Source: Patescibacteria group bacterium (GTDB taxonomy: Bacteria; Patescibacteriota; Patescibacteriia; JACRDY01). Taken from it: a stretch of DNA of 64,000 nucleotides. The notes under the pieces were generated by a model. That model had not been told where the DNA came from and made no database searches. It saw only the letters and a list, made by a program, of their open reading frames with translations. Location of the stretch: the NCBI GenBank assembly GCA_041671565.1, contig JBAZBH010000005.1:3083-67082 (forward strand), read 5' to 3'. Below are positions 1-64,000 of the stretch, piece by piece (within the stretch, counting starts at the first letter, position 1; each line of letters begins with the position of its first letter). Position numbers and translations under genes: made by a program.

Positions 1-1413
1 ATTTTTCCCGAAGCCGATATTATATCGTATTCAGACAATCTTGTCGGCTCGGCGCCCCTTTACTCTATTTTTAGAATTATTGGCGGCGACCGAGAAACTT
101 CTTTTCAATGGTGGTTTGTTTTAATGGCAATTTTATCCTACTCAACTTGCTATTTATTTTTAAAAAATGTTTTCAAAAATAAATATGCCGCCGTACTGGG
201 AGCAATAGTTTTTGCCTTTTCCATGGCCTTGCAGTCTAAAATGGTACATGCCCAAAATTTCCCCCGATTTCCCATTCCGCTCGCTTTTTGGGCCGCTTAT
301 TTATTCATTGACGATTTTAAACCAAAATATTTTTTTGTCGCGCTCTTGATGGTTGTTTATCAGTTATACTGCGGCATTTATCTTGGCTTAATGTTAATGG
401 CTTCAATCGGCATAATGCTAATATTGATTATTTTATTTAACCGGCAGGTTTTGATGGAAAAATTAAAAGATACAAAATGGCTAATGTTTATTGGGGCGTC
501 AGTTTTGGTTAATATCCTGGCCATTCTCCCTTTAATGTTGCCTTATCTTAAAAGAGCGAAAGAAGTCGGGGAATATAGCTATGAAGGCATATTATCAACC
601 GTGCCAACACTGAAATCATTTTTCTTTAGTTCCGATGGAAGTATTTTTTGGAATTTTTTAAACCAAACCGGCATTAATTTGCCCGCTTGGTGGGATCATC
701 AAATTTTTGCCGGTGGCATTGCCACTCTAAGTATTTTACTTTTATTTTTTGTTACCATTAGTAAAATAATCAACCAAAATACTTTTAGTAAAATCAAACT
801 TGATAAAAAATTATTAATTTTAGCGCTTAGCGGATTAGTTACTTTTATTTTTTTTATCCGCTTTGGCGATTTTTCTTTTTACGGCGTCGTTTTTGCTTTT
901 CCGGGATTTAACGCCTTGCGTTCATTAACCAGAATTATAAATATAGAATTAATTTTTTATTCAATCGCTGTCGCTTATTTATTTAGCCTTATATTTAAAA
1001 AACAGAATTTAATCGCCGCGGTCGGTTTTATTTTATTAGCCGGCGCGCTGATCGCGGATAACTATTTCTGGACATCACCATACCAAAACGAAGTCTGGAT
1101 ACCGTATCGCATGGAAAAACAAATTTCTCAAACTCGGGTTAATAATTTGATTGCGAAGATGCAAGATATTCCGCCTAATTCAGTGGTCTCCTATGAACCA
1201 AATATCACAGCCTATGATCCCAATAAGCAAATAGAATATCAAGTTGACGCGATGCTCGCTTGCCAAACGCTTAATCTGAAATGTGTGAATGGCTATACTC
1301 TAACTGCGCCTCAGGGCTACGCGGATTATTGGGTTGAGATGAGCGCCGAATCGAGAAAGTCGTGGCTGAAATATAAAAATTTTAATTCAGATAATGTGTA
1401 TATTGTGCATTAA
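1..1413 (+). CDS. polytopic membrane protein, 5'-truncated at window edge (GT-C/YfhO-like membrane glycosyltransferase-type topology, family uncertain)
   Basis: Reading frame of ORF 124..1413 remains open back to nt 1 (IFPEADIISYSDNLVGSAPLY... no stop), so the gene starts upstream of the window; many hydrophobic segments; no family-specific motif recognised. Confidence 0.4.
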   Translation: MFPEADIISYSDNLVGSAPLYSIFRIIGGDRETSFQWWFVLMAILSYSTCYLFLKNVFKNKYAAVLGAIVFAFSMALQSKMVHAQNFPRFPIPLAFWAAYLFIDDFKPKYFFVALLMVVYQLYCGIYLGLMLMASIGIMLILIILFNRQVLMEKLKDTKWLMFIGASVLVNILAILPLMLPYLKRAKEVGEYSYEGILSTVPTLKSFFFSSDGSIFWNFLNQTGINLPAWWDHQIFAGGIATLSILLLFFVTISKIINQNTFSKIKLDKKLLILALSGLVTFIFFIRFGDFSFYGVVFAFPGFNALRSLTRIINIELIFYSIAVAYLFSLIFKKQNLIAAVGFILLAGALIADNYFWTSPYQNEVWIPYRMEKQISQTRVNNLIAKMQDIPPNSVVSYEPNITAYDPNKQIEYQVDAMLACQTLNLKCVNGYTLTAPQGYADYWVEMSAESRKSWLKYKNFNSDNVYIVH

Positions 1414-1462
1414 CAAAGTAAAATAACCTTTTTTATTTACCGTCCCAACTAATCTAACCTTT

Positions 1463-2986
1463 ATGAAAATCGTGGTGATTATCGGCGCTGGCCCGGCCGG
1501 CTTGGGTGCGGCTTATGAGCTAGTCCAAAAATCTGATATTCGGCCGATTATTATTGAGAGTGATAGTCAAGTGGGCGGCATATCAAAAACCGTAGCCTAT
1601 AACGGCAACCGGATTGATATTGGCGGTCATCGTTTTTTTTCAAAATCAAAAAGAATCACGGATTTTTGGCAAGAAATTTTACCGCTGGAGCGGCGGGCCG
1701 ATAATGCCGGGCCTGATCCGGAAAAGGTTGATAAAGTTATGTTATTAAGGCGGCGATTGTCTCGCATTTTTTTCTTGCGAAAATTTTTTAGCTATCCCGT
1801 TGATTTAAGTTTTAATACTTTAAAGAATCTAGGAATAGTCAGAACTGCCAGAATTATTTTTAGTTATTTGCAAATTAGACTATGGCCGATAAAGAATGAA
1901 AAATCTTTGGCCGATTTTTTTAGCAATCGTTTTGGCCGAGAATTATACTTAACTTTTTTTAAAGATTATACGGAAAAACTTTGGGGCGTGTCTTGCTCGG
2001 AAATAAAACCGGAGTGGGGCGCGCAGCGGATCAAAGGGCTTTCAATCACCGAGGCGATGCGGCATATTTTTAAGAACGGATTAATTTTTAAGTTTTTGTT
2101 TAAACAAAATAAAACCGAGACCAGCTTAATTGATAGTTTTTGGTACCCAAAACTTGGGCCGGGACAAATGTATGAAACCGTGGCGGAAATTATTAAGAAT
2201 AAAGGCGGAGAAATTAATTTGAATCAGCAAGTAGTGGGCCTAGAAAGAAGCGGGCAGGCGATTACCGGAGTGAAAATAAAAAATTTATTAACCGGCGAGG
2301 TGTTTTTTAGACCGGTGGATTATGTTATTTCCAGTATGCCGATTCAAGACTTGATTGTAAATTTAACTCCGGCGGCCCCAGACAATATATTAGCCGTTGC
2401 TCGAGGGTTGTGTTACCGCGATTTTATTACTGTTGGCTTACTGTTGAACAAACTAAAAATTAAAAATGAAACCAAAATTAAAACATTTAATAACCTTATT
2501 CCTGATAATTGGATTTATATTCAAGAAAAAGAGGTTAAAGTCGGGCGATTGCAAATCTTTAATAATTGGAGCCCCTATTTAGTAAAAAACAAAAATAATG
2601 TGTGGCTTGGCATGGAGTATTTCGGAAATTTTAATGATGATTTATTCAGTAAAAATGATGAAGAGTTTAAAAAATTTGCTATTGACGAGTTAGCCAAGAT
2701 TGATATTATTAATCAGGAAGATGTTTTGGATAGTTGTATTATTAGGACGGCCAAAGCCTATCCAGCTTACTTTGGCGCCTACGATCGGTTTAATGAAATC
2801 AAAGATTTTGTTAACAATTTTAAAAATTTATTTCTAATCGGCCGGAACGGCATGCATCGTTATAATAATATGGATCACTCAATTTTGTCCGGCTTTACCG
2901 CGGCGGATAATATTATTAATGATATTAGCGATAAAAACAATTTGTGGAATATAAATACTGAAGAGGAATACCATGAAAGCGAATAG
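1463..2986 (+). CDS. FAD/NAD(P)-binding oxidoreductase (amine-oxidase/phytoene-desaturase-like fold)
   Basis: N-terminal Rossmann dinucleotide motif [20 protein letters not shown] followed by GGISKT...DIGGHRFF, typical of FAD-dependent oxidoreductases. Confidence 0.6.
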
Positions 2987-3060
2987 TTTGCGCTAGCTGA
3001 TACCCGACCGGCCGGAGAAGGTTTATTGTGAAGACTGCTACCGTAAAGAAATCTATTAAA

Positions 3061-3128
3061 ATCACATAACACATAACATGGAACAAGCCCTGGATAGCAG
3101 TTTTGTTATGTGTTCCATGTTATGTGAT
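3061..3128. repeat. imperfect hairpin repeat element copy 1 (25-nt arm ATCACATAACACATAACATGGAACA), MITE-like
   Basis: Left arm identical over 25 nt to the copy at 35900..35968; right arm TGTTATGTGTTCCATGTTATGTGAT is largely its reverse complement; intergenic. Confidence 0.55.
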
Positions 3129-3192
3129 TTTCATGTCATGTTATTTCCGTGTTATACTGAATTTACTTGTTAATAATTAATATATTGTCTTT

Positions 3193-3423
3193 ATGAAAGA
3201 CCTCTACCACGGCCTTAATGGCGCCGTCCGCGAGTTGGTTTGGTTTCTGCTCCTGCAGAGTTTATTTCTCTTTGTCTTCGCGGTTTTGGTTTTGTTTTAC
3301 CCTTATTTTTTGGTAATTCTGGTGGCTTTTCTTTTGATCTGTCTTTCGGTGCTTAGCTGCTACTTTGGCATTCGAGTCTATCTGGGTAAACGAAAGATAG
3401 AAAAAATTATTAAGAATTTCTAG
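3193..3423 (+). CDS. small hypothetical membrane protein (2 predicted TM helices)
   Basis: 76-aa ORF with two long hydrophobic stretches; no recognised motif. Confidence 0.3.
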   Translation: MKDLYHGLNGAVRELVWFLLLQSLFLFVFAVLVLFYPYFLVILVAFLLICLSVLSCYFGIRVYLGKRKIEKIIKNF

Positions 3424-3426
3424 CGC

Positions 3427-3455
3427 TTGACAACGGCTAAGGCATTTGGTAAACT
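3427..3455 (+). promoter_or_regulatory. sigma70-like promoter of the isc operon (TTGACA-17-TAAACT)
   Basis: TTGACA at 3427..3432, 17-nt spacer, TAAACT at 3450..3455, about 35 nt upstream of the Rrf2 start. Confidence 0.4.
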
Positions 3456-3458
3456 TTA

Positions 3459-3483
3459 AACACCTACTAGATTAGTAGGTGTT
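3459..3483. promoter_or_regulatory. perfect 11-bp-arm palindrome AACACCTACTA-GAT-TAGTAGGTGTT overlapping the RBS; candidate Rrf2/IscR operator or leader hairpin
   Basis: Exact inverted repeat between the promoter and the Rrf2 ATG at 3490; AGGTG RBS lies inside the right arm. Confidence 0.4.
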
Positions 3484-3489
3484 TACTTT

Positions 3490-3885
3490 ATGAAATTTTC
3501 CACCAAAAGCAGTTACGGCCTGCGGGCGATGATTCAGCTGGCGCGGCACTACCGCGGCGGCAGTTTGTCGCTGGGTGAGATTTCCCGCCGGGAAAAGATT
3601 TCTCTTGGTTATCTGGAGAAAATTATGGCGAGCCTGAAAAGCGCCAAACTGGTTGACAGCGCGGCGGGGATTAAAGGCGGTTATATGCTGACCGAATCAC
3701 CCGCAAAAATTTCCATTAAAGAAATCTTTGAAGCGTTGGAAGGTAGCGTCACGCCTTTTGCCTGCGCCGAAGCGGAAAGCTTTTGTACGGCCAAAGATTG
3801 TGGCGCGCGGCTGGTCTGGCAAAAGCTTAACCAAGCGATCAAAAAAACTTTAAAGCAAATAACTTTAGCTGAAATTATTAAATAA
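3490..3885 (+). CDS. iscR: Rrf2-family transcriptional regulator (IscR-like, Fe-S cluster-binding)
   Basis: N-terminal Rrf2 HTH (MKFSTKSSYGLRAMIQLA), C-terminal cysteine cluster CAEAESFCTAKDC, immediately upstream of iscU and the cysteine desulfurase. Confidence 0.75.
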   Translation: MKFSTKSSYGLRAMIQLARHYRGGSLSLGEISRREKISLGYLEKIMASLKSAKLVDSAAGIKGGYMLTESPAKISIKEIFEALEGSVTPFACAEAESFCTAKDCGARLVWQKLNQAIKKTLKQITLAEIIK

Positions 3886-3893
3886 TATTATAT

Positions 3894-4292
3894 ATGTTAT
3901 ACAACAAAACCATCATGGACCACTTTTTGCACCCGCGGAATATGGGCGTGATCAAAAAGCCCGACGGGTTGGGCGAAGCCGGCAATCCGGTTTGCGGCGA
4001 TATCATGAAGCTGTATTTGAAAATCAAAAAACAGGGGAAAAAAGAAATTATTGCGGAGGTGAAGTTTGAAACTCTCGGTTGCGCGACAGCGATTGCCAAC
4101 TCTTCGGTCTTAACCGAGATGATTAAGGGTCGGGAAATTAAAGACGCGCTAGCAATCAGCTGTCAGGATATTATCAAAAAACTCGGCGGCGATGTGCCGA
4201 AGATCAAGATTCACTGTTCGTTTCTGGCGCAAGAGGCGTTGAAGAAGGCGGTGGAGAACTATCATAAAAACACAAGAACATTAAAACATTAA
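3894..4292 (+). CDS. iscU: Fe-S cluster assembly scaffold IscU/NifU-like
   Basis: HPRNMG...AGNPVCGD...LGCATAIANSS...IKIHCSFLA, the three conserved Cys of IscU/SufU scaffolds. Confidence 0.85.
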   Translation: MLYNKTIMDHFLHPRNMGVIKKPDGLGEAGNPVCGDIMKLYLKIKKQGKKEIIAEVKFETLGCATAIANSSVLTEMIKGREIKDALAISCQDIIKKLGGDVPKIKIHCSFLAQEALKKAVENYHKNTRTLKH

Positions 4293-4308
4293 AACAAAAG
4301 AACAAGCT

Positions 4309-5247
4309 ATGATAAAAAGAAGCATACCAAAAACTAAATTGTCAAAAGGTGATTTTATTAAAATACTCTCATGCTATAATTTGGGAGAATTTAAGAGCGC
4401 CAAATATTTTACTCATGGATGGGTCAATACCACGGTTTTATTAGAAACAACTAAAGGCAAGTTTGTTTTAAGATATTATGAGAATCGGTCGGCCAGGCAT
4501 GTTTTATATGAAGTAAATATTTTGAATTATTTAAAAAAGAAAAATTTCCCCGTGGCGGTTCCATTACAAAATTCAGCTGGCAAATTTATCGGCCAGTACA
4601 AATCAAAACCATATATTATTATTGAGTATATTGATGCCAAGTCAATCAAAAATCCAAATAATATTTCTAGCCGCGAAGAATTATCCGAGGTGATTAAAGT
4701 TGTGGCGAAACTGCATAATATTACAAAAAAGTATAAACCAAATTATGCCAGTTATCATCAGAAGCAAGATATTAAGCATTGTTTGGAAGAATATAAAAAA
4801 CATCCTAGAAAGTTACAAAAGAAAGTAAGAGAAGGTTGGTTTAAAAATGAATTGGCTAAATTAGAGTTGCCAGCTGCTTTACCTAAAGGTGTCTGTCATG
4901 CTGACTTAAACAACACAAATTTTCTTTTTAAAAATAGACAAGTAGTCGTTTTATTGGATTTTGATGTTAGTTTTTATACTTACTTAATTTTTGATGTCGC
5001 TAATCTGATATACTGGTGGGCTTGGTCTCCCAAGAAAGGATTTGATATGGATCTAGTTAATTATATCGTGAAGCAGTATTCAAAACATAGAAAATTAAAT
5101 AACCTTGAGCAGAATCATATTTACGATGCCTTAAAGTTGATAATTCTTTTGGGCATTAGCTGGTCCGAAGACGGTGATTTTGAGCCGGAAAAGAAAAAAA
5201 TTGAGCAACTTAATTCATTAGGCAGAGAAGTATTTTCAAAAATATGA
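4309..5247 (+). CDS. phosphotransferase (APH/choline-kinase-like) family protein
   Basis: Brenner motif CHADLNNTNFLF and DFD motif (VVLLDFDVS) of aminoglycoside-phosphotransferase-fold kinases. Confidence 0.55.
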   Translation: MIKRSIPKTKLSKGDFIKILSCYNLGEFKSAKYFTHGWVNTTVLLETTKGKFVLRYYENRSARHVLYEVNILNYLKKKNFPVAVPLQNSAGKFIGQYKSKPYIIIEYIDAKSIKNPNNISSREELSEVIKVVAKLHNITKKYKPNYASYHQKQDIKHCLEEYKKHPRKLQKKVREGWFKNELAKLELPAALPKGVCHADLNNTNFLFKNRQVVVLLDFDVSFYTYLIFDVANLIYWWAWSPKKGFDMDLVNYIVKQYSKHRKLNNLEQNHIYDALKLIILLGISWSEDGDFEPEKKKIEQLNSLGREVFSKI

Positions 5248-5519
5248 AGATAAAAAATAAAAAAATCATTAAAACTAATCGAGCCAAAATGATTGATAAA
5301 AAGTTGGTGCAAAAGGCGCTGGCTTTGATTCGGCCGAGCCTGCAAGCGCATGGCGGGAATGTTAAGTTGGTGGCAATTAACCAGAAGCAGGGATTAGTGA
5401 AAGTTAAACTGCAGGGTATGTGTGTCGGTTGCGCCATGGCGGAAATTACTTTACAACAGGGAATTGCCGAATTTTTGAAAAAAGAAGTGAAAGGAGTTAA
5501 GAAAGTGGAAGGCATTTAG
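5244..5519 (+). CDS. NifU C-terminal domain / Nfu-type Fe-S cluster carrier
   Basis: GGNVKLVAI...VKVKLQGMCVGCAMAEITLQQGIAEFLKKEV, matching the Nfu/NifU_C CxxC pattern; ATGA overlap with the upstream gene. Confidence 0.6.
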   Translation: MKIKNKKIIKTNRAKMIDKKLVQKALALIRPSLQAHGGNVKLVAINQKQGLVKVKLQGMCVGCAMAEITLQQGIAEFLKKEVKGVKKVEGI

Positions 5520-5631
5520 AAATAATTAAAAATTAAAAATTAATAATTAAGAATTGAAAGACCGTGTTGTAGGGGCGGACCCATGTGTCCGCCTGGAAAT
5601 AGTTAAAAGGCTAAAATAGAAAGTTAATAAT

Positions 5632-6810
5632 ATGGTTAGTAAAATATATTTTGATCATGCCGCGACCACGCCGGTCGATGGGGCGGTGTTAAAGGTGATG
5701 TTGCCGTACTTTGGCGACAAATTTGGCAATCCGTCTTCGCTCCATGGCTTTGGCCAAGAAGCGGCCGGCGGAACGGAAACGGCGCGAGAACAAGTGGCTC
5801 AGTTTCTCGGTTGCCAGCCGGCAGAAGTGATTTTTACTGCCGGCGCCAGCGAGGCGGACAATTTGGCGATTCAGGGAATAGTTCGGGGTAGTAAAGTTGA
5901 TTGCCCGCAGATTATTACTTCCACTATTGAACATCCGGCGATTTTGGAAGTCTGCCGAGCGCTCGCGAAAGAGGGGAAAGCGACGGTTGATTTCGTTAAA
6001 GTTAATCGTCTCGGTTTAGTTGAAGTAAAAGAAGTGGAAAAATTAATCACCGACAAAACGGTTTTAGTTTCTATTATGTACGCCAATAACGAGATTGGCA
6101 CGATTCAGCCGATCGCTGAAATTGGCAAATTAATTAAGCAATTAAATTTAAAACGGCAGAATAAGATTTATTTTCATACTGACGCGGTACAAGCGGTTAA
6201 TTATCTAAATTGCCGAGTTGATGAGCTTGGTGTAGATATGTTGTCCTTGTCTGGTCACAAGATTTATGGCCCCAAAGGTGTCGGGGTTTTATTTGTCCGG
6301 GCGAAAACGCTGATTAAACCGATCCAATTTGGCGGGCATCAAGAATATGGTTTGCGGCCGGGGACTGAGAATTCGGCGGCAATTGTCGGTTTGGGCAAGG
6401 CGATTGAACTGGTTAATAGCGCCAAGCGGTCAGCGGAGAATAAAAAAATTAAAAAAATGAGGGACGAACTACTCGCCGGCATTTTAAAAAATATTCCAGA
6501 CGCTAAACTGAACGGCGACCCGGTTAAACGGTTGCCGAATAACTTAAATATTAGTTTTAAAAATATTGAAGGTGAAAGCGCGATGCTGATGCTTGATCTA
6601 GCAGGTATCGCGGTTAGCACCGGCTCGGCCTGCGCTTCCGGCTCCTTAGAGCCGTCGCATGTTTTGCTCGCTTTGGGGCTGAAACATTTGGACGCGCATG
6701 GCAGTTTGCGGATTTCATTAGGTAAAGGCAATACGGCGACAGAAGTTAAAAAGCTAGTCGCCGTGTTGCCGGGGATTATAAAAAAACTTCGGCAGATAGC
6801 GCCTAAATGA
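5632..6810 (+). CDS. iscS: cysteine desulfurase (IscS/NifS family, PLP-dependent)
   Basis: IYFDHAATTP N-terminus, SLSGHKIYGPKG PLP-lysine region, GSACASGSLEPSHVLLALG active-site Cys loop. Confidence 0.9.
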   Translation: MVSKIYFDHAATTPVDGAVLKVMLPYFGDKFGNPSSLHGFGQEAAGGTETAREQVAQFLGCQPAEVIFTAGASEADNLAIQGIVRGSKVDCPQIITSTIEHPAILEVCRALAKEGKATVDFVKVNRLGLVEVKEVEKLITDKTVLVSIMYANNEIGTIQPIAEIGKLIKQLNLKRQNKIYFHTDAVQAVNYLNCRVDELGVDMLSLSGHKIYGPKGVGVLFVRAKTLIKPIQFGGHQEYGLRPGTENSAAIVGLGKAIELVNSAKRSAENKKIKKMRDELLAGILKNIPDAKLNGDPVKRLPNNLNISFKNIEGESAMLMLDLAGIAVSTGSACASGSLEPSHVLLALGLKHLDAHGSLRISLGKGNTATEVKKLVAVLPGIIKKLRQIAPK

Positions 6811-6898
6811 GTCCGAAGTCCACAGTCCGGAGTCCCGAGGAAGCTCAGAGTTAATTAGCTCAAAGCTCGCTCCGGACTCTGGACTTCGGACTCAGGAC
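6811..6898. repeat. intergenic word-palindrome (GTCCGGAGTC / GACTCCGGAC words); likely terminator after iscS
   Basis: gtccgaagtccacagtccggagtcc ... gctccggactctggacttcggactcaggact forms a long inverted repeat; the same word family recurs at 47900..48005. Confidence 0.6.
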
Positions 6899-6939
6899 TA
6901 CTTCCAAAAAGGCAATGATTATGTTAGAATAATCTTCGT

Positions 6940-7332
6940 ATGGTATTAGCGAAATTAAATATTTGGGAGAGCGGCCTGCGCCGGCAATTGAAGTTGGTTT
7001 GGCTGCAAGATAAGATTATATTAGTCTTATTTTTTGTTAGTTTATTTTTAAACCTCGGGTTTTATTTGGCGATTTATTTTAGCATCCGGCCGACTGAGGC
7101 GTCGTTGGTGCTGCACTACTCGGTTTATTTCGGCATTGACTTGATCGGGCCGTGGTTCCAACTTTATTTAACGCCTTTGGTGGGCAGTTTTTTGGGGCTG
7201 ATAAACTTGGCGTTGGCTTTAATTTTTTATCAAAAAGAAAAAATCGCGGCTTATTTGCTGGCGGTGACGACTTTACTCCTGGAGATTTTTTTGTTGATTG
7301 GCGGCGGACTCTTAATTTTAGTTAATAGTTGA
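6940..7332 (+). CDS. hypothetical membrane protein (4 TM)
   Basis: 130-aa ORF, hydrophobic, no motif. Confidence 0.35.
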   Translation: MVLAKLNIWESGLRRQLKLVWLQDKIILVLFFVSLFLNLGFYLAIYFSIRPTEASLVLHYSVYFGIDLIGPWFQLYLTPLVGSFLGLINLALALIFYQKEKIAAYLLAVTTLLLEIFLLIGGGLLILVNS

Positions 7333-7336
7333 GAAG

Positions 7337-7505
7337 GCTGCCAAACTACTTTTGCTGAAATTTGTCCTTTTCGGCTAAGGCTTCGTCAAGGTAGCGGTAA
7401 AATGATTTTCATCGTAGCGCGGCTATGACTCAAATCATTTTACCATCCTTTCCTCGCCTTAACCAAAAAGTCCTAAATTTCAGCTAAAAGCAGTTTGGTA
7501 GCCAT
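7337..7505. repeat. structured repeat element family A, copy 1 (conserved core GGCTAAGGCTTCGTCA..AAAATG..CGTAGC..CATTTT, flanked by a long inverted repeat)
   Basis: Core is shared with 32280..32450; outer arms gctgccaaactacttttgctgaaatttg / caaatttcagctaaaagcagtttggtagcc pair with each other but differ from the arms of copy 2 (compensatory change). Confidence 0.55.
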
Positions 7506-7516
7506 CTCTTAAATTT

Positions 7517-8587
7517 ATGATTGGTTTTTTTGCCATCAAAATTGCCGTTTTGACGACACTGGGGTTCGCGGTGGCGCTCCTTTGGACGCCGCTCTTGACC
7601 CATTTTTTGTATAAATATAAATGTTGGAAAAAAACCGTCCGCACCACAGCGCCGGACGGCGCCGGCACGCCGATATTTAACCAACTGCACCAGCACAAGG
7701 AAACCAATGTGCCGCGGATGGGCGGGCTATTAATTTGGGTGACGACTTTATTTTTGGCTTTTATTTTTTTGATCTTTTGCCCGATTTTCAGCACTTGTTC
7801 TTGGCTCCAGAGCTTAAGCTTTCTCAACCGCGCCGAGACTTGGCTGCCGCTGTTCACTCTGGTCAGCGCTTCACTGATTGGCCTCCTTGATGACATTTTG
7901 GTGGTGCGGGGTTTTGGCGAGAAGGGCAAAGGCGGGGGAATCCGCTTTCGCCATCGTTTGCTGCTCGTTTCGTTGATCGGTTTAATCGGCGGTTGGTGGT
8001 TTTACTTCAAATTGGATTGGGACTCAATCCATATCTTGTTTGATGGCTCGCTGGCGCTCGGTTGGCTGTTTATCCCATTTTTTATTTTGGTGATGATCGC
8101 GATGTTCAGTACCAGCGTGACTGACGGACTGGACGGCCTGGCCGGCGGGTTGTTTATGATTATGTTCGTCGCTTATGGCGCGATTGCTTTTGCCGGCGGC
8201 AAGGTTGACTTGGCGGCTTTTTGCGGCGTGATTGCGGGCACCCTGGCGGCTTTTCTCTGGTTTAATATTCCGCCGGCCAGATTTTATATGACCGAAACAG
8301 GAATTTTGGGTCTCACCACCACTCTCGCGGTTGTGGCTTTTCTGACCAACGCGGTTTTACTTTTGCCAATTATCGCCTTCGTGCCGCTGGCCGAATCCGG
8401 CTCGGTGATTATTCAGCTCTTGTCCAAAAAATTTCGAGGCAAAAAAGTCTTCCTCTCTTCACCCTTGCACCATCACTTGGAGGCCAAGGGCTGGCCCGAA
8501 GCCAAAGTGGTGATGCGGTTTTGGCTGATTGGCGGGGTGACCGCTATTATTGGCGTGGCGCTGTTTCTTCTAGACAAGACTTTTTAG
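7517..8587 (+). CDS. mraY: phospho-N-acetylmuramoyl-pentapeptide transferase MraY
   Basis: Polytopic membrane protein with MraY motifs LIGLLDDILVV and STSVTDGLDGLAGG. Confidence 0.8.
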   Translation: MIGFFAIKIAVLTTLGFAVALLWTPLLTHFLYKYKCWKKTVRTTAPDGAGTPIFNQLHQHKETNVPRMGGLLIWVTTLFLAFIFLIFCPIFSTCSWLQSLSFLNRAETWLPLFTLVSASLIGLLDDILVVRGFGEKGKGGGIRFRHRLLLVSLIGLIGGWWFYFKLDWDSIHILFDGSLALGWLFIPFFILVMIAMFSTSVTDGLDGLAGGLFMIMFVAYGAIAFAGGKVDLAAFCGVIAGTLAAFLWFNIPPARFYMTETGILGLTTTLAVVAFLTNAVLLLPIIAFVPLAESGSVIIQLLSKKFRGKKVFLSSPLHHHLEAKGWPEAKVVMRFWLIGGVTAIIGVALFLLDKTF

Positions 8588-8595
8588 AATTATAT

Positions 8596-11500
8596 ATGAA
8601 TGAAGAATTTACTAAAAATTATTTAAATCGGATAATAGAAACCCATAAAAGCGGTCAGGCGACCGAGCATTCTTATCGTCCGGCACTTCAGGAATTGTTT
8701 GAAAAAGTTACGGCTTTAAGAGTTCATAACGAACCAAAACGGAGCGAATACGGCGCGCCGGATTTTGTTTTTGTCAACAAAAAGATTATAGTCGCTTACG
8801 CTGAAGCTAAGGATATTAATGTTTCTCTTAATGAAATAGAAAAGAGCGAGCAAATGATCCGTTATTATGGTTATACTAATATCATTTTAACCAATTCTTT
8901 GGAATTCAGATTTTATAAAAGCGGCCAAAAGTTTTATGAGCCGATAAAAATTGCCGAATTAAAATCAGGAGAAATTATTGCAGTTGAAGAAAATTTTAAG
9001 TTATTAGATGATTCCATAAAAGATTTTATCAGCGAGGCTAATGAGCCGATAAAATCCGGCGCGGTTTTGGCTAAAGTGATGGCGGGTAAGGCCCGCCGTA
9101 TTCGGGATAACATCAAGAAATTTTTAAAAGAAGGCAATACGCCGGCAAATGAAAGCTTGCTGTCCGTGTATAATGTTATTAAAAGATTACTCTTGGCTGA
9201 TTTGGATCATGATAAATTCGCTGATATGTACGCCCAGACGGTGGTTTATGGTTTATTTGTGGCGCGTTATAACGACGATACCCCTGATACTTTTTCCCGC
9301 CAAGAGGCGCGCGATTTGGTGCCGAGGTCAAATCCATTTTTACGCAAATTTTTTGATCATATTGCCGGGGAGGATTTTGACAAACGGATAGAGTTTATTG
9401 TTAGCGAACTTTGCGAGGAATTTATTCATGCCGATGTAAAGGCGATCGTCCACGATTATTATAAAGTGGAAAAGGATGACAGTCGCGACCCGATTATTCA
9501 TTTTTATGAAGATTTCTTGCAGGAGTATGACGCGGCCGAACGCAAAAAAATGGGAGTTTTTTATACTCCGTTGCCGGTGGTGCGGTTTATTGTGCGGGCG
9601 ATTGATGATGTGCTTAAAAAAGAGTTTGGTTTAAAGGGCTTAGCTGATACTTCTAAAGTGGAAATTCAGGGTGTCAGCCAGGGCAAGAAATATAAACAAA
9701 GCGTCCATAAAGTTCAGATACTTGATCCGGCCACTGGCACCGGTACATTCCTTAACGAAGTAATTGAGTATATTGAAAAATCATTCACCGGTCAGAAAGG
9801 CCGTTGGGTCAGTTATGCCCAGGAGGATCTGTTGCCCCGCCTTCACGGGTTTGAAATTATGATGGCCTCATACACCATCGCCCATCTTAAACTTTCCACC
9901 ACGCTTAAGGAGGGCGGAGTGGATATGGGCAAGGGGCGATTAGGCGTGTATTTGACCAATAGCTTAGAAAAAGCTGAAAGCTATGACAATACTCTTTTTG
10001 CCGGTTTGGGATTGGGTCAGGCAATCACCGATGAATCAGTTGCGGCCAATAAAGTCAAAAACGATCTGCCGATAATGGTGATATTAGGAAATCCGCCCTA
10101 TAATGTCAGTTCGCAGAATAAAGGCGAATGGATTGGCGAGTTGATAAAAGATTATAAGAAGGATTTAGGTGAAAGAAAGATTAACTTGGATGACGATTAT
10201 ATTAAATTTATTCGTTTTTCGCAGTATTTAATAGATAAAAACGGTGAAGGAATTATTGGCATGATTACCAATAATTCATACATAGACGGCATTACCCATC
10301 GGCAGATGCGCAAAACCCTTTTAGAGTCATTTGACTGTATTTATGTTTTAGATTTACACGGCAATGCCAAGAAAAAAGAAACCGCGCCCGACGGTGGTGT
10401 CGATCAGAATGTATTTAGTATTATGCAAGGCGTATCTATTACGATTTTTGTCAAAAAAGCCGGCAAGAAAAAAGCCCTCGGCGCGGTTTATCATGCTGAA
10501 TTATTTGGCAAACAAAAGGATAAATATGAGGCGTTGAACAACGCGACTATAGAAAAAATAAAATGGAAGAAGCTTGACTATAAAGAGCCTTATTATTTTT
10601 TTGTACCTAAAGATTTTAGTTCGCAAGAAGATTATGATAATGGTTTCTTAATAACAGATCTTTTTGATATTTATTCAGCTGGGATAAAAACAAAAGTTGA
10701 TGATATAGCAACTGATTTTAGCAGAAATATTTTATTTGACAGAATAAATAAAATTTTAACAAATAAGCCGTCGTTAAAAGAGCTTATTACTCAATATAAT
10801 CTAGGGACAAATACCACATGGGAATACGAAAAGGCGAGCAGGGCAATTTTTGATGAGTCAAAAATAAGAAATTTTTCATATAGGCCATTTGATTATAGAT
10901 TTGTATATTTTGATCACGATTTTTTATCTAGAAGTAGAAAGAAGGTTATGGAACACATCGTGAAGGATAATTTAGCACTATCTTTTATTCACCAAGGAAG
11001 AAATAAGGGAGTAGAAGCTCTAATTACAAAAGAAGTAACTTGTGAAGATTTTATTACAAACCATACTTTTACGGCTCCACTTTATCTTTACGATGGAAAA
11101 ATAAAAATGGGTGCCTCGGGAACTATTGAGGCCGAAAGAGTGCCAAATCTAAATTTGTTGATTGCAAGAAAGATCGCAGAATGCGTTGAGATGGTTTACT
11201 ACCCGGTTGCGGAATATGAAACTATTAAACCAGACAAGCGTCTTACTCCAGAGAACATCTTAGATTATATTTACGCGGTTTTATATTCTCCAAGTTATCG
11301 CGAGAAATATAAGGAGTTTTTGAAGATTGATTTTCCGCGCGTGCCATATCCCAAAGATGAAAAACAGTTTTTTGCGTTGGCTAGATTGGGCGAGGAATTG
11401 CGTCATCTGCATTTATTGGAAAGTCCGAAAGTTGATAATCCTATTACCACTTATCTAATAGCGGGCGATAATTTAGTTGAAAAAGTTAATTATCAAGATG

Positions 11501-11727
11501 GCAAGGTTTATATCAATAAAACCCAGTATTTTGTCGGAGTACCAGAAGAAGTTTGGAATTTTTATATTGGCGGCTATCAGCCGGCGCAAAAATGGCTTAA
11601 AGACCGCAAAGGCAGAAATCTTGCCAGTGAAGATATTGAACATTATCAAAAAATGATTGTTTCTATTTTTGAAACAATAAGAATTATGAAGGAGATTGAT
11701 CAAATTGTTGAAAAAAATAGTAAATAA
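8596..11727 (+). CDS. Type IIL/IIG restriction-modification enzyme, MmeI family (fused PD-ExK endonuclease, N6-adenine methyltransferase and TRD)
   Basis: N-terminal nuclease motif GAPDFVFVNKKIIVAYAEAK (D..E.K), MTase motif I ILDPATGTGTFL, motif IV ILGNPPYNVSS, total 1043 aa. Start taken at the ATG at 8596 because the track start 8521 overlaps mraY. Confidence 0.8.
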   Translation: MNEEFTKNYLNRIIETHKSGQATEHSYRPALQELFEKVTALRVHNEPKRSEYGAPDFVFVNKKIIVAYAEAKDINVSLNEIEKSEQMIRYYGYTNIILTNSLEFRFYKSGQKFYEPIKIAELKSGEIIAVEENFKLLDDSIKDFISEANEPIKSGAVLAKVMAGKARRIRDNIKKFLKEGNTPANESLLSVYNVIKRLLLADLDHDKFADMYAQTVVYGLFVARYNDDTPDTFSRQEARDLVPRSNPFLRKFFDHIAGEDFDKRIEFIVSELCEEFIHADVKAIVHDYYKVEKDDSRDPIIHFYEDFLQEYDAAERKKMGVFYTPLPVVRFIVRAIDDVLKKEFGLKGLADTSKVEIQGVSQGKKYKQSVHKVQILDPATGTGTFLNEVIEYIEKSFTGQKGRWVSYAQEDLLPRLHGFEIMMASYTIAHLKLSTTLKEGGVDMGKGRLGVYLTNSLEKAESYDNTLFAGLGLGQAITDESVAANKVKNDLPIMVILGNPPYNVSSQNKGEWIGELIKDYKKDLGERKINLDDDYIKFIRFSQYLIDKNGEGIIGMITNNSYIDGITHRQMRKTLLESFDCIYVLDLHGNAKKKETAPDGGVDQNVFSIMQGVSITIFVKKAGKKKALGAVYHAELFGKQKDKYEALNNATIEKIKWKKLDYKEPYYFFVPKDFSSQEDYDNGFLITDLFDIYSAGIKTKVDDIATDFSRNILFDRINKILTNKPSLKELITQYNLGTNTTWEYEKASRAIFDESKIRNFSYRPFDYRFVYFDHDFLSRSRKKVMEHIVKDNLALSFIHQGRNKGVEALITKEVTCEDFITNHTFTAPLYLYDGKIKMGASGTIEAERVPNLNLLIARKIAECVEMVYYPVAEYETIKPDKRLTPENILDYIYAVLYSPSYREKYKEFLKIDFPRVPYPKDEKQFFALARLGEELRHLHLLESPKVDNPITTYLIAGDNLVEKVNYQDGKVYINKTQYFVGVPEEVWNFYIGGYQPAQKWLKDRKGRNLASEDIEHYQKMIVSIFETIRIMKEIDQIVEKNSK

Positions 11728-11754
11728 AACCCGTTGACTAAAAAAATTATCTAT

Positions 11755-12147
11755 ATGATAAATAAAAATAGAATGGGCGAAATAAGTTTGATAATAGTTC
11801 TTATAGTTTTTGCTGGGCTATTTTTTTGGGCTAAACAATATTGGATCACCTTTCTAGCCTTGGTCATAACTTTAGTTGGTTGGCGCGTAGAAGATGTTTT
11901 ATATTTTTCTGTTACTAAGGAAGGAATTAAGGTTAAACTATCAGCATTACGGAAAGAATTTGAAACAACATTACGTTCAGATAAATCAATAGACGAAAAA
12001 GTAAAGGCATCGCAAGAATTAATTGATGAGGCCTTTCGCGCGGGCTATCAAATTGCCGGCGGTAAAAAAGTTGTTGGAACAATTAATAATGTAAAAATAT
12101 GGGGAAGCAAGGATGGTAATAAAAATATTCAGTATGATGAAACTTAA
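11755..12147 (+). CDS. hypothetical 2-TM membrane protein in the defence island
   Basis: Track ORF 11734..12147 begins at a TTG inside a TTGACT -35-like box; the first ATG is at 11755 (alternative 11773); 2 TM plus a soluble C-terminal domain; no motif. Confidence 0.35.
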   Translation: MINKNRMGEISLIIVLIVFAGLFFWAKQYWITFLALVITLVGWRVEDVLYFSVTKEGIKVKLSALRKEFETTLRSDKSIDEKVKASQELIDEAFRAGYQIAGGKKVVGTINNVKIWGSKDGNKNIQYDET

Positions 12148-12164
12148 TAAAAATTAATTAATAG

Positions 12165-12248
12165 TTGGTCAGCAAAAAAATAGACGAGGAAGTCTATCAG
12201 CTTTATGGTTTGACCGAGGAGGAGATAAAGGTGGTGGAGGGAAATTAA
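12165..12248 (+). pseudogene. orphan C-terminal fragment of an N6-adenine RM methyltransferase/type IIG enzyme (TaqI_C-like tail ...KKIDEEVYQLYGLTEEEIKVVEGN*)
   Basis: A 27-codon open frame ending in the characteristic ..VYxLYGLTEEEIxxVEG C-terminus of type IIG/gamma-class MTases; a stop sits immediately upstream in frame; the upstream MmeI-like ORF ends ...EIDQIVEKNSK, i.e. at a homologous IDxxV position. Confidence 0.5.
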
Positions 12249-12255
12249 TTGGATA

Positions 12256-12290
12256 AGAAAAGAACGAGTCGCGGTCTCGTTCTTTTATAT
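12256..12290. terminator. bidirectional rho-independent terminator hairpin between convergent genes
   Basis: AAGAACGAG-tcgcggt-CTCGTTCTT followed by TTTT on the plus strand and A-run on the other. Confidence 0.6.
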
Positions 12291-12668
12291 ATCTTGTTTT
12301 TTTAAATATTCTTTTAAACTTCGCGTGTAATCGTTATATTTGTCTTTTTTGCGGTGTCCTTCGTCGCGGAAACCTAACTCTTTTCGTTTTTCTATAAAAT
12401 CAAGATTAATTGCGCATTCAGCCAAATCAAGAAAATAAACTATTCTGTATCCGCCGCTTTTGCCTTTATTGCTATCTGGGTTGGGGATTCCGGCCGACCA
12501 GGCTTCGTAGCGATTTTTTGGCGATCGATAGACGAGTTTTTGACGCGGCAACTCGCAACGGCTCACTGTTGGCGCCCATAGTTTAATAGCATCTCGCACG
12601 GTAATTGAAATCCCATTTTTTTCGCACAGGCGCACAAATTGTTCTCGCTCAATATAAATCCAGGCCAT
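12285..12668 (-). CDS. HigB-2 / RelE-like toxin (PF06296-type) of a type II toxin-antitoxin pair
   Basis: Motif NKGKSGGYRIVYFLD matches the HigB-2 signature KGKGKRGGSRIIYYFLD; 12-nt spacing after the upstream antitoxin stop. Confidence 0.6.
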   Translation of the reverse strand: MAWIYIEREQFVRLCEKNGISITVRDAIKLWAPTVSRCELPRQKLVYRSPKNRYEAWSAGIPNPDSNKGKSGGYRIVYFLDLAECAINLDFIEKRKELGFRDEGHRKKDKYNDYTRSLKEYLKKQDI

Positions 12669-12680
12669 AGATGTGACAAC

Positions 12681-13181
12681 TTACCGAAAAAAATCAATGT
12701 CGCGCGCATAAGCGTAATCAACGACTTCATACGGTTTTGAATAGAACCAAGGCGCTTCAAGGTGCGTTTGGGCAACGATTTTTTCGGTCGGCCAATTTCC
12801 GAATTCGTCACAAATTTGTTTGAGTAATTTTTTTTGATTGACGGAGAAAACAGATTCATCAAAATTTTTTACATCTTTAATCTCAAAACTAATCATTTCG
12901 CCGTCCATATAATTGACTGATTTAGTATCAATTGCTCCTTCAGTTTTAAGTTTAGAAAGAATTTCATCAATTCGTGATGGTACGGGACCATAGCCCTGAT
13001 GTATATACACATCGCCAGTAACTGTTTTTTTATGATCACGAAAATATATAAAATCAAGATAATACAAAAGTTTATTTAGCTTTGTAGCATGTAAATACTG
13101 ATTATTACAGTATTTAATAAAATATAGGACGGCGTTATTGTAAACTCGCTCGTCAATTGCAGGGCAGATAGCTTTGACCAT
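12681..13181 (-). CDS. Panacea-domain (DUF4065, SocA-like) antitoxin
   Basis: KLNKLLYYLDFIYF...IHQGYGPVPSRI matches the Panacea signature (KLxKLLYY ... YGPV). The track gives a TTG start at 13223 that lies inside a TTGACA promoter box; the ATG at 13181 is preferred. Confidence 0.55.
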   Translation of the reverse strand: MVKAICPAIDERVYNNAVLYFIKYCNNQYLHATKLNKLLYYLDFIYFRDHKKTVTGDVYIHQGYGPVPSRIDEILSKLKTEGAIDTKSVNYMDGEMISFEIKDVKNFDESVFSVNQKKLLKQICDEFGNWPTEKIVAQTHLEAPWFYSKPYEVVDYAYARDIDFFR

Positions 13182-13258
13182 ATTGTTATCTGCATAATAA
13201 CATAAATAAGTATTTTTACGCAATTAAATCTTGTCAAGAATTAAGCTGTGTAAAACTT

Positions 13259-13288
13259 ATTGACAAAGCTTTGTTATCGGCGCTATAA
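13259..13288 (+). promoter_or_regulatory. promoter of the lexA-like/mazF operon (TTGACA-18-TATAAT) with an overlapping TTGTCAA...TTGACAA inverted repeat (candidate operator)
   Basis: TTGACA 13259..13264, TATAAT 13283..13288; cTTGTCAAg at about 13230 and TTGACAAa at 13259 form an inverted repeat. Confidence 0.45.
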
Positions 13289-13322
13289 TTGGGTAATAAG
13301 GCAGTACAATAAATAATGATAT

Positions 13323-14069
13323 ATGCATTTAATCCAAGAAAAATTGTTAAATTTAGCTAAAAATAATAATTTAACTGATTTAACATTAAGGAAAATAGGG
13401 GAATTAATCGGCGAACCGAATAGTCCCCAAAAAATAAAGCATCATTTGGATAAATTGATTGCCAAGGGTCTTCTGTTGGTCGGCGCTGACGGCAAGGCGT
13501 TAAAAGTCGCTGCTAGCGGCCTAGATGAAAAATCAAAGTTAGTTTCTTTGCCAATCGTTGGTTCGGCCAATTGCGGCGAGGCGCTGATTTGCGCCGATCA
13601 AATAGTTGAGGGTTACCTAAAAATATCTTTAAAAATTTTGGGTGATCAATTTAAAAATAGGCTAAAGGATCTATTTATTTTGCGCGCGGTGGGGAGCTCA
13701 ATGAATCGGGCAAATGTGAAAGATAAAAGCATCGAAGACGGAGACTTTGTGGTAGTCGAAAAGAATCAAGGAATTCCAGTTAGCGGCGAGTATGTGGTAT
13801 CGATAATTGATAATATGGCGAATATAAAAAAGTTTTTAGTTGATAAAAAAAACAGACAAATTGTTTTAATATCTGAATCAAATTTTAATATCCCTCCGAT
13901 CTATATACATGAGGATGATCTTTCTAATTATTTAGTTTGCGGCAAAGTGGTTGATGTTATCAAAAAACCGGATGAGCTTCTGTTCGCCAGAGACGAATCA
14001 GCCAAAGACATTTTGAAAACTATTGGTCCTATTTCCAGGGAAGACTATAATTATTATGAAAAATTATGA
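13323..14069 (+). CDS. LexA-like repressor (winged-HTH plus S24 self-cleaving peptidase) with a ~45-aa acidic C-terminal extension
   Basis: Aligns over the whole length to LexA: DNA-binding N-terminus, hinge LPIVGSANCGEA (LexA VAAGEP cleavage region), Ser in LRAVGSSMNRANVKD...DGDFVVV, Lys in ANIKKFLV; extra C-terminal tail DELLFARDESAKDILKTIGPISREDYNYYEKL. Confidence 0.8.
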   Translation: MHLIQEKLLNLAKNNNLTDLTLRKIGELIGEPNSPQKIKHHLDKLIAKGLLLVGADGKALKVAASGLDEKSKLVSLPIVGSANCGEALICADQIVEGYLKISLKILGDQFKNRLKDLFILRAVGSSMNRANVKDKSIEDGDFVVVEKNQGIPVSGEYVVSIIDNMANIKKFLVDKKNRQIVLISESNFNIPPIYIHEDDLSNYLVCGKVVDVIKKPDELLFARDESAKDILKTIGPISREDYNYYEKL

Positions 14070-14419
14070 TTAAAAAAGGCGATCTCGAGTTTGGCGATAT
14101 AGTCTGGACGGAGTTTGATCCTAGTGTTGGGCATGAGTATCAAAATAAAAGACCGGCTATAGTTATCCAATCCAATGAACAATTAAATAAATCTAATCTG
14201 GTAACAGTGATGCCGCTTACAACTCAAGCAGGCAATGTTACGGGAGATGATATTATAATTCCAACCGACCAAGATAATAGGTTGAGGGCGGATTCCGTCG
14301 CTAAGGTCTATTGTATAACTTCATTTGATTATAGTCGTTTTTCTAAAAAAATAGGTAAGGTTAATGCCAAATTGATTATTGCCCTGAAGGAGTATTTAAA
14401 AAAGCATTTTGATCTTTGA
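14066..14419 (+). CDS. mazF: MazF/PemK-family endoribonuclease toxin
   Basis: KKGDLEFGDIVWTEFDPSVGHEYQNKRPAIVIQSN matches the MazF/PemK core (GDIv..dFdP..GhEq...RPalVl); ATGA start/stop overlap with the lexA-like gene. Confidence 0.8.
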   Translation: MIKKGDLEFGDIVWTEFDPSVGHEYQNKRPAIVIQSNEQLNKSNLVTVMPLTTQAGNVTGDDIIIPTDQDNRLRADSVAKVYCITSFDYSRFSKKIGKVNAKLIIALKEYLKKHFDL

Positions 14420-14584
14420 GTTAATATTTTGAGTTATTTTGAAATTAGAAAGTTGCTTGTTAATAAAGTGACTTTTTTTGTTATTTCTGCTAAAATTATT
14501 TAGAAGATATCGCTAGAGTTAAGAAAAATTCCTTTTTAAGTAGTTTTTCAATTTTAGCCATTTTCTATTATAGGCAACCTATTT

Positions 14585-15979
14585 ATGAATGCTTTGGGCT
14601 TAAAAAATAAAAAAGTTCTAGTGATGGGGCTCGGCCTCCACGGCGGGGGGCTGGGCGTGACCAAGTGGCTAATCAAACAAGGCGCGCGGGTGACGGTGAC
14701 TGACTTGAAAACTAAAGAACAGCTGAAAGCTACCCTCCGAGAACTTAAAAGTCTGCCCATCAAATATGTTTTAGGCCGCCATCAGCCGGCCGATTTTAAA
14801 AATGCCGATTTGGTGATCCAAAATCCCGGTGTGCCGAGCGAATCGCCGTTTTTAAAAATTGCCAATAAAGCCGGCGTGCCAGTGGTAACCGACATGAGTT
14901 TGTTTTTTGAGCGTTGTCCGGCGCCGATTATTGGTATTACCGGCACTAAGGGTAAAACCACCACCACGACTTTAATCGGCAAGATTTTTCAGTCTGCCGG
15001 TAAAAAGCCGATTGTCGCCGGCAATATCCGAGTTTCGCCTTTGGATTTTTTGAATAAAATCAAGAAAAATTCCAGTGTGATTCTGGAGCTGTCGTCTTGG
15101 CAACTGGAAGGCCTCGCGCCGCTTAAAATCAGCCCGCAGATTGCTTTGATTACTAATCTTTCGCCCGATCACCTGAACCGCTATCGGTCACTTGGGGATT
15201 ACATTAAAGCCAAAACCCTCATTTTCAAATTTCAGCAGCCGGAAGACATTTGTATTTTAAACCGCGATAATCAAGCCAGTCGTCAGCTCGCGAAGTTGGT
15301 GCCCAGCCGGCTATTCTGGTTTTCCAAAAAGTATTTTACTAGCGGGAACGGCGGGTTTATTAAAGATGGTTGGCTGCGATTCCGTTCGGGAAATAAAACA
15401 GTTAAAGTGATTAAAACTTCGGCGGTCAAAATTCCCGGGGAACATAATTTAGAAAATATTTTAGCGGCGCTATCGTTGGCGCTAGTGGCCGGTGTTTCAT
15501 TGGCGGCGGTTCGGCAAGCGATAAAGCAGTTTACCGGCGTCAGCGACCGGCTGGAGTTAATTAAAACCGTTAAAGGTGTCAGCTATTATAATGACACGAC
15601 AGCGACCGCGCCGACAGCCGCGATCCAGGCTTTAAAAACTTTGGGCGGGCAAAAGAAAAATATAGTTCTCCTTGCCGGCGGGGCGGACAAGAAATTAGAA
15701 TTTGGCGAATTTGCCCAAGCGATAAAAAAATACGCCAAAGCCGTGGTGCTCTTTCGCGGGTCGGCGAGCGTTAAACTTAAAAAAGAATTGTTAAAATTAA
15801 ACTACTGGGTCATGACGGAAGTCGGGAGTATGCCGGCCGCGGTCAGCGCCGCGCAAAAATTGGCGCGAGCGGGCGAAATTATTTTACTCTCGCCGGGCGC
15901 GGCCAGTTTCGGGCTGTTTATTAATGAGTTTGATCGGGGAGAACAATTCAAAAATATCATTAAAGTATTAAAACATTAA
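14585..15979 (+). CDS. murD: UDP-N-acetylmuramoylalanine--D-glutamate ligase MurD
   Basis: N-terminal VLVMGLGLHGGGLGVTKWL Rossmann, Mur ligase GITGTKGKTTTT P-loop, 464 aa. Confidence 0.9.
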   Translation: MNALGLKNKKVLVMGLGLHGGGLGVTKWLIKQGARVTVTDLKTKEQLKATLRELKSLPIKYVLGRHQPADFKNADLVIQNPGVPSESPFLKIANKAGVPVVTDMSLFFERCPAPIIGITGTKGKTTTTTLIGKIFQSAGKKPIVAGNIRVSPLDFLNKIKKNSSVILELSSWQLEGLAPLKISPQIALITNLSPDHLNRYRSLGDYIKAKTLIFKFQQPEDICILNRDNQASRQLAKLVPSRLFWFSKKYFTSGNGGFIKDGWLRFRSGNKTVKVIKTSAVKIPGEHNLENILAALSLALVAGVSLAAVRQAIKQFTGVSDRLELIKTVKGVSYYNDTTATAPTAAIQALKTLGGQKKNIVLLAGGADKKLEFGEFAQAIKKYAKAVVLFRGSASVKLKKELLKLNYWVMTEVGSMPAAVSAAQKLARAGEIILLSPGAASFGLFINEFDRGEQFKNIIKVLKH

Positions 15980-16036
15980 AACTTGAAAACCAGGTGTGGC
16001 AAATTTGTTTTAATGTTTTAATGTTTTAATGTTTTT

Positions 16037-17143
16037 ATGACTCAACGGGGCCATCAGCCAGACTATTTTCTTATCGGCCTTTTCGCCGGGCTCCTGCTTT
16101 TCGGCTTGGTAATTTTGTCGTCGGCTAGCGCGCCGCTTGGCTATCAGAAATTTCAAGATCCTTATTATTTTATAAAGCACCAGCTCCTGACCGGCCTGTT
16201 GCCCGGTTTGATCCTGTTTGTTTTTTTTAGCCGTTTTCATTACCAAAAATTAAATAAACTCGCCATTTCGTTTTTGATTTTTTCCATTGTTTTACTGATT
16301 TTGGTGTTTATTCCGGGTTTGCAGGCAGAATATGGTTCGGCGCGCAGTTGGTTGAATATTTTTGGCTTTTCCGTCCAGCCGTCGGAAATCGTCAAGCTGA
16401 CATTTTTGATTTATTTGGCCGCCTGGCTGAATAACCGCGGCGAGCAGAAGGTTCAAGATCTCCACTCCAGCTTTGTGCCATTTATTGCGGCATTATCAAT
16501 TATTTCGCTCCTAATAATTTTACAGCCGGATTTGGGCACACTTTCAATTATTATCGTGGCGGCGGTGACGGTTTATTTTGTCGGCGGCGGCAATTTACGC
16601 CATTTGGCGGCGATGGGCGCGGCCGGGTTGGCGGCATTTTTACTGCTGATTAAAATCGCGCCTTACCGCATGAACCGGTTTATTGCTTTTTGGTCTCCGG
16701 GTAAAGACACACAAGATGTGACTTATCATCTGTGGCAGTCGTTGATTGCCATTGGTTCGGGCGGGTTCCTTGGTCTCGGTCTCGGCCACTCGCGGCAAAA
16801 GTTTTCCTATCTGCCGGAAGTGTCCGGCGATTCAATTTTCGCCATCATGGGTGAAGAGCTGGGATTTATTTTTACTTGTTTGTTTATCATTTTAATCATC
16901 ATGCTCGCTTACCGCGGTATCCAGCTCGCCAAGAACGCGCCGGACCGCTTCTCTCGCTTGCTGGTCGTCGGGATTATTGCTACTATCTCGTTTCAGGCGT
17001 TTATCAATATGGCCGGACTGTTGGCGCTGATGCCGATGACCGGCATTCCTTTACCGCTGGTTTCGGCCGGCGGCACGGCAATGATGACGACACTGGCGTC
17101 GGCGGGGATATTGGTGAATATTAGCAGGTTTAGCAAAGTTTAA
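16037..17143 (+). CDS. ftsW: FtsW/RodA/SpoVE family peptidoglycan polymerase
   Basis: 10-TM SEDS protein located between murD and murG (dcw order). Confidence 0.8.
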   Translation: MTQRGHQPDYFLIGLFAGLLLFGLVILSSASAPLGYQKFQDPYYFIKHQLLTGLLPGLILFVFFSRFHYQKLNKLAISFLIFSIVLLILVFIPGLQAEYGSARSWLNIFGFSVQPSEIVKLTFLIYLAAWLNNRGEQKVQDLHSSFVPFIAALSIISLLIILQPDLGTLSIIIVAAVTVYFVGGGNLRHLAAMGAAGLAAFLLLIKIAPYRMNRFIAFWSPGKDTQDVTYHLWQSLIAIGSGGFLGLGLGHSRQKFSYLPEVSGDSIFAIMGEELGFIFTCLFIILIIMLAYRGIQLAKNAPDRFSRLLVVGIIATISFQAFINMAGLLALMPMTGIPLPLVSAGGTAMMTTLASAGILVNISRFSKV

Positions 17144-17149
17144 GGGAGA

Positions 17150-17400
17150 ATCATGAATCAAGAATTAAGAATCAAGAAGGTCGGTAAACGGTGTTTAATC
17201 TTTAAGTCTAGTTAGAATGTCCAATATCCAAATCCCAATGTCCAATCAATGTCCAATGACCAAAGGTGGCTATCCCGAAGCGACCCCGTTGTGGCTTGGA
17301 CATTAGTCATTGGGTCCGCCGAATCGGCGGATGGTCATTGGAGCTTGGACATTGATCATTTATTCTTGATTCATGATTCTTAATTCTTGATTCTATTTTA
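17150..17400. repeat. about 240-nt intergenic imperfect palindrome built from GAATCAAGAAT and CCAATG words
   Basis: atcatgaatcaagaattaagaatcaagaa...tccaatatccaaatcccaatgtccaatcaatgtccaatgacc...ccgccgaatcggcgg...ttcttgattcatgattcttaattcttgattc; the arms are reverse complements. Confidence 0.65.
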
Positions 17401-18497
17401 TGAGAATATTACTGACCGGCGGCGGAACCATGGGCTCAGTCACGCCGCTCCTCGCCACGGCCGAACAATTAAAAACCGATGGCTTAACTGCTGAGTTCCT
17501 TTGGCTGGGGACCAAGGCCGGTCCGGAGCGGGCGGTGGTGGAACTGGCGGGCATCAAATTTCAGCCGATAATCGGTGGCAAATGGCGGCGGTATTTTTCC
17601 CTGCAAAATTTGGCGGCGCCGTTTTTGGTGCTGGCAGGATTTTTCCAAAGTTTAATAATAATTATAAAGTTTAAACCGCAGGTGATTTTAACGGCCGGGG
17701 CGTTTATCTCGGTGCCCGCAGTTTGGGCCGGCCGGTTTTGCCGTGTGCCGGTTTTGGTGCATCAGCAAGATTTAACGCCGGGACTCGCTAACCGGCTAAT
17801 GGCCCCCTTCGCGAGGAAAATCACCGTGGCGCTAGAAGATTCACTGAAAAATTATCCGACGGGCAAGACCAGTTGGATTGGCAATCCGGTGCGAGCGAGT
17901 TTGTTTCAGGGCGATCGGACGGCGGGCTTAAAGAAGTTTAATCTGCAGTCCGGCCGGCCGGTGGTATTAATCGTTGGCGGGGGAACAGGTTCGGTGGTTT
18001 TGAATGAAACAGTTGATCAAGCGTTGCCGGAGTTAGTTGGTTTTTGCCAGGTGATTCATCTAACCGGAATCAAGAATCACCCCAGCAGACGCGGGGCAAG
18101 CGAATTAAGAATCAAGAATCAGGCAGTAAAAGGATATTGTGCCTTTGAATTTTTAACTACGGAAATGAGGGATGCTTTGGCGGCAGCGGATATAGTTGTT
18201 TCTCGGGCAGGTATGGGTTTTTTGAGTGAACTGGCGGCGCTTGGCAAAGCGGTGATTATTGTGCCGATGGCAGACAGCCACCAAGAGGCCAACGCCAGTT
18301 ATTTTGCCCGGCGGAACGCGGCTGTGGTTTTGCCCCAGGCGGATTTGACGCCGGAAAACTTAACTCTAGCCGTTAAAAATCTTTTAGACGGCAAGTCGGA
18401 TAAAGCCAATTTAGAGCGGAATATTAAGTCGTTATTAAAGCCCGGCGCGGCTGAGGCGATGGTTAAGGCGGTGGTGGAGTTGACAAAAGGCCAGTGA
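17400..18497 (+). CDS. murG: UDP-GlcNAc:undecaprenyl-PP-MurNAc-pentapeptide GlcNAc transferase MurG
   Basis: RILLTGGGTMGSVTPLLA N-terminus, GT28 C-terminal domain; contains the in-frame repeat insertion at 18067..18123. Confidence 0.85.
   Translation: MRILLTGGGTMGSVTPLLATAEQLKTDGLTAEFLWLGTKAGPERAVVELAGIKFQPIIGGKWRRYFSLQNLAAPFLVLAGFFQSLIIIIKFKPQVILTAGAFISVPAVWAGRFCRVPVLVHQQDLTPGLANRLMAPFARKITVALEDSLKNYPTGKTSWIGNPVRASLFQGDRTAGLKKFNLQSGRPVVLIVGGGTGSVVLNETVDQALPELVGFCQVIHLTGIKNHPSRRGASELRIKNQAVKGYCAFEFLTTEMRDALAAADIVVSRAGMGFLSELAALGKAVIIVPMADSHQEANASYFARRNAAVVLPQADLTPENLTLAVKNLLDGKSDKANLERNIKSLLKPGAAEAMVKAVVELTKGQ
18067..18123. repeat. about 55-nt repeat element inserted in-frame in murG (core CACCCCAGCAGACGCGGGGCAAGCGAAT flanked by GAATCAAGAATC words)
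   Basis: Near-identical to 55942..55998 inside dnaX and related to 63130..63170 (intergenic); translates in the same frame in both genes (..HPSRRGASE.. / ..HPSIRGASE..). Confidence 0.7.
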
Positions 18498-18598
18498 AAA
18501 TATAGAATAAAGCCGATATTATAACGATTGATATTTGATATTTGTTATTTGGCATTGATTGGTCATTGGGATTTGGACATTTGTCATTTTATTATTTC

Positions 18599-18673
18599 GG
18601 GTGCTTAGCTCAGTGGTAGAGCGCCAGCCTTTTAAGCTGGGCGTCGCGGGTTCGATCCCCGCAGCACCCACCA
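18599..18673 (+). tRNA. tRNA-Lys (anticodon TTT)
   Basis: GGGTGCT acceptor, GCTCAGTGGTAGAGC D-arm, anticodon loop CTTTTAA, GGTTCGATCC T-arm, AGCACCC-A-CCA 3' end. Confidence 0.85.
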
Positions 18674-18714
18674 AAAAGCAATCTCTGGATTAGGAGGTTG
18701 TTTTTTGTTATAAT

Positions 18715-19362
18715 TTGACTATGGATAATCGCCGGTTAATCAAAAATCTCAACCTAGCCGCCGAAGAGCGAATTTTGTTTCTGCTCCGGCGATACAGCCT
18801 GACTTATTTTTGGCAGGCGGCGGCCGCTTTAGTTTTGCTCCTTTTGCCATGGTTTTTGCTTTATTTGTTATTTTCCATTGCCACTTGGGGACCAATATTA
18901 TTTATTTTACTTCTGTTAATCGGTGTATTGGCGGCGGCGCGGCTTTATATCGCTTATTATTTTAATTGTTTAGTCGTGACCGACCGGCGGCTGATTGATT
19001 TTGACCAGCGGGGGATTTGGGACCGGACGATCTCGGAAGTGCCGCTGGAACATGTCCATGATTTAAGTTATCGTCGCAAAGGAGTAGTTGAATCAATTTT
19101 CAACTACGGTTTGATTCAATATGCCATTCCGCCGGGTCGAGCCAAAATTGTGGTTAAAGGCATAAAAGATCCACAGTTTATCTGTCAACAGATTATTGGC
19201 TGGGTGGAGGCGGCGCGGTCAGCCAAAAGCTTGGCAACCGTTAGACCAGTCGAAGGGTCGATTGATACCGCCGCGAGCCTTAAAAAATTGCTCAATGAAA
19301 TGAAGGCCGAACTGGGTCCGGTTGGTTTTGATAAAATTATCCGAGAAGTAAAGGGCGGATAA
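18715..19362 (+). CDS. membrane protein with bacterial PH (YdbT/DUF304-like) domain
   Basis: Two N-terminal TM helices followed by a soluble domain (VVTDRRLIDFDQRG...) of the bPH_2 type; weak. Confidence 0.35.
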   Translation: MTMDNRRLIKNLNLAAEERILFLLRRYSLTYFWQAAAALVLLLLPWFLLYLLFSIATWGPILFILLLLIGVLAAARLYIAYYFNCLVVTDRRLIDFDQRGIWDRTISEVPLEHVHDLSYRRKGVVESIFNYGLIQYAIPPGRAKIVVKGIKDPQFICQQIIGWVEAARSAKSLATVRPVEGSIDTAASLKKLLNEMKAELGPVGFDKIIREVKGG

Positions 19363-19506
19363 GGCAGTCGGGGGGGGTAAAGATTTTCTAGAATCAGAGG
19401 TAAAAGAGCGGTAAAATTCCGTTAATTATATGGGGAATGGCAGATTAGCGGTTTTTTTGTTATAATGGGCTGGTTGCTGAATGTCTCGGTAACCGCCAAG
19501 GTTTTT

Positions 19507-19890
19507 ATGAAATTTTCCTCCGGACAAATCTTAAAATCAAGGTGGCTGATTGCGGTTTGTTTGGTGATTCTGGTTTTTTTGCTGGTTACCTTTGGCCGCG
19601 AGTTTTACCGCCGTTATTATTTGGAAGAGCAAATCAAGGCTTTGGCCGGGCAAGTGTCGGAACTGGAGAATAAAAATCAGGAATTTAATCAGTTGATTAA
19701 TTATTTGCAAACAACTAATTTTACCGAGGAAGAGGCGAGAGTTAAACTGGGCCTAAAAAAGCCGGGTGAAGAAGTGGTGGTGATTAATCAGGCGGATGGC
19801 GGTTTCGCCACTAAACTGACAGCGGAGTCAGGCGGCCGGTGGGGCAACCCGGGTCGTTGGTGGAACTATTTTTTTGGACTAAAATCTTAA
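19507..19890 (+). CDS. FtsB/DivIC-like septum formation initiator (TM plus coiled coil)
   Basis: Single TM followed by coiled-coil EEQIKALAGQVSELENKNQEFNQLINYLQ; start moved to the internal ATG 19507 after a TATAAT at about 19415. Confidence 0.4.
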   Translation: MKFSSGQILKSRWLIAVCLVILVFLLVTFGREFYRRYYLEEQIKALAGQVSELENKNQEFNQLINYLQTTNFTEEEARVKLGLKKPGEEVVVINQADGGFATKLTAESGGRWGNPGRWWNYFFGLKS

Positions 19891-19932
19891 GGTTAATTAA
19901 ATAAAAAATAATTAATTATAAAAAAGAAAATT

Positions 19933-20952
19933 ATGCTTAATCAAAAAGAAAAAAAGTCAGTCAGTGAGCTACTCGACGAAGAAATGACTAGCCCGGCCGT
20001 CAGCGAAGACGCGCCTGCCAGCCAAAAATACAAAAAGTTTGCCCTGGGCGCGGGCATCGGCGTCATTGGTGTTGCCTTGGTTTTAATGATTGTTTCGGTG
20101 GTCGTATTTTATCGTGATCCGTTCCGGTTTCCGGCCTTGACCGGCATGGCTAAGTTTTTGTCTTTGCCGATTGCTTCGGTGGAGGGTAAGTTGATCAGTT
20201 ACCGCGATTTTGACCGCGATTACCGGATTTTGACTTATTACTACCAACAACAAGTGAAAACCGGCAATATTCAAGCGAGCGAATTGCCGACGGAAAAACA
20301 AAACCGGCAGGATATTTATAATCAGCTGATTAGCAAGACTTTGGTGGAAAAATTGGCCAAAAAGTATGAATTAACCGTCAGCGATATTGAGATTGAGGCT
20401 TTTTGGCAGAAAGAAGTGGTTAGCACCTTTACCGATGAGACCGAAGCGATTGCCAAGATTAAGGAATTTTACAATTTAACGGCGCCGGAATTTAAAGAGG
20501 AAGTATTGAAAGGCAATATGCTTTATGACAAGGTCGCCTCGGCGATGGAATTTGACAAAGATTTGCAACAGCCGGCTAAGGAGCGGGCGGATAAGGTGCT
20601 CGCCGAAGTGAAAAAAGGCGAAAAAAGTTTTGAGGATTTGGCCAAGGAATACAGTGAAGACCCGGGTACCAAAGACAAAGGCGGAGACTTGGGATTTTTT
20701 GGCCGCGGCGTGATGGTGCCGGAATTTGAGACTGCGGTTTTTGGCATGAAGGTCGGGGAAACCAGCGATTTGGTCCAAACCAGCTATGGTTATCACATTA
20801 TTAAACTGGTGGAGAAACACGAAGCGAGCGCTGACGGCAAGCAGGTGGAAGAAGTTAAAGCCAGCCATATCCTGATTAAAGGCGTGACGCTGGGAACTTA
20901 TTTGCCGGAGACCAGAGACTCTAAAGCGGTCAAAAAATATCTCAGCTTATAA
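19933..20952 (+). CDS. PpiC-type peptidyl-prolyl cis-trans isomerase (parvulin; PrsA/SurA-like), membrane-anchored
   Basis: Parvulin core GGDLGFFGRGVMVPEFETAVFGMKVGETSDLVQTSYGYHIIKL; N-terminal TM. Confidence 0.75.
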   Translation: MLNQKEKKSVSELLDEEMTSPAVSEDAPASQKYKKFALGAGIGVIGVALVLMIVSVVVFYRDPFRFPALTGMAKFLSLPIASVEGKLISYRDFDRDYRILTYYYQQQVKTGNIQASELPTEKQNRQDIYNQLISKTLVEKLAKKYELTVSDIEIEAFWQKEVVSTFTDETEAIAKIKEFYNLTAPEFKEEVLKGNMLYDKVASAMEFDKDLQQPAKERADKVLAEVKKGEKSFEDLAKEYSEDPGTKDKGGDLGFFGRGVMVPEFETAVFGMKVGETSDLVQTSYGYHIIKLVEKHEASADGKQVEEVKASHILIKGVTLGTYLPETRDSKAVKKYLSL

Positions 20953-20962
20953 AGCTAAAATT

Positions 20963-20993
20963 AAAACCGCGAAAGGATATCTTTCGCGGTTTT
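20963..20993 (+). terminator. rho-independent terminator
   Basis: AAAACCGCGAAAGG-atat-CTTTCGCGGTTTT hairpin directly after the PPIase stop. Confidence 0.65.
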
Positions 20994-21143
20994 AAGATAA
21001 TTGGTTATTTTCATCTGCCATCGCCTTAGTCGATAGTCGGAAACCACGCAGTTTATAATTTTAGCCGGACATCGTTTTAGTTGATGGTTCTATCTTGGCG
21101 AAGTAACTTCTATTTTATTACTATTTTGTTAATCCGTTTGATT

Positions 21144-21219
21144 TGGAGCCATCTGTGGGGATCGAACCCACGACCTACGGTTTACGATACCGTCGCTCTA
21201 CCAACTGAGCTAAGATGGC
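21144..21219 (-). tRNA. tRNA-Thr (anticodon CGT)
   Basis: Reverse complement reads GCCATCT-TA-GCTCAGTTGGTAGAGC-G-ACGGT-ATCGTAA-ACCGT-AGGTC-GTGGGTTCGATCCCCAC-AGATGGC-T-CCA. Confidence 0.8.
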
Positions 21220-21256
21220 CGGCAAATTAAAGGGATCGGTTGCTTGCCATGGTCTA

Positions 21257-21327
21257 AGCGGATGACGGGAATTGAACCCGCTTCACTAGCTTGGGAAGCT
21301 AGTATAATACCGTTATACGACATCCGC
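21257..21327 (-). tRNA. tRNA-Gly (anticodon CCC), probable
   Basis: Reverse complement: GCGGATG acceptor, anticodon stem-loop CTAGC-TTCCCAA-GCTAG, T-arm CGGGTTCAATTCCCG, 3' CATCCGC; D-arm assignment ambiguous by eye. Confidence 0.55.
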
Positions 21328-21386
21328 TCGGATAAAGGCAGGCTGAGGCGAGCGCCTTCCGCAAGTGTCTGAAATTATATACGGCT

Positions 21387-22184
21387 ATGGAAAAAAAATC
21401 AAGGGAAAGGGTGGTTTGGCATTCAGCGATATTCAGTTTAATTCTGTTAATATCGCCGTTTTTGGTTATGGCTGAAGAAGCAGAAACCGCGCCAACGCCG
21501 GCGGCGGAAGTGGAAATTTTCCCGGTTAGCTTAAGCTCTAAAGCGGCGGCGTTAAAGCAGTCAATCGGCCCGGCCAGCGGTTTTCAATTAAGTCTGGGTG
21601 CTAAGACTCTTGGCGCTGAAACAGATATTATCTTCAAAAAGAGGAATATTTTTCCTGAAGAACTAACTTTACCGGACAATAAAGTGGCTCTGAGTCCGCT
21701 CTGGGAATTTGATTTAACCAATAAAAAAGCCTATAACCGCCGCCAGCCTTTGCGCTTGCAGCTAACTTATGAGGCGAGTTTAGCGGCGAAGGGGATTTTT
21801 TTCTGGAACGGCAAAACTTGGCAGGCGCTGCCCAGCCAGATAGTTGACTCAACCAAACGGCTGATCGAAGCGCCGATTTATCTGCCTTACGCTAAAGTAA
21901 TAGTGCTCGGCGACGCGAAGATTATGGGCGAAGGGCAAGCCTCGTGGTATAATTATAAAAAGTGCGACTGCGCCGCTTCACCCGATTATCCCAAAGGCAC
22001 GAAATTAAAAGTGACTAACATCGCGAATGGCAAGTCAGTGGTGGTAAAAGTCAACGACTTCGGTCCGGAGCGGGATATTTTTCCAGCTCGGGCGATTGAT
22101 CTGGATGTGGTGGCTTTTAAGAAAATTGCCAATAAGCGCGCCGGGGTGATCGAGGTGCTGGTGGAGCCGGTGGCGAAGCATTAA
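21387..22184 (+). CDS. RlpA-like double-psi beta-barrel (DPBB) domain protein with signal peptide
   Basis: C-terminal GQASWYNY...GTKLKVTNIANGKSVVVKVNDFGPERDIFPARAIDLDVVAFKKIA resembles the RlpA/expansin DPBB domain; N-terminal signal sequence. Confidence 0.55.
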   Translation: MEKKSRERVVWHSAIFSLILLISPFLVMAEEAETAPTPAAEVEIFPVSLSSKAAALKQSIGPASGFQLSLGAKTLGAETDIIFKKRNIFPEELTLPDNKVALSPLWEFDLTNKKAYNRRQPLRLQLTYEASLAAKGIFFWNGKTWQALPSQIVDSTKRLIEAPIYLPYAKVIVLGDAKIMGEGQASWYNYKKCDCAASPDYPKGTKLKVTNIANGKSVVVKVNDFGPERDIFPARAIDLDVVAFKKIANKRAGVIEVLVEPVAKH

Positions 22185-22270
22185 AACACGAGAACATTAA
22201 AACATTAAAACAAAAAGACACTTTATAGTTAATTGTTTCAATGTTTTAGTATTTTAGTGGCCGAACGAGT

Positions 22271-22951
22271 ATGATCAAATTCAAAAATGTCAGCAAAATT
22301 TATCCCGGCGACACTAAAGCGGTGAACGGCGTGACGCTCCATATCAAGCCGAAAGAGTTTGTTTCCATCGTGGGCCAAAGCGGCACGGGCAAGACCACTT
22401 TGGTGCGGCTGATGATCGCCGAAGAGCGGCCGGACAAAGGGCAAATTATTGTCGGCGGTTGGGATATCACCGAAATTAAAAACCGCGAAATACCATTTTT
22501 GCGGCGGCAGATCGGCGTGGTTTTTCAAGACTTTAAACTTTTGCGCCAAAAAACCGCTTACGAAAATATCGCTTTTGCCCTGGAAGTCTGCGGCGCGCCC
22601 AAGAAACGAATTGAGGCCGTGGTGCCGCAAGTGTTGCGGATCGTCGGTCTGGAGGGCAAGGACCGCCGCTACCCGCGCCAGCTTTCCGGCGGGGAACAAC
22701 AGCGAGTGGCGATTGCCCGGGCGTTAGTCCATCGCCCCAAAATTTTAGTAGCAGATGAGCCGACCGGCAACCTGGATTCAATCACGACCAGAGAAATTGC
22801 CGATTTGCTTCTAAAAATCAATGAATTTGGCACCACGATTGTTTTGGTGACTCATGACCGGGAGGTAGTTGATTATGTTAAAAAACGGGTGGTAACGATG
22901 GATAATGGGCAAATTATCGGCAGCCAGCGGAGTGGGAAGTACATCTTATAA
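22271..22951 (+). CDS. ftsE: cell division ATP-binding protein FtsE
   Basis: Walker A GQSGTGKTT, ABC signature LSGGEQQRVAIARAL, Walker B ILVADEPTGNLD; about 226 aa; followed by ftsX. Confidence 0.85.
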   Translation: MIKFKNVSKIYPGDTKAVNGVTLHIKPKEFVSIVGQSGTGKTTLVRLMIAEERPDKGQIIVGGWDITEIKNREIPFLRRQIGVVFQDFKLLRQKTAYENIAFALEVCGAPKKRIEAVVPQVLRIVGLEGKDRRYPRQLSGGEQQRVAIARALVHRPKILVADEPTGNLDSITTREIADLLLKINEFGTTIVLVTHDREVVDYVKKRVVTMDNGQIIGSQRSGKYIL

Positions 22952-23053
22952 ATCAGCGGTTAAGTCGATAGGTTGTTAGGTAGTTATGACGCCGCCTGCG
23001 GCGGCGTTAAGACCTAACGACCTAACTACTTAACCACCTATCAACCTAACCCT

Positions 23054-23965
23054 ATGGCTTACATCTGGCGTTTAATCAAACTGGCGCTGCAAGACTTTTC
23101 TCGCAATATCTGGTTGTCCCTCGTGACTATCAGTATTTTGATTTTAACCCTGATTTCTATTAATGTTCTGGTGGTTTTCAACGCCATGACCGGCACAGCG
23201 GTCAAGGTCATCTCTGATAAGGTTAATATCAGTGTTTATTTTAAGCCCGGCGTCAGTGAAGAGGCGATTAGTAAAATGAAGGCCGATCTGGTGGCCCTAC
23301 CCGAAACGGCGGAAGTTGATTATACTTCGGCCGACGAAGCGGCCCAGGCCTTTAAAAACCGCCACGAAGGCGACACGGCGATTATTGCCGCTTTGGATGA
23401 ACTGGGTACTAGCCCGCTCGGCGCGACCCTGCGAATTAAGGCGCGCCAGCTTTCCGGCTACCCGGCTCTTTTGGCGGCCGTTAATCAACCGCAGTATAAC
23501 GAATTGATCGCCAACCAAGATTATAATGACCGGCAAGAAATGATTGCCAAAATTTCCGAGTGGACCGCCGCCGGCAAGAAGATTGCCTTAGTTTTTATCG
23601 TGTTTTTTATCCTGATTTCGGCTTTGATTGTCTTCAACACGGTGCGGGTGGCAATTTACACCCATCGCGACGAAATCGGCATTGAAAAGCTGGTGGGCGC
23701 CACTAACTGGTTTGTCAGCTTGCCGTTCGTGATTGAAAGCGCGCTTTACGGTTTGATTGCCATTGTCGTGATTATGGCGATCACTTATCCCGGTTTGACT
23801 GTGATCCAGCCGTATTTGGCGAGATTCTTCGGCGCCGGGCAAATAAATGTCCTGACTTATTTCAACCAGCACTTTTTGGCGATTTTTGGCTCGGAATTCT
23901 TGGTGATCACGCTTTTGAACATCTTGGCGAGTGTGGTGGCGGCGAGGAAGTATTTGAAGGTGTAA
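23054..23965 (+). CDS. ftsX: cell division permease-like protein FtsX
   Basis: 4-TM FtsX topology with a periplasmic loop after TM1; adjacent to ftsE. Confidence 0.75.
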   Translation: MAYIWRLIKLALQDFSRNIWLSLVTISILILTLISINVLVVFNAMTGTAVKVISDKVNISVYFKPGVSEEAISKMKADLVALPETAEVDYTSADEAAQAFKNRHEGDTAIIAALDELGTSPLGATLRIKARQLSGYPALLAAVNQPQYNELIANQDYNDRQEMIAKISEWTAAGKKIALVFIVFFILISALIVFNTVRVAIYTHRDEIGIEKLVGATNWFVSLPFVIESALYGLIAIVVIMAITYPGLTVIQPYLARFFGAGQINVLTYFNQHFLAIFGSEFLVITLLNILASVVAARKYLKV

Positions 23966-24004
23966 TTAGTTGACTTTTGGCGATAAAAGCGTAGAATGTA
24001 ATGA

Positions 24005-24175
24005 AGTTAAGTTCAAAGTTCAAAACCCTAAGTTCAAATGCCAGCTTTGCTGGCACCCCGCCATGGCGGGGTGATTGCTAAAGCAATCAAGTTCAAAGAT
24101 CAAAAGGTGCCAGAGTTTTGGCCTTTGAACTTGATTTGAACTTTGAACCTTGGATTTTGAACTTTTTGGTTTTTA
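24005..24175. repeat. intergenic word-palindrome (AAGTTCAAA family)
   Basis: aagttcaaagttcaaaaccctaagttcaaatgcc...ggcctttgaacttgatttgaactttgaaccttggattttgaactt; the central hairpin is gcaccccgccatggcggggtg. Confidence 0.6.
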
Positions 24176-24191
24176 ACCTCCCGCTGATAAC

Positions 24192-24262
24192 TGGGGGATC
24201 GTCTAATGGCAGGACATCGCCCTTTGAAGGCGACCGTCCAGGTTCGAATCCTGGTCCCCCAG
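24192..24262 (+). tRNA. tRNA-Gln (anticodon TTG)
   Basis: TGGGGGA acceptor, TCTAATGGCAGGA D-arm, anticodon stem-loop TCGCC-CTTTGAA-GGCGA, GGTTCGAATCC T-arm; no encoded CCA. Confidence 0.8.
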
Positions 24263-24286
24263 TTATCGGCAGGAGCTAAGCCGTTT

Positions 24287-24315
24287 TTATAAAATCGCCC
24301 TTTGGGCGGTTTTTT
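24287..24315 (+). terminator. rho-independent terminator after tRNA-Gln
   Basis: AAAATCGCCC-tttg-GGCGGTTTTTT. Confidence 0.6.
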
Positions 24316-24383
24316 GGTATAATCAAGCTATAACAAACTATAATAAAACCCGAAGGGTTCCCTTTGGGATAAAAACTAAAATT

Positions 24384-24641
24384 ATGGCTCTAATTTTTCA
24401 ACTTTTTGGCGTGATTGGTCTCGCCGGCATCATCTTAGGCGTTATGGGCCACAACGAAAAGCGGCAAGACGCACTGTTTATCTTTGGTGGGCTGTTTCTT
24501 CTTCTCTACAGCGTTTACCTCGGCAACTGGATTTTTATTATTCTTCAAGTGGTATTTATTAGTATTACCTTGTTTGAACTAATTCATTTGGTCCGGCGGC
24601 GGAATTGGTGGGGAAGGCTGATGAAGAAGTTCGGGCGGTAA
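24384..24641 (+). CDS. small hypothetical membrane protein
   Basis: 85-aa ORF, 2-3 hydrophobic helices, no motif. Confidence 0.3.
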   Translation: MALIFQLFGVIGLAGIILGVMGHNEKRQDALFIFGGLFLLLYSVYLGNWIFIILQVVFISITLFELIHLVRRRNWWGRLMKKFGR

Positions 24642-24651
24642 AATTTTAATT

Positions 24652-26016
24652 ATGAAAATTTCTTTTCATGGCGCGTGCCGGGAGGTAACCGGCTTTTGTT
24701 GTTTGGTGGAGACGGACGCCGCCAAGTTTTTGGTGGACTGCGGCATGTTTCAGGGCGGCAAATTTGCCGAAGAACATAATCTTGATCCTTTTGGTTTTGA
24801 CCCGAAAACGATTGATTTTGTTCTGCTGACCCACGCCCACGCCGACCATTGCGGCCGTTTGCCGCGGCTGTATAAAGAGGGTTTCCACGGCCAGGTTTAC
24901 GCCACCGAGCCGACCAAAGACTTTGCCCGGATTATGCTGCTCGACTCGGCGCGAGTGATATTTTCTGAGGCGCTCGCGGAAAACCGTTTGCCGCTTTACC
25001 TCGCCGAGGATGTGGAGGGCGTGATGGCGCTATTTAAAGAGCAGAATTATCGGGAGCCATTTCAGCCAACAGCCGATATCCGTGTTCAGGCGCGCGATGC
25101 CGGACATATCTTGGGTTCGGCGTTCTTTGAAGTTTGGGTGAAAGAAGGCGGGGTAGAGAAGAAGTTGGTTTTCTCAGGCGACCTCGGTAACCCGCCCCAG
25201 CCGATTGTCCGCGATACCGAATTCGCGGATAGCGCCGACTTGGTTGTCCTGGAGTCAACTTACGGCGGGCGGATCCATGAACCGGCCGAAATGCGCCTCA
25301 AAATGCTCCAAGAAGCGATTACCGAGTCGGTGGGCCGCGGTGGCGTCCTGATGATCCCGGCTTTTGCCCTGGAGCGGACGCAAGAAGTGCTGTATGAACT
25401 GAACCACTTGGTGGAGAATAAACTGGTGCCGCCGGTGCCGATTTTTATTGACAGCCCGCTGGCAATTAAGGCGACGGAAGTTTATAAAAAATATATTAAT
25501 CTTTATGACGCCGAATCGCGCGCTTTGATCTCGGCCGGCGACGACCTTTTTAACTTTCCCGGCATTCACTACACGCCGACGCCGTCCGAGTCCAAGAAAA
25601 TCAACCAGTGGCCGGCGCCCAAAGTCATCCTCGCCGGCAGCGGCATGTTGGTGGGCGGGCGAATCGGTTATCACCTTAAATATAATCTGGGTGATCCGAA
25701 GAACCATTTGCTGATTATCTCCTGGCAACCGCAAGGCGGCCTGGGCCGGCAACTTCTGGAAGGCGCCAAGTCAGTGGTGGTCGCGGGCGAGCGGCTGGCG
25801 GTCAAAGCTAGAGTGTCGGCGATTGGCGCTTATTCCTCGCACGCCGATCAACCCAAACTTCTACACTGGGTTAAAATGATGGCGCAGAAAACACCGCAAA
25901 AGGTGTTTGTCGTCCACGGTGAAGAGAAGCAAAGTTTGATGGTGGCGGATGGGTTGAAGGAGAAGCTGGGGTTGAACGGGGTGGTGCCGGTAGTGGGGGA
26001 GGTATTTGAAATATAG
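24652..26016 (+). CDS. MBL-fold metallo-hydrolase, beta-CASP ribonuclease family (RNase J/CPSF-like)
   Basis: Metallo-beta-lactamase motif HAHADHCG plus a C-terminal beta-CASP-like region with conserved D/H residues (...AYSSHAD...VVHGEE). Confidence 0.65.
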   Translation: MKISFHGACREVTGFCCLVETDAAKFLVDCGMFQGGKFAEEHNLDPFGFDPKTIDFVLLTHAHADHCGRLPRLYKEGFHGQVYATEPTKDFARIMLLDSARVIFSEALAENRLPLYLAEDVEGVMALFKEQNYREPFQPTADIRVQARDAGHILGSAFFEVWVKEGGVEKKLVFSGDLGNPPQPIVRDTEFADSADLVVLESTYGGRIHEPAEMRLKMLQEAITESVGRGGVLMIPAFALERTQEVLYELNHLVENKLVPPVPIFIDSPLAIKATEVYKKYINLYDAESRALISAGDDLFNFPGIHYTPTPSESKKINQWPAPKVILAGSGMLVGGRIGYHLKYNLGDPKNHLLIISWQPQGGLGRQLLEGAKSVVVAGERLAVKARVSAIGAYSSHADQPKLLHWVKMMAQKTPQKVFVVHGEEKQSLMVADGLKEKLGLNGVVPVVGEVFEI

Positions 26017-26069
26017 CTGTAAGCTGTAAGGTATAAGCTGTAAATATAACGCATTTAAACCTCTGATTA

Positions 26070-26190
26070 CAGTCCAAAGTTCAATCCGCCGAATCGGCGG
26101 ACAAATCAGGTTCAAATGTCAAAACTCCGATAGCCTTTGATCTTTGAACTTGATTTGAACTTTGCACTTTGAACTTTGGATTTTTAACCA
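26070..26190. repeat. intergenic word-palindrome (AAGTTCAAA family) with core hairpin CCGCCGAATCGGCGG
   Basis: cagtccaaagttcaatccgccgaatcggcggacaaatcaggttcaaatg...tctttgaacttgatttgaactttgcactttgaactttgg; the same 15-nt core hairpin is present at 17296..17312. Confidence 0.6.
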
Positions 26191-26253
26191 AGTTTTATAG
26201 AAATAAGTTAACTTACCGGTATACTTACGGCTTATACCTTAAAGCTTACAGCT

Positions 26254-26285
26254 AAAAAACAACGGAGGTTAAATTCGTTGTTTTT
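26254..26285 (-). terminator. rho-independent terminator for gyrB (minus strand)
   Basis: AAAACAACG-N11-CGTTGTTTT read on the minus strand, followed by a T-run. Confidence 0.5.
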
Positions 26286-26303
26286 AGTAAGGCTAAGTTT
26301 TTT

Positions 26304-28412
<2,109 letters not shown>

Positions 28413-28599
28413 TTATCTACCTTCGCTAAAGCTACGGCAGATGAATAAAGTTGAAAGTTATCAAGTTAAAATGGTTTAATGGCTTTATGGTTTTATGGTT
28501 AAAAAAAAGCCGGTGATTTAACCATTTGGCAAGGTAATAATGTACTCCCATTTTAACATATTTTTTATAATTTTTCCAGCCCCCAAAAGACGCATTTTG

Positions 28600-28740
28600 C
28601 CCTTATTTTTCAAGCTTAATCCGCCTTCGTTCCGCCGCAGAGCTCTACGGCGGAACTTCGGCGGATTCCGCTCTGCCGAAAAGGAATCTAAGATACGGCG
28701 TTGTTCTAGAGCGGCAGAGCTTCATTTTAATGTGGATAAG
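28600..28740. other. GC-rich multi-hairpin region upstream of the 28797 gene (candidate structured leader/ncRNA)
   Basis: aatccgccttcgttccgccgcagagctctacggcggaacttcggcggattccgctctgccg...ctagagcggcagagc contains nested complementary segments; the only ORF across it (73 aa) looks like an artefact. Confidence 0.3.
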
Positions 28741-28796
28741 GGGGGAAATTTAAAGTTTTAGGATTTTTGTGTTATAATTTAATAAATTGCGATTTT

Positions 28797-29693
28797 ATGG
28801 ATTCACCAAAGGCTAATATTGGCGGTTTTACCGGCCGGGAACTGGCTGGCGCTTACTGGTGGGTGACTCACCGCGAGCTGGTTCATAAAGTATTGGTTGG
28901 TTTTTTGATATTTTTGAATGTGATTTTTTGGGGTTACGCGCTTTATGGTTTGACGCGGTATTTTCTGGTTGATTGGAACCGCCGGCAAGCGCTCCTCCGC
29001 GACGCCGGGCGGGATTATGTTAATTATCAGTACTGGCGAGAGCAAAATCAGCCGGCGCCGCTCGCTTTCTCCGGGATTCAAATCTTGCCTTTGGGCGAGG
29101 GCCGTTATGATCTGGCCGTGTCAGTCGCCAACAACAATCCGCTCTGGGCGGTGACCAGCCTGCAGTATAGCTTTGATTTTGCCAACCGGGAAAAGCCGGC
29201 GATCCGGGAAGCCTGGTTTTTGCCGGGCGAGTCAAAGTATTTGGTTGATTTGGGCGTGGCGGCAAAATTTATTCCCAATGATATTAATTTTAAAATTAAC
29301 GCCATCAAGTGGCAGCGGGTCGGGGATATCGCGGCAAAACAAGCCGAAGCTCTTAATTTTGTCATTAGCGACATTAAATTTCAGTCAGCCGATGAGTTGA
29401 AAGCCGGCAAACTGCCAATTAGTAAAACCAGTTTTAAGGTGACCAACAACAGCCCATATAATTATTGGGCGTTTAATTATTATATTTTGCTCTACAGCGG
29501 TTCGCGGCTGGTGGGGATTAACTATCTAACCCATGATTATCTAGATTCCGGCGAGACGGTTGCCCTGGAAGCCAATTGGTTTGGCGCTTTGTCGCGGCCG
29601 GATAAGGTGGAGGTGGTGCCGAATATCAATATCCTCGACAGGTCGGTGTTTCGGCCATTGACGGGGGAGGGGGAGAGCAAGGGCGGGGAGTAA
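28797..29693 (+). CDS. hypothetical membrane-anchored protein
   Basis: Track ORF starts at 28767 across a TATAAT box; the internal ATG 28797 (MDSPKANIGG) is preferred; one TM pair then a soluble domain; no motif. Confidence 0.35.
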   Translation: MDSPKANIGGFTGRELAGAYWWVTHRELVHKVLVGFLIFLNVIFWGYALYGLTRYFLVDWNRRQALLRDAGRDYVNYQYWREQNQPAPLAFSGIQILPLGEGRYDLAVSVANNNPLWAVTSLQYSFDFANREKPAIREAWFLPGESKYLVDLGVAAKFIPNDINFKINAIKWQRVGDIAAKQAEALNFVISDIKFQSADELKAGKLPISKTSFKVTNNSPYNYWAFNYYILLYSGSRLVGINYLTHDYLDSGETVALEANWFGALSRPDKVEVVPNINILDRSVFRPLTGEGESKGGE

Positions 29694-29744
29694 AGATTTA
29701 GGATTTAAGAAGGTTGATAATCAGCATTTTGACCAGTAATCATG

Positions 29745-29875
29745 CTCAAAAGTTCAAAATCCAAAGATTCAAAGTTCAAATCAAATCCAAAGGCCAAAAG
29801 CGGCTTCATGGTTAATCTAGAATAACCATTTGATATTTGAACTTGATTTGAACTTTGGGTTTTGAACTTTGTACT
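29745..29875. repeat. intergenic word-palindrome (AAGTTCAAA family)
   Basis: caaaagttcaaaatccaaagattcaaagttcaaatcaaatcc...gatatttgaacttgatttgaactttgggttttgaactttg. Confidence 0.6.
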
Positions 29876-29942
29876 TCTAACTGAGTCTAATGGTTTAACT
29901 TCCGACTGCTAATTTTATTAGTTACCGAATTTTTCAATTGCT

Positions 29943-31034
29943 ATGAAGCGCTGGTTGTTCAAATTTAGAGGTTTTGATTGGGTGCTTGCTCTGAGCGCCT
30001 TTTTATTAGTTTGTTTTGGTTTAGTCGCTATTTACAGTGTGACGCTGTCCGGCGAGGGAGCGAACTGGGATCTTTTGACCAGGCAATTGGTGGCGGTGGC
30101 GCTCGGCCTGGGGCTGTTTTTTGGCCTGGCGTTTTTTGACTATCAACTGCTGCAGAGCTACGCGCGGTGGCTTTACGGCTTTGGCTTACTGATTTTAACC
30201 GCGGTGCTGATTTTTGGTTCCAGTTTGCGTGGAACCAAGGGCTGGTTTGTAATCGGTGGCTGGAGTTTTCAGCCGGTGGAGGTGGTTAAAATCGTGGTAA
30301 TTATATTTTTAGCGTATTACTTTTCCCGCCAAAGCCGGCCGCTTAATCAATTAAAATATTTTATTATCAGCGGCCTTGGGGTTTTGGCGGCGTTTGCTTT
30401 AACAATCTTACAACCGGATTTCGGCTCGGGTTTGATCCTCTTTTTTCTCTGGCTGGGTGTGGTTTTGGTTATCGGTCCGCGGTGGTGGCACTTAGCGTTA
30501 CTTTTGGTCGCGGGACTAGCGGTTTTTCTACTGGCCTGGAACTTCGCTTTTGCGCCTTACCAAAAAGACCGCATCCGGACATTTCTCGATCCGGCGGCTG
30601 ACCCGCTGGGCGCCGGTTACAATGTCAGCCAGTCAATGATCGCCATTGGCGCCGGCGGTTGGACCGGCCAAGGTTTATCGCTCGGCTCGCAGTCGCAACT
30701 GCGGTTTTTGCCCGAAGCCCAGACCGACTTTGTCTTTGCGGTCATTGCCGAGGAGCTCGGTTTACTCGGCGTGTTACTGCTTCTCGGGCTGTGGTCGCTG
30801 ATTTTTTGGCGGCTATTTGTGATTGCCCGGCGGTGTCATGACGATTTTTCACTTTTTTTAATTTTGGGAATAATCCTTTTGTTTCTCATTCATCTCTTGA
30901 TGAATATCGGCATGAACCTAGGTTTGGCGCCGGTGACTGGCATTACTTTGCCCCTCGTCAGCTACGGCGGCAGTTCGTTGATTTTTATGCTGGGGGCGAT
31001 CGGGATAGCGGAAAGCGTTCGATTAAGGAATTAA
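29943..31034 (+). CDS. rodA: FtsW/RodA/SpoVE family protein (second SEDS paralogue, probable RodA)
   Basis: 10-TM SEDS protein with conserved C-terminal GGSSLI...G motif region; not located in the dcw cluster. Confidence 0.75.
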   Translation: MKRWLFKFRGFDWVLALSAFLLVCFGLVAIYSVTLSGEGANWDLLTRQLVAVALGLGLFFGLAFFDYQLLQSYARWLYGFGLLILTAVLIFGSSLRGTKGWFVIGGWSFQPVEVVKIVVIIFLAYYFSRQSRPLNQLKYFIISGLGVLAAFALTILQPDFGSGLILFFLWLGVVLVIGPRWWHLALLLVAGLAVFLLAWNFAFAPYQKDRIRTFLDPAADPLGAGYNVSQSMIAIGAGGWTGQGLSLGSQSQLRFLPEAQTDFVFAVIAEELGLLGVLLLLGLWSLIFWRLFVIARRCHDDFSLFLILGIILLFLIHLLMNIGMNLGLAPVTGITLPLVSYGGSSLIFMLGAIGIAESVRLRN

Positions 31035-31171
31035 TAATTAAAAATTAATAATTAAGAATTGAAGTCAAAAGTCAAAATTCAAAAGGCAAAAGTACATGTC
31101 AAAAGTAAAAAGTTTGACTATAGACATTCAAAATACTATAATAGAGTTATAAATATTAGCCAGATCAATAT

Positions 31172-31522
31172 ATGTTACCAAATAATTCGCCGCGGAAGGG
31201 GGCATCGTTTTTTGACGAAAGCCTGAAACTGGTTTCTTATTGTCCGCTCTGCGAAAAAAATTATAATATCCTGGAAGCGCGCGTTTTGGAGGAAAAAGAC
31301 AGTACTAGCCTGATTTATCTCCGTTGCCGGCACTGCGGCAGTTCGATTTTGGCTTTGGTGATGCACCACCCCTTAGGCATCAGCTCGGTTGGGCTGGTGA
31401 CCGACCTTAGCCCGGAAGAAGTGCTGAAATATCGAATTGAGGCTGACTTTACCGAGGATAATGTCCTGGAAATGCACCAGCTCTTGCAAAAAACTGGGAG
31501 TGTGATAGAATTATTAAGCTAA
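31172..31522 (+). CDS. hypothetical zinc-ribbon protein
   Basis: CPLCEKN...CRHCGSS two CxxC pairs. Confidence 0.3.
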   Translation: MLPNNSPRKGASFFDESLKLVSYCPLCEKNYNILEARVLEEKDSTSLIYLRCRHCGSSILALVMHHPLGISSVGLVTDLSPEEVLKYRIEADFTEDNVLEMHQLLQKTGSVIELLS

Positions 31523-31582
31523 ATTAACAATACACAAGAAGATTGATAAAATCTTTTTTGTTTATCTAAAAATACAGGAAAT

Positions 31583-32272
31583 ATGGCTAATTTATTGCTC
31601 AAAGCCACGGTTCGCGAGGCAACCGGCCGCGGCGTAGAAAAACTCCGAGAAAACAACTTATTGCCGGCGGTGCTTTACGGTCGGGAGCTGACTAACCAGA
31701 ATTTGGCGGTTAATTACCGTGATTTTGCCAAAGTTTTTCAAACTGCCGGAGAAAGCGCGATTGTTGACCTGCAAATTGGCGAGGCGCCAGCCGTGCCGGT
31801 GCTGATTCAGGATGTGCAGTATCATCCGCTCCGCCAGCAAGCGATTCACGCTGATTTTTATCAGGTGAGAATGGACGAGAAATTGACTGCCAACATTCCC
31901 TTGACACTGGTCGGCGAAGCGCCGGCGGTCAAAGAACAAGGCGCGATTTTCTTCACCAGCTTGGAAACGATCGAAGTTAAATGTTTGCCGGCCGATTTGC
32001 CGAAAGAAGTAGTGGTTGATTTGTCCAGCCTCAAAAATTTTGGCGACCGGATTTTGGTTAAAGATTTACCGCTTGGCGATAAAGTGGAAGTTTTGTCCGG
32101 CGCGGAACTGACTGTGGTGTCAGTTGCCGAACCGCGAGCCGAAGAAGTGGAAGTGAAGGTAGAAGCTCCAGTGGTTGAGGGCGCAGCTCCGGTTGAAGGC
32201 GCTGAAGGTGGCGCGGCCCCAGTAGCGGGCGCGGAGGCGGCCGGTAAAGAAGGCAAAGCGGCCAAAAAATAA
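31583..32272 (+). CDS. rplY: 50S ribosomal protein L25 / general stress protein Ctc
   Basis: N-terminal L25 domain (LKATVREATGRGVEKLRENNLLPAVLYG) plus a Ctc-type C-terminal extension with an Ala/Glu/Gly-rich tail. Confidence 0.8.
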   Translation: MANLLLKATVREATGRGVEKLRENNLLPAVLYGRELTNQNLAVNYRDFAKVFQTAGESAIVDLQIGEAPAVPVLIQDVQYHPLRQQAIHADFYQVRMDEKLTANIPLTLVGEAPAVKEQGAIFFTSLETIEVKCLPADLPKEVVVDLSSLKNFGDRILVKDLPLGDKVEVLSGAELTVVSVAEPRAEEVEVKVEAPVVEGAAPVEGAEGGAAPVAGAEAAGKEGKAAKK

Positions 32273-32279
32273 ATGAGAT

Positions 32280-32450
32280 GGTTACAAAACTATTTCGACT
32301 GCAATTTTAGCTTTTTGGCTACGGCTTCGTCAGACTTCGCAAAATGCCTCTTACCGTAGCCCCGCTACGGTTTCGAGCCATTTTGCTCGTCTTCCTCGCC
32401 TCGCCTAAAAACCTAAAATTTCGTTACGAAATAGTTTTGTAACCATCTCA
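32280..32450. repeat. structured repeat element family A, copy 2
   Basis: Core GGCTACGGCTTCGTCA..AAAATG..TACCGTAGC..CATTTTGC..tcctcgcct..aaaaacctaaaattt is shared with 7337..7505; outer arms ggttacaaaactatttcgactgcaatttt / aaaatttcgttacgaaatagttttgtaacc are self-complementary but differ in sequence from those of copy 1. Confidence 0.55.
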
Positions 32451-32466
32451 ATTTCAACTGTTTATC

Positions 32467-33534
32467 ATGAGAATTGATAAAAAGTCTAAAACCAAAGCTG
32501 GTTATAAAAAAATCTTGTTTTTATTATTGCCGGTCGCGCTAGTCGCGGCCGGTTTTGGTTTGTTTTGGTTTAATGTCCAGCCGGCCGTGGCGCCGGTTGA
32601 TTTTAACCTCAATCAGGCGTCAGTAGTGGTTTGCCCGGCAATCAGGGTTTTGGACGGGCAGTGCGTAGAGGTGGGGCAAGAGAATCTGTTGCCGGTCGCG
32701 CTGATGATTGAAAACCAGGTGGAAGCCCGGCCACAGGCGGGCCTAAGCCAGGCGCAGTTGGTTTATGAAGCGGTGACTGAGGGCGGTATTCCGCGGTTTA
32801 TGGCCGTGTCTGCCAGTAATCAAGAGATCCCTAAAATCGGGCCGGTCCGTTCGGCGCGGCCGTATTTTGTGGAGTGGGCCGGGGAATTGGGCGGTCTTTA
32901 TCTTCATTGCGGCGGCAGTCCGGCGGCGCTTCAGAAACTGGACGGCAACACCGAGCTGACTGATATTAACGAGTTTTATCAGGGCGAATATTTTTGGCGC
33001 GACGGCGGCCGAGCGGCGCCGCATAATATCTATACCTCCAGCGAGTTGATTGTTGAACTAAAAACTACCAGCGATCTATCACTTAGCGGCGATTATGATA
33101 GCTGGCAGTTTGTTGATGAGGCGACTATAACGGACCGCGTGGTCACGACGACTTATCTGAGTTTTAACTATTCGTCTTATAACGCCTATTTTACCGAGTG
33201 GTTTTATAATCCAGCCGACAACCTCTATTACCGCGAACAAGCCGGCGAGCCGCACCGCGATGCCGACGGCACACAGATTACGGCTAAAAATGTAGTGGTC
33301 CAATTTATCCCGGCGAAAACTCTGGACGGCATCGGCCGGCAAGAAATTAAAACCGTGGGCGAGGGGAAGGCGATAATTTTAAAAAACGGGGAAAAGATTG
33401 AAGGGACTTGGGAAAAAGGCGGACTCCGGAGCCGGACCAAGTTTTATGACGGGGCGGGCGTGGAAATCCAGTTTAACCGGGGAACGACTTGGATTGAGGT
33501 GATACCGGCGGGACGGGAAATAGTGATAAAATAA
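32467..33534 (+). CDS. DUF3048 (YerB-like) domain lipoprotein/secreted protein
   Basis: N-terminal TM/signal; PVALMIENQVEARPQAGLSQAQLVYEAVTEGGIPRFMAV is typical of DUF3048. Confidence 0.5.
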   Translation: MRIDKKSKTKAGYKKILFLLLPVALVAAGFGLFWFNVQPAVAPVDFNLNQASVVVCPAIRVLDGQCVEVGQENLLPVALMIENQVEARPQAGLSQAQLVYEAVTEGGIPRFMAVSASNQEIPKIGPVRSARPYFVEWAGELGGLYLHCGGSPAALQKLDGNTELTDINEFYQGEYFWRDGGRAAPHNIYTSSELIVELKTTSDLSLSGDYDSWQFVDEATITDRVVTTTYLSFNYSSYNAYFTEWFYNPADNLYYREQAGEPHRDADGTQITAKNVVVQFIPAKTLDGIGRQEIKTVGEGKAIILKNGEKIEGTWEKGGLRSRTKFYDGAGVEIQFNRGTTWIEVIPAGREIVIK

Positions 33535-33535
33535 A

Positions 33536-33690
33536 ATTAAGATTTTAACAATTTTTAATTTAAAATTTCTAATTTTTAATCAATTTTTAAGGCTTAATTT
33601 TTAATTTTAAATCTAACGCCGGATTACCGGCGTTTTAAAATTAGAAATTAATAATTCATTAAAAATTTTAAATTAAAAATTAAAAATTGC
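33536..33690. repeat. AT-rich word-palindrome element (AAAATTAAAAATT words) with central GC hairpin; homologous copy at 56487..56632
   Basis: ...aatttttaatttaaaatttctaatttttaat...aacgccggattaccggcgtt...ttagaaattaataattcattaaaaattttaaattaaaaattg shares long segments with the 56.5-kb copy. Confidence 0.55.
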
Positions 33691-33751
33691 CCAAAGGCTT
33701 AGTTTTATCGTAATGGGTATCACTACCTTTGTCGATTATTAGATTTTTTAG

Positions 33752-34600
33752 TTAAGACCTTTTATTTTTTGTCAGAATTATCACCCGATCTCGGCCGGCG
33801 AGGTCGGTTTTTATTTTTAGCCGGTACGCGGGCAGGTGTTTTTGGGCGAGGAGTTTTAAGGCCGGGGCTTGGTCGCAGCCGATTTCCAGGAAAATCAGGC
33901 GGGGTTTTTGCCGGCGGGCGGCGAGTTGGCTGAAGAGTTGGCGAAAGAGTTTTAACCCGTCTGGCCCGCCGAGCAGGGCTTGCCGCGGCTCGGCTTGAAT
34001 GGACGGCTCGTTTTTGACTTCAGCGGCGGTTAGATAGGGCAGATTAGCAATTAAAATATCCAGTTTAATATTCTTTAACGGTTCCAGCAAGTTGCCCTGT
34101 TTAAACTTAATCTGGCCTTTGACGCCGTGGAGGCGGGCGTTTTTTTCGGCAACTTTTAGGGCAGGGCGGGAAATGTCAGTAGCATAGATTTTGGCTTGGG
34201 GCAGGTGTTTAGCAAGGGTGACGGCGATACAGCCGGAGCCGGTGGCAATATCGCCGATAGCCGATAGCCGATAGCTCTTAGCAATTCTTAAAACCTCATC
34301 AATTAATAATTCGGTGTCGGGGCGGGGGATAAGGGTGTTTTTATTGACTAGGAAATTTAGACCGTAAAACTCTTGCTGGCCGGTTAAATAAGCGACGGGC
34401 ACGCCTTTTAAACGGCGAGTAACTAGTAACTGGTAAGCGGTAACTAAGGATTGGTTAACTTTATATTCCGGATGGCTATACAAAAATTCCCGCGGTTTTT
34501 TTAAAACGAGGGAAAGGAGGATTTCGGCGTCCAAGGCTGGTGAAGATGAATAACGGTTTAGCCGTTTGGTGGTGATAGTTAAGAGTTGGCGAAGGTTCAT
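33752..34600 (-). CDS. prmC: release factor glutamine N5-methyltransferase PrmC (HemK)
   Basis: SAM motif I DIATGSGCIAV, motif IV ILIANLPYL (NPPY variant), located directly downstream of prfA; contains a 3x7-nt tandem repeat at 34253..34273. Confidence 0.75.
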   Translation of the reverse strand: MNLRQLLTITTKRLNRYSSSPALDAEILLSLVLKKPREFLYSHPEYKVNQSLVTAYQLLVTRRLKGVPVAYLTGQQEFYGLNFLVNKNTLIPRPDTELLIDEVLRIAKSYRLSAIGDIATGSGCIAVTLAKHLPQAKIYATDISRPALKVAEKNARLHGVKGQIKFKQGNLLEPLKNIKLDILIANLPYLTAAEVKNEPSIQAEPRQALLGGPDGLKLFRQLFSQLAARRQKPRLIFLEIGCDQAPALKLLAQKHLPAYRLKIKTDLAGRDRVIILTKNKRS

Positions 34601-34607
34601 AAAATAA

Positions 34608-34785
34608 GCTCAAAAGTCAAAAGTCAAAGCTCAAAACCACAACGCAAAAGGCAAAACTACAGTTCTTAACCCCTTATTCAAAAGATTTACTTATCCTCTT
34701 CTAATACCTTTGGTATCAAGTACGGAGAAGATTAAGTTTTGAGTTTTGAGCTGTGGTTTTGACTTTTGAGCTTTGAGTTTTAAGT
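34608..34785. repeat. intergenic word-palindrome (AAGTCAAAAG / CTCAAAAC words) between prmC and prfA
   Basis: ctcaaaagtcaaaagtcaaagctcaaaaccacaacgcaaaaggcaaaactacag...gttttgagttttgagctgtggttttgacttttgagctttgagttttaag. Confidence 0.6.
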
Positions 34786-35823
34786 TTGTTTCCGGCTGGC
34801 TTCTTTCAACGCCGCGACGACTTCTTCAATCTCGCCATTCATGATCCGGTCAATGCCAAACCAGCTTTGTTTGATGCGGTGATCGGTCAGGCGGTCCTGG
34901 GGGAAGTTATAAGTGCGGATTTTCTCGCTGCGGTCGCCGGAGCCGACTTGATTTTTGCGGAGATCCGCCTCTTCTTTTTGGCGTTTTTCTTCCTCGGCTT
35001 CAAGGAGGCGCGAGCGCAGGACTTTCATCGCTTTCTCGCGGTTCTGCAGTTGGCTCCGTTCGTCTTGGCAGGAAACCACCACGCCGGTGGGCAAGTGGGT
35101 GATGCGGACGGCCGAATAAGTGGTGTTGACCGATTGACCACCATGGCCGCCGGCGCAAAAAGTGTCGATCCGCAGGTCTTTGGGGTTGATGGCGATGTCG
35201 ATTTCTTCCGCCTGAGGCAAAACCGCGACCGTGGCCGCCGAAGTATGGATCCGGCCGGCTTTCTCGGTTTCCGGTACCCGTTGGACGCGGTGGGTACCGC
35301 TTTCAAACTTCAGCTCGCCATAAACCCCCGGGCCGTTGATTTCACAGATCATTTCTTTGTAGCCGCCAATCTCGGTGCGGTTAGCCTCAATCACCTTGAC
35401 CTGCCAGCCGCGCTTTTCGGCGTAGCGGGAATACATCCGGAAAAGGTCAGCGGCAAAAAGCGCTGATTCGTCGCCGCCGGTGCCGCCGCGAATTTCCAAA
35501 ATAATGCTTTTCTGGTCGCGCGGGTTGGCCGGGTGCAAGAGGTCGTCGATTTCTTTTTCCAGCTTTTCTTTTTGGCCGCGCAATTCAAAAAGATCCACCT
35601 CGGCCAGTTCTTTCAGGTCCGGGTCGTTGTCGCGGAGCGTCAGCTCGCTTTCGCCGATTTGCCGGTCCACGGTTTCCAGTTGGCGGACCCGGTCCATGAT
35701 TTCCTTGGCGGCGGCGTATTTTTGCGACAGGCTTTTCAATTTTTGCGGGTCAGAACCGAGGCTCGGGTCTTGGAGATCGCGCTCCATGGCGAGAAAGTCG
35801 GATTTGAGTTGGGGGATATTCAT
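34780..35823 (-). CDS. prfA: peptide chain release factor 1
   Basis: GGQ motif ([12 protein letters not shown]), RF1-type codon-recognition region; 347 aa. Confidence 0.9.
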
Positions 35824-35899
35824 AAAGGAGATTTAAGATTTAAGATTTAGGATTTAAGAAGGCCGGTAGATTAGCATCCTACAATATAACTTGGTTAAA

Positions 35900-35968
35900 A
35901 TCACATAACACATAACATGGAACAAGGGTGGTTATAGGTCTCTTGTTATATGTTCCATGTTATGTGAT
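35900..35968. mobile_element. MITE-like hairpin element copy 2 (same 25-nt arm as 3061..3128) flanked by 8-bp direct repeat CTTGGTTA
   Basis: aaCTTGGTTAaa|ATCACATAACACATAACATGGAACA-loop-TGTTATATGTTCCATGTTATGTGAT|atCTTGGTTAtt; sits at the centre of the prfA-rpmE intergenic ATTTAAGATTT word-palindrome (35826..36045). Confidence 0.55.
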
Positions 35969-36093
35969 ATCTTGGTTATTAGTCTTAACACCAATTACCG
36001 ACATTCTTAAGTCTTAAATCCTAAATCTTTCAACAAAAAACCCCATTCCACTATAGCAAAAATTTGCCAAAAAAGGAATGGGATTTGGAGTAG

Positions 36094-36423
36094 TTACTTA
36101 GATTTTTTGGCTGGTTTAGCCGGAGTTTCTTTCTGGACGGATTTTTCCGCGGCGGCGATTTTCGCGGCGGCGCGTTTGGCCTGTTTAACCTTTTTATCGG
36201 TGCGGCCAGAGGCGGCGGTAGCGGATTTCACCAACCGTTGTTTGAATTTATCAACTCGGCGGGCGGTGTCAACCAGTTTCTGATTGCCGGTGTAGAACGG
36301 GTGGCACGCCGAACAAAGCTCGGTGTGGATTTCCGGCACGGTGGAGCCAATAGTAAAGCTGTTGCCGCAAACACAGGTAACCTTGGCTTCGGGGTAGTAT
36401 TTAGGATGGAGGTCTTTTTTCAT
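36094..36423 (-). CDS. rpmE: 50S ribosomal protein L31 with Lys/Ala-rich C-terminal extension
   Basis: [10 protein letters not shown]...CVCGNSF...[13 protein letters not shown] (L31 Cys motif), then about 40 aa basic tail. Confidence 0.85.
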
Positions 36424-36524
36424 AAAAATAGGATGTTAGGAGGTTAAGTAGTTAGGAGGTTAGGTAGAGTTTAAAAGTGAAAGCAGTATAACATAGGAAA
36501 GGAGATAAAGCAAGAGATGGGTAT

Positions 36525-36560
36525 TTAGGGCTAGCCAAACGCGCGGTTTTAAGCTAGAAT
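36525..36560 (+). promoter_or_regulatory. conserved promoter module copy 1 (-35 TAGCCA, 17 nt, -10 TAGAAT) upstream of the 36583 gene
   Basis: ggCTAGCCAaacgcgcggttttaagcTAGAATagctcaagtaaatacc; the same module recurs at about 37520, 39835 and 42645. Confidence 0.45.
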
Positions 36561-36582
36561 AGCTCAAGTAAATACCAAAACT

Positions 36583-37530
36583 ATGGTTAGAGACGGTTAT
36601 CAATTACGGATTAAAGAATTACAAAATAAATTACCATTTTTGGCGGGCGAAAATTTTAGCGTGGCTCCGACTGGCACTCATTTTAAGGTATTTTTATCAA
36701 AAGATTATGTTGTTCGTTTTCGTGACGATCAGCCGGAATTGTTGGCTCGCGAAGCTAATTTTTTACAATCATGCCATCAGCCGTTGATCCCGTCGGTTAT
36801 ATGGGTTGGCTTAGTGGCCGGTCAAGCGGCCATGGTGGAACGCCGGTTAGCCGGGTCAACCATTAATAGCGTTTGGCAGACCTTGCTGGTAGAAAATAAG
36901 GAAATCATTATTGATGATGTTGTGAGATTTTTACAATTTTTGCGGCAACAGACGCATAAGGCGGTCTATTCGGTGGTTACCGGCCAGAATTATTCTAATT
37001 TTTTGGCCTATTTAAACGAGACACGGGTAAAGAATATAGAAAAAATCAACCCAGTAATCAAAACTTATCCCGCGCTTAAAGCATTAATCGTTGCGGCTGA
37101 TGCCGGTTTTTGGCCGATGTCTGATGTCAGCCAGGAAAAGATAACTTTAGTTCACGGTGATTTGATTATTCATAATTTGCTAACCGATGGGCAACATTTG
37201 ACCGGCGTTTTGGATTGGGAGTCGGCGTTTTGGGGCGATCCCGATTATGATCTTTGTCGGCTTTGGTATTATCAAGAGTGCGCTCGGGCATATCAAGAGC
37301 AGGGTTTAGACGACACTTTTGAAGCCGATTATTTAGATCGCTTAATCGCGGCAGTTACCACTTCCGGCTTAATAGCTGATCAAGAAATTTTTAGGCAAAA
37401 ATATCAATTTATTCGGACCATCTTTTATCTCTCCGCTGTGGCTTGGGCGGTTTCTTCAGCTGATCCGGATAAAAATATCCAGGAATTGCTGGAATTATGG
37501 TATAAAAAAAACGGAGCTACCTCGCGGTAG
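36583..37530 (+). CDS. phosphotransferase (APH/kinase-like) family protein
   Basis: Brenner motif VHGDLIIHNLL and DWESAFWGDPDYD (DxD) of APH-fold kinases; second paralogue in the window (compare 4309..5247). Confidence 0.55.
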   Translation: MVRDGYQLRIKELQNKLPFLAGENFSVAPTGTHFKVFLSKDYVVRFRDDQPELLAREANFLQSCHQPLIPSVIWVGLVAGQAAMVERRLAGSTINSVWQTLLVENKEIIIDDVVRFLQFLRQQTHKAVYSVVTGQNYSNFLAYLNETRVKNIEKINPVIKTYPALKALIVAADAGFWPMSDVSQEKITLVHGDLIIHNLLTDGQHLTGVLDWESAFWGDPDYDLCRLWYYQECARAYQEQGLDDTFEADYLDRLIAAVTTSGLIADQEIFRQKYQFIRTIFYLSAVAWAVSSADPDKNIQELLELWYKKNGATSR

Positions 37531-37585
37531 AATAGCTGGAGTAAATGCCTAAATTTACGAAATATTTTATTTAATATAAAATTTT

Positions 37586-37984
37586 ATGAAGAAAAGAAAA
37601 TTAGTAATTTGCGCCAGCGCTTCATTAGAAAATAGTATTATTGAATGGAGGGATAAATTGGAAGAGGCGGGTTTTGAGGTAATTAAATATCCGGTGAAAA
37701 TTAAAGATAATTTTCTGGTTAGTTACAAAAAGGAGTTTTCTGATCATTATGCTGCTATTTCTAAGGCAGATATACTTTTAGTGCTAAATTTAGAAAAAAA
37801 AGGTGTGCCAGGATATATAGGGTCGGGAGTATTTGCCGAGATGGCTTTTGCTATCGGCTTAAATAGAGCTTTAGGCAAAAAAATAAAAGTTTGTTATTTG
37901 AATCCGATTCCCAAAAATTTGCCTTATTCTGATGAATTAAAATTATGGCAGGAATCGGGATGGATAAAATTGTTTAGCCAGTAA
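37586..37984 (+). CDS. hypothetical protein, nucleoside 2-deoxyribosyltransferase-like fold (tentative)
   Basis: KLVICASASL...GSGVFAEMAFAIGLNRALGKKIKVCYL resembles NDT/YtoQ-type Rossmann-like proteins; weak. Confidence 0.3.
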   Translation: MKKRKLVICASASLENSIIEWRDKLEEAGFEVIKYPVKIKDNFLVSYKKEFSDHYAAISKADILLVLNLEKKGVPGYIGSGVFAEMAFAIGLNRALGKKIKVCYLNPIPKNLPYSDELKLWQESGWIKLFSQ

Positions 37985-38080
37985 AATATATAATTTTAAA
38001 AAAATAACTACCCCGTAGCTTACCGCGAGGTAGTTTGTCTAAAAGCCGTCTTTTTGTACGGCTTTTTGATTAAGTTAGGC

Positions 38081-39370
38081 TTAAGGCCAGCGATCGACTA
38101 TAAATTTGAGGAGTTCTTGATAGGCAAGCTCCATCTGTTGGAAGTCTTCTTTGTTGCCCCACCAATGATGATTGTTGTGATAGATATGGAACTTCCACCA
38201 GTCCGAAATGTGCTTAGGGATGTTTAGGTTGAAGAGGTCGGCGTTCCTAAACACATATGATCCCGGCAGGGGCACGAAACGGAAAAGAGAAACTCTATCA
38301 ACCATAGGCCCAATATCCTTTAATAAGGAAATCGTCTCTTGCGTACTGGCAAGATTTTCCCCTGGGAATCCGTGAATAAGGAAGATTTTAACCTGAATGC
38401 CGACCGAGGTCGCTAGCGTGATTGCTTGCCTGATTTGGTTACTGGAGATATTTTTACCCATAGCCTTGAGCATTCTCTCACTTCCGGATTCAACACCAAA
38501 TTTAAGTTCTACGCATCCAGCACCATGCATAGTCTCAAGTAGTTCGTAATCAACCGTGTCGACACGGGAGAGGGCGGACCAACGCAATCCAAGATTGCCA
38601 ATAGATTCGCAGACATTTCTGACCATGTTTTTGTTAACGACAAAATTGTCGTCGACGATTGCAAAACCGCCGATATTGTACTTATGCTTTAGATGCTCCA
38701 ATTCCACTCTAATATTATTGCCAGAACGGTACTGGATTCTTTTCTGCATGACCGCACAGAAATGGCAGGAAAATGGGCAACCTCGGCTCAACATGATATG
38801 CGTCATGCGGATGTCTGTTTTTGCCAGGCGATTACTCATAATAAAGTCTGATTTATTGAGTAAGTGTCTGGCGGGCATAGGGAGCCAGTCGATAGAATCC
38901 TCGACGATCCGCTTTGGGGTGATTATAATAGACTGTGCTTTTAGACAGCATACCCCGCTGATTTGGGAAAAGTCCTTAGTTATATGTGCCTGGACGATTT
39001 CCAAAAAAGTCCTTTCGCCACTTCCAATTGCGACTACATCTGCTCGGAAGTCAACAATGGTCTCTTCGGGATAAAAGCTTGGATGAATGCCGCCTACTGC
39101 GATTGTCGGATTGCCTGAATAAAGGCTCTTGAAACGAGCTTCTTTGACGATTCCGTATGTTGCCGAAGACGGTACGCTAAAGCCAACTACATCGTAGTCG
39201 CGGAAGTCGCATTGCGTGTTATCTTGGCTGACTTTAATAAGATCGACCTTGAAGTGGTTTTCCTCAAGAAAAGCAGCAAGATAGAGCACTCCGAATGGCG
39301 GAAACTCTTTTCGCTTTTCTTTAAAACGCGCAAGATCATAAACCTCAGGATACACCAGAGCAACTTTCAT
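38081..39370 (-). CDS. B12-binding domain radical SAM protein
   Basis: N-terminal cobalamin-binding domain (MKVALVYPEVY...PFGVLYLAAFL), CxxxCxxC radical SAM motif LSRGCPFSCHFC; 429 aa. Confidence 0.8.
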   Translation of the reverse strand: MKVALVYPEVYDLARFKEKRKEFPPFGVLYLAAFLEENHFKVDLIKVSQDNTQCDFRDYDVVGFSVPSSATYGIVKEARFKSLYSGNPTIAVGGIHPSFYPEETIVDFRADVVAIGSGERTFLEIVQAHITKDFSQISGVCCLKAQSIIITPKRIVEDSIDWLPMPARHLLNKSDFIMSNRLAKTDIRMTHIMLSRGCPFSCHFCAVMQKRIQYRSGNNIRVELEHLKHKYNIGGFAIVDDNFVVNKNMVRNVCESIGNLGLRWSALSRVDTVDYELLETMHGAGCVELKFGVESGSERMLKAMGKNISSNQIRQAITLATSVGIQVKIFLIHGFPGENLASTQETISLLKDIGPMVDRVSLFRFVPLPGSYVFRNADLFNLNIPKHISDWWKFHIYHNNHHWWGNKEDFQQMELAYQELLKFIVDRWP

Positions 39371-39825
39371 GGTATTTCCCTTTCTCTGTTAGGTGTGTGT
39401 GGGAGTAAAACCGCAAGCATTTAATCAAAAGCTAAATTTTCAGAAGCTTTAATAACTTTAACTACTGCCGTTAATAGCGATTTTTGCCGTAAAATGGTTT
39501 TAATCTCGATCTTAGTCTTTGTAATTATTTTTTTTGGTTACATCAAGTAAATCGAGATCTTCTAAAAAAGTTTCGCAAATTGTCAAAGTGCCAGCTCATC
39601 AAGAAATTTTTTTGGTTGGCGAGTTGGTTTTAGTTAATTATTCACCCATGTTTAAATTTAACCTATGGCCGAATAATCATCTGAATATACCTCCATGGTC
39701 AATAATTGTCAATAATTCAAACTTGGGTATTTTGGTCATCTGTATCCACCGTTCGTGGATATAGTCCCTGAATACTGCCCGCTTCGCCGAATCGAGGCGA
39801 GCATACTGCTCCCTGAATACTCCTC

Positions 39826-39900
39826 CGGGGCTAGCCAAAACCGCGGTTTTGCGCTAGAATAGTTGGAGTAAATACCTAAATTTACAGGAGCCTACCTCGC
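39826..39900 (+). promoter_or_regulatory. conserved promoter module copy 3 (TAGCCA-17-TAGAAT) upstream of the HlyD-family gene
   Basis: ggggCTAGCCAaaaccgcggttttgcgcTAGAATagttggagtaaatacctaaatttacaggagcctacctcgc, 45-nt match to copies 1 and 2. Confidence 0.45.
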
Positions 39901-40060
39901 AAATAGCTTCTACTGCGATTGGCGAATTTTGGCTACAAATTGTTCAAAACTCGTCAGCATAACCAGGTTATGCCTCCTCGTTTTTCACAATTTTCGCTCA
40001 AAATTCGCTCAATCTCGTGACGAAGCTATTTGTGAGATAGGCTCTAATTATTTTAATTTT

Positions 40061-41728
40061 ATGAAGAAAAGAAACAAGATTATTATTATCGTGGCGGTGG
40101 TGGCGGTTATTCTTGGCGGCTGGTTATACGCTCGGGCAAAAGGCAGCGCCGCGCCGGAATATGTCACGGCGAAAGTGGAGCGGGGCAAATTAACCCAAAC
40201 CGTTTCGGCGACCGGCTCGGTCAAGAGCACGGAAACTATTAACCTGAATTTTGCCGCCTCCGGCCGGATTACAGCGGTTAAAGTGAAAGTTGGCGACAAG
40301 GTTCGGGCGGGGCAGTATTTGGCAGCGCTCGACAGCGGCGATTTGGCGGTGCAATTGCGCCAATACCAGGCGGCGCTCGCTTCGGCGCAAGCAAACTTAG
40401 ATAAAATCCTTGCCGGCGCCAGCCAGGAAGAAATCGGCGTTTCTCAGGCGCAGGTGGACGGCGCGCTGGCGGCTTGGAACGCGGCCGTGTTGGATCTCGC
40501 CAACGCGGAAAACAACCGCGACGCCAACATGAAGATTTACCGTGAAACGGCTCTAACTGATTTGCAGAATTACCTTTTTAAGGCTCGGTCAAGCATGGAT
40601 GTGGTGGAACGGACTTATACTGATCCGGCCGGCAAAGATTATCTCGGCATTAAAAATCCGCAGAACCTCACTAGCGCCAAAGCGGAACGGCTGAATACAT
40701 TGGCTTTACTTAATAACAGCGAAGTCAAAATCAATCTGGCGGCCGGGAGCGGCAGTGACGCGGATTTAATCTCCGGAATTGACAGTTTGCTCCTTGGCAT
40801 AAACAGCGCCACTACCACCTTGGACTATATGTTTAGCGCTCTTCAAGACGCGCTGACAACCAATACTTTTCCGGAAGCGAGTCTGGACGCGTTAAAGGTT
40901 AATGTTAAGGCCGAGCAAACTATTATGAATACGGCGACCGGCGCTTTACAGACTGACCGCAGCAATTTACAGACCAAGAAAATTTATTATGATAACGCCG
41001 TGGATACTGCCGCCAGCGCCGCGGAAATTAAAAAGCAGGCTTGGACGCTGGCTCAGGCGCAATACAATGTCACGGTTGCCAGCCCCAAAACCAATGATGT
41101 GTCCTATTACCGCGCCTTAGTCAGCCAGGCGGCGGCGCAAGTGGCCGGCATTCAGCAAAAAATGTCTGACCGGGTGATCTCAGCGCCGACCGGCGGCACG
41201 ATCACCAAGGTTAATAATTTTGTTGGCGAAACTTCCAGCCTCGGGACGCCGGTTTTGGTGATGCTCCCGGATAACCCGTATTACATTGAAGTGGATATAT
41301 CTGAAGCCGACATTGCTAAAGTTAAAGTTGGCGATTTGGCGTCTTTTACTTTGGACGCTTATGGCAGCGACACCAAGTTTTCCGGCGCGGTCTTGTCAGT
41401 CGAGCCGGCGGAAACCGTGATTTCCGGCGTGGTTTATTACAAAGTCAAAATCAATCTGGAGTCGGCCGGGCAGGAAATCAAGCCGGGCATGACCGCCAAC
41501 ATCGATATTATCACCGCGGAAAAAGCTGATGTGCTGTATCTGCCGGCGCGGGCGGTTAAGACCGAAAATGGCAAGAAGGTGGTCAGCGTTCTTACCGACT
41601 CGGCAAAGAAAACTCTAGAAACCAAAGAAGTAACCGTGGGGTTAAAAGGGGATAATGGTTTGATTGAGCTGGTTTCCGGGTTAAATGAAGGAGACGAGGT
41701 GGTGGTTTACACCAAAAACGGAAAATAA
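40061..41728 (+). CDS. HlyD-family periplasmic adaptor (membrane fusion protein, MacA-like)
   Basis: N-terminal TM (MKKRNKIIIIVAVVAVILGG), long coiled-coil region, C-terminal beta-barrel domains; precedes the MacB-type ABC genes. Start moved to the ATG at 40061 (track starts at 39929). Confidence 0.7.
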   Translation: MKKRNKIIIIVAVVAVILGGWLYARAKGSAAPEYVTAKVERGKLTQTVSATGSVKSTETINLNFAASGRITAVKVKVGDKVRAGQYLAALDSGDLAVQLRQYQAALASAQANLDKILAGASQEEIGVSQAQVDGALAAWNAAVLDLANAENNRDANMKIYRETALTDLQNYLFKARSSMDVVERTYTDPAGKDYLGIKNPQNLTSAKAERLNTLALLNNSEVKINLAAGSGSDADLISGIDSLLLGINSATTTLDYMFSALQDALTTNTFPEASLDALKVNVKAEQTIMNTATGALQTDRSNLQTKKIYYDNAVDTAASAAEIKKQAWTLAQAQYNVTVASPKTNDVSYYRALVSQAAAQVAGIQQKMSDRVISAPTGGTITKVNNFVGETSSLGTPVLVMLPDNPYYIEVDISEADIAKVKVGDLASFTLDAYGSDTKFSGAVLSVEPAETVISGVVYYKVKINLESAGQEIKPGMTANIDIITAEKADVLYLPARAVKTENGKKVVSVLTDSAKKTLETKEVTVGLKGDNGLIELVSGLNEGDEVVVYTKNGK

Positions 41729-41852
41729 GTAGGAAATGACAAAATCCCAATGTCCAATCAATGCCAAATGCCAAAAGGTGGTAATTTGACATTAAGCATT
41801 TGGATTTGATTGGATATTTGAGCTTTGTCATTCTTGAAATTGAAATATTTAT

Positions 41853-42578
41853 ATGTCCAAACCAATCATTCAAGTCGTTGACTTAAAAAAAGATTATACC
41901 AACGAAGAAGTCATCACCTCAGTTCTCCGCGGGGTGAGTTTTGTGATTAACCCGGGCGAGTTTGTGGCGATTATGGGGCCGTCGGGCTCGGGCAAATCAA
42001 CCCTGATGCATATCTTGGGACTTTTAGACCGGGCAACGGTCGGCGATTATCTTTTGAAAGGCGGCAATGTCAAAGACCTGACCGACGAGGCGCTTGCCGA
42101 AACGCGCCTGCGAACGATTGGCTTTATTTTTCAAGCGTTTAATCTGCTACCGCGGCAGTCGGCTCTCGAGAATGTTAAACTGCCTTTGGTTTATAACCGC
42201 GAGGTGAATATTACCGCGCGCGCGGCTAAAGCCCAGGCGGCTTTGGAGGCGGTGGGCCTCGGGCACCGGTTAAATTTTCTCGCCAACCAGCTCTCCGGCG
42301 GCGAGAAACAGCGGGTGGCAATTGCCCGGGCACTGGTCAACGATCCGGATATTATTTTTGCTGATGAACCGACCGGCAACCTGGACAGCAAATCCGGCGA
42401 GGCGGTCATGGAAATTTTGGAAAAACTGAACGACAGCGGCAAAACCATTATCTTGGTGACCCACGAAAAAGACACGGCCGAACACGCCAAACGGGTGATC
42501 AAAATCCGCGACGGTATGCTCGCCGGCGACGAGATGGTGGAGAACCGGCGGTTGGCTAAGGACGGACTACAGAAGTAA
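41853..42578 (+). CDS. ABC transporter ATP-binding protein (MacB/LolD-type)
   Basis: Walker A GPSGSGKST, signature LSGGEKQRVAIARAL, Walker B IIFADEPTGNLD. Confidence 0.85.
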   Translation: MSKPIIQVVDLKKDYTNEEVITSVLRGVSFVINPGEFVAIMGPSGSGKSTLMHILGLLDRATVGDYLLKGGNVKDLTDEALAETRLRTIGFIFQAFNLLPRQSALENVKLPLVYNREVNITARAAKAQAALEAVGLGHRLNFLANQLSGGEKQRVAIARALVNDPDIIFADEPTGNLDSKSGEAVMEILEKLNDSGKTIILVTHEKDTAEHAKRVIKIRDGMLAGDEMVENRRLAKDGLQK

Positions 42579-42701
42579 TGTAAAATTTAAAAATCAAAAT
42601 GGAAAATGACAATTTAAAATTAAAAATGTCTGGTAGAATAGCTGATTCATTAAATCGCCGAGAAGCTGGCAATTTTACATTTTACACTGTCATTTTCCAT
42701 T

Positions 42702-43952
42702 TTGATTTTTGATTTTTCAATTATGTACTTCTTGGACGCGATAAAAATGGCCGAACGCAACTTGCTCGCCAACAAAAAGCGGGCGGTTTTGACTATCTTA
42801 GGGATTGTTATCGGCATTACGGCGGTGATTGTGATTATGGCAGTTGGCGCCGGCGCGCAAGGTTTGGTGGTGGGGCAGATCAATAGCCTCGGTTCAAACT
42901 TAGTCGGCATTTTGCCGGGCGGCGGCGACAGCAAAAGTCCGCCGGCTTTTGTTTTTGGCATTATTATTACCACTCTCAAAAATGACGATATCTACGCGAT
43001 TCGGCGTCAAGTGCCGGCCGTGGTGGCGGCTAGCGGTATTGTCACGGCGAACGAAACCGCGTCGCATGAAAATCAGAGCGGCGCTTTTAGTATCTATGGC
43101 TGTTCGGCCGAGTTTCCGGCGGTGAATGATCTGGAGGTGGACAGCGGCCGCTGGTTCACCGAGGAAGAAGAAAAGGGCCTGGGCCGAGTGGCAGTGCTTG
43201 GCAGCCAGGTGGCAATCGATTTGTTTGAAGGCGATGATCCGCTGGGGCAGAAAATTAAAATTAAAAAAGAGTCTTTTACCGTGATTGGCGTGACTAAGCC
43301 CAAAGGCGCGGTGATGACCGAGAATTTCGACAAGACAATCTATTTGCCGGTGAGCGCGGCGCAGAAATTGATCCTCGGGATTGATTACCTCAATTTTGCC
43401 CGGGTGAAAATCGACGAGGCGGCTAATATCGGGCCGGCGATTAGCGAGATCGAAAGTATTTTACGCGACCGGCATAATATTGATAACCCGAGCGACGATG
43501 ACTTTAGCGTCCGCGACCAGGCGCAGGCTTTGGATATTCTGACTCAAATCACCGACTATTTGCGGTTTTTTCTCGCGGCAGTGGCGGCGATTGCCCTCTT
43601 GGTCGGCGGCATCGGCATTATGAATATCATGCTGGTGTCGGTGACCGAACGGACTCGGGAAATCGGCCTCCGTAAAGCCGTCGGCGCGACCGAGGGCCAA
43701 ATTCTCCTGCAATTTCTTTTGGAAGCGGTTTTTCTCACCGTGATTGCCGGCGTGGTCGGAGTGATACTCGGCGGACTGATATCTTTTTTAATTTCTCTAG
43801 TCATGCAATCCTTGGGTTACAGCTGGCTGTTTAGTATTTCTTTTGGTTCAATCGTTTTGGCAGTTGGCGTCGCCGGCGGCATCGGCCTAGTTTTTGGCTA
43901 TTATCCGGCAAAACGGGCGGCGCGGCTGGATCCGGTGGAAGCGCTGCGATAA
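42702..43952 (+). CDS. ABC transporter permease, FtsX/MacB-like (4 TM plus large periplasmic domain)
   Basis: MacB_PCD-like periplasmic domain then FtsX domain (GGIGIMNIMLVSVTERTREIGLRKAVGA). Confidence 0.8.
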   Translation: MIFDFSIMYFLDAIKMAERNLLANKKRAVLTILGIVIGITAVIVIMAVGAGAQGLVVGQINSLGSNLVGILPGGGDSKSPPAFVFGIIITTLKNDDIYAIRRQVPAVVAASGIVTANETASHENQSGAFSIYGCSAEFPAVNDLEVDSGRWFTEEEEKGLGRVAVLGSQVAIDLFEGDDPLGQKIKIKKESFTVIGVTKPKGAVMTENFDKTIYLPVSAAQKLILGIDYLNFARVKIDEAANIGPAISEIESILRDRHNIDNPSDDDFSVRDQAQALDILTQITDYLRFFLAAVAAIALLVGGIGIMNIMLVSVTERTREIGLRKAVGATEGQILLQFLLEAVFLTVIAGVVGVILGGLISFLISLVMQSLGYSWLFSISFGSIVLAVGVAGGIGLVFGYYPAKRAARLDPVEALR

Positions 43953-44087
43953 CTTATTTCCTTTATTTTAGGCCTTGGTTAAGGTTTCTAACACTAGAGT
44001 TGAAAGTTATAAAGTTATAAAGTTGAAAGTTAGGGAACTTTAAAACTTTATAACTTTCAACTTTATAACTTTGGTCGGCAAAAGTTT

Positions 44088-45323
44088 ATGCGGTTATATT
44101 CCTTTATAGATCAATTAAAGACTACCGTCGCCACCCTCCGAGCCAATAAAGGCCGGTCGATTTTGACGCTCCTGGGGATTGTCATTGGCATCACTTCGGT
44201 GATTATTGTTTTCTCTGCCGGCCGGGCGCTCCAAGCCTTTATGGATGACCAAATGTCGTCTTTTGGCAGCAATTATATCCAGATCGAGCCGCGCACGCCG
44301 GGCCAGCAAAATCAAGGCACCGGGCCGAATGTCGTCACGACCTTGAAAGAGAGCGACCGCGAGGCAATCATGAAAATCCCGAATATCCGGACCGCCTACG
44401 GCGGCCTGATGGGCCAAGAAAAAATCACCTATCAGAGCGAGTCGGAAAAAGTCATGCTTTGGGGCGTGTCGCCGGAGTATTTGGATATTGACACCGGCGA
44501 GATCGCCGCTGGACGCTGGTTCACGCAGGAAGAAAATAATTCACAAGCCAAAGTGGCGGTTCTGGGGAGCGAGATTAAAGATACCTTGTTTGGGACCGGC
44601 GAATATATCGGCCGTGATGTCAAAATCGGCCGGCAGAATTTCAAAGTCATTGGCAGTTTCCAGTCGCGCGGGGGGCTCGGGTTTTTTAACATGGACAAAA
44701 TGGTTTGGCTGCCGGTCAAAACTCTCCAAAAAGAAATCTTGGGCGTGGATTACCTCAGCTGGATTACGGCGCAAATGGCGGATCCGACAGAGAGCGAATT
44801 CACCGCCGTCCAGGTCAATGATCTCCTTCGCGACCGGCATAATATCACCGACCCGGCGCGCGATGACTTTCAAGCGGTGACCCAAGAACAGGCGCAGGGG
44901 ATAGTGGATACGGTGGTCAACGGCATCACGGCGTTACTTTTGGTCTTGGTGGCGATTTCGCTCCTGGTCGGCGGCGTCGGCATTATGAATATCATGTATG
45001 TCACCGTGACCGAGCGGACTTATGAGATTGGCCTCCGCAAAGCGGTCGGCGCCACGGCCCGCGATATTCTCTGGCAGTTTCTCCTGGAAGCCGTCACCCT
45101 GACTTTCGCCGGCGGGGTCGTAGGAATCGTCTGCGGCGCGTTGGTGTCATTTGGCATTTCGCTTCTCGCTAACTTTTTTGGTTTTGCTTGGAAGTTTAGC
45201 CTGCCCCTCAACGGCATTTTGATCTCTTGTATTTTCTCGGTGCTGGTTGGGCTGATTTTCGGCCTATACCCGGCGCGTAAAGCGGCCAGGCTAGATCCGG
45301 TGGAGGCGCTGCGGAATGAGTAG
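44088..45323 (+). CDS. ABC transporter permease, FtsX/MacB-like (second copy)
   Basis: Paralogous to 42702..43952 (GGVGIMNIMYVTVTERTYEIGLRKAVGA). Confidence 0.8.
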   Translation: MRLYSFIDQLKTTVATLRANKGRSILTLLGIVIGITSVIIVFSAGRALQAFMDDQMSSFGSNYIQIEPRTPGQQNQGTGPNVVTTLKESDREAIMKIPNIRTAYGGLMGQEKITYQSESEKVMLWGVSPEYLDIDTGEIAAGRWFTQEENNSQAKVAVLGSEIKDTLFGTGEYIGRDVKIGRQNFKVIGSFQSRGGLGFFNMDKMVWLPVKTLQKEILGVDYLSWITAQMADPTESEFTAVQVNDLLRDRHNITDPARDDFQAVTQEQAQGIVDTVVNGITALLLVLVAISLLVGGVGIMNIMYVTVTERTYEIGLRKAVGATARDILWQFLLEAVTLTFAGGVVGIVCGALVSFGISLLANFFGFAWKFSLPLNGILISCIFSVLVGLIFGLYPARKAARLDPVEALRNE

Positions 45324-45498
45324 CGGTAAGCCCCGAAGGGGCCTCTTCGGGGCAATAAGCTGTAAGCTATAAGGGGTGGATGAGCCACGAATAGCGTAAA
45401 TTTAACCCTTATAGCTTACCGCTTAATCTGGACTATTTCCTAATTTGTGCTAAAGTCGGGGTATCAAAGTAACTGTTTTAACCCAGGAGGTGTTAGCC

Positions 45499-45987
45499 AT
45501 GGACAAACAGAACAGCCAAGTTGAAAATCAAAACGACAGCGCGGAACGGATGGGAAAACTGGTGGAGTCTCAAGGAACAATAATCAAATGCCTGTTCCTT
45601 GTTATCTTCTTTCTCATCGCCATAGCGATGGTTGCGGCCTTTTGGCCCCGGGCGAAAACCTTGCCTGAATTGCTGGCCGCGGCGGAATGCCTGGACCCGG
45701 CGCAGATCGCCGAGATCACTTACAGCCCGGAACATGAGAATATGGTCCAGCTCATCTGGCCTGACGGTTCAAGCGGCATGTTGCCGTGGGGCAGTGTCTT
45801 GGAGGCGGACTTTGATGATGGTGACGGTCATTACTTCACCAATGTCTGCAATGTCCAGCCGATCTTTGACCGGCTAATGTGCCGGTTGTACGGCATCGGC
45901 GGCATTGGCGGCTTTGATCTCCAAAACCGCGAGTTCTGGACCATCCGGGTCGTGGACCAGCGGCCATTTCCCCATCTAGGGGAATAA
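45499..45987 (+). CDS. hypothetical membrane-anchored protein, GC-rich island, paralogous motif with the next gene
   Basis: ATG at 45499 with AGGAGG 8 nt upstream (the track GTG start is at 45490); TM helix; motif NVCNVQPIFDRLMCRLYGI resembles GTCTMEPIMESFMCRFYEV in 46255..47841; local GC clearly above the window average. Confidence 0.4.
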   Translation: MDKQNSQVENQNDSAERMGKLVESQGTIIKCLFLVIFFLIAIAMVAAFWPRAKTLPELLAAAECLDPAQIAEITYSPEHENMVQLIWPDGSSGMLPWGSVLEADFDDGDGHYFTNVCNVQPIFDRLMCRLYGIGGIGGFDLQNREFWTIRVVDQRPFPHLGE

Positions 45988-46254
45988 TAGCAATAAAATC
46001 AAGGACAATCAGAGGCTGGGCAAGACGCCTGGCCTTTTTCTTTTGGGGTGCTCTGCGCTCCGTACTAATTGCCTCAAATCCTTGACAATAATTGGTATAT
46101 ATGATAGGCTACAGGCATTAGATAAAGACCTTTGAAAATATCAATAAATATGGGCTATATTCGTTTAGCCTTAAGGATTTAGACAGTGATTCCGGATGCC
46201 TCGCCGAAGGTCGGCGGGGTACGCAATTCACAACACGGTTAAGGAGATCGGATC

Positions 46255-47841
46255 ATGAAAAAGCTCAGTTTGGTTCTGGCGATGATGTTGGCGATGATGC
46301 TGACGGTGACCGCCTTTGCGGCCGGACCTCTCAGCCCGCCGGTCGATTCCGTCGGCCCCGGAGGTTGCGACTTCCAATGGCCGTGGGAAAGCGATGACGA
46401 CGCGGACGACGACACCGATGACGACGCCGGCGAGAACCTCAACAATGAGGAAGTTTGCAGCTGGGTGTATTCACCGGCAGAGAAACGGCTGCATCTGGAT
46501 TGGAGCAATGGTGGTCGTCCCGGCACCTGTATTATCCCGGAAGGGATTCAGGCCGGCGCTATTCTCGAGGCGACGGATCAATGTGGATCCGGATGGGTCG
46601 GGACATGCACCATGGAACCGATCATGGAGTCGTTCATGTGTCGGTTTTATGAGGTTCCACCTCCGGCCACGAAGGAGTGTATTGTGCTTCGGATTATGAA
46701 TGACGGCGACGACGACATCGAGTCCTGTGACGGATGTTTCGTTGACGGCGTTTGCTACGCCGCCGGCACCTTGAACTCAGCCAACTCTTGCTTGGAATGT
46801 AATCCCAGCAATAGCCCAACTGGCTGGTCGGCAGTGCAAAACGGCACGGCGTGCGACGACGGATTGTTCTGCAACGGCTTCGATAACTGCGACTACGGCG
46901 TTTGCACGACGCATACTGGCACGCCTTGCCTTGATAGTTGCGATGAAGACGCCGATCAGTGTGGATGGTGCCCTGAAGGTGGTTGCGTTCATTTTTTGAA
47001 CCGTCTGGCAGCAGGCGGACCGGATGTCGATAATGTTTACCTTGAAATGCGCGTTGCTTTCAACGCCAACGACGAGGTTCAAGGGTTCCCGGCTTTCACG
47101 GGGCAAAATGCGATAACTCGGCAAGACCTTATCAATGGGTATGCTGAATTGATCGTCGAGACCTCGGACGGGTGGACGGTGGAGGTTCAGAAGAACCTTG
47201 TCACTGGCAACGCCGACGGTGACCTGTATTATGCCACGGTGCCGTTCGAGCTCGAGAATTTTCGGCTGAATTTAGAAACGGCATATGGCCGCCGATCGTA
47301 TGCCAACCCTGGGCTCTTCAAGATTCAGGGAAACTTGTATCCCTGTGACATGGGTATCTTTTCGCGGACGGCGGATTGCTCGTTTCTGCGGGTGGCGTTG
47401 AATTCATCGACGCCATCAGGAGTTTTCAGCGCAGGTTACGACAAGGTGGTCTATAAGGGCAACTTGGTTGTGGCCGCGAATATCGACTACACATGGGTTC
47501 CTGCGATGAAATTCAGGTTGGTTACCTCCGATCAACCGATCATGCCGTCGCCGACGAACTTTTTCGGCTTCCGGCTGATGTCGGAAGATTTCCAAACAAC
47601 TTACGGCACAGGAGAGTTGATAGGGGATATGATTTACATCACCCGCTCCGATCTCAACCATGCTGCTTTGGGGGTTGGTTCCGGAACAACCAAAACGGTG
47701 GTTTTGGTCGCCAGTGTGGTGGGGTTACCCATCAACACCAGCTTCGGATTCATCTTGATGTCGGTCGAGGCGACCGACTACAACGGCGAACCCAGGGATG
47801 TTGCTGGCGTCCCACTTTCGGGCGGCTGGATGACGCTCTGA
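46255..47841 (+). CDS. secreted cysteine-rich repeat protein (acidic N-terminal region, myxo-type disulfide repeat-like Cys modules, C-terminal beta-rich domain)
   Basis: Signal peptide MKKLSLVLAMMLAMMLTVTAFA, poly-Asp DDDADDDTDDD, repeats like C..C..........GTACDDGLFCNGFDNCDYGVC; GC-rich codon usage unlike its neighbours. Confidence 0.5.
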   Translation: MKKLSLVLAMMLAMMLTVTAFAAGPLSPPVDSVGPGGCDFQWPWESDDDADDDTDDDAGENLNNEEVCSWVYSPAEKRLHLDWSNGGRPGTCIIPEGIQAGAILEATDQCGSGWVGTCTMEPIMESFMCRFYEVPPPATKECIVLRIMNDGDDDIESCDGCFVDGVCYAAGTLNSANSCLECNPSNSPTGWSAVQNGTACDDGLFCNGFDNCDYGVCTTHTGTPCLDSCDEDADQCGWCPEGGCVHFLNRLAAGGPDVDNVYLEMRVAFNANDEVQGFPAFTGQNAITRQDLINGYAELIVETSDGWTVEVQKNLVTGNADGDLYYATVPFELENFRLNLETAYGRRSYANPGLFKIQGNLYPCDMGIFSRTADCSFLRVALNSSTPSGVFSAGYDKVVYKGNLVVAANIDYTWVPAMKFRLVTSDQPIMPSPTNFFGFRLMSEDFQTTYGTGELIGDMIYITRSDLNHAALGVGSGTTKTVVLVASVVGLPINTSFGFILMSVEATDYNGEPRDVAGVPLSGGWMTL

Positions 47842-47851
47842 TCTTTTCACA

Positions 47852-47885
47852 ATTTTATGCAAAGGACTACCCTCGGGGTGGTCCT
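47852..47885 (+). terminator. rho-independent terminator (AGGACTACCC-tcgg-GGTGGTCCTTTTTCTTTT)
   Basis: Hairpin plus T-tract; the same tail CCTTTTTCTTTTGGGG occurs after the previous gene at about 46030. Confidence 0.6.
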
Positions 47886-47899
47886 TTTTCTTTTGGGGG

Positions 47900-48005
47900 A
47901 GTCCACAGTCCAGAGTCCGGAGTGAGCTGTTAGCTAATAAATCCCAAGGGGATCCCTTTGGGACTCTGAGCTTTCTCTGAACTCCGGACTCGGGACTCTG
48001 GACTC
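47900..48005. repeat. intergenic word-palindrome (GTCCGGAGTC family, as at 6811..6898)
   Basis: gagtccacagtccagagtccggagtgagc...gaactccggactcgggactctggactc. Confidence 0.6.
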
Positions 48006-48061
48006 GTTAGCACTCTTGATCCCGCCAGTCGCTCCGCTCCTGGCGGGACAAGCACCTTCTT

Positions 48062-48088
48062 TTAGCACTCTTGACATAGGAGTGCTAA
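48062..48088 (+). promoter_or_regulatory. CIRCE operator (HrcA binding site) TTAGCACTC-N9-GAGTGCTAA, with TTGACA in the spacer and TATAAT at 48095..48100
   Basis: Exact match to the CIRCE consensus directly upstream of hrcA; a half-site TTAGCACTCTTGA also occurs at 48008. Confidence 0.9.
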
Positions 48089-48119
48089 CCGCGGTATAAT
48101 GCCTTTATAAAGCAAAAAT

Positions 48120-48821
48120 ATGGAAGACCGCACACAAAAATTGCTAAATACCATCGTCAGAGAATACATAAAAACCGCCCAGCCGGTGGGGTCCAAGCTT
48201 TTGGTGGATAAGTATAATTTGGATATTAGCTCGGCGACGGTGCGCAATGAAATGGCCTATCTGGAACAAGAGGGCTATATCACTCAGCCGCATACTTCCG
48301 CCGGCCGGGTGCCGACCGAAAAGGGCTATAAATTTTATATCAAGAATTCTCTGGAGCCGAAAGATATCAACAAGACTCAAGACAAAGCTTTTGAAAAAAT
48401 AGTTAAAAGCTCCAAGCAAGACCCCCGTGATTTAGTCAAAAGTCTGGCTAGGCAAATAGCGGAAAACTCCGGTCAGCTGATTTTTGTCAGTTTTGGCGAC
48501 GGCAATTTCTATTATACCGGCATGTCTAATATCTTTTCTCAGCCGGAGTTTGTCGAGCAAGAGATGATCTGCGATCTCAGCAAAATGATGGATCACTTTG
48601 ATGAGTCGATAAAAAAGTCATTTGATTCGACTGATAATGAGGTCAGAGTGATGGTCGGCTCGGCCAATCCTTTTAATAATCGGTGTTCGACGGTGGTGGT
48701 TAATTATGACTCCGGAGAAAACCAAGGCGTTATCGGTTTACTCGGTCCGATGAGAATGGATTATGAAGTTAATATGGCTCTGGTGGAGTATATTAGAGAT
48801 TTAATAAATAATCTGGAATAG
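48120..48821 (+). CDS. hrcA: heat-inducible transcription repressor HrcA (short form)
   Basis: N-terminal winged HTH LLNTIVREYIKTAQPVGSKLL...SSATVRNEMAYLEQEGYITQPHTSAGRVPT; downstream of CIRCE and upstream of grpE-dnaK. Confidence 0.8.
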   Translation: MEDRTQKLLNTIVREYIKTAQPVGSKLLVDKYNLDISSATVRNEMAYLEQEGYITQPHTSAGRVPTEKGYKFYIKNSLEPKDINKTQDKAFEKIVKSSKQDPRDLVKSLARQIAENSGQLIFVSFGDGNFYYTGMSNIFSQPEFVEQEMICDLSKMMDHFDESIKKSFDSTDNEVRVMVGSANPFNNRCSTVVVNYDSGENQGVIGLLGPMRMDYEVNMALVEYIRDLINNLE

Positions 48822-48852
48822 CCGTTGGTAGCTAGCCTGCCAACCGCCAACA

Positions 48853-49374
48853 GTGTTTATGTCAAAGCAAAATATAGACGAGGATAAAAAGCCGGCTGAA
48901 GAAACTGAGGCAAACCAAGAACCGGAGTCAGCCGAAGAAATCGTAGAAAAATCGGTGGAGGATTATGAGGCCAAATGGCTGCGAGCGCTGGCGGACTATC
49001 AAAATCTTAAAAAACAAACGGTTAGCGATCGAGCCGAGTTTATAAAATACGCCAATGCCGGTTTGATTTTGGAGCTGCTACCCATACTCAATAACTTTAA
49101 AGTTGCCGCCGATCATGTCCCGCCGGAGCAACAAGAGGCGGATTGGGTTAAGGGCATATTTCATATTAAAACTCAATTGGCGGATTTATTGAAAAATATG
49201 GGGATAGAACAAATACCAACCGTGGGTGAGAAATTCGATCCGCAATTTCATGAAGCGGTTGGCCAAGAGGCGGTTGAAGGTAAAGCCGAAGGTGAAATCA
49301 TCAAAGAAGTCCGGGCCGGCTATACTCTCCATGGCAAGGTAATCGATCCGGCAAAAGTGATAGTTAATAAATAA
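48853..49374 (+). CDS. grpE: nucleotide exchange factor GrpE
   Basis: Coiled-coil then GrpE core (KYANAGLILELLPILNNF...KFDPQFHEAV...GYTLHGKVIDPAKV). Confidence 0.85.
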   Translation: MFMSKQNIDEDKKPAEETEANQEPESAEEIVEKSVEDYEAKWLRALADYQNLKKQTVSDRAEFIKYANAGLILELLPILNNFKVAADHVPPEQQEADWVKGIFHIKTQLADLLKNMGIEQIPTVGEKFDPQFHEAVGQEAVEGKAEGEIIKEVRAGYTLHGKVIDPAKVIVNK

Positions 49375-49395
49375 AATAATAAATTATAAAATTTT

Positions 49396-51330
<1,935 letters not shown>

Positions 51331-51339
51331 TTTGTTGGG

Positions 51340-51660
51340 GCGTCTCGATGCGGTATCGGGGCGCCCTTTAAGGGTTAAATTAACTCCCCACACCCCACCC
51401 CCGCCTGCAATGCTACGCATAGCGTTGCGGGCAGGCTGCCCCTCCCCTTGGCAGGGGAGGAGACGAGATAGTTTGTTCTCGGATTAAAGAGTATCTTTAG
51501 GTTAAAGTAAGTAGTTTAGTCAATTCTCAGGTAATAACTACTTTTAGAAATACAAGCTTATTTGAAGAAGAAAACTATAACGAGGAACTAGTTAACTAGT
51601 CTCTCCCCCTGCTAAGGGGGAGGTCAGGAGGGGGTGTGGGGAGTTTAATTTTGTAGGACG
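51340..51660. mobile_element. GC-rich element with about 27-bp terminal inverted repeats (AAATTAACTCCCCACACCCCACCCCC ... GGAGGGGGTGTGGGGAGTTTAATTT) enclosing internal hairpins; MITE-like or structured RNA
   Basis: Arms are near-perfect reverse complements about 220 nt apart; internal hairpins gcctgcaatgctacgcatagcgttgcgggc, ctgcccctccccttggcaggggaggag and ctctccccctgctaagggggag; GC-rich in an AT-rich context. Confidence 0.5.
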
Positions 51661-51692
51661 AAATTTAATTAATATTATTTGTTAATAAATTT

Positions 51693-51908
51693 ATGTCTAA
51701 TATAGAGGAGGTTAAAATTTTTTTAGAAAGTCACAAAAATAAATATTGCGATGATTGTTTGTCTGATATTCTAAAAATTAAACCACGCCAGCAAATAAAT
51801 CAAATTTGTAATAAGCTAAAAAAACAAGGAATTATTCAGCGAAAATTGGATAAATGTAGCGAGAGAGTGGTTTGCAAAAGAGAATATAAACTAATTAATT
51901 CCATATAA
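51693..51908 (+). CDS. hypothetical small Cys-containing protein
   Basis: 71 aa, CDDC...C...C pattern; AT-rich cassette between dnaK and dnaJ. Confidence 0.3.
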   Translation: MSNIEEVKIFLESHKNKYCDDCLSDILKIKPRQQINQICNKLKKQGIIQRKLDKCSERVVCKREYKLINSI

Positions 51909-51917
51909 AAATTTTCT

Positions 51918-52253
51918 ATGGACAGCCTAAAAAATGAGAAGTTTTCTGAGATAGATAATAAATACAAGGATGATCAACCAGCAGCTGATTTTTTTAAGGC
52001 AAATTGGATTTTTAGTAGGGGCTCTTATTATGCTAAACAAGGTCAGACCCGTGAAGCTATAAATGATTTTGAGGAGGCAATTAAAATAAAAAACGATTTT
52101 TTACCAGCATATTATAGTCTTTCTTTTGCATATATGGAAATAGGAGAAGAGAATAAGGCAGCTAAAATTTTTAGTAAATGTCCCGATGTAATGAAATCGG
52201 GAAGCAATAAAATAATAGCAAGAAGAGAAGATTTTTGGAAACATGTAAAATAA
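51918..52253 (+). CDS. hypothetical TPR-like repeat protein
   Basis: Helical repeats (AKQGQTREAINDFEEAIKIKNDFLPAYYSLSFAYMEIGEENKAAKIF) typical of TPR. Confidence 0.35.
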   Translation: MDSLKNEKFSEIDNKYKDDQPAADFFKANWIFSRGSYYAKQGQTREAINDFEEAIKIKNDFLPAYYSLSFAYMEIGEENKAAKIFSKCPDVMKSGSNKIIARREDFWKHVK

Positions 52254-52266
52254 TAAACTAATTTTT

Positions 52267-52560
52267 ATGACAAACCAACCAAATCAACCCACCGAAATTA
52301 AACTCGCCGACAATATTCCCGGCGCGGAGTACGCTAATTTTATGCAAGTCAGCCACACCAAAGAGGAGTTTCTCTTGATGTTTGCCAATATTGCTGGACT
52401 AAGTGGCCGGGTTATTGGTAAAATCATTACCAGCCCGGGGCACCTGAAGCGAATTATCAAAGCGCTGGAAGAAAATGTTAAGATGTATGAGTCCAAGTTC
52501 GGCGAGATTAAAGAAGCCGAAGCGCCGACGGGCAAAGAGATCGGCTTTTCTGACAAATAA
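52267..52560 (+). CDS. hypothetical protein (DUF3467-like)
   Basis: YANFMQVSHTKEEFLLMF resembles the DUF3467 core; weak. Confidence 0.3.
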   Translation: MTNQPNQPTEIKLADNIPGAEYANFMQVSHTKEEFLLMFANIAGLSGRVIGKIITSPGHLKRIIKALEENVKMYESKFGEIKEAEAPTGKEIGFSDK

Positions 52561-52617
52561 GAAGTCGTGCGAAATACCAGTTGCTTTGATATTTTTTTGT
52601 AAACCAATATTAAAATT

Positions 52618-53082
52618 ATGGATGAAATAATTGAAATAGCCATCAATGAGTTAAATAATTATTTAAAAGAATCAAATTGGTATGGCAGAGAAAATGAAGT
52701 GGTAAATCTATTTGCTCATTTATTTTTATCAAAATATGTAGGAAGAAATAATTTTACTTCTATATCACAAATTGGGATTGAGGTTGCCGTAAAGCAGCTA
52801 CCCTCATTAAGTGGGAAAAAACTTGTCAGAAAAGATTTGGTTATCTGGGGGCAAGAACGCCAAACAGTGTGGGATAATAATCACGAATCAGTCAACGATC
52901 CAATAGCGGTTTTAGAATGGAAAGTAAATTCTATATCTAAGTGTGATGGCGACATTGAATGGTTAAAAAAATTTACAAAAAGCTACCCAAAAGTAATAGG
53001 ATATAGTATTTGTGCCTTTATTAATAATAAAAGAGGCGTAAGTTTTAAAAAAATAAAAAATGGCGAAATAGTTACCGGCTAA
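52618..53082 (+). CDS. hypothetical protein with possible PD-(D/E)xK nuclease-like motif
   Basis: KDLVIWGQ...(about 20 aa)...PIAVLEWKVN gives a D...E.K spacing like restriction-endonuclease-fold proteins; tentative. Confidence 0.3.
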   Translation: MDEIIEIAINELNNYLKESNWYGRENEVVNLFAHLFLSKYVGRNNFTSISQIGIEVAVKQLPSLSGKKLVRKDLVIWGQERQTVWDNNHESVNDPIAVLEWKVNSISKCDGDIEWLKKFTKSYPKVIGYSICAFINNKRGVSFKKIKNGEIVTG

Positions 53083-53101
53083 TAAATGTTTAACCAATAA
53101 T

Positions 53102-53536
53102 ATGATAGTTGCTTGCGCTTATTGCGGCAGAGAAATTTATCAAACCGCCGACACTCAAACTGGGGTGTCACATGGCGCTTGTTCGGTTTGTGGCGAGATA
53201 GAAAAGGCTAAGGTTAGTAAGGAAGATATTAAGGGCAGTAATTTTATGTCTATAATTTTAGGTCGCGCCAGAGAATACATTTTTTCTAAAACCAATGAGT
53301 CGGAGAAAGACGGTCTTTTGAAGCTTTATCGAGAAGATATGTCGAGCTTAGTTGAACCTCAAGGCGAGGTGACTTATTTTAGAACGGAGAAAAAAAGATT
53401 GGCTGATGCTCAAGAGGCGCAAAAGACAGCTAACGATATCGTTGCCAGAACCAAGGCGGAAATAGCGAAAGAAAAAGCCGAAGAAACCGCTGAATCGGCG
53501 ACGCCGCCGGTTGATCCGGGCATTAAAATGAAATAA
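53102..53536 (+). CDS. hypothetical zinc-ribbon plus coiled-coil protein
   Basis: CAYCGREI...CSVCGEI N-terminal zinc ribbon; C-terminal charged helix. Confidence 0.3.
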   Translation: MIVACAYCGREIYQTADTQTGVSHGACSVCGEIEKAKVSKEDIKGSNFMSIILGRAREYIFSKTNESEKDGLLKLYREDMSSLVEPQGEVTYFRTEKKRLADAQEAQKTANDIVARTKAEIAKEKAEETAESATPPVDPGIKMK

Positions 53537-53538
53537 AC

Positions 53539-54633
53539 ATGGCAAAAGATTATTACGCTACCCTCGGCGTCGGGAAAGGCGCCAGCCAGGACGAGATTAA
53601 GAAGGCCTTCCGCGAGAAGGCCCATCTTTATCATCCGGATAAAAAAGGCGGCGATGAGGCGAAGTTTAAAGAAGCAAGCGAAGCCTACCAGACTCTCAGC
53701 AATCCGGAAAAACGGCAACAGTATGATCGTTTTGGTTCTGATGCCGGTTTTCAGGGTGGCGGCGCCGGTGGGTTCAATTGGCAAGATTTCGCGCGGCAAC
53801 AGGGCGGGTTTTCTTCTGGCGGCGCGGATTTCAACGGCGGTTTCGGCGATATTTTTGGTGATTTGGGCGAGATGTTTGGTTTTGGTGGCGGCCGGTCAGG
53901 CGGCCGGCGCGGGCCGCAGCGCGGCGAAGACATTCAGGCTGAGTTGGCAGTGGATTTTCTAGAAAGTGTTTTTGGCGCCGAGAAAACCGTGGAACTCCAA
54001 AAAACCATTGTCTGCGAGCATTGCCTTGGCAATGGCGCGGAGCCGGGCAGTAAAATCAATACCTGCTCAACTTGCGGCGGCTCGGGTCAGGTGGAGCAAG
54101 TCCAGCGGACGATACTTGGCAATATGCGGGTGGCGTCAGTTTGCCCGACGTGTAATGGCGAAGGCAAGAAAGCGGAAAAGCCCTGCAGTCGTTGCCGCGG
54201 CAAGGGCGTTTATTCCGACCGGCAAGCAATCAAGATTAAAATCCCGGCGGGTATTGCCAACGGCCAGAGCATTCGGCTCAGTGGCCAGGGCGAAGCTGGG
54301 GAGCGCGGCGCCGGCGCGGGCGACTTGTATATCAGTGTTAAAGTTAAAGCCGATCCGCGGTTCAAGCGGCAGGGCGATAATATCCTAACCACGGAGAAAA
54401 TCAGTTTTCGCCAGGCGGCCTTGGGCGACAAGATTGAAGTGGCGACGGTCCACGGTTCAGTGGTTTTGAAAATTCCCGATGGCACCCAGACCGGCAAAGT
54501 TTTCAAACTCAGCGGCAAAGGCGTGCCGCATTTGGGCGGCGGGGGAACGGGCGACCATTTGGTGGAGGTGGTGGTGGTGACACCGACGCGGCTAAGCCGG
54601 AGCCAGAAGAAGTTGATCGAAGGGCTGGAATAA
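53539..54633 (+). CDS. dnaJ: molecular chaperone DnaJ
   Basis: J-domain DYYATLGV...HPDK, Gly/Phe-rich region, four CxxCxGxG zinc-finger repeats, C-terminal domains. Confidence 0.9.
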   Translation: MAKDYYATLGVGKGASQDEIKKAFREKAHLYHPDKKGGDEAKFKEASEAYQTLSNPEKRQQYDRFGSDAGFQGGGAGGFNWQDFARQQGGFSSGGADFNGGFGDIFGDLGEMFGFGGGRSGGRRGPQRGEDIQAELAVDFLESVFGAEKTVELQKTIVCEHCLGNGAEPGSKINTCSTCGGSGQVEQVQRTILGNMRVASVCPTCNGEGKKAEKPCSRCRGKGVYSDRQAIKIKIPAGIANGQSIRLSGQGEAGERGAGAGDLYISVKVKADPRFKRQGDNILTTEKISFRQAALGDKIEVATVHGSVVLKIPDGTQTGKVFKLSGKGVPHLGGGGTGDHLVEVVVVTPTRLSRSQKKLIEGLE

Positions 54634-54635
54634 CA

Positions 54636-54786
54636 AAAGATTTAAGATTTAGGATTTAAGATTTAAGAATGGTCGGTAATCAGAGTTTAGACTAATAAAC
54701 CAAACTGAAAGTTCAAAATCTAAAGAATTAAGGTAATTCAAAACGGAGTTTATTCTTAAATCTTAAATCCTAAATCTTAAATCTCT
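54636..54786. repeat. intergenic word-palindrome (ATTTAAGATTT family)
   Basis: gatttaagatttaggatttaagatttaagaa ... ttcttaaatcttaaatcctaaatcttaaatc. Confidence 0.6.
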
Positions 54787-54839
54787 TCTAATTTTCACCT
54801 CTTTTATTCTTACCCAAATAATGCTAAGATTTCCTCATT

Positions 54840-56486
54840 ATGACCGTCAGCCTTTACCGCCAATATCGGCCGCAAACCTTTGCCGAAGTGGTGGGCCAAA
54901 ACCAAATCAAGGTGACACTGCAGAACGAAATTAAGCAGGGCAAAATCGCCCAGGCTTATTTGTTTTCTGGCCCGCGCGGCATTGGCAAAACCACCACCGC
55001 CCGATTGATGGCCAAAGCAGCCAACTGCGAAAAAAGAAAAGCGGGCGAGTCCGAGCCTTGCAACCATTGTGCCGCTTGCGAGGAGATCACCGGCGGTTCC
55101 AGCCTGGATGTTTTGGAGATTGATGCCGCCTCGCACACCGGCGTTGATAATGTCCGCGCCAATATCATTGAAAGCGCGCGCTTTGCGCCCAGCCGGCTGA
55201 AGAATAAAGTTTATATTATTGACGAAGTCCACATGCTTTCGACCGCGGCGTTTAACGCGCTCCTAAAAACTTTGGAAGAGCCACCGGCGAATGTGATTTT
55301 TATCCTTTGCACCACTGAGAGCCATAAACTTCCGCTGACGATTATTTCCCGTTGCCAGCGGTTTGATTTTCGCCGGGTGGCGTTTGGCGAAGTGGTGGAC
55401 CATTTGGCTTTCATCTGCCGCGAGGAAGGCGTCAGTTGCGACAAAGAAGTTTTGCAGAATATCGCCCGGCATTCTGAAGGTTATTTGCGCGACGCCGTGG
55501 GCCTTTGCGGCCAGTTGCTGTCGCTCGGTGAGAAGAAAATCACCTGGGAACAGGCGCAACTAGTGATGCCGCGGTCGAATTTTCTCTTAGTGGCGGAATT
55601 TTTGGAATATCTGGTTAACCGCGACACCGAGAAAGCTTTGCGCCTGGTTAACCGTTTGGTTGATGAAGGCGTTAACCTGAGCCAGTTTGTTCTGGACACG
55701 GTGGAGTTTTTACGGAAGCTTCTTTTAACCAAGGTTTCCGGCCGGCTGGACGAGTTCACTTTAGAATTAGATGAGGCGGGTGGCAAGAAATTAACCGCGA
55801 TTTTAGGGAGCCTGAGTTTAAGTGAGATCGCGTCTTGGGCTAATATCTTTATTAGCAAGAATCAGGCAATCAAACAGAGCGCCATTCCGCAGTTGCCGCT
55901 GGAATTGGCGGTGGTGGAGATTTGCGGAGAAACGGAAAATACAGAATCAAGAATCATGAAGCACCCCAGCATACGCGGGGCAAGCGAATCAAGAGTAGAA
56001 AGCCAGAAGGCAGAAATCAGAAAAGAGAAATTAGAAATAGGAAATACGAAACCTAGTACGCCGTCATCAGTAGTTAGTAATCAGCCAAAAATAGAAGTTC
56101 AGCCAACACCCAGTAAAAAAGGCGGCAAAGGCGCGGTCAAACTGGAAGAAGTGGAGGCTAAATGGGGTGAGTTTATCGCCAGCTTGAATGACAGCAACCA
56201 TTCTTTGTCGATGACGCTTCATGTTGGCCGGCCGCTAGCGGTGGACGGCGACACCGTGCGAGTGGGCTTTAAATACAAATTTCACAAGGAAATGATGGCT
56301 GAAAGCAAGAATCGGTTGACATTGTCCGAGGGTTTAAGTAAGATAATGGGCGTTAAACTCCTAGTTGAGCCGATAGTTGCTGAAAACTTAGTTTTCGATT
56401 CCAGTTCTAAGCCCAGCCCGGAAGCGCCGAGTGGCACGGGCGTCGCCGATGTGGCGAAAATGTTTGGGGGAAAAGTGATGGGGTAA
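54840..56486 (+). CDS. dnaX: DNA polymerase III subunit gamma/tau
   Basis: AAA+ clamp-loader motifs GPRGIGKTTTARLMAKAANC, Zn module CNHCAAC, DEVHML, SRC; contains the in-frame repeat at 55942..55998 and AGAAA-word repeats. Confidence 0.85.
   Translation: MTVSLYRQYRPQTFAEVVGQNQIKVTLQNEIKQGKIAQAYLFSGPRGIGKTTTARLMAKAANCEKRKAGESEPCNHCAACEEITGGSSLDVLEIDAASHTGVDNVRANIIESARFAPSRLKNKVYIIDEVHMLSTAAFNALLKTLEEPPANVIFILCTTESHKLPLTIISRCQRFDFRRVAFGEVVDHLAFICREEGVSCDKEVLQNIARHSEGYLRDAVGLCGQLLSLGEKKITWEQAQLVMPRSNFLLVAEFLEYLVNRDTEKALRLVNRLVDEGVNLSQFVLDTVEFLRKLLLTKVSGRLDEFTLELDEAGGKKLTAILGSLSLSEIASWANIFISKNQAIKQSAIPQLPLELAVVEICGETENTESRIMKHPSIRGASESRVESQKAEIRKEKLEIGNTKPSTPSSVVSNQPKIEVQPTPSKKGGKGAVKLEEVEAKWGEFIASLNDSNHSLSMTLHVGRPLAVDGDTVRVGFKYKFHKEMMAESKNRLTLSEGLSKIMGVKLLVEPIVAENLVFDSSSKPSPEAPSGTGVADVAKMFGGKVMG
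55942..55998. repeat. in-frame copy of the about 55-nt repeat element inside dnaX
   Basis: cagaatcaagaatcatgaagCACCCCAGCATACGCGGGGCAAGCGAATcaagagtag, near-identical to 18067..18123 in murG, same reading frame (..MKHPSIRGASESRVES..). Confidence 0.7.
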
Positions 56487-56632
56487 AAAATAATTTTTAA
56501 TTTTTAATTTAAAATTTCTAATCAATTTATAATTCTTAATTTTTAATTACCACGAACTTGGCTTTAGGTTTAAAAATTATAAATTAAACATTAGAAATTC
56601 ATTAAAAATTAAGAATTTTAAATTAAAAATTG
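56487..56632. repeat. AT-rich word-palindrome element, homologous to 33536..33690
   Basis: aatttttaatttttaatttaaaatttctaatcaa...aaattaaacattagaaattcattaaaaattaagaattttaaattaaaaattg. Confidence 0.55.
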
Positions 56633-56640
56633 TTGTTTAT

Positions 56641-56711
56641 TGGGAGATCGTCTAATGGTAGGACAACGGATTCTGGCTCCGTTTATCCAGGTTCGAATCC
56701 TGGTCTCCCAG
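56641..56711 (+). tRNA. tRNA-Gln (anticodon CTG)
   Basis: TGGGAGA acceptor, TCTAATGGTAGGA D-arm, anticodon stem-loop ACGGA-TTCTGGC-TCCGT, GGTTCGAATCC T-arm; body nearly identical to tRNA-Gln(TTG) at 24192. Confidence 0.8.
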
Positions 56712-56774
56712 TTTTAAAAATTGAGGTTCGCCCGCTCGTCGCGAAGCGCGAGCGGGTCCGCTCACGGCTTTGCC

Positions 56775-56791
56775 GATGAGCGGAAATCCTG
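56775..56791 (+). repeat. 17-nt direct duplicate of the tRNA-Gln 3' end (AATCCTGGTCTCCCAG) 64 nt downstream of the tRNA
   Basis: Exact repeat of 56695..56711; the intervening 63 nt form two perfect hairpins (cccgctcgtcgcgaagcgcgagcggg; tccgctcacggctttgccgatgagcgga). Confidence 0.6.
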
Positions 56792-56955
56792 GTCTCCCAG
56801 CCAAGAAATCAGTTTAAACAGCTGATTTTTTGTTAATAAAAAACAAGGCCGGGCGGCGACAGTTTGGTTAACGGCTGAGGCAAATGGTTGGCTGGTTCTA
56901 GGGCGGTTTTTATGATAGAATAAAAACGCTTGCCAAATAGTTAAATCTGGAATTT

Positions 56956-57873
56956 ATGGCTTATCAAGAAATCAAAGGTAAAAAAAACAGCTGGATCCAC
57001 TTTGACCGGGTGGATGAAGCGGCGGGCGAGTATTTGCGGACCAGCCAGAAGTTCCACCCTTTGGATATTGAAGATGTGACCAGCGACCGGCAACGGTCTA
57101 AAATTGACACTTATAAGCATTATTTTTTTCTGATCGTGGTTTTGCCTTATTATGACGAGGTGGAAAAGAAACTGCGCGGCCGCGAGGTGGATATTTTTGT
57201 CACCCAAAATTCACTGATTACTATTGCCAAAAAGCCCTTTCCTTTTCTAGACGAGATTTTTAGAAAAGTTGAGCGGAGTAATAAACTCCAAAAAATGTGG
57301 CTGGATAAAGGCGTGACTTTTTTGCTTTACAAAATTTTGGCTAGTTTATTTCGCGATTCCACCAAGGCCTTGGATTATATCGGCCGCGAAGTCAGCGCCG
57401 TGGAGGATGATGTTTATGATAATGAATTAAAAAGCGTGGCGCATGACTTGGCTTTCATCCGGCGGGGAGTGTTGGCTGCGCGGCGGATGTTGGACCCGCA
57501 ACGGTCCACCATTAATGTTTTGGTTAATCTCCGCCGTGAATTTATTCCCGAGGAAATGTCGATTTATTTTGATGATATTCACGATCATGTCGAGAAAATG
57601 TGGGTGGAAGTAGAAAATTATCGCGAAACCGTTGACGGCCTGCATCTGACCAATGAGTCGCTGATTTCTCAGCACACCAATCGGATTATTAAGATTCTGA
57701 CCGTAATTTCGGTGAGTTTAATGCCGTTGACCTTACTTTCTGGCATTTACGGCATGAATTTAGTTCGCTTGCCATACGCCGATCGGCCACCGGTGGTCTG
57801 GGGAATGTTTATTTCGGCGGCTTTGTTTATTTCCGGGGCAATAACTTTGGTTTATCGCAAAGGCAAATTTTAG
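56956..57873 (+). CDS. corA: magnesium/cobalt transporter CorA
   Basis: C-terminal two TM with the YGMNLVRLP (GMN) signature; 305 aa. Confidence 0.85.
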   Translation: MAYQEIKGKKNSWIHFDRVDEAAGEYLRTSQKFHPLDIEDVTSDRQRSKIDTYKHYFFLIVVLPYYDEVEKKLRGREVDIFVTQNSLITIAKKPFPFLDEIFRKVERSNKLQKMWLDKGVTFLLYKILASLFRDSTKALDYIGREVSAVEDDVYDNELKSVAHDLAFIRRGVLAARRMLDPQRSTINVLVNLRREFIPEEMSIYFDDIHDHVEKMWVEVENYRETVDGLHLTNESLISQHTNRIIKILTVISVSLMPLTLLSGIYGMNLVRLPYADRPPVVWGMFISAALFISGAITLVYRKGKF

Positions 57874-57874
57874 C

Positions 57875-58045
57875 CTACGGCTCCTACGAATAACGGGAGC
57901 CCCTACGAATTACCCGCCTACGCTGAAGCTTCGGCGAGGCAGGCGAATCAGCGCGAATGTACGAATCTGACTACCACGGCGATTCGTAATTCGTACATTC
58001 GCGCTAATTCGTAATTCGTAGGGATATCGTGATTCTTAGGCGATA
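57875..58045. repeat. intergenic word-palindrome (TACGAAT / ATTCGTA words)
   Basis: cctacgaataacgggagcccctacgaattacc...gcgaatgtacgaatctgac...cgattcgtaattcgtacattcgcgctaattcgtaattcgtaggg. Confidence 0.6.
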
Positions 58046-58075
58046 TAAGGTGATTAGTATAATTAGCAATATTAT

Positions 58076-59053
58076 ATGTTTAAGAAAAAATACGACTTTG
58101 TGGCAGTCGGCGGGGCGACCCGTGATTTTATGTTTTATGATTCGGTGGGCGCGTTTTGCCGGACGCCAGAGGATTTAACACGCCAAAAAAACTTGTGCTT
58201 TGAATACGGCGCTAAAATTGAAGTAGAGAAAACTTATCTGACATTTGGCGGCGGCGCGGCCAACGCGGCGGTGAACTTTGCTAATCTCGGTTTCAAGGCG
58301 GCGGTTTTGGTTGCCGCGGGCGATGACGAAAACGGCTTAGCTATTATTAACAATTTTAAAAAGCGCGGCGTGGATACCCGCTTGATTGAGACTAAATCCC
58401 GGCAATTGACCGGTTTTTCTTTTATTCTCACCGCCGGACAAGAGAAAGAGCATGTGGCTTTTCTCCACCGTGGAGCCAATAACCAGCTAGCGGCGGCGGA
58501 AAAAACTTTCAAACAGCTTAAAACCAAATGGTGGTATGTGGCTTCGCTTTCTGGCGCTAATTGGCCAGCGATTCTTGACCGAGTTTTTACCGCTGGCGGC
58601 TCAGTCGCTTGGAATCCGGGCGGCCGGCAACTCCACGCCGGTTACGGCAAACTGAAAAAGTATTTAGAAAAGACGGAGATTTTAGCATTAAATAAAGACG
58701 AGGCGATTGAATTAGTGCTAAGTTTGCCGGGCAAAGACGCCAGCCAGATTAATAATACTAAGTATTTACTGAAAACTTTGAAAGCTGTTGGTCCCAAAAC
58801 CGTCTTGATTACTTCCGGCCGCGCCGGGGCGGACGCGTTTGATGGGAAAAAATATTGCCATCAGCGGGCGACCAGCGACCCGAAAAAAGTGGTGGACACG
58901 ACCGGGGTGGGTGACTGTTTTGATTCAACTTTTGTTGCCGCTTTAATGAAATACCCGGGCGACATCAAGAAAGCCTTGGCGCTGGCGGTAAAAAACGCTT
59001 CATCACTTACAACTAAGGTGGGGGCGCAGAATGGGATGATAAAGGTGATTTAA
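58076..59053 (+). CDS. PfkB-family carbohydrate/nucleoside kinase (ribokinase/adenosine kinase-like)
   Basis: N-terminal GG motif region (VAVGGATRD...GGGAANAAV) and C-terminal DTTGVGDCFDSTFVAAL anion-hole motif. Confidence 0.8.
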   Translation: MFKKKYDFVAVGGATRDFMFYDSVGAFCRTPEDLTRQKNLCFEYGAKIEVEKTYLTFGGGAANAAVNFANLGFKAAVLVAAGDDENGLAIINNFKKRGVDTRLIETKSRQLTGFSFILTAGQEKEHVAFLHRGANNQLAAAEKTFKQLKTKWWYVASLSGANWPAILDRVFTAGGSVAWNPGGRQLHAGYGKLKKYLEKTEILALNKDEAIELVLSLPGKDASQINNTKYLLKTLKAVGPKTVLITSGRAGADAFDGKKYCHQRATSDPKKVVDTTGVGDCFDSTFVAALMKYPGDIKKALALAVKNASSLTTKVGAQNGMIKVI

Positions 59054-59094
59054 GAATTAGGATTTAAGATTTAAGAATGTCAATTACCGGCGTC

Positions 59095-59250
59095 TAAGCC
59101 TCTGAACCTAATTAAAATGTCCAATATCCAAATCCCAATGTCCAATCAATGTCCAATGACCAAAGGTGGTAATTGGGTATTGGTTATTGGGATTTGATTG
59201 GTCATTGGAGCTTGGGCATTGGGCATTTTATAGGTAATTATAAAATTGTA
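59095..59250. repeat. intergenic word-palindrome (CCAATG family, same words as 17210..17290 and 41740..41830)
   Basis: aatgtccaatatccaaatcccaatgtccaatcaatgtccaatgaccaaaggtggtaattgggtattggttattgggatttgattggtcattggagcttgggcattgggcatttt. Confidence 0.65.
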
Positions 59251-59259
59251 ATTAAGTTT

Positions 59260-61377
59260 ATGTTAGATAAGCTATTTTCTCCTCGGTCGGTGGCCGTCAT
59301 CGGCGCCTCGCGCGATAAACAGAAGCTGGGCCATCAGGTGCTCGCTAATATCCTGAAATATGGCTATCGGGGCAAAGTTTATCCGGTTAATCCGGCGGCT
59401 GGCAAAATTTTGGGTTTGAAATGTTATCGCTCAGCCTTAGAAATCAAGGGCGCGGTTGATTTGGCGGTAGTGGCGGTGCCAGCCGCGGTGGTGCCACAAG
59501 TACTTGCCGAGTGCGGCCAGAAGAAAATTCCGTCTGCCATTGTGATTTCGGCCGGATTCAAAGAAATCGGCGGCGCCGGCGCGATTTTGGAAGCGGAGAT
59601 TAAAGCGATTGCCAAACAATATAGCATTAATCTTTTGGGGCCGAATTGCCTGGGGATTATGGATGTTGTTAGCCGCCTAAACGCTTCGTTTGCCGACGGT
59701 ATGATTAGTCCCGGCGGCGCGGCTTTCTTTTCCCAGTCCGGCGCGGTAGGCACAGCAATGTTGGACTGGTCCAAACAGAATAATTTTGGCTTTTCGCGGT
59801 TTATTAGCCTCGGCAATAAAGCCGATATTTCCGAAAATGAGATTTTGGAGTTTCTTGCTGAGGACAAAAATACCAAAGTGATCTTGGGTTATCTGGAAGG
59901 CTTTACCGACGGGCGGAAGTTTTTGGCAGTTTGCCAGAAAGCAACCGCTCTGAAGCCGGTGATTATTCTCAAAGCCGGCCGGACGGCAGCCGGGAAAAGG
60001 GCGATCACTTCCCATACCGGCGCGCTCGCCGGGCAGAATGAAGTGACCGCCGCCGCTCTCAAACAAGCCGGCGCGATTCAAGTTGATTCATTAAACGAGC
60101 TGTTTGACTACGCGCGGCTGTTCGCCAGTCAGCCCTTGATCCGGGGCAACCGGTTGGCAATTGTCGCTAATGCCGGCGGACCGAGCGTGATGGCAACTGA
60201 CGCGGTGGTAGAAAGCGGTTTGCAACTGGCTAAACTTTCTGACTCGACTCTAAAAAAATTAAAAGCGGGTTTACCGGCCACGGCCGCGATTCATAATCCC
60301 GTGGATTTAGTCGGTGACGCGCGGGCTGATCGGTTCGAGCTCGGCTTAAACGCGGTGCTGTCTGACAAAGCGGTTGACGCTGCGCTCGCGATTTTGACCC
60401 CGCAGACCATGACCGAGGTAACTAAAACCGCCGAGGTAATAGTTAGTTTGAGCCGGAAATATGGCAAAACCGTGGCGACGAGTTTTATCGGTGGGGCAAA
60501 AGTGGAACCGGGGATTAAAATTTTAACCACGGGCGGAGTGCCGAATTTTCTTTATCCGGAGGCGGGGGTGAGGGCGATGGGGGCAATGGCGGGGTATCAG
60601 AGAGCTAGAAAGTTAGAAAGCCAGAAAGTTAGGATGCGGGTGGTTGATTTAAAAACATGGAAAGTGGTGGGAGGGTTATTAAACGGGGGTGGGGAACAGG
60701 TGGGGTGGCAGACAGCTGAAGAAATACTGAAGATTTATAAAATCCCGATGGTTAAGTCGGCGGTGGCGGCGGATGCCGGGGTGGCGGTTAAACTGGCTGG
60801 CAAGTTTAAGTATCCGGTGGTGCTGAAAGTCGCGGCCAAGAAGCTCCTCCATAAAACCGACGCCGGCGGGGTGCTGGTTGGATTGAAAACCGCGGGCGAA
60901 GTTGAAACGGGCTTTAAAAAACTGAATAAAATCGCCAAAAAATTTGGCGGGGAAGTGTTAATCCAGCCGCAAATTCTGGGCGGGCGAGAGATAATTATGG
61001 GCGTCCGCCGCGACCCGCAGTTTGGGCCGGTGGTGATGTTTGGCCTAGGCGGGATTTACACGGAAATTTTGAAAGATGTGGTGTTCCGCGTGGCGCCGCT
61101 GGATCAGGCCGAGTCTTTAAAAATGATTCAGGAAATTAAGGCGTTCAAGCTGCTTAGCGGCGCGAGAGGGGAAAAAGGCGTTAAACTCGCGGCGCTCGCC
61201 GACATGCTCTGTAAACTTTCCGAGTTGGCAACGGACTTTCCGCAGATTGAGGAGGTGACGCTGAACCCGGTACTCGCTACAACTAAAGGTTGTTTGGCGG
61301 TAGATGTGAGAATAATTACGAATTACGAATTAAGAATTAAAGTCAAAAGGCAAAATTTAAAAGTTAAGGAGAATTAA
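59260..61377 (+). CDS. acetate--CoA ligase (ADP-forming) family protein (CoA-binding, succinyl-CoA-synthetase-like and ATP-grasp domains, fused)
   Basis: CoA-binding N-terminus (SPRSVAVIGASRD...GYRGKVYPVNP), ligase-CoA domain, C-terminal ATP-grasp (YPVVLKVAAKKLLHKTDAGGV). The start is taken at the ATG 59260 because the track start 59173 runs through the CCAATG palindrome. The C-terminal 20 aa are encoded by TACGAAT/AAGAATT word repeats. Confidence 0.7.
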   Translation: MLDKLFSPRSVAVIGASRDKQKLGHQVLANILKYGYRGKVYPVNPAAGKILGLKCYRSALEIKGAVDLAVVAVPAAVVPQVLAECGQKKIPSAIVISAGFKEIGGAGAILEAEIKAIAKQYSINLLGPNCLGIMDVVSRLNASFADGMISPGGAAFFSQSGAVGTAMLDWSKQNNFGFSRFISLGNKADISENEILEFLAEDKNTKVILGYLEGFTDGRKFLAVCQKATALKPVIILKAGRTAAGKRAITSHTGALAGQNEVTAAALKQAGAIQVDSLNELFDYARLFASQPLIRGNRLAIVANAGGPSVMATDAVVESGLQLAKLSDSTLKKLKAGLPATAAIHNPVDLVGDARADRFELGLNAVLSDKAVDAALAILTPQTMTEVTKTAEVIVSLSRKYGKTVATSFIGGAKVEPGIKILTTGGVPNFLYPEAGVRAMGAMAGYQRARKLESQKVRMRVVDLKTWKVVGGLLNGGGEQVGWQTAEEILKIYKIPMVKSAVAADAGVAVKLAGKFKYPVVLKVAAKKLLHKTDAGGVLVGLKTAGEVETGFKKLNKIAKKFGGEVLIQPQILGGREIIMGVRRDPQFGPVVMFGLGGIYTEILKDVVFRVAPLDQAESLKMIQEIKAFKLLSGARGEKGVKLAALADMLCKLSELATDFPQIEEVTLNPVLATTKGCLAVDVRIITNYELRIKVKRQNLKVKEN

Positions 61378-61512
61378 AATAGCGGAGTAACGGGGCTTTC
61401 CTGTCCGCCGAAGCCCGGAGGGCGTAGGTGGATAGCCCCGTTGCGCTCGGATAAAAAAACACCCGCCGAGTGCGGCGGGGAGTTGGGGTGATGTGGATGA
61501 TGGAGATGGAGC

Positions 61513-62424
61513 TCAAAATGTCGGTTTTTTGGTGACGCGCTCGGTCAAGCTCCGACCAATGTAGCAGACGATAAAGAGCACGAAGGTCATCGCAAGGACT
61601 CCCAGAACGAGGTAAATTATCCTCTCGTCGGGAAAATCAGTGACATTTTGTTGTACGCCGTCTATTGCTATCAATGCCCAGCTCGGCGTGGCGGCGAGGA
61701 GGAGAAAGCCGATAAGGAGAAAAGCTTTCAAGGTTGATTTTTTGGGTCGAATAATCATCTGGCCAATGTAGCTGATTACAAAGACCACGAAGATTATCGC
61801 GATGATTGCCAGGACAAGGAAAGCAATCCCGTCGTCAAAGTCAGTGACGATACTGTCTCGGAGTGCCCAACCCGGTTTGGCGAGTAGGAGGAGAAAGCCG
61901 GCAAGAAGCAATTTCAAAGGCGAGTTGTTATTACGAGAATTGCGAATCGCCGAACGGACAATCCAGCCGGTGAATAGTATAATCATACTAATGCCGATAA
62001 CTCCGCAGACAATTCTTTCTCCTATAGTGGCAGACGAATCGATGTGTTGATCAAAGATAGAAGAGGGGTCATGCATCGCCCAGGCTGTCGTAGTGGCGAA
62101 GAGCCATAAGCCGACGGCGCAGATCAGGCTGGCGGCGATTAACGAGTGTTTAATTCCGCGCGCCAAGCATGCCAAGCAACACCTTGATAATTTAATCAAG
62201 AGGTCGATTGCCCATGGCGCCACTAACGCCAAGAGAAAGGTAGTCACAAATAACCCTCCAATCATTGCGTCTGACCCAGAACCTACTGATTTGGGCGCAA
62301 AGGTATCTGTCGCCCAACTTGGCGCCGCGGAAAGCGCGAGCAGGACGAGCATGAAGATTTTTAATGTGATTTTCATGATGGACTCCTGGCGGTTGGCGGT
62401 TTGAGTGATTTTTCGTGCTTCCAA
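61513..62424 (-). CDS. hypothetical membrane protein with three tandem about 65-aa two-TM repeat modules
   Basis: Modules LKLLLAGFLLLLAKPGWALRDSIVTDFDDGIAFLVLAIIAIIFVVFVISYIGQMIIRPKK / LKAFLLIGFLLLAATPSWALIAIDGVQQNVTDFPDERIIYLVLGVLAMTFVLFIVCYIGRSLTERVTKK and a more diverged first module. Confidence 0.4.
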   Translation of the reverse strand: MEARKITQTANRQESIMKITLKIFMLVLLALSAAPSWATDTFAPKSVGSGSDAMIGGLFVTTFLLALVAPWAIDLLIKLSRCCLACLARGIKHSLIAASLICAVGLWLFATTTAWAMHDPSSIFDQHIDSSATIGERIVCGVIGISMIILFTGWIVRSAIRNSRNNNSPLKLLLAGFLLLLAKPGWALRDSIVTDFDDGIAFLVLAIIAIIFVVFVISYIGQMIIRPKKSTLKAFLLIGFLLLAATPSWALIAIDGVQQNVTDFPDERIIYLVLGVLAMTFVLFIVCYIGRSLTERVTKKPTF

Positions 62425-62606
62425 AGTTCTTTAGCGACAACGATCACCACGAAAGACATGGTGATGCCGAGCATTGTATTGATCGCCCAAGACGGCAGAG
62501 GCGTGTTGACGCCCCAAGTTCCGGTTGTCCAGAAGACGGCGACCGCGGTGCCGGCAACGCCGACCAAAGCGATGGTCAGTAAAACGAAGAAGGTTTTAAT
62601 ACTCAT
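62373..62606 (-). CDS. small hypothetical membrane protein (uncertain)
   Basis: 77-aa hydrophobic ORF overlapping the start of the previous gene; could be spurious. Confidence 0.2.
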   Translation of the reverse strand: MSIKTFFVLLTIALVGVAGTAVAVFWTTGTWGVNTPLPSWAINTMLGITMSFVVIVVAKELWKHEKSLKPPTARSPS

Positions 62607-62782
62607 TTGCGTTTTTCTCCCTAAGTTTAGATTGTCAAAGTAGCTAATTTAAGCCTAATATAACTTTGGTTAAAAGTCAACCAAATCGGTAACCGGTAAC
62701 TGGTAATCAGTAATCGGGGCCCAAGATGCGTTCTGGTTGCTGATTATCAATTATTAATTTCCGAATTAAATCCGAATTAAAT

Positions 62783-63040
62783 ATGATAACTAAGTGCCAA
62801 TTTTGCCAAAAGGAGTTTAAAATTATTACTCAGGAAGAGGCGTTTTATAGTAAGGCCGGTTTGCCTTTGCCGACGGCTTGCCCGGACTGCCGGCGGGAGC
62901 GGCGGCTGAAATTCAAGAATCCCCGCCAGCTGAATAAGCGGGCTTGCGCCAAGTGCGGCGCGGAAGTGATTACCACTTATCCGGCGGATTTTTTGCCTCC
63001 GGTTTATTGTTCCAAGTGCTTTGAAGAAAATTTCAACTAA
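62783..63040 (+). CDS. hypothetical zinc-ribbon protein (4 CxxC pairs)
   Basis: CQFCQ...CPDCRRE...CAKCGAE...CSKCFEE. Confidence 0.35.
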   Translation: MITKCQFCQKEFKIITQEEAFYSKAGLPLPTACPDCRRERRLKFKNPRQLNKRACAKCGAEVITTYPADFLPPVYCSKCFEENFN

Positions 63041-63207
63041 TGCCAATTATGCTAATTATTTGCTAGTATTTACTGATAATTCACGGAATTAGATTTATTC
63101 ATCTAACTGGAAGCGATGCGAATGCTACGAATTACCCCAGCATACGCGGGGCAGGCATGCGAATCTACGAATAATAAGGGATTTAATTAGCACAATTGGT
63201 AACTAAT

Positions 63208-64000
63208 ATGTCCGACTATCTTAAAACCTTTCGGGATTTGTATTATTCCCAGCCGTTTAAAGATGTCCAGAGCTATAATACGGATAATTGCCCTTACGGC
63301 GACTTTATTTTTAATTCCAAAGATTGCTATTTGTCGTTTGAGCTGGGCGGCTCGCAGAATTGCCTAATGATGGACAACTGCATGAAATGCCAGGACTGCG
63401 CCGATTGCTCTTACACCAAGTATTGCCAGCTTTGTTCCAATTCTTTGCACCTGGAGCATTGTTATGACTGCCATTTTTGCCATTACGCCAATAATTGTTT
63501 AAACTGTCTGTATTCGGCCGAGTTGTTTAACTGCCATGATTGCTTGGGCTGTTACGGGCTGAAGCATCAGCAGTATCGGATTTTTAACCAGCCGTTTGCC
63601 AAAGACGATTATGAAGCTAAATATCGTGAGCTTTTAGTCGAGCCGGAAAAAATTCAGGCAGAACTGCAGGCTTTGAAAAACCGCCTCGGTTATCGCGCCA
63701 ATTATCTCCGCAACAGCGACAATTGCGCTGGCGATTATCTGGTTGACTGCCATAATTGCTACGAGTGCTATGATGTGAACAACGGCCAGGATTCGGCTTA
63801 TTTGCAGGATTGCTTTTACGCCTCGCACAAGGAGGACTGCTTTGACATCGAAAACGGCGGCGGCTTGGAGCTTTGTTCCAATAGTTACAGTTTGGGTTAC
63901 GGCTATAACTCGCATTTTTGCCTGTTTTCCACCACCATGAACAATTGTCAGTATTGCGCCCGTTGCCGCAATTGCACTGATTGCTTTGCCTCGGTGTATC
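63208..64000 (+). CDS. cysteine-rich repeat protein, 3'-truncated at window edge
   Basis: ATG at 63208; frame open to the end of the window; dense repeated (D/N)C..C..C..C spacing (DNCMKCQDCADCSYTKYCQLC...CYDCHFCHYANNCLNCLY...CHDCLGCYG...); not in the ORF track because it has no stop. Confidence 0.5.
   Translation, partial: MSDYLKTFRDLYYSQPFKDVQSYNTDNCPYGDFIFNSKDCYLSFELGGSQNCLMMDNCMKCQDCADCSYTKYCQLCSNSLHLEHCYDCHFCHYANNCLNCLYSAELFNCHDCLGCYGLKHQQYRIFNQPFAKDDYEAKYRELLVEPEKIQAELQALKNRLGYRANYLRNSDNCAGDYLVDCHNCYECYDVNNGQDSAYLQDCFYASHKEDCFDIENGGGLELCSNSYSLGYGYNSHFCLFSTTMNNCQYCARCRNCTDCFASVY

Follow-up and report, generated by a model that had tools for sequence, protein, structure and literature searches.

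A hairpin in the putative prfA leader of a Patescibacteria genome belongs to a class of dozens of intergenic hairpins composed of seven-letter words

The hairpin at positions 35900-35968 of the window (the whole 64-kb stretch of a Patescibacteria genome that was analysed) is one of dozens of intergenic hairpins made from seven-letter words, and a classical transposon-derived MITE is not shown. Our best explanation, to which we give a probability of roughly 45%, is that it is a REP/REPIN-like dispersed palindromic repeat, a copy of which a trans-acting process placed at the tip of an older palindrome within the prfA leader. On the strength of sequence comparison, we argue that the conserved unit is the word and not a fixed element with defined termini. 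The arms of copies are nearly identical whereas the loops differ, words have been reshuffled, and words have been retained for a long time. Together, these features mark the words as the constrained or propagated unit and argue against a recently transposed fixed element.

The hairpin lies where the first-pass annotation of this DNA had placed it. It consists of two 27-nt arms and a 15-nt loop and folds well above shuffled sequences. Arms, loops and flanking repeats are given here without strand. Two heptamers, ACATAAC (W1) and ATGGAAC (W2), compose the arms: the left arm (35900-35926, ATCACATAACACATAACATGGAACAAG) reads ATC-W1-W1-W2-AAG, the loop occupies 35927-35941 (GGTGGTTATAGGTCT), and the reverse complement of the right arm (35942-35968) reads ATC-W1-W2-W1*-AAG, in which W1* is ATATAAC. 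The 7-nt units lie head to tail, and TRF reports period 7 at 35902-35917 (CACATAA x2.3) and again at 3063-3078, in the second copy of the hairpin. The element is thus an inverted pair of two alternating words, three per arm, and not a direct array of a single unit. As terminal inverted repeats the arms are 81% complementary, and they make up almost the whole element. Because the word order is swapped between them, the stem is either interrupted or paired in a register shifted by 7 nt, in which 20 nt pair at 95%. The predicted folds of the two strands have energies of -26.8 and -23.7 kcal/mol (z -5.0 and -5.5 against shuffles). Word order is unequal between the arms of every copy, so that the hairpin is never perfect. 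This leaves no consistent pairing for a covariance model of the ACATAAC/ATGGAAC family and argues against simple selection for pairing.

Scans for known RNA and expression signals found little at the element. Only tRNAs reached threshold in an Rfam scan of the window, and the matches at the element were generic miRNA-precursor hairpins far below threshold. A promoter and terminator scan found neither there. We rejected the reading as an intrinsic terminator, since the stem is A/U-rich and interrupted and the scan reported no terminator at this position. The loop resembles the right flank, and an inverted 7-mer is seen at the copy at 3061, which raised the idea that loops derive from flanking sequence; with p ~0.04-0.05 before correction and four tests per copy, we treated the resemblance as chance.

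The second copy of the hairpin has its arms at 3061-3087 and 3103-3128 and its loop at 3088-3102. On one side it is bordered by an amine-oxidase-like gene and on the other by a small membrane ORF, and an Rrf2/NifU/cysteine-desulfurase cluster follows downstream; both copies are in spacers of co-directional genes. The first-pass annotation had described this copy as sharing a 25-nt left arm with a different loop and no obvious duplication, which is what we find, and had called for occurrences of the arm to be counted genome-wide. Within the 64 kb covered here there are exactly two (3061 and 35900), with 0 expected. The left arms match at 27/27 positions and the right arms at 25/27 (52/54 in total), along with 5 nt of left flank (TTAAA), but the loops have only a short TGG..ATAG core in common. 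A recent copy of a whole element would look otherwise, and the annotation's description of the element as recently mobile is therefore not borne out.

Related copies were found in three other genomes. A scan that took a single genome from each species and looked for the two word cores as an inverted pair recovered three Patescibacteria MAGs (L001, L002 and L003). L001 carries three copies within 8 kb; these have a common loop and differ by swaps of whole words, in which CAT is replaced en bloc by TGG. In L002 and in L003 (a Moranbacteria MAG), the W1 and W2 words occur in yet other orders, mixed with variants such as ACATAGC and ATGTAGC. The hairpins of L001-L003 begin a few nt past the stop codon of the upstream gene, and the neighbouring genes differ in every genome. 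In one of the L001 copies, a 41-nt G+C-rich double hairpin (TCCCGACGGCAGAGCCGTCGAGGATCCTCGATTAAATCGGG, L001 6101-6141) lies inside the left arm of the ATGGAAC/ACATAAC hairpin and represents another hairpin-in-hairpin event.

These copies bear directly on the possibility that the hairpin, its second copy and its flanking repeat are coincidences of AT-rich intergenic sequence. We regard this as highly improbable, given that the 25-nt arm occurs twice where none is expected, that fold z-scores reach -4 to -5.5 and that three other genomes hold related copies. Chance is refuted for the hairpin and its second copy and applies at most to the flanking repeat, which taken alone has p ~0.005-0.015 and was noticed among many hairpins inspected.

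The flanking repeat is present as originally described, with CTTGGTTA at 35890-35897 and 35971-35978 on either side of the hairpin. It extends to 12 nt with an 11/12 match (ATAACTTGGTTA at 35886-35897 and ATATCTTGGTTA at 35967-35978). If the element is bounded as AAATCAC...GTGATAT (35897-35970), the 7-nt sequence CTTGGTT abuts both ends. When 69-nt segments were placed at random, an equally good flanking repeat turned up for 0.3-0.5% of positions across the window and for 1.5% of those within repeat-rich spacers. The window holds some 50 hairpins, and so the repeat, though improbable for a single element, is not decisive.

The surroundings of the hairpin are themselves palindromic. The outer palindrome has arms at 35835-35868 and 35996-36029 and is centred at 35932, 2 nt from the centre of the inner hairpin at 35934, so the annotation was right to place the hairpin in the middle of an ATTTAAG-word palindrome. 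The array on the prfA side (35829-35868) consists of GATTTAA/GATTTAG heptamers and GGCCGGTA (AGATTTA x4.4 by TRF) and reaches to within 5 nt of the prfA start codon (ATG at 35823), whereas the arm on the rpmE side (35996-36029) is made of TCTTAAA words. Next to the hairpin is a linker module on the minus strand (35971-36008, AAGAATGTCGGTAATTGGTGTTAAGACTAATAACCAAG), related copies of which follow outer word arrays at 17180, 54672, 59070 and 29712. Its diverged inverted partner on the plus strand (35860-35899) pairs with the linker in the predicted sense-RNA fold. Deleting the element and one repeat copy in silico yields a small palindrome, ATAAC-TTG-GTTAT, whose position coincides exactly with the centre of the outer one, with the empty-site junction ...ATAACTTGGTTATTAG.... 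As the sequence stands, ATAAC and GTTAT are still paired in the sense-RNA fold, and the extra bases derived from the repeat form an unpaired internal loop next to the inner hairpin. The restored tip and this fold are consistent with what duplication of the tip would leave. In the paralogous linker at 54672 the corresponding stretch is present a single time, which likewise speaks for an insertion, and a repeat of this quality is improbable by chance for one element (0.3-1.5%). However, the right copy of the repeat is also the end of a linker module found elsewhere in the window, which counts against an insertion duplication; the first-pass annotation had foreseen that the repeat might belong to the surrounding word-palindrome. 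We consider the repeat about as likely as not to be the footprint of a real insertion.

A flanking repeat distinguishes the 35900 copy from the rest of its family. Among the six members tested, from four genomes, it alone has one; the copy at 3061 and the four in L001-L003 have no flanking duplication, with a longest flanking match of 3-4 nt over these five (2-4 nt at the copy at 3061). The annotation had named such copies as evidence against its own proposal, and they are the majority. The 35900 copy sits at the tip of a GATTTAA-word palindrome with a 7-8 bp duplication of that tip on both sides, and insertion targeted to tips accordingly rests on one site.

The same evidence weighs on a classical MITE, that is, a deletion derivative of a DDE-type IS that was mobilised in trans, with 27-nt TIRs and a 7-8 bp TSD, and that inserted recently into the outer palindrome. 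The arms can act as terminal inverted repeats, the 7-8 bp direct repeat is flush with AAATCAC...GTGATAT, a second copy has the same arms, and the site is empty in the closest relative (L086). Yet duplications are lacking at the five other copies tested, loops keep only their short core despite arms that match at 52/54, and words have been reshuffled both between genomes and between copies. In addition, the 69-74 bp comprise arms and loop only, the 64 ORFs of the window include no transposase, integrase or RAYT (the annotation had proposed a search of the whole genome for a cognate transposase), and a search of plasmid and phage records and viral contigs gave no similarity to a known mobile element. 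We consider this origin quite improbable. What endures of the MITE-like description is a dispersed, copied palindrome (with a 27-nt arm repeated 33 kb away), a nested structure that is absent in the closest relative and a tip palindrome that deletion restores.

The hairpin lies between prfA (34780-35823) and rpmE (36094-36423), with prmC (33752-34600) beyond prfA; all three genes are on the minus strand, and Pfam families supported their identities. Downstream of rpmE, on the minus strand, is a further hairpin (36038-36086, CCCATTCC...GGAATGGGG) with a T6 run behind it. An extended -10 (TGnTATAAT; TGCTATAGT, 36058 to 36050) lies in the loop of this hairpin, and the arrangement is kept in four genomes: the window, L086 (module at ~9950-9985), L087 (~5685-5745) and L006 (~1130-1150), with TGCTATAAT, TGGTATAAT and TGTTATACT in the three relatives. 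From motif conservation in these four genomes, we infer that the 36038-36086 hairpin is an rpmE terminator that overlaps the prfA promoter. It looks as though transcripts starting inside this terminator would lack its 5' arm and could not terminate there. With this assignment, the ~220 nt before the prfA ATG would be a 5' leader, and this putative leader is almost wholly nested palindrome. As sense RNA it is predicted to fold into a single rod of ~200 nt (-67.2 kcal/mol, z -8.3), whose 3' outer arm stops 5 nt short of the prfA AUG.

Translation starts in the window are nearly devoid of Shine-Dalgarno sequences. GGAG, GAGG, AGGAG or AAGGA was found at -20 to -4 of just one of 64 ORF starts. Start codons are preceded by T-rich sequence, typically TTT-ATG, which is often formed by the last words of a hairpin 3' arm. 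At 36429-36467, in the divergent spacer between rpmE and an APH-kinase gene, there are direct 8-nt arrays of TAGGAGGT, which on the rpmE strand read ACCTCCTA; the latter resembles the anti-Shine-Dalgarno sequence, in a genome otherwise without Shine-Dalgarno sites.

A position within a putative leader also fits a host cis-regulatory site, in which the inverted ACATAAC/ATGGAAC words would be an operator or RNA site for a conserved DNA- or RNA-binding protein that controls prfA and the Rrf2/NifU cluster. Conserved arms with free loops, words that are kept across deep divergence, and the placement of one copy in the inferred prfA leader and of the other upstream of an Rrf2-regulated cluster all speak for such a site. 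We nonetheless find it rather improbable, because neighbouring genes change from genome to genome, the hairpins of L001-L003 lie directly behind the stop codon of the upstream gene, no promoter-like site overlapping the element was found, and some 16 word families of like architecture are too many for dedicated regulators in such a genome.

Relatives in which the locus could be compared are distant. No relative exceeded 69% identity in prfA, with Falkowbacteria, Kuenenbacteria and Buchananbacteria at ~60-66%, and a metagenome scan combined with a search of 5.8 billion proteins gave no prfA relative closer than 64-69%. No strain-level empty site was found: the only assemblies that contain an identical rpmE protein are of this one genome (6329/6330 nt identical). 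An independent assembly of that genome (L005, Logan SRR18595301 contig) breaks exactly at the hairpin border, at window position 35970, which fits a repeat or hairpin confusing the assembler. We compared the two closest syntenic prfA loci. In the closest relative (L086, prfA 69%) the terminator/promoter module is kept, the putative leader runs ~25 nt to the prfA ATG and contains no palindrome of any kind, and the nested structure is absent from the orthologous rpmE-prfA spacer. In Falkowbacteria GCA_016218485.1 (L087, prfA 66%), the same spacer holds G+C-rich hairpins.

The words of the window are found elsewhere in these relatives. L087 contains palindromes of GATTTAA, AATTACG and TGTAGC words, and 82 12-mers are common to it and the window, compared to 5 for control 12-mers. 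Word palindromes lie at 2305-2383, 6961-7040, 9646-9722 and 12021-12057 in L087 and at 6588-6690 in L002. At orthologous spacers the word families are mostly different, the exception being the spacer upstream of FtsW/RodA, which has GATTTAA words in both the window and L087. L002 is 63% identical to the window in gyrB and 45% in RodA, and its RodA-to-116-aa spacer has a W1/W2-type hairpin where the window has AAGTCAA words. Thus, GATTTAA, AATTACG and ACATAAC/ATGGAAC are common to genomes that are 63-66% identical in gyrB or prfA, mostly at non-orthologous spacers. Common words combined with differing families at orthologous spacers indicate that the vocabulary is kept over deep divergence while positions turn over.

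Hairpins of this type are a general property of the window. There are 21 tandem arrays with period 7, compared to 0-3 for periods 5, 6 and 8-12, and the usual form is a heptamer array followed by its inverted complement. Word-hairpins occupy 21 of the 45 spacers of at least 50 nt: 17/31 co-directional and 4/7 convergent spacers, and none of seven divergent ones, two of which are probably ORF-calling artefacts (which would make it 0/5). Within the window, every one of them therefore lies downstream of a gene. Some 16 families of words can be recognised, including GATTTAA, AATGTCC, AAGTTCA, AGAATCA, GAGTCCG, AATTACG and TCAAAAG, several of them at two to four loci each. Examples lie at 6808-6894, 15967-16030, 17155-17393, 26014-26254, 34602-34791, 42589-42710, 47899-48005, 54638-54784 and 56499-56631. 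Words are mostly of 7 nt and sometimes of 8 nt, and the hairpins are often nested and modular, with roughly concentric nesting at, for example, 17144-17399 and 26017-26303.

Modules follow one another in the order outer words, linker, inner words and centre. The combination of GATTTAA words and linker (AAGAATGTCGGTAAT..GGTGTTAAGACTAATAACC) recurs at 54629, 59040 and 29694, and a related linker is found at 17180. The linker itself, of ~35 nt (GTCGGTAAnnGGyGTTwAgac..), is present at 17180-17215, 35971-36008 (minus strand), 54672-54707, 59070-59100 and 29712-29745, with various outer word arrays before it and various inner word arrays after it; the inner array differs at each locus of the outer-words and linker module (up to 5 loci). 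Two different nested word-palindromes also have one and the same G+C-rich mini-hairpin, CCGCCGAATCGGCGG, close to their centres (~17306-17327 and ~26090-26110); the first of these mini-hairpins lies within a word array, with GTCATTGG on either side. Elsewhere, an (ATTGGGC) x8 array at 59172-59227, the partner of an AATGTCC array at 59116-59163, overlaps the predicted TTG start of an acetyl-CoA-synthetase-like ORF (59173-61377), whose true start is probably further downstream.

We looked among these hairpins for a clue to the direction of transcription and for signs of selection on RNA. In 24 of 28 hairpins the 5' arm is A-rich and the 3' arm T-rich; the property is real, but it is the same on either strand, and we rejected it as a clue to the direction of transcription. 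The mismatches of 48 stems had no bias toward G-U over A-C (15 versus 19), and nothing in them points to selection on RNA structure.

Features of this kind could arise without a dedicated enzyme or function, if replication slippage expanded heptamer arrays and quasi-palindrome template switching copied them across a seed hairpin, with the flanking repeat as a by-product of local duplication. The dominance of period 7, the whole words gained, lost or exchanged between copies, and stem mismatches without RNA-strand bias speak for such a mutational process. Heptanucleotide repeats are moreover described as the most abundant long simple repeats in prokaryotes and attributed to polymerase slippage, according to the account of Mrazek 2007 given in PMC4679880. 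Mutation of this type leaves unexplained why two loci separated by 33 kb have an identical 27-nt arm and 5-nt flank, why words recur in genomes with just 63% identity in gyrB, why a vocabulary is shared with Falkowbacteria at non-orthologous spacers, and why divergent spacers have no word-hairpins. We judge it unlikely.

If the hairpin is a REP/REPIN-like repeat, as we prefer, it would have arrived as a copy of a hairpin at some other locus, through a process directed at hairpin tips. Copying would depend on a word-specific activity encoded elsewhere in the genome, outside the 64-kb window, and the arms might afterwards be kept by constraint or concerted evolution as the loop drifts. Against this reading are the absence of a candidate trans-acting enzyme from the window, a duplication in one copy of six, a total of two copies in the 64 kb covered, stem mismatches that are unbiased, and arms whose word order never agrees. 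The element would be transcribed within the ~220-nt prfA leader, starting from the conserved extended -10 in the rpmE terminator loop, and the predicted leader rod would bury U-rich sequence that lacks a Shine-Dalgarno site and extends to within 5 nt of the AUG. An effect on prfA expression or mRNA stability is conjecture.

Taken alone, the element is a small leader repeat; its value lies in exposing word-hairpins in about half of the longer spacers of this lineage. A bolder proposal, which we put forward as speculation and consider unlikely, is that some Patescibacteria (relatives of Falkowbacteria and Moranbacteria) have a combinatorial system of nested intergenic palindromes with a conserved 7-nt vocabulary, written and moved by a dedicated word-specific activity that targets hairpin tips. 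Such an activity might make 7-nt staggered cuts, whose repair would give both heptamer arrays and the 7-8 bp duplication. In genomes that nearly lack Shine-Dalgarno sequences, the word system would shape mRNA leaders and 3' ends, and the 35900 hairpin would be one caught insertion. A literature search of incomplete coverage gave no description of inverted heptamer-word hairpins with a common vocabulary in Patescibacteria. The density of perfect inverted repeats is highest in CPR phyla across the tree of life, for a cause left unexplained in that study (PMC13155455), and the word-hairpin architecture could explain it. If a dedicated enzyme or binding protein does act on the words, this would be a new mechanism of repeat propagation or gene expression in a major uncultured radiation; if slippage and template switching alone are responsible, the hairpins would show the effect of reduced repair on intergenic DNA.

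The window has other features of note. Genes for a type ISP restriction-modification enzyme (8521-11727), a SocA/Panacea antitoxin-domain protein (12681-13223) and a MazF/PemK toxin (14066-14419) lie in a stretch of lower G+C content (34-36% at 10-14 kb) amid housekeeping genes. The 591-nt 'spacer' between called ORFs at 7930-8520 looks coding, being G+C-rich and without word arrays. It probably represents a gene that was overlooked or is frameshifted, or else the type ISP ORF starts further upstream than called.

The hairpins resemble several known systems in part. Like integron attC sites, those of L001-L003 are imperfect palindromes (57-141 bp) close after an upstream stop codon, and ACATAAC and GTTATGT each agree by eye at 6/7 positions with the RYYYAAC and GTTRRRY boxes. 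Here, however, the boxes are tandem, and there is neither a cassette array nor intI. We rejected the attC reading on context, since the hairpins lie beside housekeeping genes (rpmE, prfA and prmC, and an Fe-S cluster operon) and the window has no integrase. Like the MITEs Correia/NEMIS, RUP and Nezha, the elements are small, non-coding, AT-rich and intergenic, have inverted-repeat ends and are able to fold as RNA hairpins, and a TSD-like direct repeat flanks one copy. In MITEs a duplication of fixed length is expected at nearly every copy, in contrast to one copy of the six tested here. Also unlike MITEs, no partner IS was found in the window for these elements of 69-74 bp, the arms consist of words that can be reshuffled, the loops are not conserved, and there are no near-identical full-length copies.

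Head-to-tail 7-nt units are shared with heptanucleotide tandem repeats, which include the STRR of cyanobacteria as well as TAACTGA repeats in Beggiatoaceae, Cyanobacteria and Bacteroidetes (PMC4679880). Such repeats nearly always consist of one word in direct orientation, whereas the units described here form inverted pairs that give hairpins, from many words and in nested, modular arrangements. The Beggiatoa genome, for example, has 169 direct sets of its heptanucleotide and one indirect repeat (PMC4679880).

The closest parallel is with the REP/BIME/REPIN sequences of Proteobacteria, which are associated with RAYT proteins. The differences are that arms here are tandem heptamers of variable order and number, that many word families with few copies each take the place of one dominant sequence, that no RAYT (PF01797-type) protein is encoded in the 64-kb window, and that one copy has a 7-8 bp duplication. 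Copy density is two in 64 kb of the window and three in 8 kb of L001, set against the tens to hundreds per genome by which REP/REPIN sequences are recognised. In both systems, short, imperfect extragenic palindromes lie downstream of genes, with none between divergent genes. Both have inverted doublets that form long hairpins with arms more conserved than the spacer, and both are dispersed, mostly without target duplication. REP palindromes are also known insertion targets for other elements.

Follow-up and report, generated by a model that had tools for sequence, protein, structure and literature searches.

A lineage-restricted gene pair for a predicted membrane protein and a predicted exported cysteine-rich protein at the macB2-hrcA junction of a Patescibacteria genome

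Two plus-strand ORFs lie between a MacB/FtsX permease gene and hrcA in a MAG of the Patescibacteria (CPR, candidate phyla radiation; source label 'Patescibacteria group bacterium'), and both are deposited as hypothetical proteins. What do they encode, and how did they come to stand between these genes? A preliminary description of the 64,000-nt stretch of DNA analysed here (the window) had taken them for a GC-rich, horizontally acquired island of two paralogous cysteine-rich proteins. Its naming of the permease gene upstream and hrcA downstream is borne out by Pfam matches (Table 1).

Table 1. Features of the macB2-hrcA junction (window coordinates; L001 is the one other contig that carries the pair, P0002-P0007 are ORF2 relatives)
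Feature	Position	Strand	Basis
macB2, second MacB/FtsX-type permease gene (left flank)	44088..45323	+	Pfam MacB_PCD 6.4e-38, FtsX 2.1e-19
Two stable hairpins right after the macB2 stop codon, without U-tract	45330..45425	+	RNA fold
Promoter-like site of ORF1, TGGACT-N16-TAAAGT, preceded by TGc (extended -10)	45429..45456	+	Read from sequence
ORF1 ribosome-binding site AGGAGG	45485-45490	+	Read from sequence
ORF1, 162 aa	45499..45987	+	Equals MFA6533855.1
ORF1 intrinsic terminator: 11-bp stem (6 GC pairs), 5-nt loop, tail TTTTTCTTTTGGGG	46011..46048	+	Scan, fold
ORF2 promoter region, whole extent; first site TTGACA (46082-46087)-N17-TAGGCT	46082..46161	+	L001 alignment
ORF2 promoter region, site 2: TTGAAA-N18-TATATT	46132-46161	+	Promoter scan
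9-bp hairpin in ORF2 5' leader, CCUCGCCGA-AGG-UCGGCGGGG	46199..46219	+	RNA fold
ORF2, 528 aa	46255-47841	+	ORF call
ORF2 predicted signal peptide, residues 1-22	46255..46320	+	MKK + 19 hydrophobic residues + AFA/AG
ORF2 poly-Asp linker, residues 46-57, SDDDADDDTDDD	46390..46425	+	GAC/GAT tandem repeats
ORF2 copy of domain A, residues 58-134	46426..46656	+	BLASTP vs ORF1, E=2e-6
ORF2 cysteine-rich module, residues 158-244, 14 Cys	46726..46986	+	Alignment with P0002-P0007 modules
ORF2 orphan beta-rich C-terminal region, residues 245-528 + stop codon	46987..47841	+	Profile search: only P0002 found
ORF2 intrinsic terminator: 12-bp stem (6 GC pairs), 3-nt loop, same tail as ORF1's	47861..47898	+	Scan, fold
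Long hairpin, GAGTCCN heptamer repeats + complement	47899..48005	+	-64.3 kcal/mol, z -6.76
Presumed CIRCE operator TTAGCACTC-N9-GAGTGCTAA (right flank)	48062-48088	+	Sequence; conserved in L001
Perfect sigma-70 promoter of hrcA, TTGACA-18-TATAAT	48071-48100	+	Promoter scan 12/12; overlaps CIRCE
hrcA	48120-48821	+	HrcA Pfam match 1.1e-18

The left flank, macB2, is the final gene of an MFP-ATPase-macB1-macB2 operon (39929-45323). The RNA around its stop codon folds strongly (45318-45432: -51.6 kcal/mol, z -5.05, matched by none of 200 shuffles) and contains an inverted repeat whose arms, 45356-45375 and 45406-45425, are 95% complementary. The promoter-like site upstream of ORF1 is absent from the output of our consensus promoter scan; the block TGGACT..TAATTTGTG.TAAAGTC is kept in the alignment with L001, and we infer that this site may be the ORF1 promoter. 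Both -35 elements of ORF2 are likewise kept in L001 (TTGACA and CTTTGAAAA...AATAAATA..GGCTATA). Its leader hairpin is conserved there too, with a compensatory exchange at one pair (C-G to U-A) and a G-C to G-U change at another, a weak comparison made by eye on two sequences. As had been described, both genes end in a hairpin followed by the identical 16-nt tail CCTTTTTCTTTTGGGG. The hairpins (46011-46037, -17.2 kcal/mol; 47861-47887, -18.4 kcal/mol) are the two strongest terminator-like structures in a 10-kb scan, and both stem-loops run into TTTTTCTTTT, 24 and 20 nt past the stop codons, as expected of Rho-independent terminators. The tail occurs exactly twice in the window (46033 and 47883), while at least two matches arose in only 2 of 100 shuffles even with up to two mismatches. 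Based on these intrinsic terminators and on the upstream promoter-like sites conserved in L001, ORF1 and ORF2 look like two separate transcription units. The GAGTCCN heptamer hairpin behind ORF2 is one case of a feature present in many intergenic regions of the genome, including one at 6808-6899, and L001 has an equivalent element in the same place. The operator motif upstream of hrcA we take to be CIRCE from general knowledge of HrcA operators.

For ORF1, mechanical ORF calling begins at GTG 45490, and the 162 residues are counted from 45499. The protein begins with a short segment followed by a single hydrophobic helix (about residues 28-48; top Kyte-Doolittle 19-residue window 2.98, at residue 28). 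Next come a domain referred to here as domain A (roughly residues 62-133, in which Cys117 and Cys128 are conserved) and a GIGGIGG tail. It has 4 cysteines, one of them within the hydrophobic, predicted transmembrane stretch, so that the label cysteine-rich fits ORF2 (23 Cys) but not ORF1. Similarly, the motif that had suggested paralogy is real and lies within domain A (BLASTP: 29% identity over 79 aa, E=2e-6, residues 62-133 vs 59-134), but paralogy of the two proteins is confined to that ca. 75-residue domain, which makes up about 14% of ORF2. When 1.84 billion representatives were searched exhaustively with a domain A profile, 7 matches came back, two from these two loci (the L001 ORF1 homologue and ORF2 itself) and five in other proteins; the score of 1.6e-24 for residues 58-134 of P0001 (ORF2) is circular, as that segment is one of the three sequences from which the profile was built. 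Within the family the ORF2 copy has diverged furthest, its identity in full-length alignments being 26-30%. Invariant across the family alignment, in ORF1 numbering, are Y75, W87, L101, E102, G110, C117, P121, M127 and C128. Three relatives of 220-230 aa (P0012, P0013, P0014) have a C-terminal domain A that is 39-44% identical to that of ORF1, with both conserved cysteines and the MCR-x-YGIGG motif. Unlike ORF1, they possess an additional N-terminal region of ca. 110 aa, and in place of the hydrophobic helix of ORF1 they have a signal peptide of lipoprotein type, complete with lipobox. For the domain A relative with known gene context (L002), the neighbours are ftsQ-like, alr, serS and lysS genes, and none resembles ORF2. 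The hydrophobic helix and the lipobox lipoproteins among its relatives support an extracytoplasmic ORF1 product, which would be a signal-anchored membrane protein displaying domain A outside the cell. Domain A itself is probably a beta-rich domain of ca. 75-95 aa in which the two conserved cysteines form a disulfide. The AlphaFold2 models were unusable (pLDDT 40.5 and 61.6), and a fold search found nothing (best E 0.12, TM below 0.31).

By translation and hydropathy, ORF2 contains all three elements previously pointed out in it, namely a hydrophobic N-terminus resembling a signal peptide, a poly-Asp stretch and GTACDDGLFCNGFDNCDYGVC. Hydropathy windows above 1.6 begin at residues 1-9, the presumed signal peptide is conserved in P0002, the only full-length homologue, and our heuristic reading is a Sec-type signal peptide cleaved between AFA and AG, which would place the protein outside the cytoplasm. 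The poly-Asp run is also conserved in P0002. Here it coincides with a TRF repeat of period 12 (46392-46433) and with direct-repeat family D1 (46399-46418, 46411-46430, 46702-46721), whose last copy, a second acidic repeat, brackets domain A together with the poly-Asp repeat. With 8.7% Asp and a net charge of about -47 once the signal peptide is discounted, the protein is highly acidic, and 21 of its 23 cysteines (4.4% of 528 aa) fall in residues 38-244, ca. 10% locally. Identity to the L001 homologue declines from 81% in the cysteine module to 59% in residues 245-400 and 27% in residues 401-528, and the last 125 aa are fast-diverging. For the C-terminal region, which has one homologue by profile search, AlphaFold2 draws strands at low confidence (pLDDT 40.5).

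The cysteine module, aligned with those of P0002-P0007, shows 16 invariant columns, 12 of them Cys, and the signature C-x-G-C...N-P-x-N-x-C-E-x-C...W-S...C-D-D-G-x-F-C. ORF2 carries just one copy of this unit of ca. 108 aa, which recurs in tandem in uncharacterised proteins. Alignment establishes that the module is homologous to those arrayed in tandem in large proteins from unrelated bacteria, with 42-43% identity over 20% of ORF2 for P0003 and P0004 (866 and 893 aa; E 2e-49 and 9e-44). The tandem proteins carry 6-7 modules, with about 2 in P0005 and 1 in P0007; in P0007 and P0008 the module is joined to BNR/sortilin or Kelch propellers, and P0003-P0009 possess neither domain A nor an ORF2-type C-terminal region. 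The one host contig of a tandem-module relative that was examined has a GC content of 0.72 and encodes sigma-54 activators and FlgK. Myxococcus cysteine-rich repeats are units of ca. 40 aa with about six cysteines, arranged in tandem copies. The ORF2 module resembles this repeat (TIGR02232 / DUF4215) in being Asp/Gly-rich and, by prediction, extracellular and disulfide-rich, and the preliminary description had assigned it to this type. That identity is rejected: ORF2, the isolated module and the relatives P0003, P0005, P0007 and P0009 gave no TIGR02232 or DUF4215 (PF13948) match even at E<=10, and the 14 Cys of the single ORF2 module are spread over 87 aa, in a unit that recurs with a period of ca. 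108 aa in the relatives. The module belongs to a different, uncurated family. Neither Pfam nor NCBIfam matched ORF2, the isolated 92-aa module or the multi-module relatives at E<=10, and a PDB search found no match for the module.

Using tblastn with the window proteins, we compared gene order across 80 loci fetched with macB2 (L003-L082), several of them cut by a contig end. Leaving L001 aside, hrcA was present downstream of macB2 in 22 loci, and 15 of these related metagenome contigs have a gap of at most 160 bp, compared with 2.8 kb here, where it holds ORF1 and ORF2; wider gaps in other lineages contain unrelated genes. The pair interrupts a gene order conserved in relatives, and neither ORF has a homologue in any of the 80 fetched loci. 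Its distribution is patchy, with L001 the only other contig to carry it in a search of 5.8 billion proteins. The order there is macB2, an extra ORF, the ORF1 homologue (ca. 72% identity), the ORF2 homologue (ca. 51-56%) and hrcA. Comparison with L001 gave dN/dS values of 0.146 for ORF1, 0.231 for ORF2, 0.096 for macB2 and 0.151 for hrcA, values that place both members of the pair under purifying selection. The L001 flanking genes are 52-71% identical with synonymous sites near saturation, and the divergence of the pair is similar to that of the flanks. Domain A is missing from P0002 (a 95-aa alignment gap) while ORF1 is still adjacent, and the indel boundaries coincide with the repeats of the poly-Asp region. 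Judged by gene order, the pair is an accessory, lineage-restricted insertion between the MFP-ATPase-MacB-MacB and hrcA-grpE-dnaK operons. With two genomes carrying it, a gain rather than multiple losses would be favoured on parsimony, as would the direction of the domain A indel. The insert contains no mobility genes or terminal repeats, and its only border repeats are the two terminator tails; the nearest tRNA genes (24191-24263 and 56640-56712) do not flank it. Tblastn of ORF2 against phages and plasmids found no match; PHROGs gave no significant match and PADLOC none. A pair kept in the same order under purifying selection in only this genome and L001 suggests an old, lineage-restricted gain without mobile-element hallmarks.

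Our preferred reading, held tentatively at a probability of roughly 0.45, is a lineage-restricted insert encoding an exported adhesion-type protein, ORF2, and a possible membrane-anchor partner, ORF1. The common ancestor of this genome and L001 would have gained the pair, and the two genes would since have drifted in composition towards the GC-richer genes of their host. ORF2 would leave via the Sec pathway and act as an extracellular binding protein, with the variable C-terminal region as its specificity end, and ORF1 may hold it at the membrane by contact between the two domains A. In the L001 lineage, domain A of ORF2 was probably lost by recombination between the bracketing poly-Asp-coding repeats. 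Several observations speak against this explanation. The pair has no match in Pfam, NCBIfam, PHROGs, PADLOC or PDB, ORF2 shows no recognisable cell-wall or membrane retention signal, and the L001 pair has a GC3 above that of its flanks (0.60 and 0.64 vs 0.485 and 0.481). Further, the anchor-ligand idea is weakened by the one further ORF2 homologue, which is devoid of domain A although ORF1 lies next to it. A more specific version seems very improbable to us. It supposes homotypic docking in which membrane-bound ORF1 captures secreted ORF2, forming a two-component anchor-adhesin device in one small lineage, with a stalk made up of acidic linker and rigid 14-Cys module and with the fast-evolving C-terminal end selecting the host cell; recombination at the poly-Asp repeats would have uncoupled ORF1 and ORF2 in the L001 lineage. 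Still more speculatively, the terminator and heptamer-hairpin modules, of which L001 has duplicates around the pair, could be recombination substrates that move cassettes into operon junctions.

The original proposal, a recent acquisition in the form of a compositionally foreign GC-rich island with a host-interaction factor on it, is distinctly unlikely. The 2566 bp in question do have a GC content of 0.530, which places them among the top 2.7% of windows of equal size, and the downstream drop is real (hrcA 0.430, grpE 0.443). However, GC and GC3 are the same in macB2 (0.540/0.672) as in ORF1 (0.544/0.675) and ORF2 (0.551/0.652), and by GC3 the five highest-ranking of 52 genes in the window are prfA, ORF1, macB2, ORF2 and gyrB, in this order. 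The GC-rich stretch begins near 44.05 kb, within macB2, and 24.66-27.4 kb is equally rich. Codon usage, scored as log-likelihood against the native GC-richer class, is typical for ORF1 (z +0.20) and mildly atypical for ORF2 (z -1.64), which is no outlier. The claimed shift in GC and codon usage relative to the flanking transporter genes is therefore contradicted by macB2, gyrB and prfA, and the island call is an artefact of comparison with hrcA only; the compositional outliers in this genome are its low-GC blocks. It is synteny and not composition that reveals the insertion. The proposal of horizontal acquisition retains the break in the conserved macB2-hrcA adjacency and the patchy spread, but loses its compositional argument and its recency, since an arrangement shared with so diverged a contig as L001 points to an old event, and the locus shows no mobility hallmarks (integrase, tRNA, terminal repeats, phage or plasmid similarity). 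The elevated GC3 of the L001 homologues leaves room for a foreign, GC-richer origin, and a 72%-GC genome is among the sources of the cysteine module relatives.

MacB/FtsX-type transporters work with extracytoplasmic partners or expel periplasmic proteins, and ORF1 and ORF2 could accordingly be partners or substrates of the adjacent ABC system. Position directly downstream of the MFP-ATPase-MacB-MacB operon on the same strand in both genomes, and the predicted extracytoplasmic location of both products, would suit such a role. We nevertheless regard it as very unlikely, because conserved co-occurrence with the transporter genes was not found in L003-L082, all 80 of which have ABC genes without an ORF1 or ORF2 homologue (several being cut by a contig end), because the pair has promoter-like sites and terminators of its own and is separated from macB2 by stable hairpins, and because no ABC transporter is encoded near the domain A relative of L002 and unrelated genes occupy the same junction in other lineages. 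Unlikely, too, is a non-adhesive role for ORF2 as an envelope or extracellular component, for instance a Ca2+- or metal-binding structural protein, with ORF1 unrelated apart from an old shared domain. The strong acidity, the poly-Asp run kept in P0002, a densely disulfide-bonded module suggestive of a rigid extracellular scaffold and the coexistence of ORF1 with an ORF2 homologue devoid of domain A are all consistent with it, but Pfam and NCBIfam revealed no recognisable Ca-binding motifs or families, the divergence of the C-terminal end (27% vs 81% for the cysteine module) fits a specificity domain better, and neighbourship in both genomes suggests a functional link, two genomes being a weak basis. 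Finally, the lack of an annotated family and the very few homologues among 5.8 billion proteins might suggest spurious or decaying frames in a long spacer. This reading is refuted for practical purposes by intact frames in two genomes with dN/dS of 0.15-0.23, by conserved ribosome-binding sites, promoter-like sites and terminators, and by a cysteine pattern invariant across distant homologues.

A precedent exists within the same radiation. In Peribacteria, signal-peptide-bearing, strain-variable, cysteine-rich extracellular proteins were proposed to serve attachment (Anantharaman et al. 2016; PMC4736985), with a mean length of 1655 aa, 7.2% Cys and a 14-gene cluster (PMC4736985). ORF2 shares with this set a signal peptide, called by heuristic, and a predicted extracellular location in a CPR genome; the class is a descriptive one and no homology family. 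It differs in falling short of about 7% Cys and of 1000 aa (528 aa, 4.4% Cys), in having a single cysteine module and in being paired with a small membrane protein. The pair looks like a further instance of the lineage-specific surface proteins known from CPR, and a surface or host-interaction role may reasonably be inferred for it by analogy with this precedent (PMC4736985).

In conclusion, host recognition and attachment in ultra-small Patescibacteria are largely unexplained, and the Saccharibacteria literature that we retrieved concerns type IV pili. The value of the present locus is limited in that its function is wholly inferred, the pair occurs in only two genomes, and comparable exported, cysteine-rich CPR proteins without annotation have been on record since 2016. 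Lineage-specific secreted proteins like ORF2 are obvious candidate specificity factors, and the locus offers a compact, testable pair of one membrane and one secreted protein, both as predicted, that share a rare domain.

Between macB2 and hrcA lie two neighbouring genes, ORF1 and ORF2, which were deposited as hypothetical proteins from a 'Patescibacteria group bacterium' MAG (68-kb contig). An AGGAGG ribosome-binding site is located 8 nt 5' of the ORF1 ATG, and the mechanical ORF starts at GTG 45490. Word-indexed searches of 5.8 billion proteins returned a single relative for each protein, P0011 (72% identity to ORF1) and P0002 (51% identity to ORF2), and both are encoded on one 4.5-kb contig (L001). 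There the order is macB2 C-terminus, an extra 148-aa ORF, ORF1 homologue, ORF2 homologue and hrcA, indicating that the arrangement was inherited. The pair diverges from L001 about as its neighbours do, and both ORFs show the signature of purifying selection (see table). For a junction survey, 80 metagenome loci were fetched using macB2 as query and the proteins of the window were mapped onto them. Besides L001, hrcA-grpE(-dnaK) was found downstream of macB2 in 22 loci, with a gap of 160 bp or less in 15 of these; the few wider gaps contain unrelated genes, and none of the 80 loci carries a homologue of ORF1 or ORF2. These comparisons are most parsimoniously read as a single event in which the pair entered a variable operon junction, before the lineages of the window genome and L001 separated. 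The locus closest in the metagenome-contig scan (L003, with 71% identity in MacB2) breaks off at the stop codon of macB2, which places its junction outside the contig. Variable junctions were also seen in other related contigs (L053 8254-9572, L075 1503-2885, L035 6260-6986, L050 1551-2139), where the inserts, read by eye, comprise a methyltransferase-like ORF with a multi-pass membrane protein, a GIY-YIG-like ORF and a 188-aa ORF.

Features of the window, with composition and divergence from the related contig L001 (positions in nt unless given as residues)
Feature	Position	Strand	GC	GC3	aa identity (%)	dN/dS	Remarks
HlyD-type membrane-fusion protein gene	39929-41728						upstream of pair
ABC ATPase gene	41853-42578		0.533	0.640			upstream of pair
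MacB/FtsX permease gene	42702-43952						upstream of pair
MacB/FtsX permease gene (macB2)	44088-45323		0.540	0.672	71	0.096	upstream of pair
ORF1	45499-45987	+	0.544	0.675	73.5	0.146	162 aa; MFA6533855.1
ORF2	46255-47841	+	0.551	0.652	55.7	0.231	528 aa; MFA6533854.1
ORF2 signal peptide	residues 1-22
ORF2 poly-Asp linker	residues 46-57
ORF2 domain A copy	residues 58-134
ORF2 cysteine module	residues 158-244
ORF2 C-terminal region	residues 245-528						sole homologue P0002
hrcA	48120-48821		0.430		52	0.151	downstream of pair
grpE			0.443				downstream of pair
dnaK	49396-51330						downstream of pair
Low-GC block between dnaK and dnaJ	51400-53540		0.30-0.36				with small ORFs
Small ORFs in this block	51918-52253, 52618-53082			0.22-0.25
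Small ORF in this block	53102-53536			0.40
dnaJ	53539-54633		0.567	0.622
gyrB			0.538	0.650
prfA			0.563	0.684
Heptamer hairpins (1)	6808-6899, 15953-16040, 17147-17394, 24009-24165, 26135-26178
Heptamer hairpins (2)	29749-29876, 33549-33689, 34602-34791, 35829-36029, 42573-42733
Heptamer hairpins (3)	43995-44075, 47899-48005, 54629-54793, 56484-56639, 59116-59227

The preliminary description had presented the pair as a GC-rich island differing in codon usage from the flanking ABC-transporter and hrcA genes, and as a candidate for a horizontally acquired surface or host-interaction factor. Its observations on the sequence mostly hold; its premise of a distinct composition and its choice of protein family do not. 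The mean GC content of the window is 45.6%, with a gene-to-gene spread from 0.31 to 0.57. Based on per-gene GC and GC3 values, ORF1 and ORF2 are on a par with macB2 and close to several housekeeping genes; ranked by GC3 among 52 genes, prfA comes first, followed by ORF1, macB2, ORF2 and gyrB. The supposed island has no left boundary, while on its right side the drop into hrcA and grpE is real. The 2566 bp originally delimited have a GC content of 0.530 (top 2.7% of same-size windows), but the GC-richest window of this size starts at 44751, within macB2, and 24.66-27.4 kb is just as rich. Codon usage was scored using a leave-one-out model on 34 genes with GC3 of at least 0.5. ORF1 was typical (z = +0.20) and ORF2 mildly atypical (z = -1.64), with others in the class being more extreme. 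What is left of the acquired island is thus an insertion supported by synteny, older and in a weaker sense than proposed, whereas the argument from composition falls away. The true compositional outliers of the window are low-GC blocks such as 51.4-53.2 kb (0.30-0.36), which are better candidates for foreign DNA than the ORF1-ORF2 region. This block parts dnaK from dnaJ, and further low-GC blocks were observed at 4.3-5.2 kb, 10-14.4 kb and 37.6-38.0 kb.

The two top terminator-like sites of a 10-kb scan lie at the ends of ORF1 and ORF2, with stems of 11 and 12 bp folding at -17.2 and -18.4 kcal/mol, respectively. As originally noted, each gene ends in a hairpin followed by an identical 16-nt tail, which was found nowhere else in the 64 kb. 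The T5CT4 tail likewise closes the corresponding terminators of L001 and is thus a lineage habit of terminators and no mark of a mobile unit. Further, promoter-like sites are located 5' of each ORF and their -35 elements are kept in L001, which together with the terminators suggests two monocistronic transcription units. Rfam, searched at E<=1 for 45200-48200, returned a single sub-threshold match, to ctRNA on the ORF1 terminator, which scored 20.6 bits where the gathering score is 50 and was judged to be due to chance. The ORF2 5' leader contains a 9-bp hairpin around GCCGAAGGUCGG (46199-46219) that has no Rfam match and might stabilise the mRNA or serve in regulation. L001 keeps this hairpin with two pairs altered: C-G is replaced by U-A, a compensatory change, and G-C by G-U. 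On the hrcA side, TTAGCACTC-N9-GAGTGCTAA at 48062-48088, which we take to be a textbook CIRCE operator, overlaps a 12/12 sigma-70 consensus promoter of hrcA (region 48009-48100). Both this operator and an extra TTAGCACTCTTGA half-site at 48010-48022 are kept in L001.

Several other accounts of the pair were considered. Its being a mobile element was rejected, since neither border direct or inverted repeats, an integrase nor a nearby tRNA were found at the pair, and searches for similarity to phages, plasmids and defence systems gave nothing. The pair in L001 has GC3 values of 0.60 and 0.64 compared with 0.485 and 0.481 for its flanks, so an originally GC-richer source is possible. Although both genes directly follow macB2, they are unlikely to be functionally linked to the MacB system next to them, because this system occurs without the pair in all other 80 fetched loci and the pair has its own promoter-like sites and terminators. 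A recent duplication of ORF1 giving rise to ORF2 was likewise rejected. The two proteins do share a motif, as claimed before, and it is part of a similarity of about 75 residues (domain A; ORF1 62-133 and ORF2 59-134, 29% identity, E=2e-6). However, within its family the ORF2 domain A has diverged furthest (26-30% identity in full-length alignments), whereas ORF1 shares 39-44% identity with domain A lipoproteins of other contigs; the ORF2 copy is thus an old paralogue.

In ORF1, domain A comes after a single, strongly hydrophobic segment at about residues 28-48, and two of the four ORF1 cysteines (C117 and C128) are invariant across the family. A HMMER profile of domain A, run exhaustively against 1.84 billion representatives, recovered the ORF1 homologue of L001, ORF2 itself and three proteins of 220-230 aa (P0012-14) that combine a lipobox-type N-terminus with domain A at the C-terminus (E 1.5e-17 to 3.3e-11); the remaining two matches were weak and probably spurious. 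The lipoprotein relatives and the conserved cysteine pair suggest that domain A is located outside the membrane. A related-locus search using a 4-sequence domain A alignment yielded only contig L002 (CAZJZH010000052.1, 6.3 kb), binned as 'uncultured Gammaproteobacteria', with the P0013 gene at 968-1630. Judged by eye, the genes beside it resemble those for an FtsQ-like protein, alanine racemase and SerS, along with part of LysS. The contig may have been misbinned, or domain A may be present beyond CPR.

In case of ORF2, the signal peptide and poly-Asp stretch described earlier were both recovered. Without the signal peptide its net charge is about -47, and 21 of its 23 cysteines fall within residues 38-244. 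Identity to L001 declines from 81% in the cysteine module to 59% for residues 245-400 and 27% for the last 125 residues. A C-terminal hydrophobic stretch (windows starting at residues 481-484) was rejected as membrane anchor because the aligned P0002 segment is charged. P0002 lacks exactly ORF2 residues ~58-152, and the edges of this indel coincide with GAC-rich Asp-coding repeats (46399-46430 and 46702-46721), which suggests that recombination or slippage between repeats produced the difference. The cysteine module aligns with units of about 108 aa present in 6-7 tandem copies in the uncharacterised proteins P0003 and P0004. P0005-P0009 also contain related units, some beside BNR/sortilin or Kelch repeats, and 12 of the 16 invariant alignment columns are cysteines. 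P0003 was found on contigs as long as 2.4 Mb; the 10.6-kb locus fetched for it is 72% GC and encodes sigma-54 activators, and a second copy of the locus has flagellar FlgK, indicating a large-genome organism unlike a CPR bacterium. The module had been likened to the 'myxo disulfide repeat', but neither ORF2, the isolated module nor its relatives matched TIGR02232, DUF4215 or other curated families at E<=10, and this membership fails. It differs from the Myxococcus repeat (TIGR02232/DUF4215) in not being matched by the family HMM and in the ~108-aa unit of its relatives, and represents a separate family of presumably extracellular Cys-rich repeats that curated libraries do not cover. Nothing was found in PDB sequence searches with profiles of the cysteine module (E<=10), full-length ORF2 (E<=1) or domain A (E<=1), and the pair had no significant match in Pfam, NCBIfam, PHROGs or PADLOC. 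AlphaFold2 prediction failed because of few homologues (pLDDT 40.5 for ORF2 with a 2-sequence alignment, 61.6 for ORF1 with 3 sequences), and a Foldseek search of the PDB with the ORF1 model reached an E of 0.12 at best, with no TM-score above 0.31.

Many spacers of the window contain a long hairpin in which a unit of 7 nt, in some cases 8 nt, is repeated 3-9 times in tandem along one arm and its reverse complement along the other. The repeated unit varies by spacer (GAGTCCG, AAAGTCA, AAGATTT, AAAGTTAT, AATTTTT and others), and literature searches on intergenic palindromes of CPR genomes gave no account of such hairpins. The hairpin downstream of ORF2 (47899-48005) has a folding energy of -64.3 kcal/mol (z -6.8), with a GAGTCC-type element at the equivalent place in L001. 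L001 contains a ~125-nt module of terminator and GAGTCC-type hairpin twice (1354-1478 and 3600-3723), bracketing the ORF1-ORF2 homologues at a distance of 2245-2246 bp; the copies are 95% identical over 38 nt in the terminator part and 74% over 80 nt in the hairpin part. The extra ORF of L001 (894-1340, no Pfam match) precedes the first copy. Two very stable hairpins of another type, without U-tract and not kept in L001, directly follow the macB2 stop (45330-45425; fold of 45318-45432 -51.6 kcal/mol, z -5.05). The AATGTCC arrays at 17216-17263 and 59116-59163 appear to be copies of one element, given their identical TRF statistics and sub-array CAATGTCCAAT. The mechanical ORF at 59173, whose translation opens LGIGYWDLIGHWSLGIGH, starts within an AATGTCC-type repeat, and thus its true start is probably further downstream.

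In conclusion, our comparisons show a conserved, selected and lineage-restricted gene pair, each gene having its own predicted terminator and conserved promoter-like sites, with one product carrying a predicted single hydrophobic helix (ORF1) and the other a predicted signal peptide (ORF2). ORF2 would act as an extracellular binding protein of the adhesion type, with specificity carried by its variable C-terminal part, and ORF1, by way of domain A, may act as its tether. The sole external support for these roles is analogy with strain-variable cysteine-rich extracellular proteins of Peribacteria, which have signal peptides and a proposed role in attachment (PMC4736985), the one precedent found in the literature on Patescibacteria cysteine-rich secreted proteins; the tether idea is weakened by P0002 lacking domain A. 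The pair adds to an already known class, the lineage-specific exported proteins of CPR bacteria, and comprises, as judged from sequence, one rare domain family (domain A) and one orphan domain.

Follow-up and report, generated by a model that had tools for sequence, protein, structure and literature searches.

The spacer that follows dnaK in a contig of a Patescibacteria group bacterium, of which we analyzed a stretch of 64,000 nucleotides (the window), contains what we take, with a probability of about 0.62, to be a non-autonomous, hairpin-forming repeat of the MITE/REPIN type, with a smaller hairpin from a multi-phylum family nested in it. Most likely the element is selfish repeat DNA rather than a gene-island edge or an RNA with a regulatory role. 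It is dispersed, with a second copy that lies in another context and has sharp ends; the inner 36-nt hairpin is nested, the second copy having an empty site; and the family of this hairpin is broadly distributed. A preliminary description had offered three readings of the feature, a MITE, the end of an integrative element, and a structured noncoding RNA. The first is the best supported of the three, given the second colinear copy, the lack of an ORF, and the long terminal inverted repeats (TIRs), but we found no target-site duplication, cognate transposase, or further copies. Thus, although the element, at 264 bp and non-coding, falls within the size range of MITEs (50 to 500 bp), it is a candidate MITE in the strict sense, and the data agree just as well with a hairpin doublet of the REPIN kind. 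CPR genomes, small and streamlined, are as a rule considered repeat-poor. The dnaK locus of this CPR genome contains layered, nested palindromic elements, and the evidence below speaks against reading it as a regulatory RNA that serves the heat-shock operon or as the boundary of an island.

TABLE 1 Features of the dnaK-dnaJ region, in window positions
Feature	Position	Strand	Description
hrcA	48120-48821		Gene order 5' of the feature
grpE	48853-49374		Between hrcA and dnaK
dnaK	49396-51330		5' of the palindromic element
dnaK terminator-like hairpin	51337..51369	+	14-bp stem, -23.1 kcal/mol; GGGGCGTCTCGATGC...CGGGGCGCCC, then TTT
Whole palindromic element	51382..51645	+	264 bp; 228 bp without the nested hairpin; AACTCCCCACACCCC to GGGGTGTGGGGAGTT
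Left arm, outer part	51382..51399	+	Terminal inverted repeat core, C-rich run; MFE pairing with 51628-51645
Nested 36-nt hairpin CCCGCCTGCAATGCTACGCATAGCGTTGCGGGCAGG	51400..51435	+	Boundary ambiguous by 1 nt; lacking in the L158 copy
Left arm, inner part	51436..51478	+	Holds 20-nt GC hairpin CCTCCCCTTGGCAGGGGAGG (51441-51460); inverted match to 51585-51627
AT-rich center	51479..51584	+	ca. 106 nt; least conserved part between the two copies
Right arm	51585..51645	+	20-nt GC hairpin CTCCCCCTGCTAAGGGGGAG (51603-51622), then G-rich tail, terminal core
Five small ORFs	51693-53536		AT-rich ORFs begin at 51693; 3' of the element, 5' of dnaJ
dnaJ	53539-54633		dnaX next

The outermost parts of the arms (51377-51396 and 51631-51650) are complementary at 18 of 20 positions (90%) and include perfect 15-bp cores, AACTCCCCACACCCC at 51382-51396 and GGGGTGTGGGGAGTT at 51631-51645; none of 100 dinucleotide shuffles of the window reproduced this arm pair. 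A further inverted pair (51393-51407 with 51625-51639) extends the outer arms, and weak AT-rich complementarity outside the cores reaches 51377 and 51651. Since complementarity also runs further inward, through a 43-nt pair with 74% complementarity (51436-51478 with 51585-51627), the true arms measure ca. 66 nt each. The left one reads AACTCCCCACACCCCACC followed by CTGCCCCTCCCCTTGGCAGGGGAGGAGACGAGATAGTTTGTTC, the two parts being split by 36 extra nucleotides, and the reverse complement of the right one reads AAACTCCCCACACCCCCTCCTGACCTCCCCCTTAGCAGGGGGAGAGACTAGTTAACTAGTTC. The near-perfect inverted repeats noticed beforehand are therefore real, but they lie 234 nt apart instead of ca. 220 and ca. 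15 nt from where they had been placed. Likewise, terminal repeats are present, but the length of ca. 27 bp given for them missed the inward complementarity of what are ca. 66-nt imperfect arms. The three GC hairpins said to be enclosed by the repeats were all recovered: one at 51403-51432, with a 13-bp stem, and the 20-nt hairpin that each arm carries (Table 1).

Folding energies of the region are -125.8 kcal/mol for the + strand (z -7.9) and -117.9 kcal/mol for the - strand (z -8.8), and none of 200 shuffles (both strands) folded as stably as the element. The terminal repeats do pair with each other on folding (Table 1), as had been expected of them. GC content is 0.48 over the whole element and 0.31 in a segment spanning its center and right flank. 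We found no promoter-like site on the + strand inside the AT-rich center and no ORF of ≥20 aa confined to the element, and a protein search with a spurious 51-aa ORF that overlaps it returned no candidate. The 64-kb window contains no transposase, RAYT, or GIY-YIG gene, and no neighboring ORF is Y1-transposase-like.

The search for other copies yielded one, at an unrelated locus of a metagenome contig (Ga0172379_10052161, positions 892-1138, record in opposite orientation; L158 hereafter). It is colinear with the window element, with 83% identity over 248 nt (E 8e-64; by alignment, BLAST, and nhmmer). Colinearity is bounded by AACTCCCC and GGGGAGTT, homology ends at the termini, and the flanks are unrelated. 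The arms of the two copies are nearly identical, including an almost identical inner left-arm hairpin module, and the center is more diverged, with indels and substitutions. The neighbors of L158 are a secreted low-complexity ORF, which has a terminator-like hairpin of its own, and a CCA-adding-enzyme-like gene; dnaK is not among them. The copy lies ca. 45 nt past that hairpin, and the next gene starts ca. 95 nt away, with no cassette in between. Because homology stops at the TIR tips, the feature can be described as a dispersed, non-coding palindromic element, and the full-length colinear copy in an unrelated context indicates that the unit was copied or transferred whole at least once and is not a dnaK-specific spacer.

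Within the window, a pattern search with 3 mismatches and blastn-short detected only chance 10- to 13-mers, and nhmmer found no full copy in 160 other loci (ca. 1 Mb), leaving two full copies known overall. The scans of larger collections needed exact 12- to 13-mers. A TIR-pair scan with a gap of 220 to 250 nt gave no matches in viral contigs and none in GTDB genomes, a gap range that would miss copies lacking the 36-nt insert. With a gap of 171 to 231 nt, 30 metagenome loci were retrieved, one of which, L158, is a true copy; the other 29 were rejected, as they belong to an unrelated freshwater repeat family that has only a 12-mer in common with the element. Parts of the arms do occur alone. 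The 33-nt arm module CTCCCCCTGCNAAGGGGGAGGTCRGGAGGGGGT is found in L077 (Paceibacterota) and in the Enterobacteriaceae plasmid CP045666, and arm hairpin modules are also present by themselves in L017. Against phages and plasmids, blastn gave nothing beyond the 33-nt module in that one plasmid, and in the viral scans the arm hairpin had no match and a single arm had three chance matches. Full-text literature searches with DNA and peptide strings returned no relevant match.

Target-site duplications outside the TIRs, which the preliminary description had proposed to look for, were not convincing in either copy. No identical direct repeat abuts both ends: the flanks read TTAAATT and TAATTTT in the window and AAAAAA and ATTTAACC in L158. 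The 10-nt pair ATAATTTGTT/ATTATTTGTT was considered as a duplication and judged to be chance, since it is AT-rich and lies outside the homology boundaries.

The window DnaK is 100% identical to a protein named Patescibacteria DnaK by both NCBI and JGI, and its nearest relatives (74 to 83% identity) are all from Patescibacteria. The palindromic element starts 8 to 13 nt past the terminator-like hairpin of dnaK, which is outside the repeat and sits immediately 5' of the insertion site; in the relative L002, dnaK is likewise followed by a hairpin, TTGTTGGGGCG...CGCCC, that is homologous to it. GC content drops sharply beside the element, from ca. 0.5 to 0.25-0.33, and recovers to values of up to 0.44 over a DUF3467 gene that lies between two AT-rich blocks. 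The ORFs that follow had been described as a five-gene cassette splitting dnaK from dnaJ. They do not form a single unit: only three of them, of 71, 111, and 154 aa, look like variable AT-rich additions, the 71-aa (wHTH-like) and 111-aa (TPR) ORFs having no counterparts in relatives. The DUF3467 gene, however, sits between dnaK and dnaJ in 7/7 relatives examined (L002, L004, L006, L127, L128, and L129/L130), with 62 to 90% identity to the window copy (86 to 90% in four and 62 to 69% in the other two), and the 144-aa ORF directly 5' of dnaJ has weak homologues at the equivalent position. The picture of the operon thus has to be corrected: judging by gene order, DUF3467 is a conserved member of the dnaK-dnaJ operon in this Patescibacteria lineage.

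The spacers after dnaK in relatives with 78 to 83% identical DnaK hold other, unrelated nested GC palindromes. We found them in L002, L004, L128, and L129: hairpins of the GTCATTCCGAGC...GAGGAATC type in L002 and L129, a long-range inverted repeat of ca. 190 nt in L128, and several hairpins in L004. In L127 unrelated nested GC palindromes are located after DUF3467, and L006 has almost no spacer 3' of dnaK and no palindromes. A site that takes up such elements repeatedly would show this pattern; in this sense it acts as an insertion hot spot, and the spacer after the dnaK terminator would, on these comparisons, be a recurrent landing site for hairpin repeats.

As the spacer belongs to a heat-shock operon, we weighed whether the element is a functional structured RNA or a cis-acting mRNA element (an intercistronic stabilizer, RNase III site, read-through attenuator, or thermosensor) between dnaK and DUF3467/dnaJ, and consider this unlikely. 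The very stable fold given above is consistent with it, as are the long structured spacers after dnaK in relatives and the setting of both copies, which are co-directional with their flanking genes and just 3' of a terminator-like hairpin. The strand co-directional with the flanking genes also folds ca. 8 kcal/mol better in both copies, but two copies have this in common by descent, so it is not independent evidence. Rfam 15, however, gave no match to a known RNA on the element in a region scan even at E values of up to 10; the best match in 50800-52300, located within dnaK, reached 17.7 bits where the threshold is 37.6, and the whole window at gathering thresholds returned five tRNAs only, all elsewhere. 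Moreover, L158 is in a non-chaperone context, the spacers of relatives are unrelated in sequence (or nearly missing, as in L006), and one arm tolerates a 36-nt insertion. Comparing the two copies over 99 predicted pairs, 66 were unchanged and 15 fell in gaps; one-sided changes break the pair in 11 cases and keep it in 5, and double changes keep one pair, the single compensatory case, and break another. Copy differences that mostly break pairs argue against selection on an RNA fold, with the caveat that two sequences are few. All this disfavors the structured RNA that had been left open initially.

The end of an integrative element (an att site or terminal repeat) that brought the AT-rich genes between dnaK and dnaJ is a very improbable identity for the feature, and this reading is largely refuted. 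The element does abut the sharp drop in GC content, and the 71- and 111-aa ORFs are without counterparts in relatives, two points in its favor. Yet both arms are contained within 274 bp and there is no matching repeat beyond the AT-rich genes, L158 has no cassette next to it, and the five ORFs include no integrase, transposase, or other recombinase. DUF3467, similar to the same-position copies of relatives, splits the AT-rich DNA into two blocks, and the AT-rich center is intrinsic to the element, because L158 has it too. A mosaic that arose on the spot, in a BIME/NIME-like manner, through successive insertions of small hairpins and inverted duplication, and that is not mobile as a whole, would account for the arm hairpin modules that stand alone in L077, L017, and plasmid CP045666, for a 36-nt hairpin that demonstrably inserted by itself, and for the differing mosaics at the same site in relatives. 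What makes it unlikely is that L158 is colinear over the whole 228-bp unit, AT-rich center included, with sharp ends and in an unrelated context. As for a chance inverted repeat or an assembly artifact, only the low-complexity C/G runs in the arms could suggest it, and it is refuted by the shuffles (neither the arm pair nor the fold was ever equaled), by the identical locus sequence in an independent assembly (L001), and by the diverged copy in a third data set (L158).

The mobile repeat that we favor has its closest parallels in two groups of elements. Like REPINs and BIMEs, it consists of two short inverted palindromic units and a spacer that fold into one long imperfect hairpin, it is non-coding, intergenic, near terminators, and without target duplication, and its single hairpin units also occur alone. 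REPINs are REP doublets that form hairpins and are mobilized by RAYT/TnpA-REP, with tens to hundreds of copies per genome. In contrast to typical REPINs, the arms (ca. 66 nt) are longer and the spacer (106 nt) larger, there is no GTAG/CGTC tag at the feet of the hairpins and no RAYT gene in the window, and of the high copy number that defines REPINs we see two copies, one of them in the 64 kb covered. With the bacterial long-TIR MITEs (Correia/NEMIS, ERIC/IRU, RUP, and Nezha) it has in common a size of 100 to 300 bp, terminal inverted repeats, the lack of an ORF, a location between the genes of operons, and, if co-transcribed, a long hairpin predicted for the RNA. Unlike them, it shows no target-site duplication (TA in Correia) and no sequence similarity to any of them, and we found no related autonomous IS, with no transposase in the window. 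Correia and ERIC elements affect mRNA processing. We also tried and rejected an integron attC site or cassette array: the ends AATTAAC and GTTTAAT do not fit RYYYAAC ... GTTRRRY, there is no integrase (intI), and the spacers between the five ORFs are 2 to 57 nt long with no palindromes. Retron and CRISPR readings were discarded too, with no RT and no regular repeat-spacer array.

The insert that splits the left arm can be delimited by comparison with L158, which reads CCCCACC directly joined to CTGCCCC at the place where the window reads CCCCACC-CCCGCCTGCAATGCTACGCATAGCGTTGCGGGCAGG-CTGCCCC. Exactly 36 nt are missing from L158, so the hairpin is a later, nested insertion made without duplication. 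It folds as DNA at about -12.6 to -12.8 kcal/mol. The core GCCYGCAATGCNNNGCATAGCNTTG, used as a pattern that fixed 21 of the 36 positions, retrieved at least 120 loci in GTDB genomes. The family unit is exactly 36 nt long, CCTGCCCGCAATGCTACGCATAGCGTTGCAGGCGGG, and this 36-mer is identical in 69 of the 122 copies among the matches listed. By the names in the records, about half of the matches listed come from Patescibacteria of many classes; much of the rest belongs to Verrucomicrobiota, Lentisphaerae, or Kiritimatiellia, with roughly 12 Gammaproteobacteria and two Bdellovibrionales. A single genome had as many as six contigs among the matches listed, and 2.9 million viral contigs gave no match to the 36-nt hairpin. 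Sequence variation is small. In one variant (...GCAAAGCATAGCTTTGG...), a double change has turned a C-G pair of the inner stem into A-T, and the window copy has its two 9-nt stem arms swapped with respect to the consensus, as an inversion of the loop would produce. The flanks of the listed copies show a weak preference only (A at -1 and C at +1) and no duplication.

Coding sequences have received the hairpin as well. Among the matches listed, 43 of the 122 copies lie inside open frames of at least 150 codons, and 25 of those 43 are in the frame that reads PARNATHSVAGG. In one MetRS from Saccharibacteria, the peptide encoded by the hairpin (12 codons) is placed at a gap in the alignment with solved MetRS structures, and two Nomurabacteria/Paceibacterota genomes (L033 and L099) have in common the same insertion in an orthologous gene. 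The situation recalls the Rickettsia palindromic elements (RPE), palindromes that sit in frame in coding genes and are tolerated as an extra peptide, as are the 12 codons added here. However, RPE are 100 to 150 bp long and restricted to Rickettsia, while the hairpin measures 36 nt, occurs in several phyla, and has no sequence similarity to them.

The hairpin is often close to small GIY-YIG genes. In 120 loci listed, phmmer with a small GIY-YIG protein identified 11 such genes; the hairpin lies 8 to 27 nt upstream of the homology-inferred start in eight of them and 38 to 58 nt past the stop in two, and thus within 60 nt in 10/11. With hairpins spread evenly over loci of 8 kb, we estimate ca. 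4% for each. Among PDB sequences, the hairpin-adjacent GIY-YIG proteins are related only to UPF0213 proteins (E 1.5e-5), and NCBIfam gave no informative assignment. The Ssn nucleases, which consist of a single GIY-YIG domain, cleave single-stranded DNA at hairpin repeats of 20 to 50 nt (NTS/SRM), which flank the ssn gene and reach hundreds of copies, and many enzyme/motif pairs are expected by the authors (Chenal et al. 2025, PMC11893778). By analogy, the pairing of hairpin and GIY-YIG gene resembles the Ssn/NTS-SRM pairs in function and architecture. The likeness stays at that level, because the SRM motif is unmatched and we could not place the GIY-YIG proteins in the Ssn clade (CDD cd10448): the published motif HGTCWYN(0-2)YYVSBRHN(0-5)WNVSBRGN(0-2)RNCYNB has no match in the 36-nt hairpin, the window, or the loci of relatives.

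As in NTS/SRM-Ssn systems, then, the hairpin is an imperfect palindrome of 20 to 50 nt that occurs several times per genome and in several phyla and adjoins small GIY-YIG genes, and the GTCATTCCGAGC...GAGGAATC hairpins in the dnaK spacers of relatives resemble the NTS stem (GTCATTCCC...GGGAATC). The differences are that it does not have the SRM motif (HGTCWY...), that there is no GIY-YIG gene in this window, and that 35% of the hairpin copies listed are inside long open frames, versus 2% for NTS in Neisseria meningitidis. We grouped the dRS3/NIME mosaics of Neisseria with NTS/SRM as a close known system.

For the MITE/REPIN-type repeat and its insert, we envisage that a unit of ca. 228 bp, with two ca. 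66-nt arms and a ca. 106-nt center, landed immediately 3' of the terminator hairpin of dnaK and that later a 36-nt hairpin of the dispersed, often GIY-YIG-adjacent family entered its left arm without target duplication. Both would be selfish DNA that relies for its movement on an enzyme supplied in trans from elsewhere, and both probably move in folded single-stranded form, the REP/REPIN-RAYT and NTS/SRM-Ssn pairs serving as analogy. Three observations point to such a mechanism: target duplications are absent, the palindromes are imperfect, and the inner hairpin is associated with GIY-YIG/Ssn. Read-through from dnaK would produce an RNA with a ca. 100-bp imperfect hairpin, which could plausibly serve as a processing site or decay barrier that sets dnaK apart from the downstream cistrons.

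More tentatively, and with a probability that we rate as rather low, the 36-nt hairpin could be what an undescribed clade of Ssn-like nucleases with a single GIY-YIG domain recognizes as its cognate single-strand motif. Hairpin and nuclease gene would form a selfish unit that spreads between phyla (Patescibacteria, the PVC group, and Gammaproteobacteria). Its targets would be tRNA genes, operators, and other hairpins, with target duplications that vary from 13 to 32 nt, and it would leave behind solitary 36-nt hairpins, among them insertions of 12 codons that keep the frame of essential genes, that of MetRS for example; the 228-bp element would be a REPIN-like doublet that owes its movement to a single-stranded DNA enzyme of this kind. 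If the link to Ssn is true, the pair would be a new enzyme/motif combination and a concrete case for the spread of hairpins and their cost to the host. The family itself, nearly invariant over 36 nt, is common to distant phyla, tolerated in essential proteins, and tied to small GIY-YIG genes. The first pointer to it was GCAATGCAAAGCATAGC, in the dnaK-downstream spacer of the relative L004 (DnaK 82% identical). L004 also has a related hairpin together with a GIY-YIG gene, flanked on one side by a truncated duplicate of the 5' half of a tRNA and on the other by the intact tRNA.

Downstream of a tRNA gene in the window, ca. 19 nt separate the gene from two GC hairpins (the first of them CCCGCTCGTCGCGAAGCGCGAGCGGG), beyond which the 3' end of the tRNA is repeated in direct orientation (aatcctggtctcccag). 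A 37-nt hairpin from this site recurs with 100% identity at positions 3450 to 3486 of L158, the metagenome contig with a second copy of the element, where it likewise adjoins a duplicated tRNA 3' end. The arrangement resembles what a small inserted element with a hairpin would leave behind in tRNA genes. A hairpin and GIY-YIG unit acts most clearly like a mobile element in L004, the dnaK-dnaJ locus of a relative, where a hairpin (CCCGCCCGCAACGC…GCGATGCGGGCGGG) and an 82-aa GIY-YIG gene are inserted next to a tRNA gene; the duplication extends over ca. 32 nt, spanning the upstream region and 5' half of the tRNA, and the hairpin falls within the D-arm of the duplicated part.

The CIRCE site upstream of hrcA carries a hairpin insertion, with 13 nt of the operator's left half duplicated: a half-copy (TTAGCACTCTTGA) comes first, followed by the hairpin TCCCGCCAGTCGCTCCGCTCCTGGCGGGA and then the operator. 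Direct repeats of 12 to 31 nt bracket some copies of the 36-nt hairpin nested in the element (GTDB loci L025, L103, L084, L094, L067, and L068), corresponding to the start of the neighboring gene or to a tRNA end; the repeat in L025 derives from the initial 31 nt of dnaK, from which it has diverged. The right-hand repeat directly adjoins the hairpin in several cases. Their variable length distinguishes these repeats from classical transposase target duplications.

Coordinates of the hairpins, repeats, and genes compared
Feature	Locus	Positions	Remarks
tRNA with downstream hairpins	Window	56641-56800	tRNA, 56641-56711
First GC hairpin	Window	56731-56756	
Second GC hairpin	Window	56757-56784	
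Hairpin and GIY-YIG gene	L004	13540-13959	Beside tRNA gene
CIRCE operator TTAGCACTCTTGACATAGGAGTGCTAA	Window	48063-48089	Surrounding site, 48008-48089
Hairpin in CIRCE site	Window	48020-48048	
36-nt hairpin copy with direct repeats	L025	about 7390-7470	Minus strand
Solitary right-arm module	L164	401-433; 495-525	Plasmid CP045666.1, 196240-197072
	L077	6610-6660	
	L017	125-185	
Hairpin arrays	L131-L157, L159-L160		Freshwater metagenome contigs
DUF3467 gene	Window	52267-52560	Between dnaK and dnaJ
DUF3467 gene, relatives	L002	8693-8983	
	L004	8286-8570	
	L006	8412-8705	
	L127	2613-2912	
	L128	3376-3669	
	L129	6654-6944	
AT-rich ORFs (n = 3)	Window	51693-52253; 52618-53082	GC 0.25-0.34
AGTCCRG-type heptad inverted repeats	Window	47900-48007; 6806-6894	
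	L158	485-570	

The right-arm module of the element, CTCCCCCTGCNAAGGGGGAGGTCRGGAGGGGGT, stands alone in a spacer of an Enterobacteriaceae plasmid, where an inverted partner lies ca. 60 nt away, and is also solitary in Paceibacterota genomes, so that the arm hairpins may also be members of a widely dispersed module family. The freshwater arrays have one 12-mer in common with the element and are otherwise unrelated to it; their hairpins have the form GGAGAGGGGTGTGGGGA-loop-TCTCCAC / GTGGGGAcacttcgttTCCCCACACCCC and are spaced 200 to 250 nt apart, with variable intervening sequence.

Between dnaK and dnaJ, all relatives examined hold a DUF3467 gene, and the window copy is 86 to 90% identical to those of four relatives, whereas DnaK reaches only 78 to 83%. 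This constant position and the higher identity suggest that, in this Patescibacteria lineage, DUF3467 is an uncharacterized partner of DnaK/DnaJ. The three AT-rich ORFs, which have no counterpart in the relatives examined, are two separate insertions, one on each side of DUF3467. The 71-aa product shows a weak match to wHTH and carries four cysteines, that of 111 aa contains TPR repeats, and that of 154 aa gave no family match.

Long inverted repeats of AGTCCRG-type heptads (…AGTCCAGAGTCCGGAGT … ACTCCGGACTCGGGACTCTGGACT…) were also detected, the one in L158 falling within the CCA-enzyme ORF (…SPESRV…LDSGL…). The 36-nt hairpin, too, is flanked by heptad runs in several of its copies (L017, L032, L050, L068, and L109).
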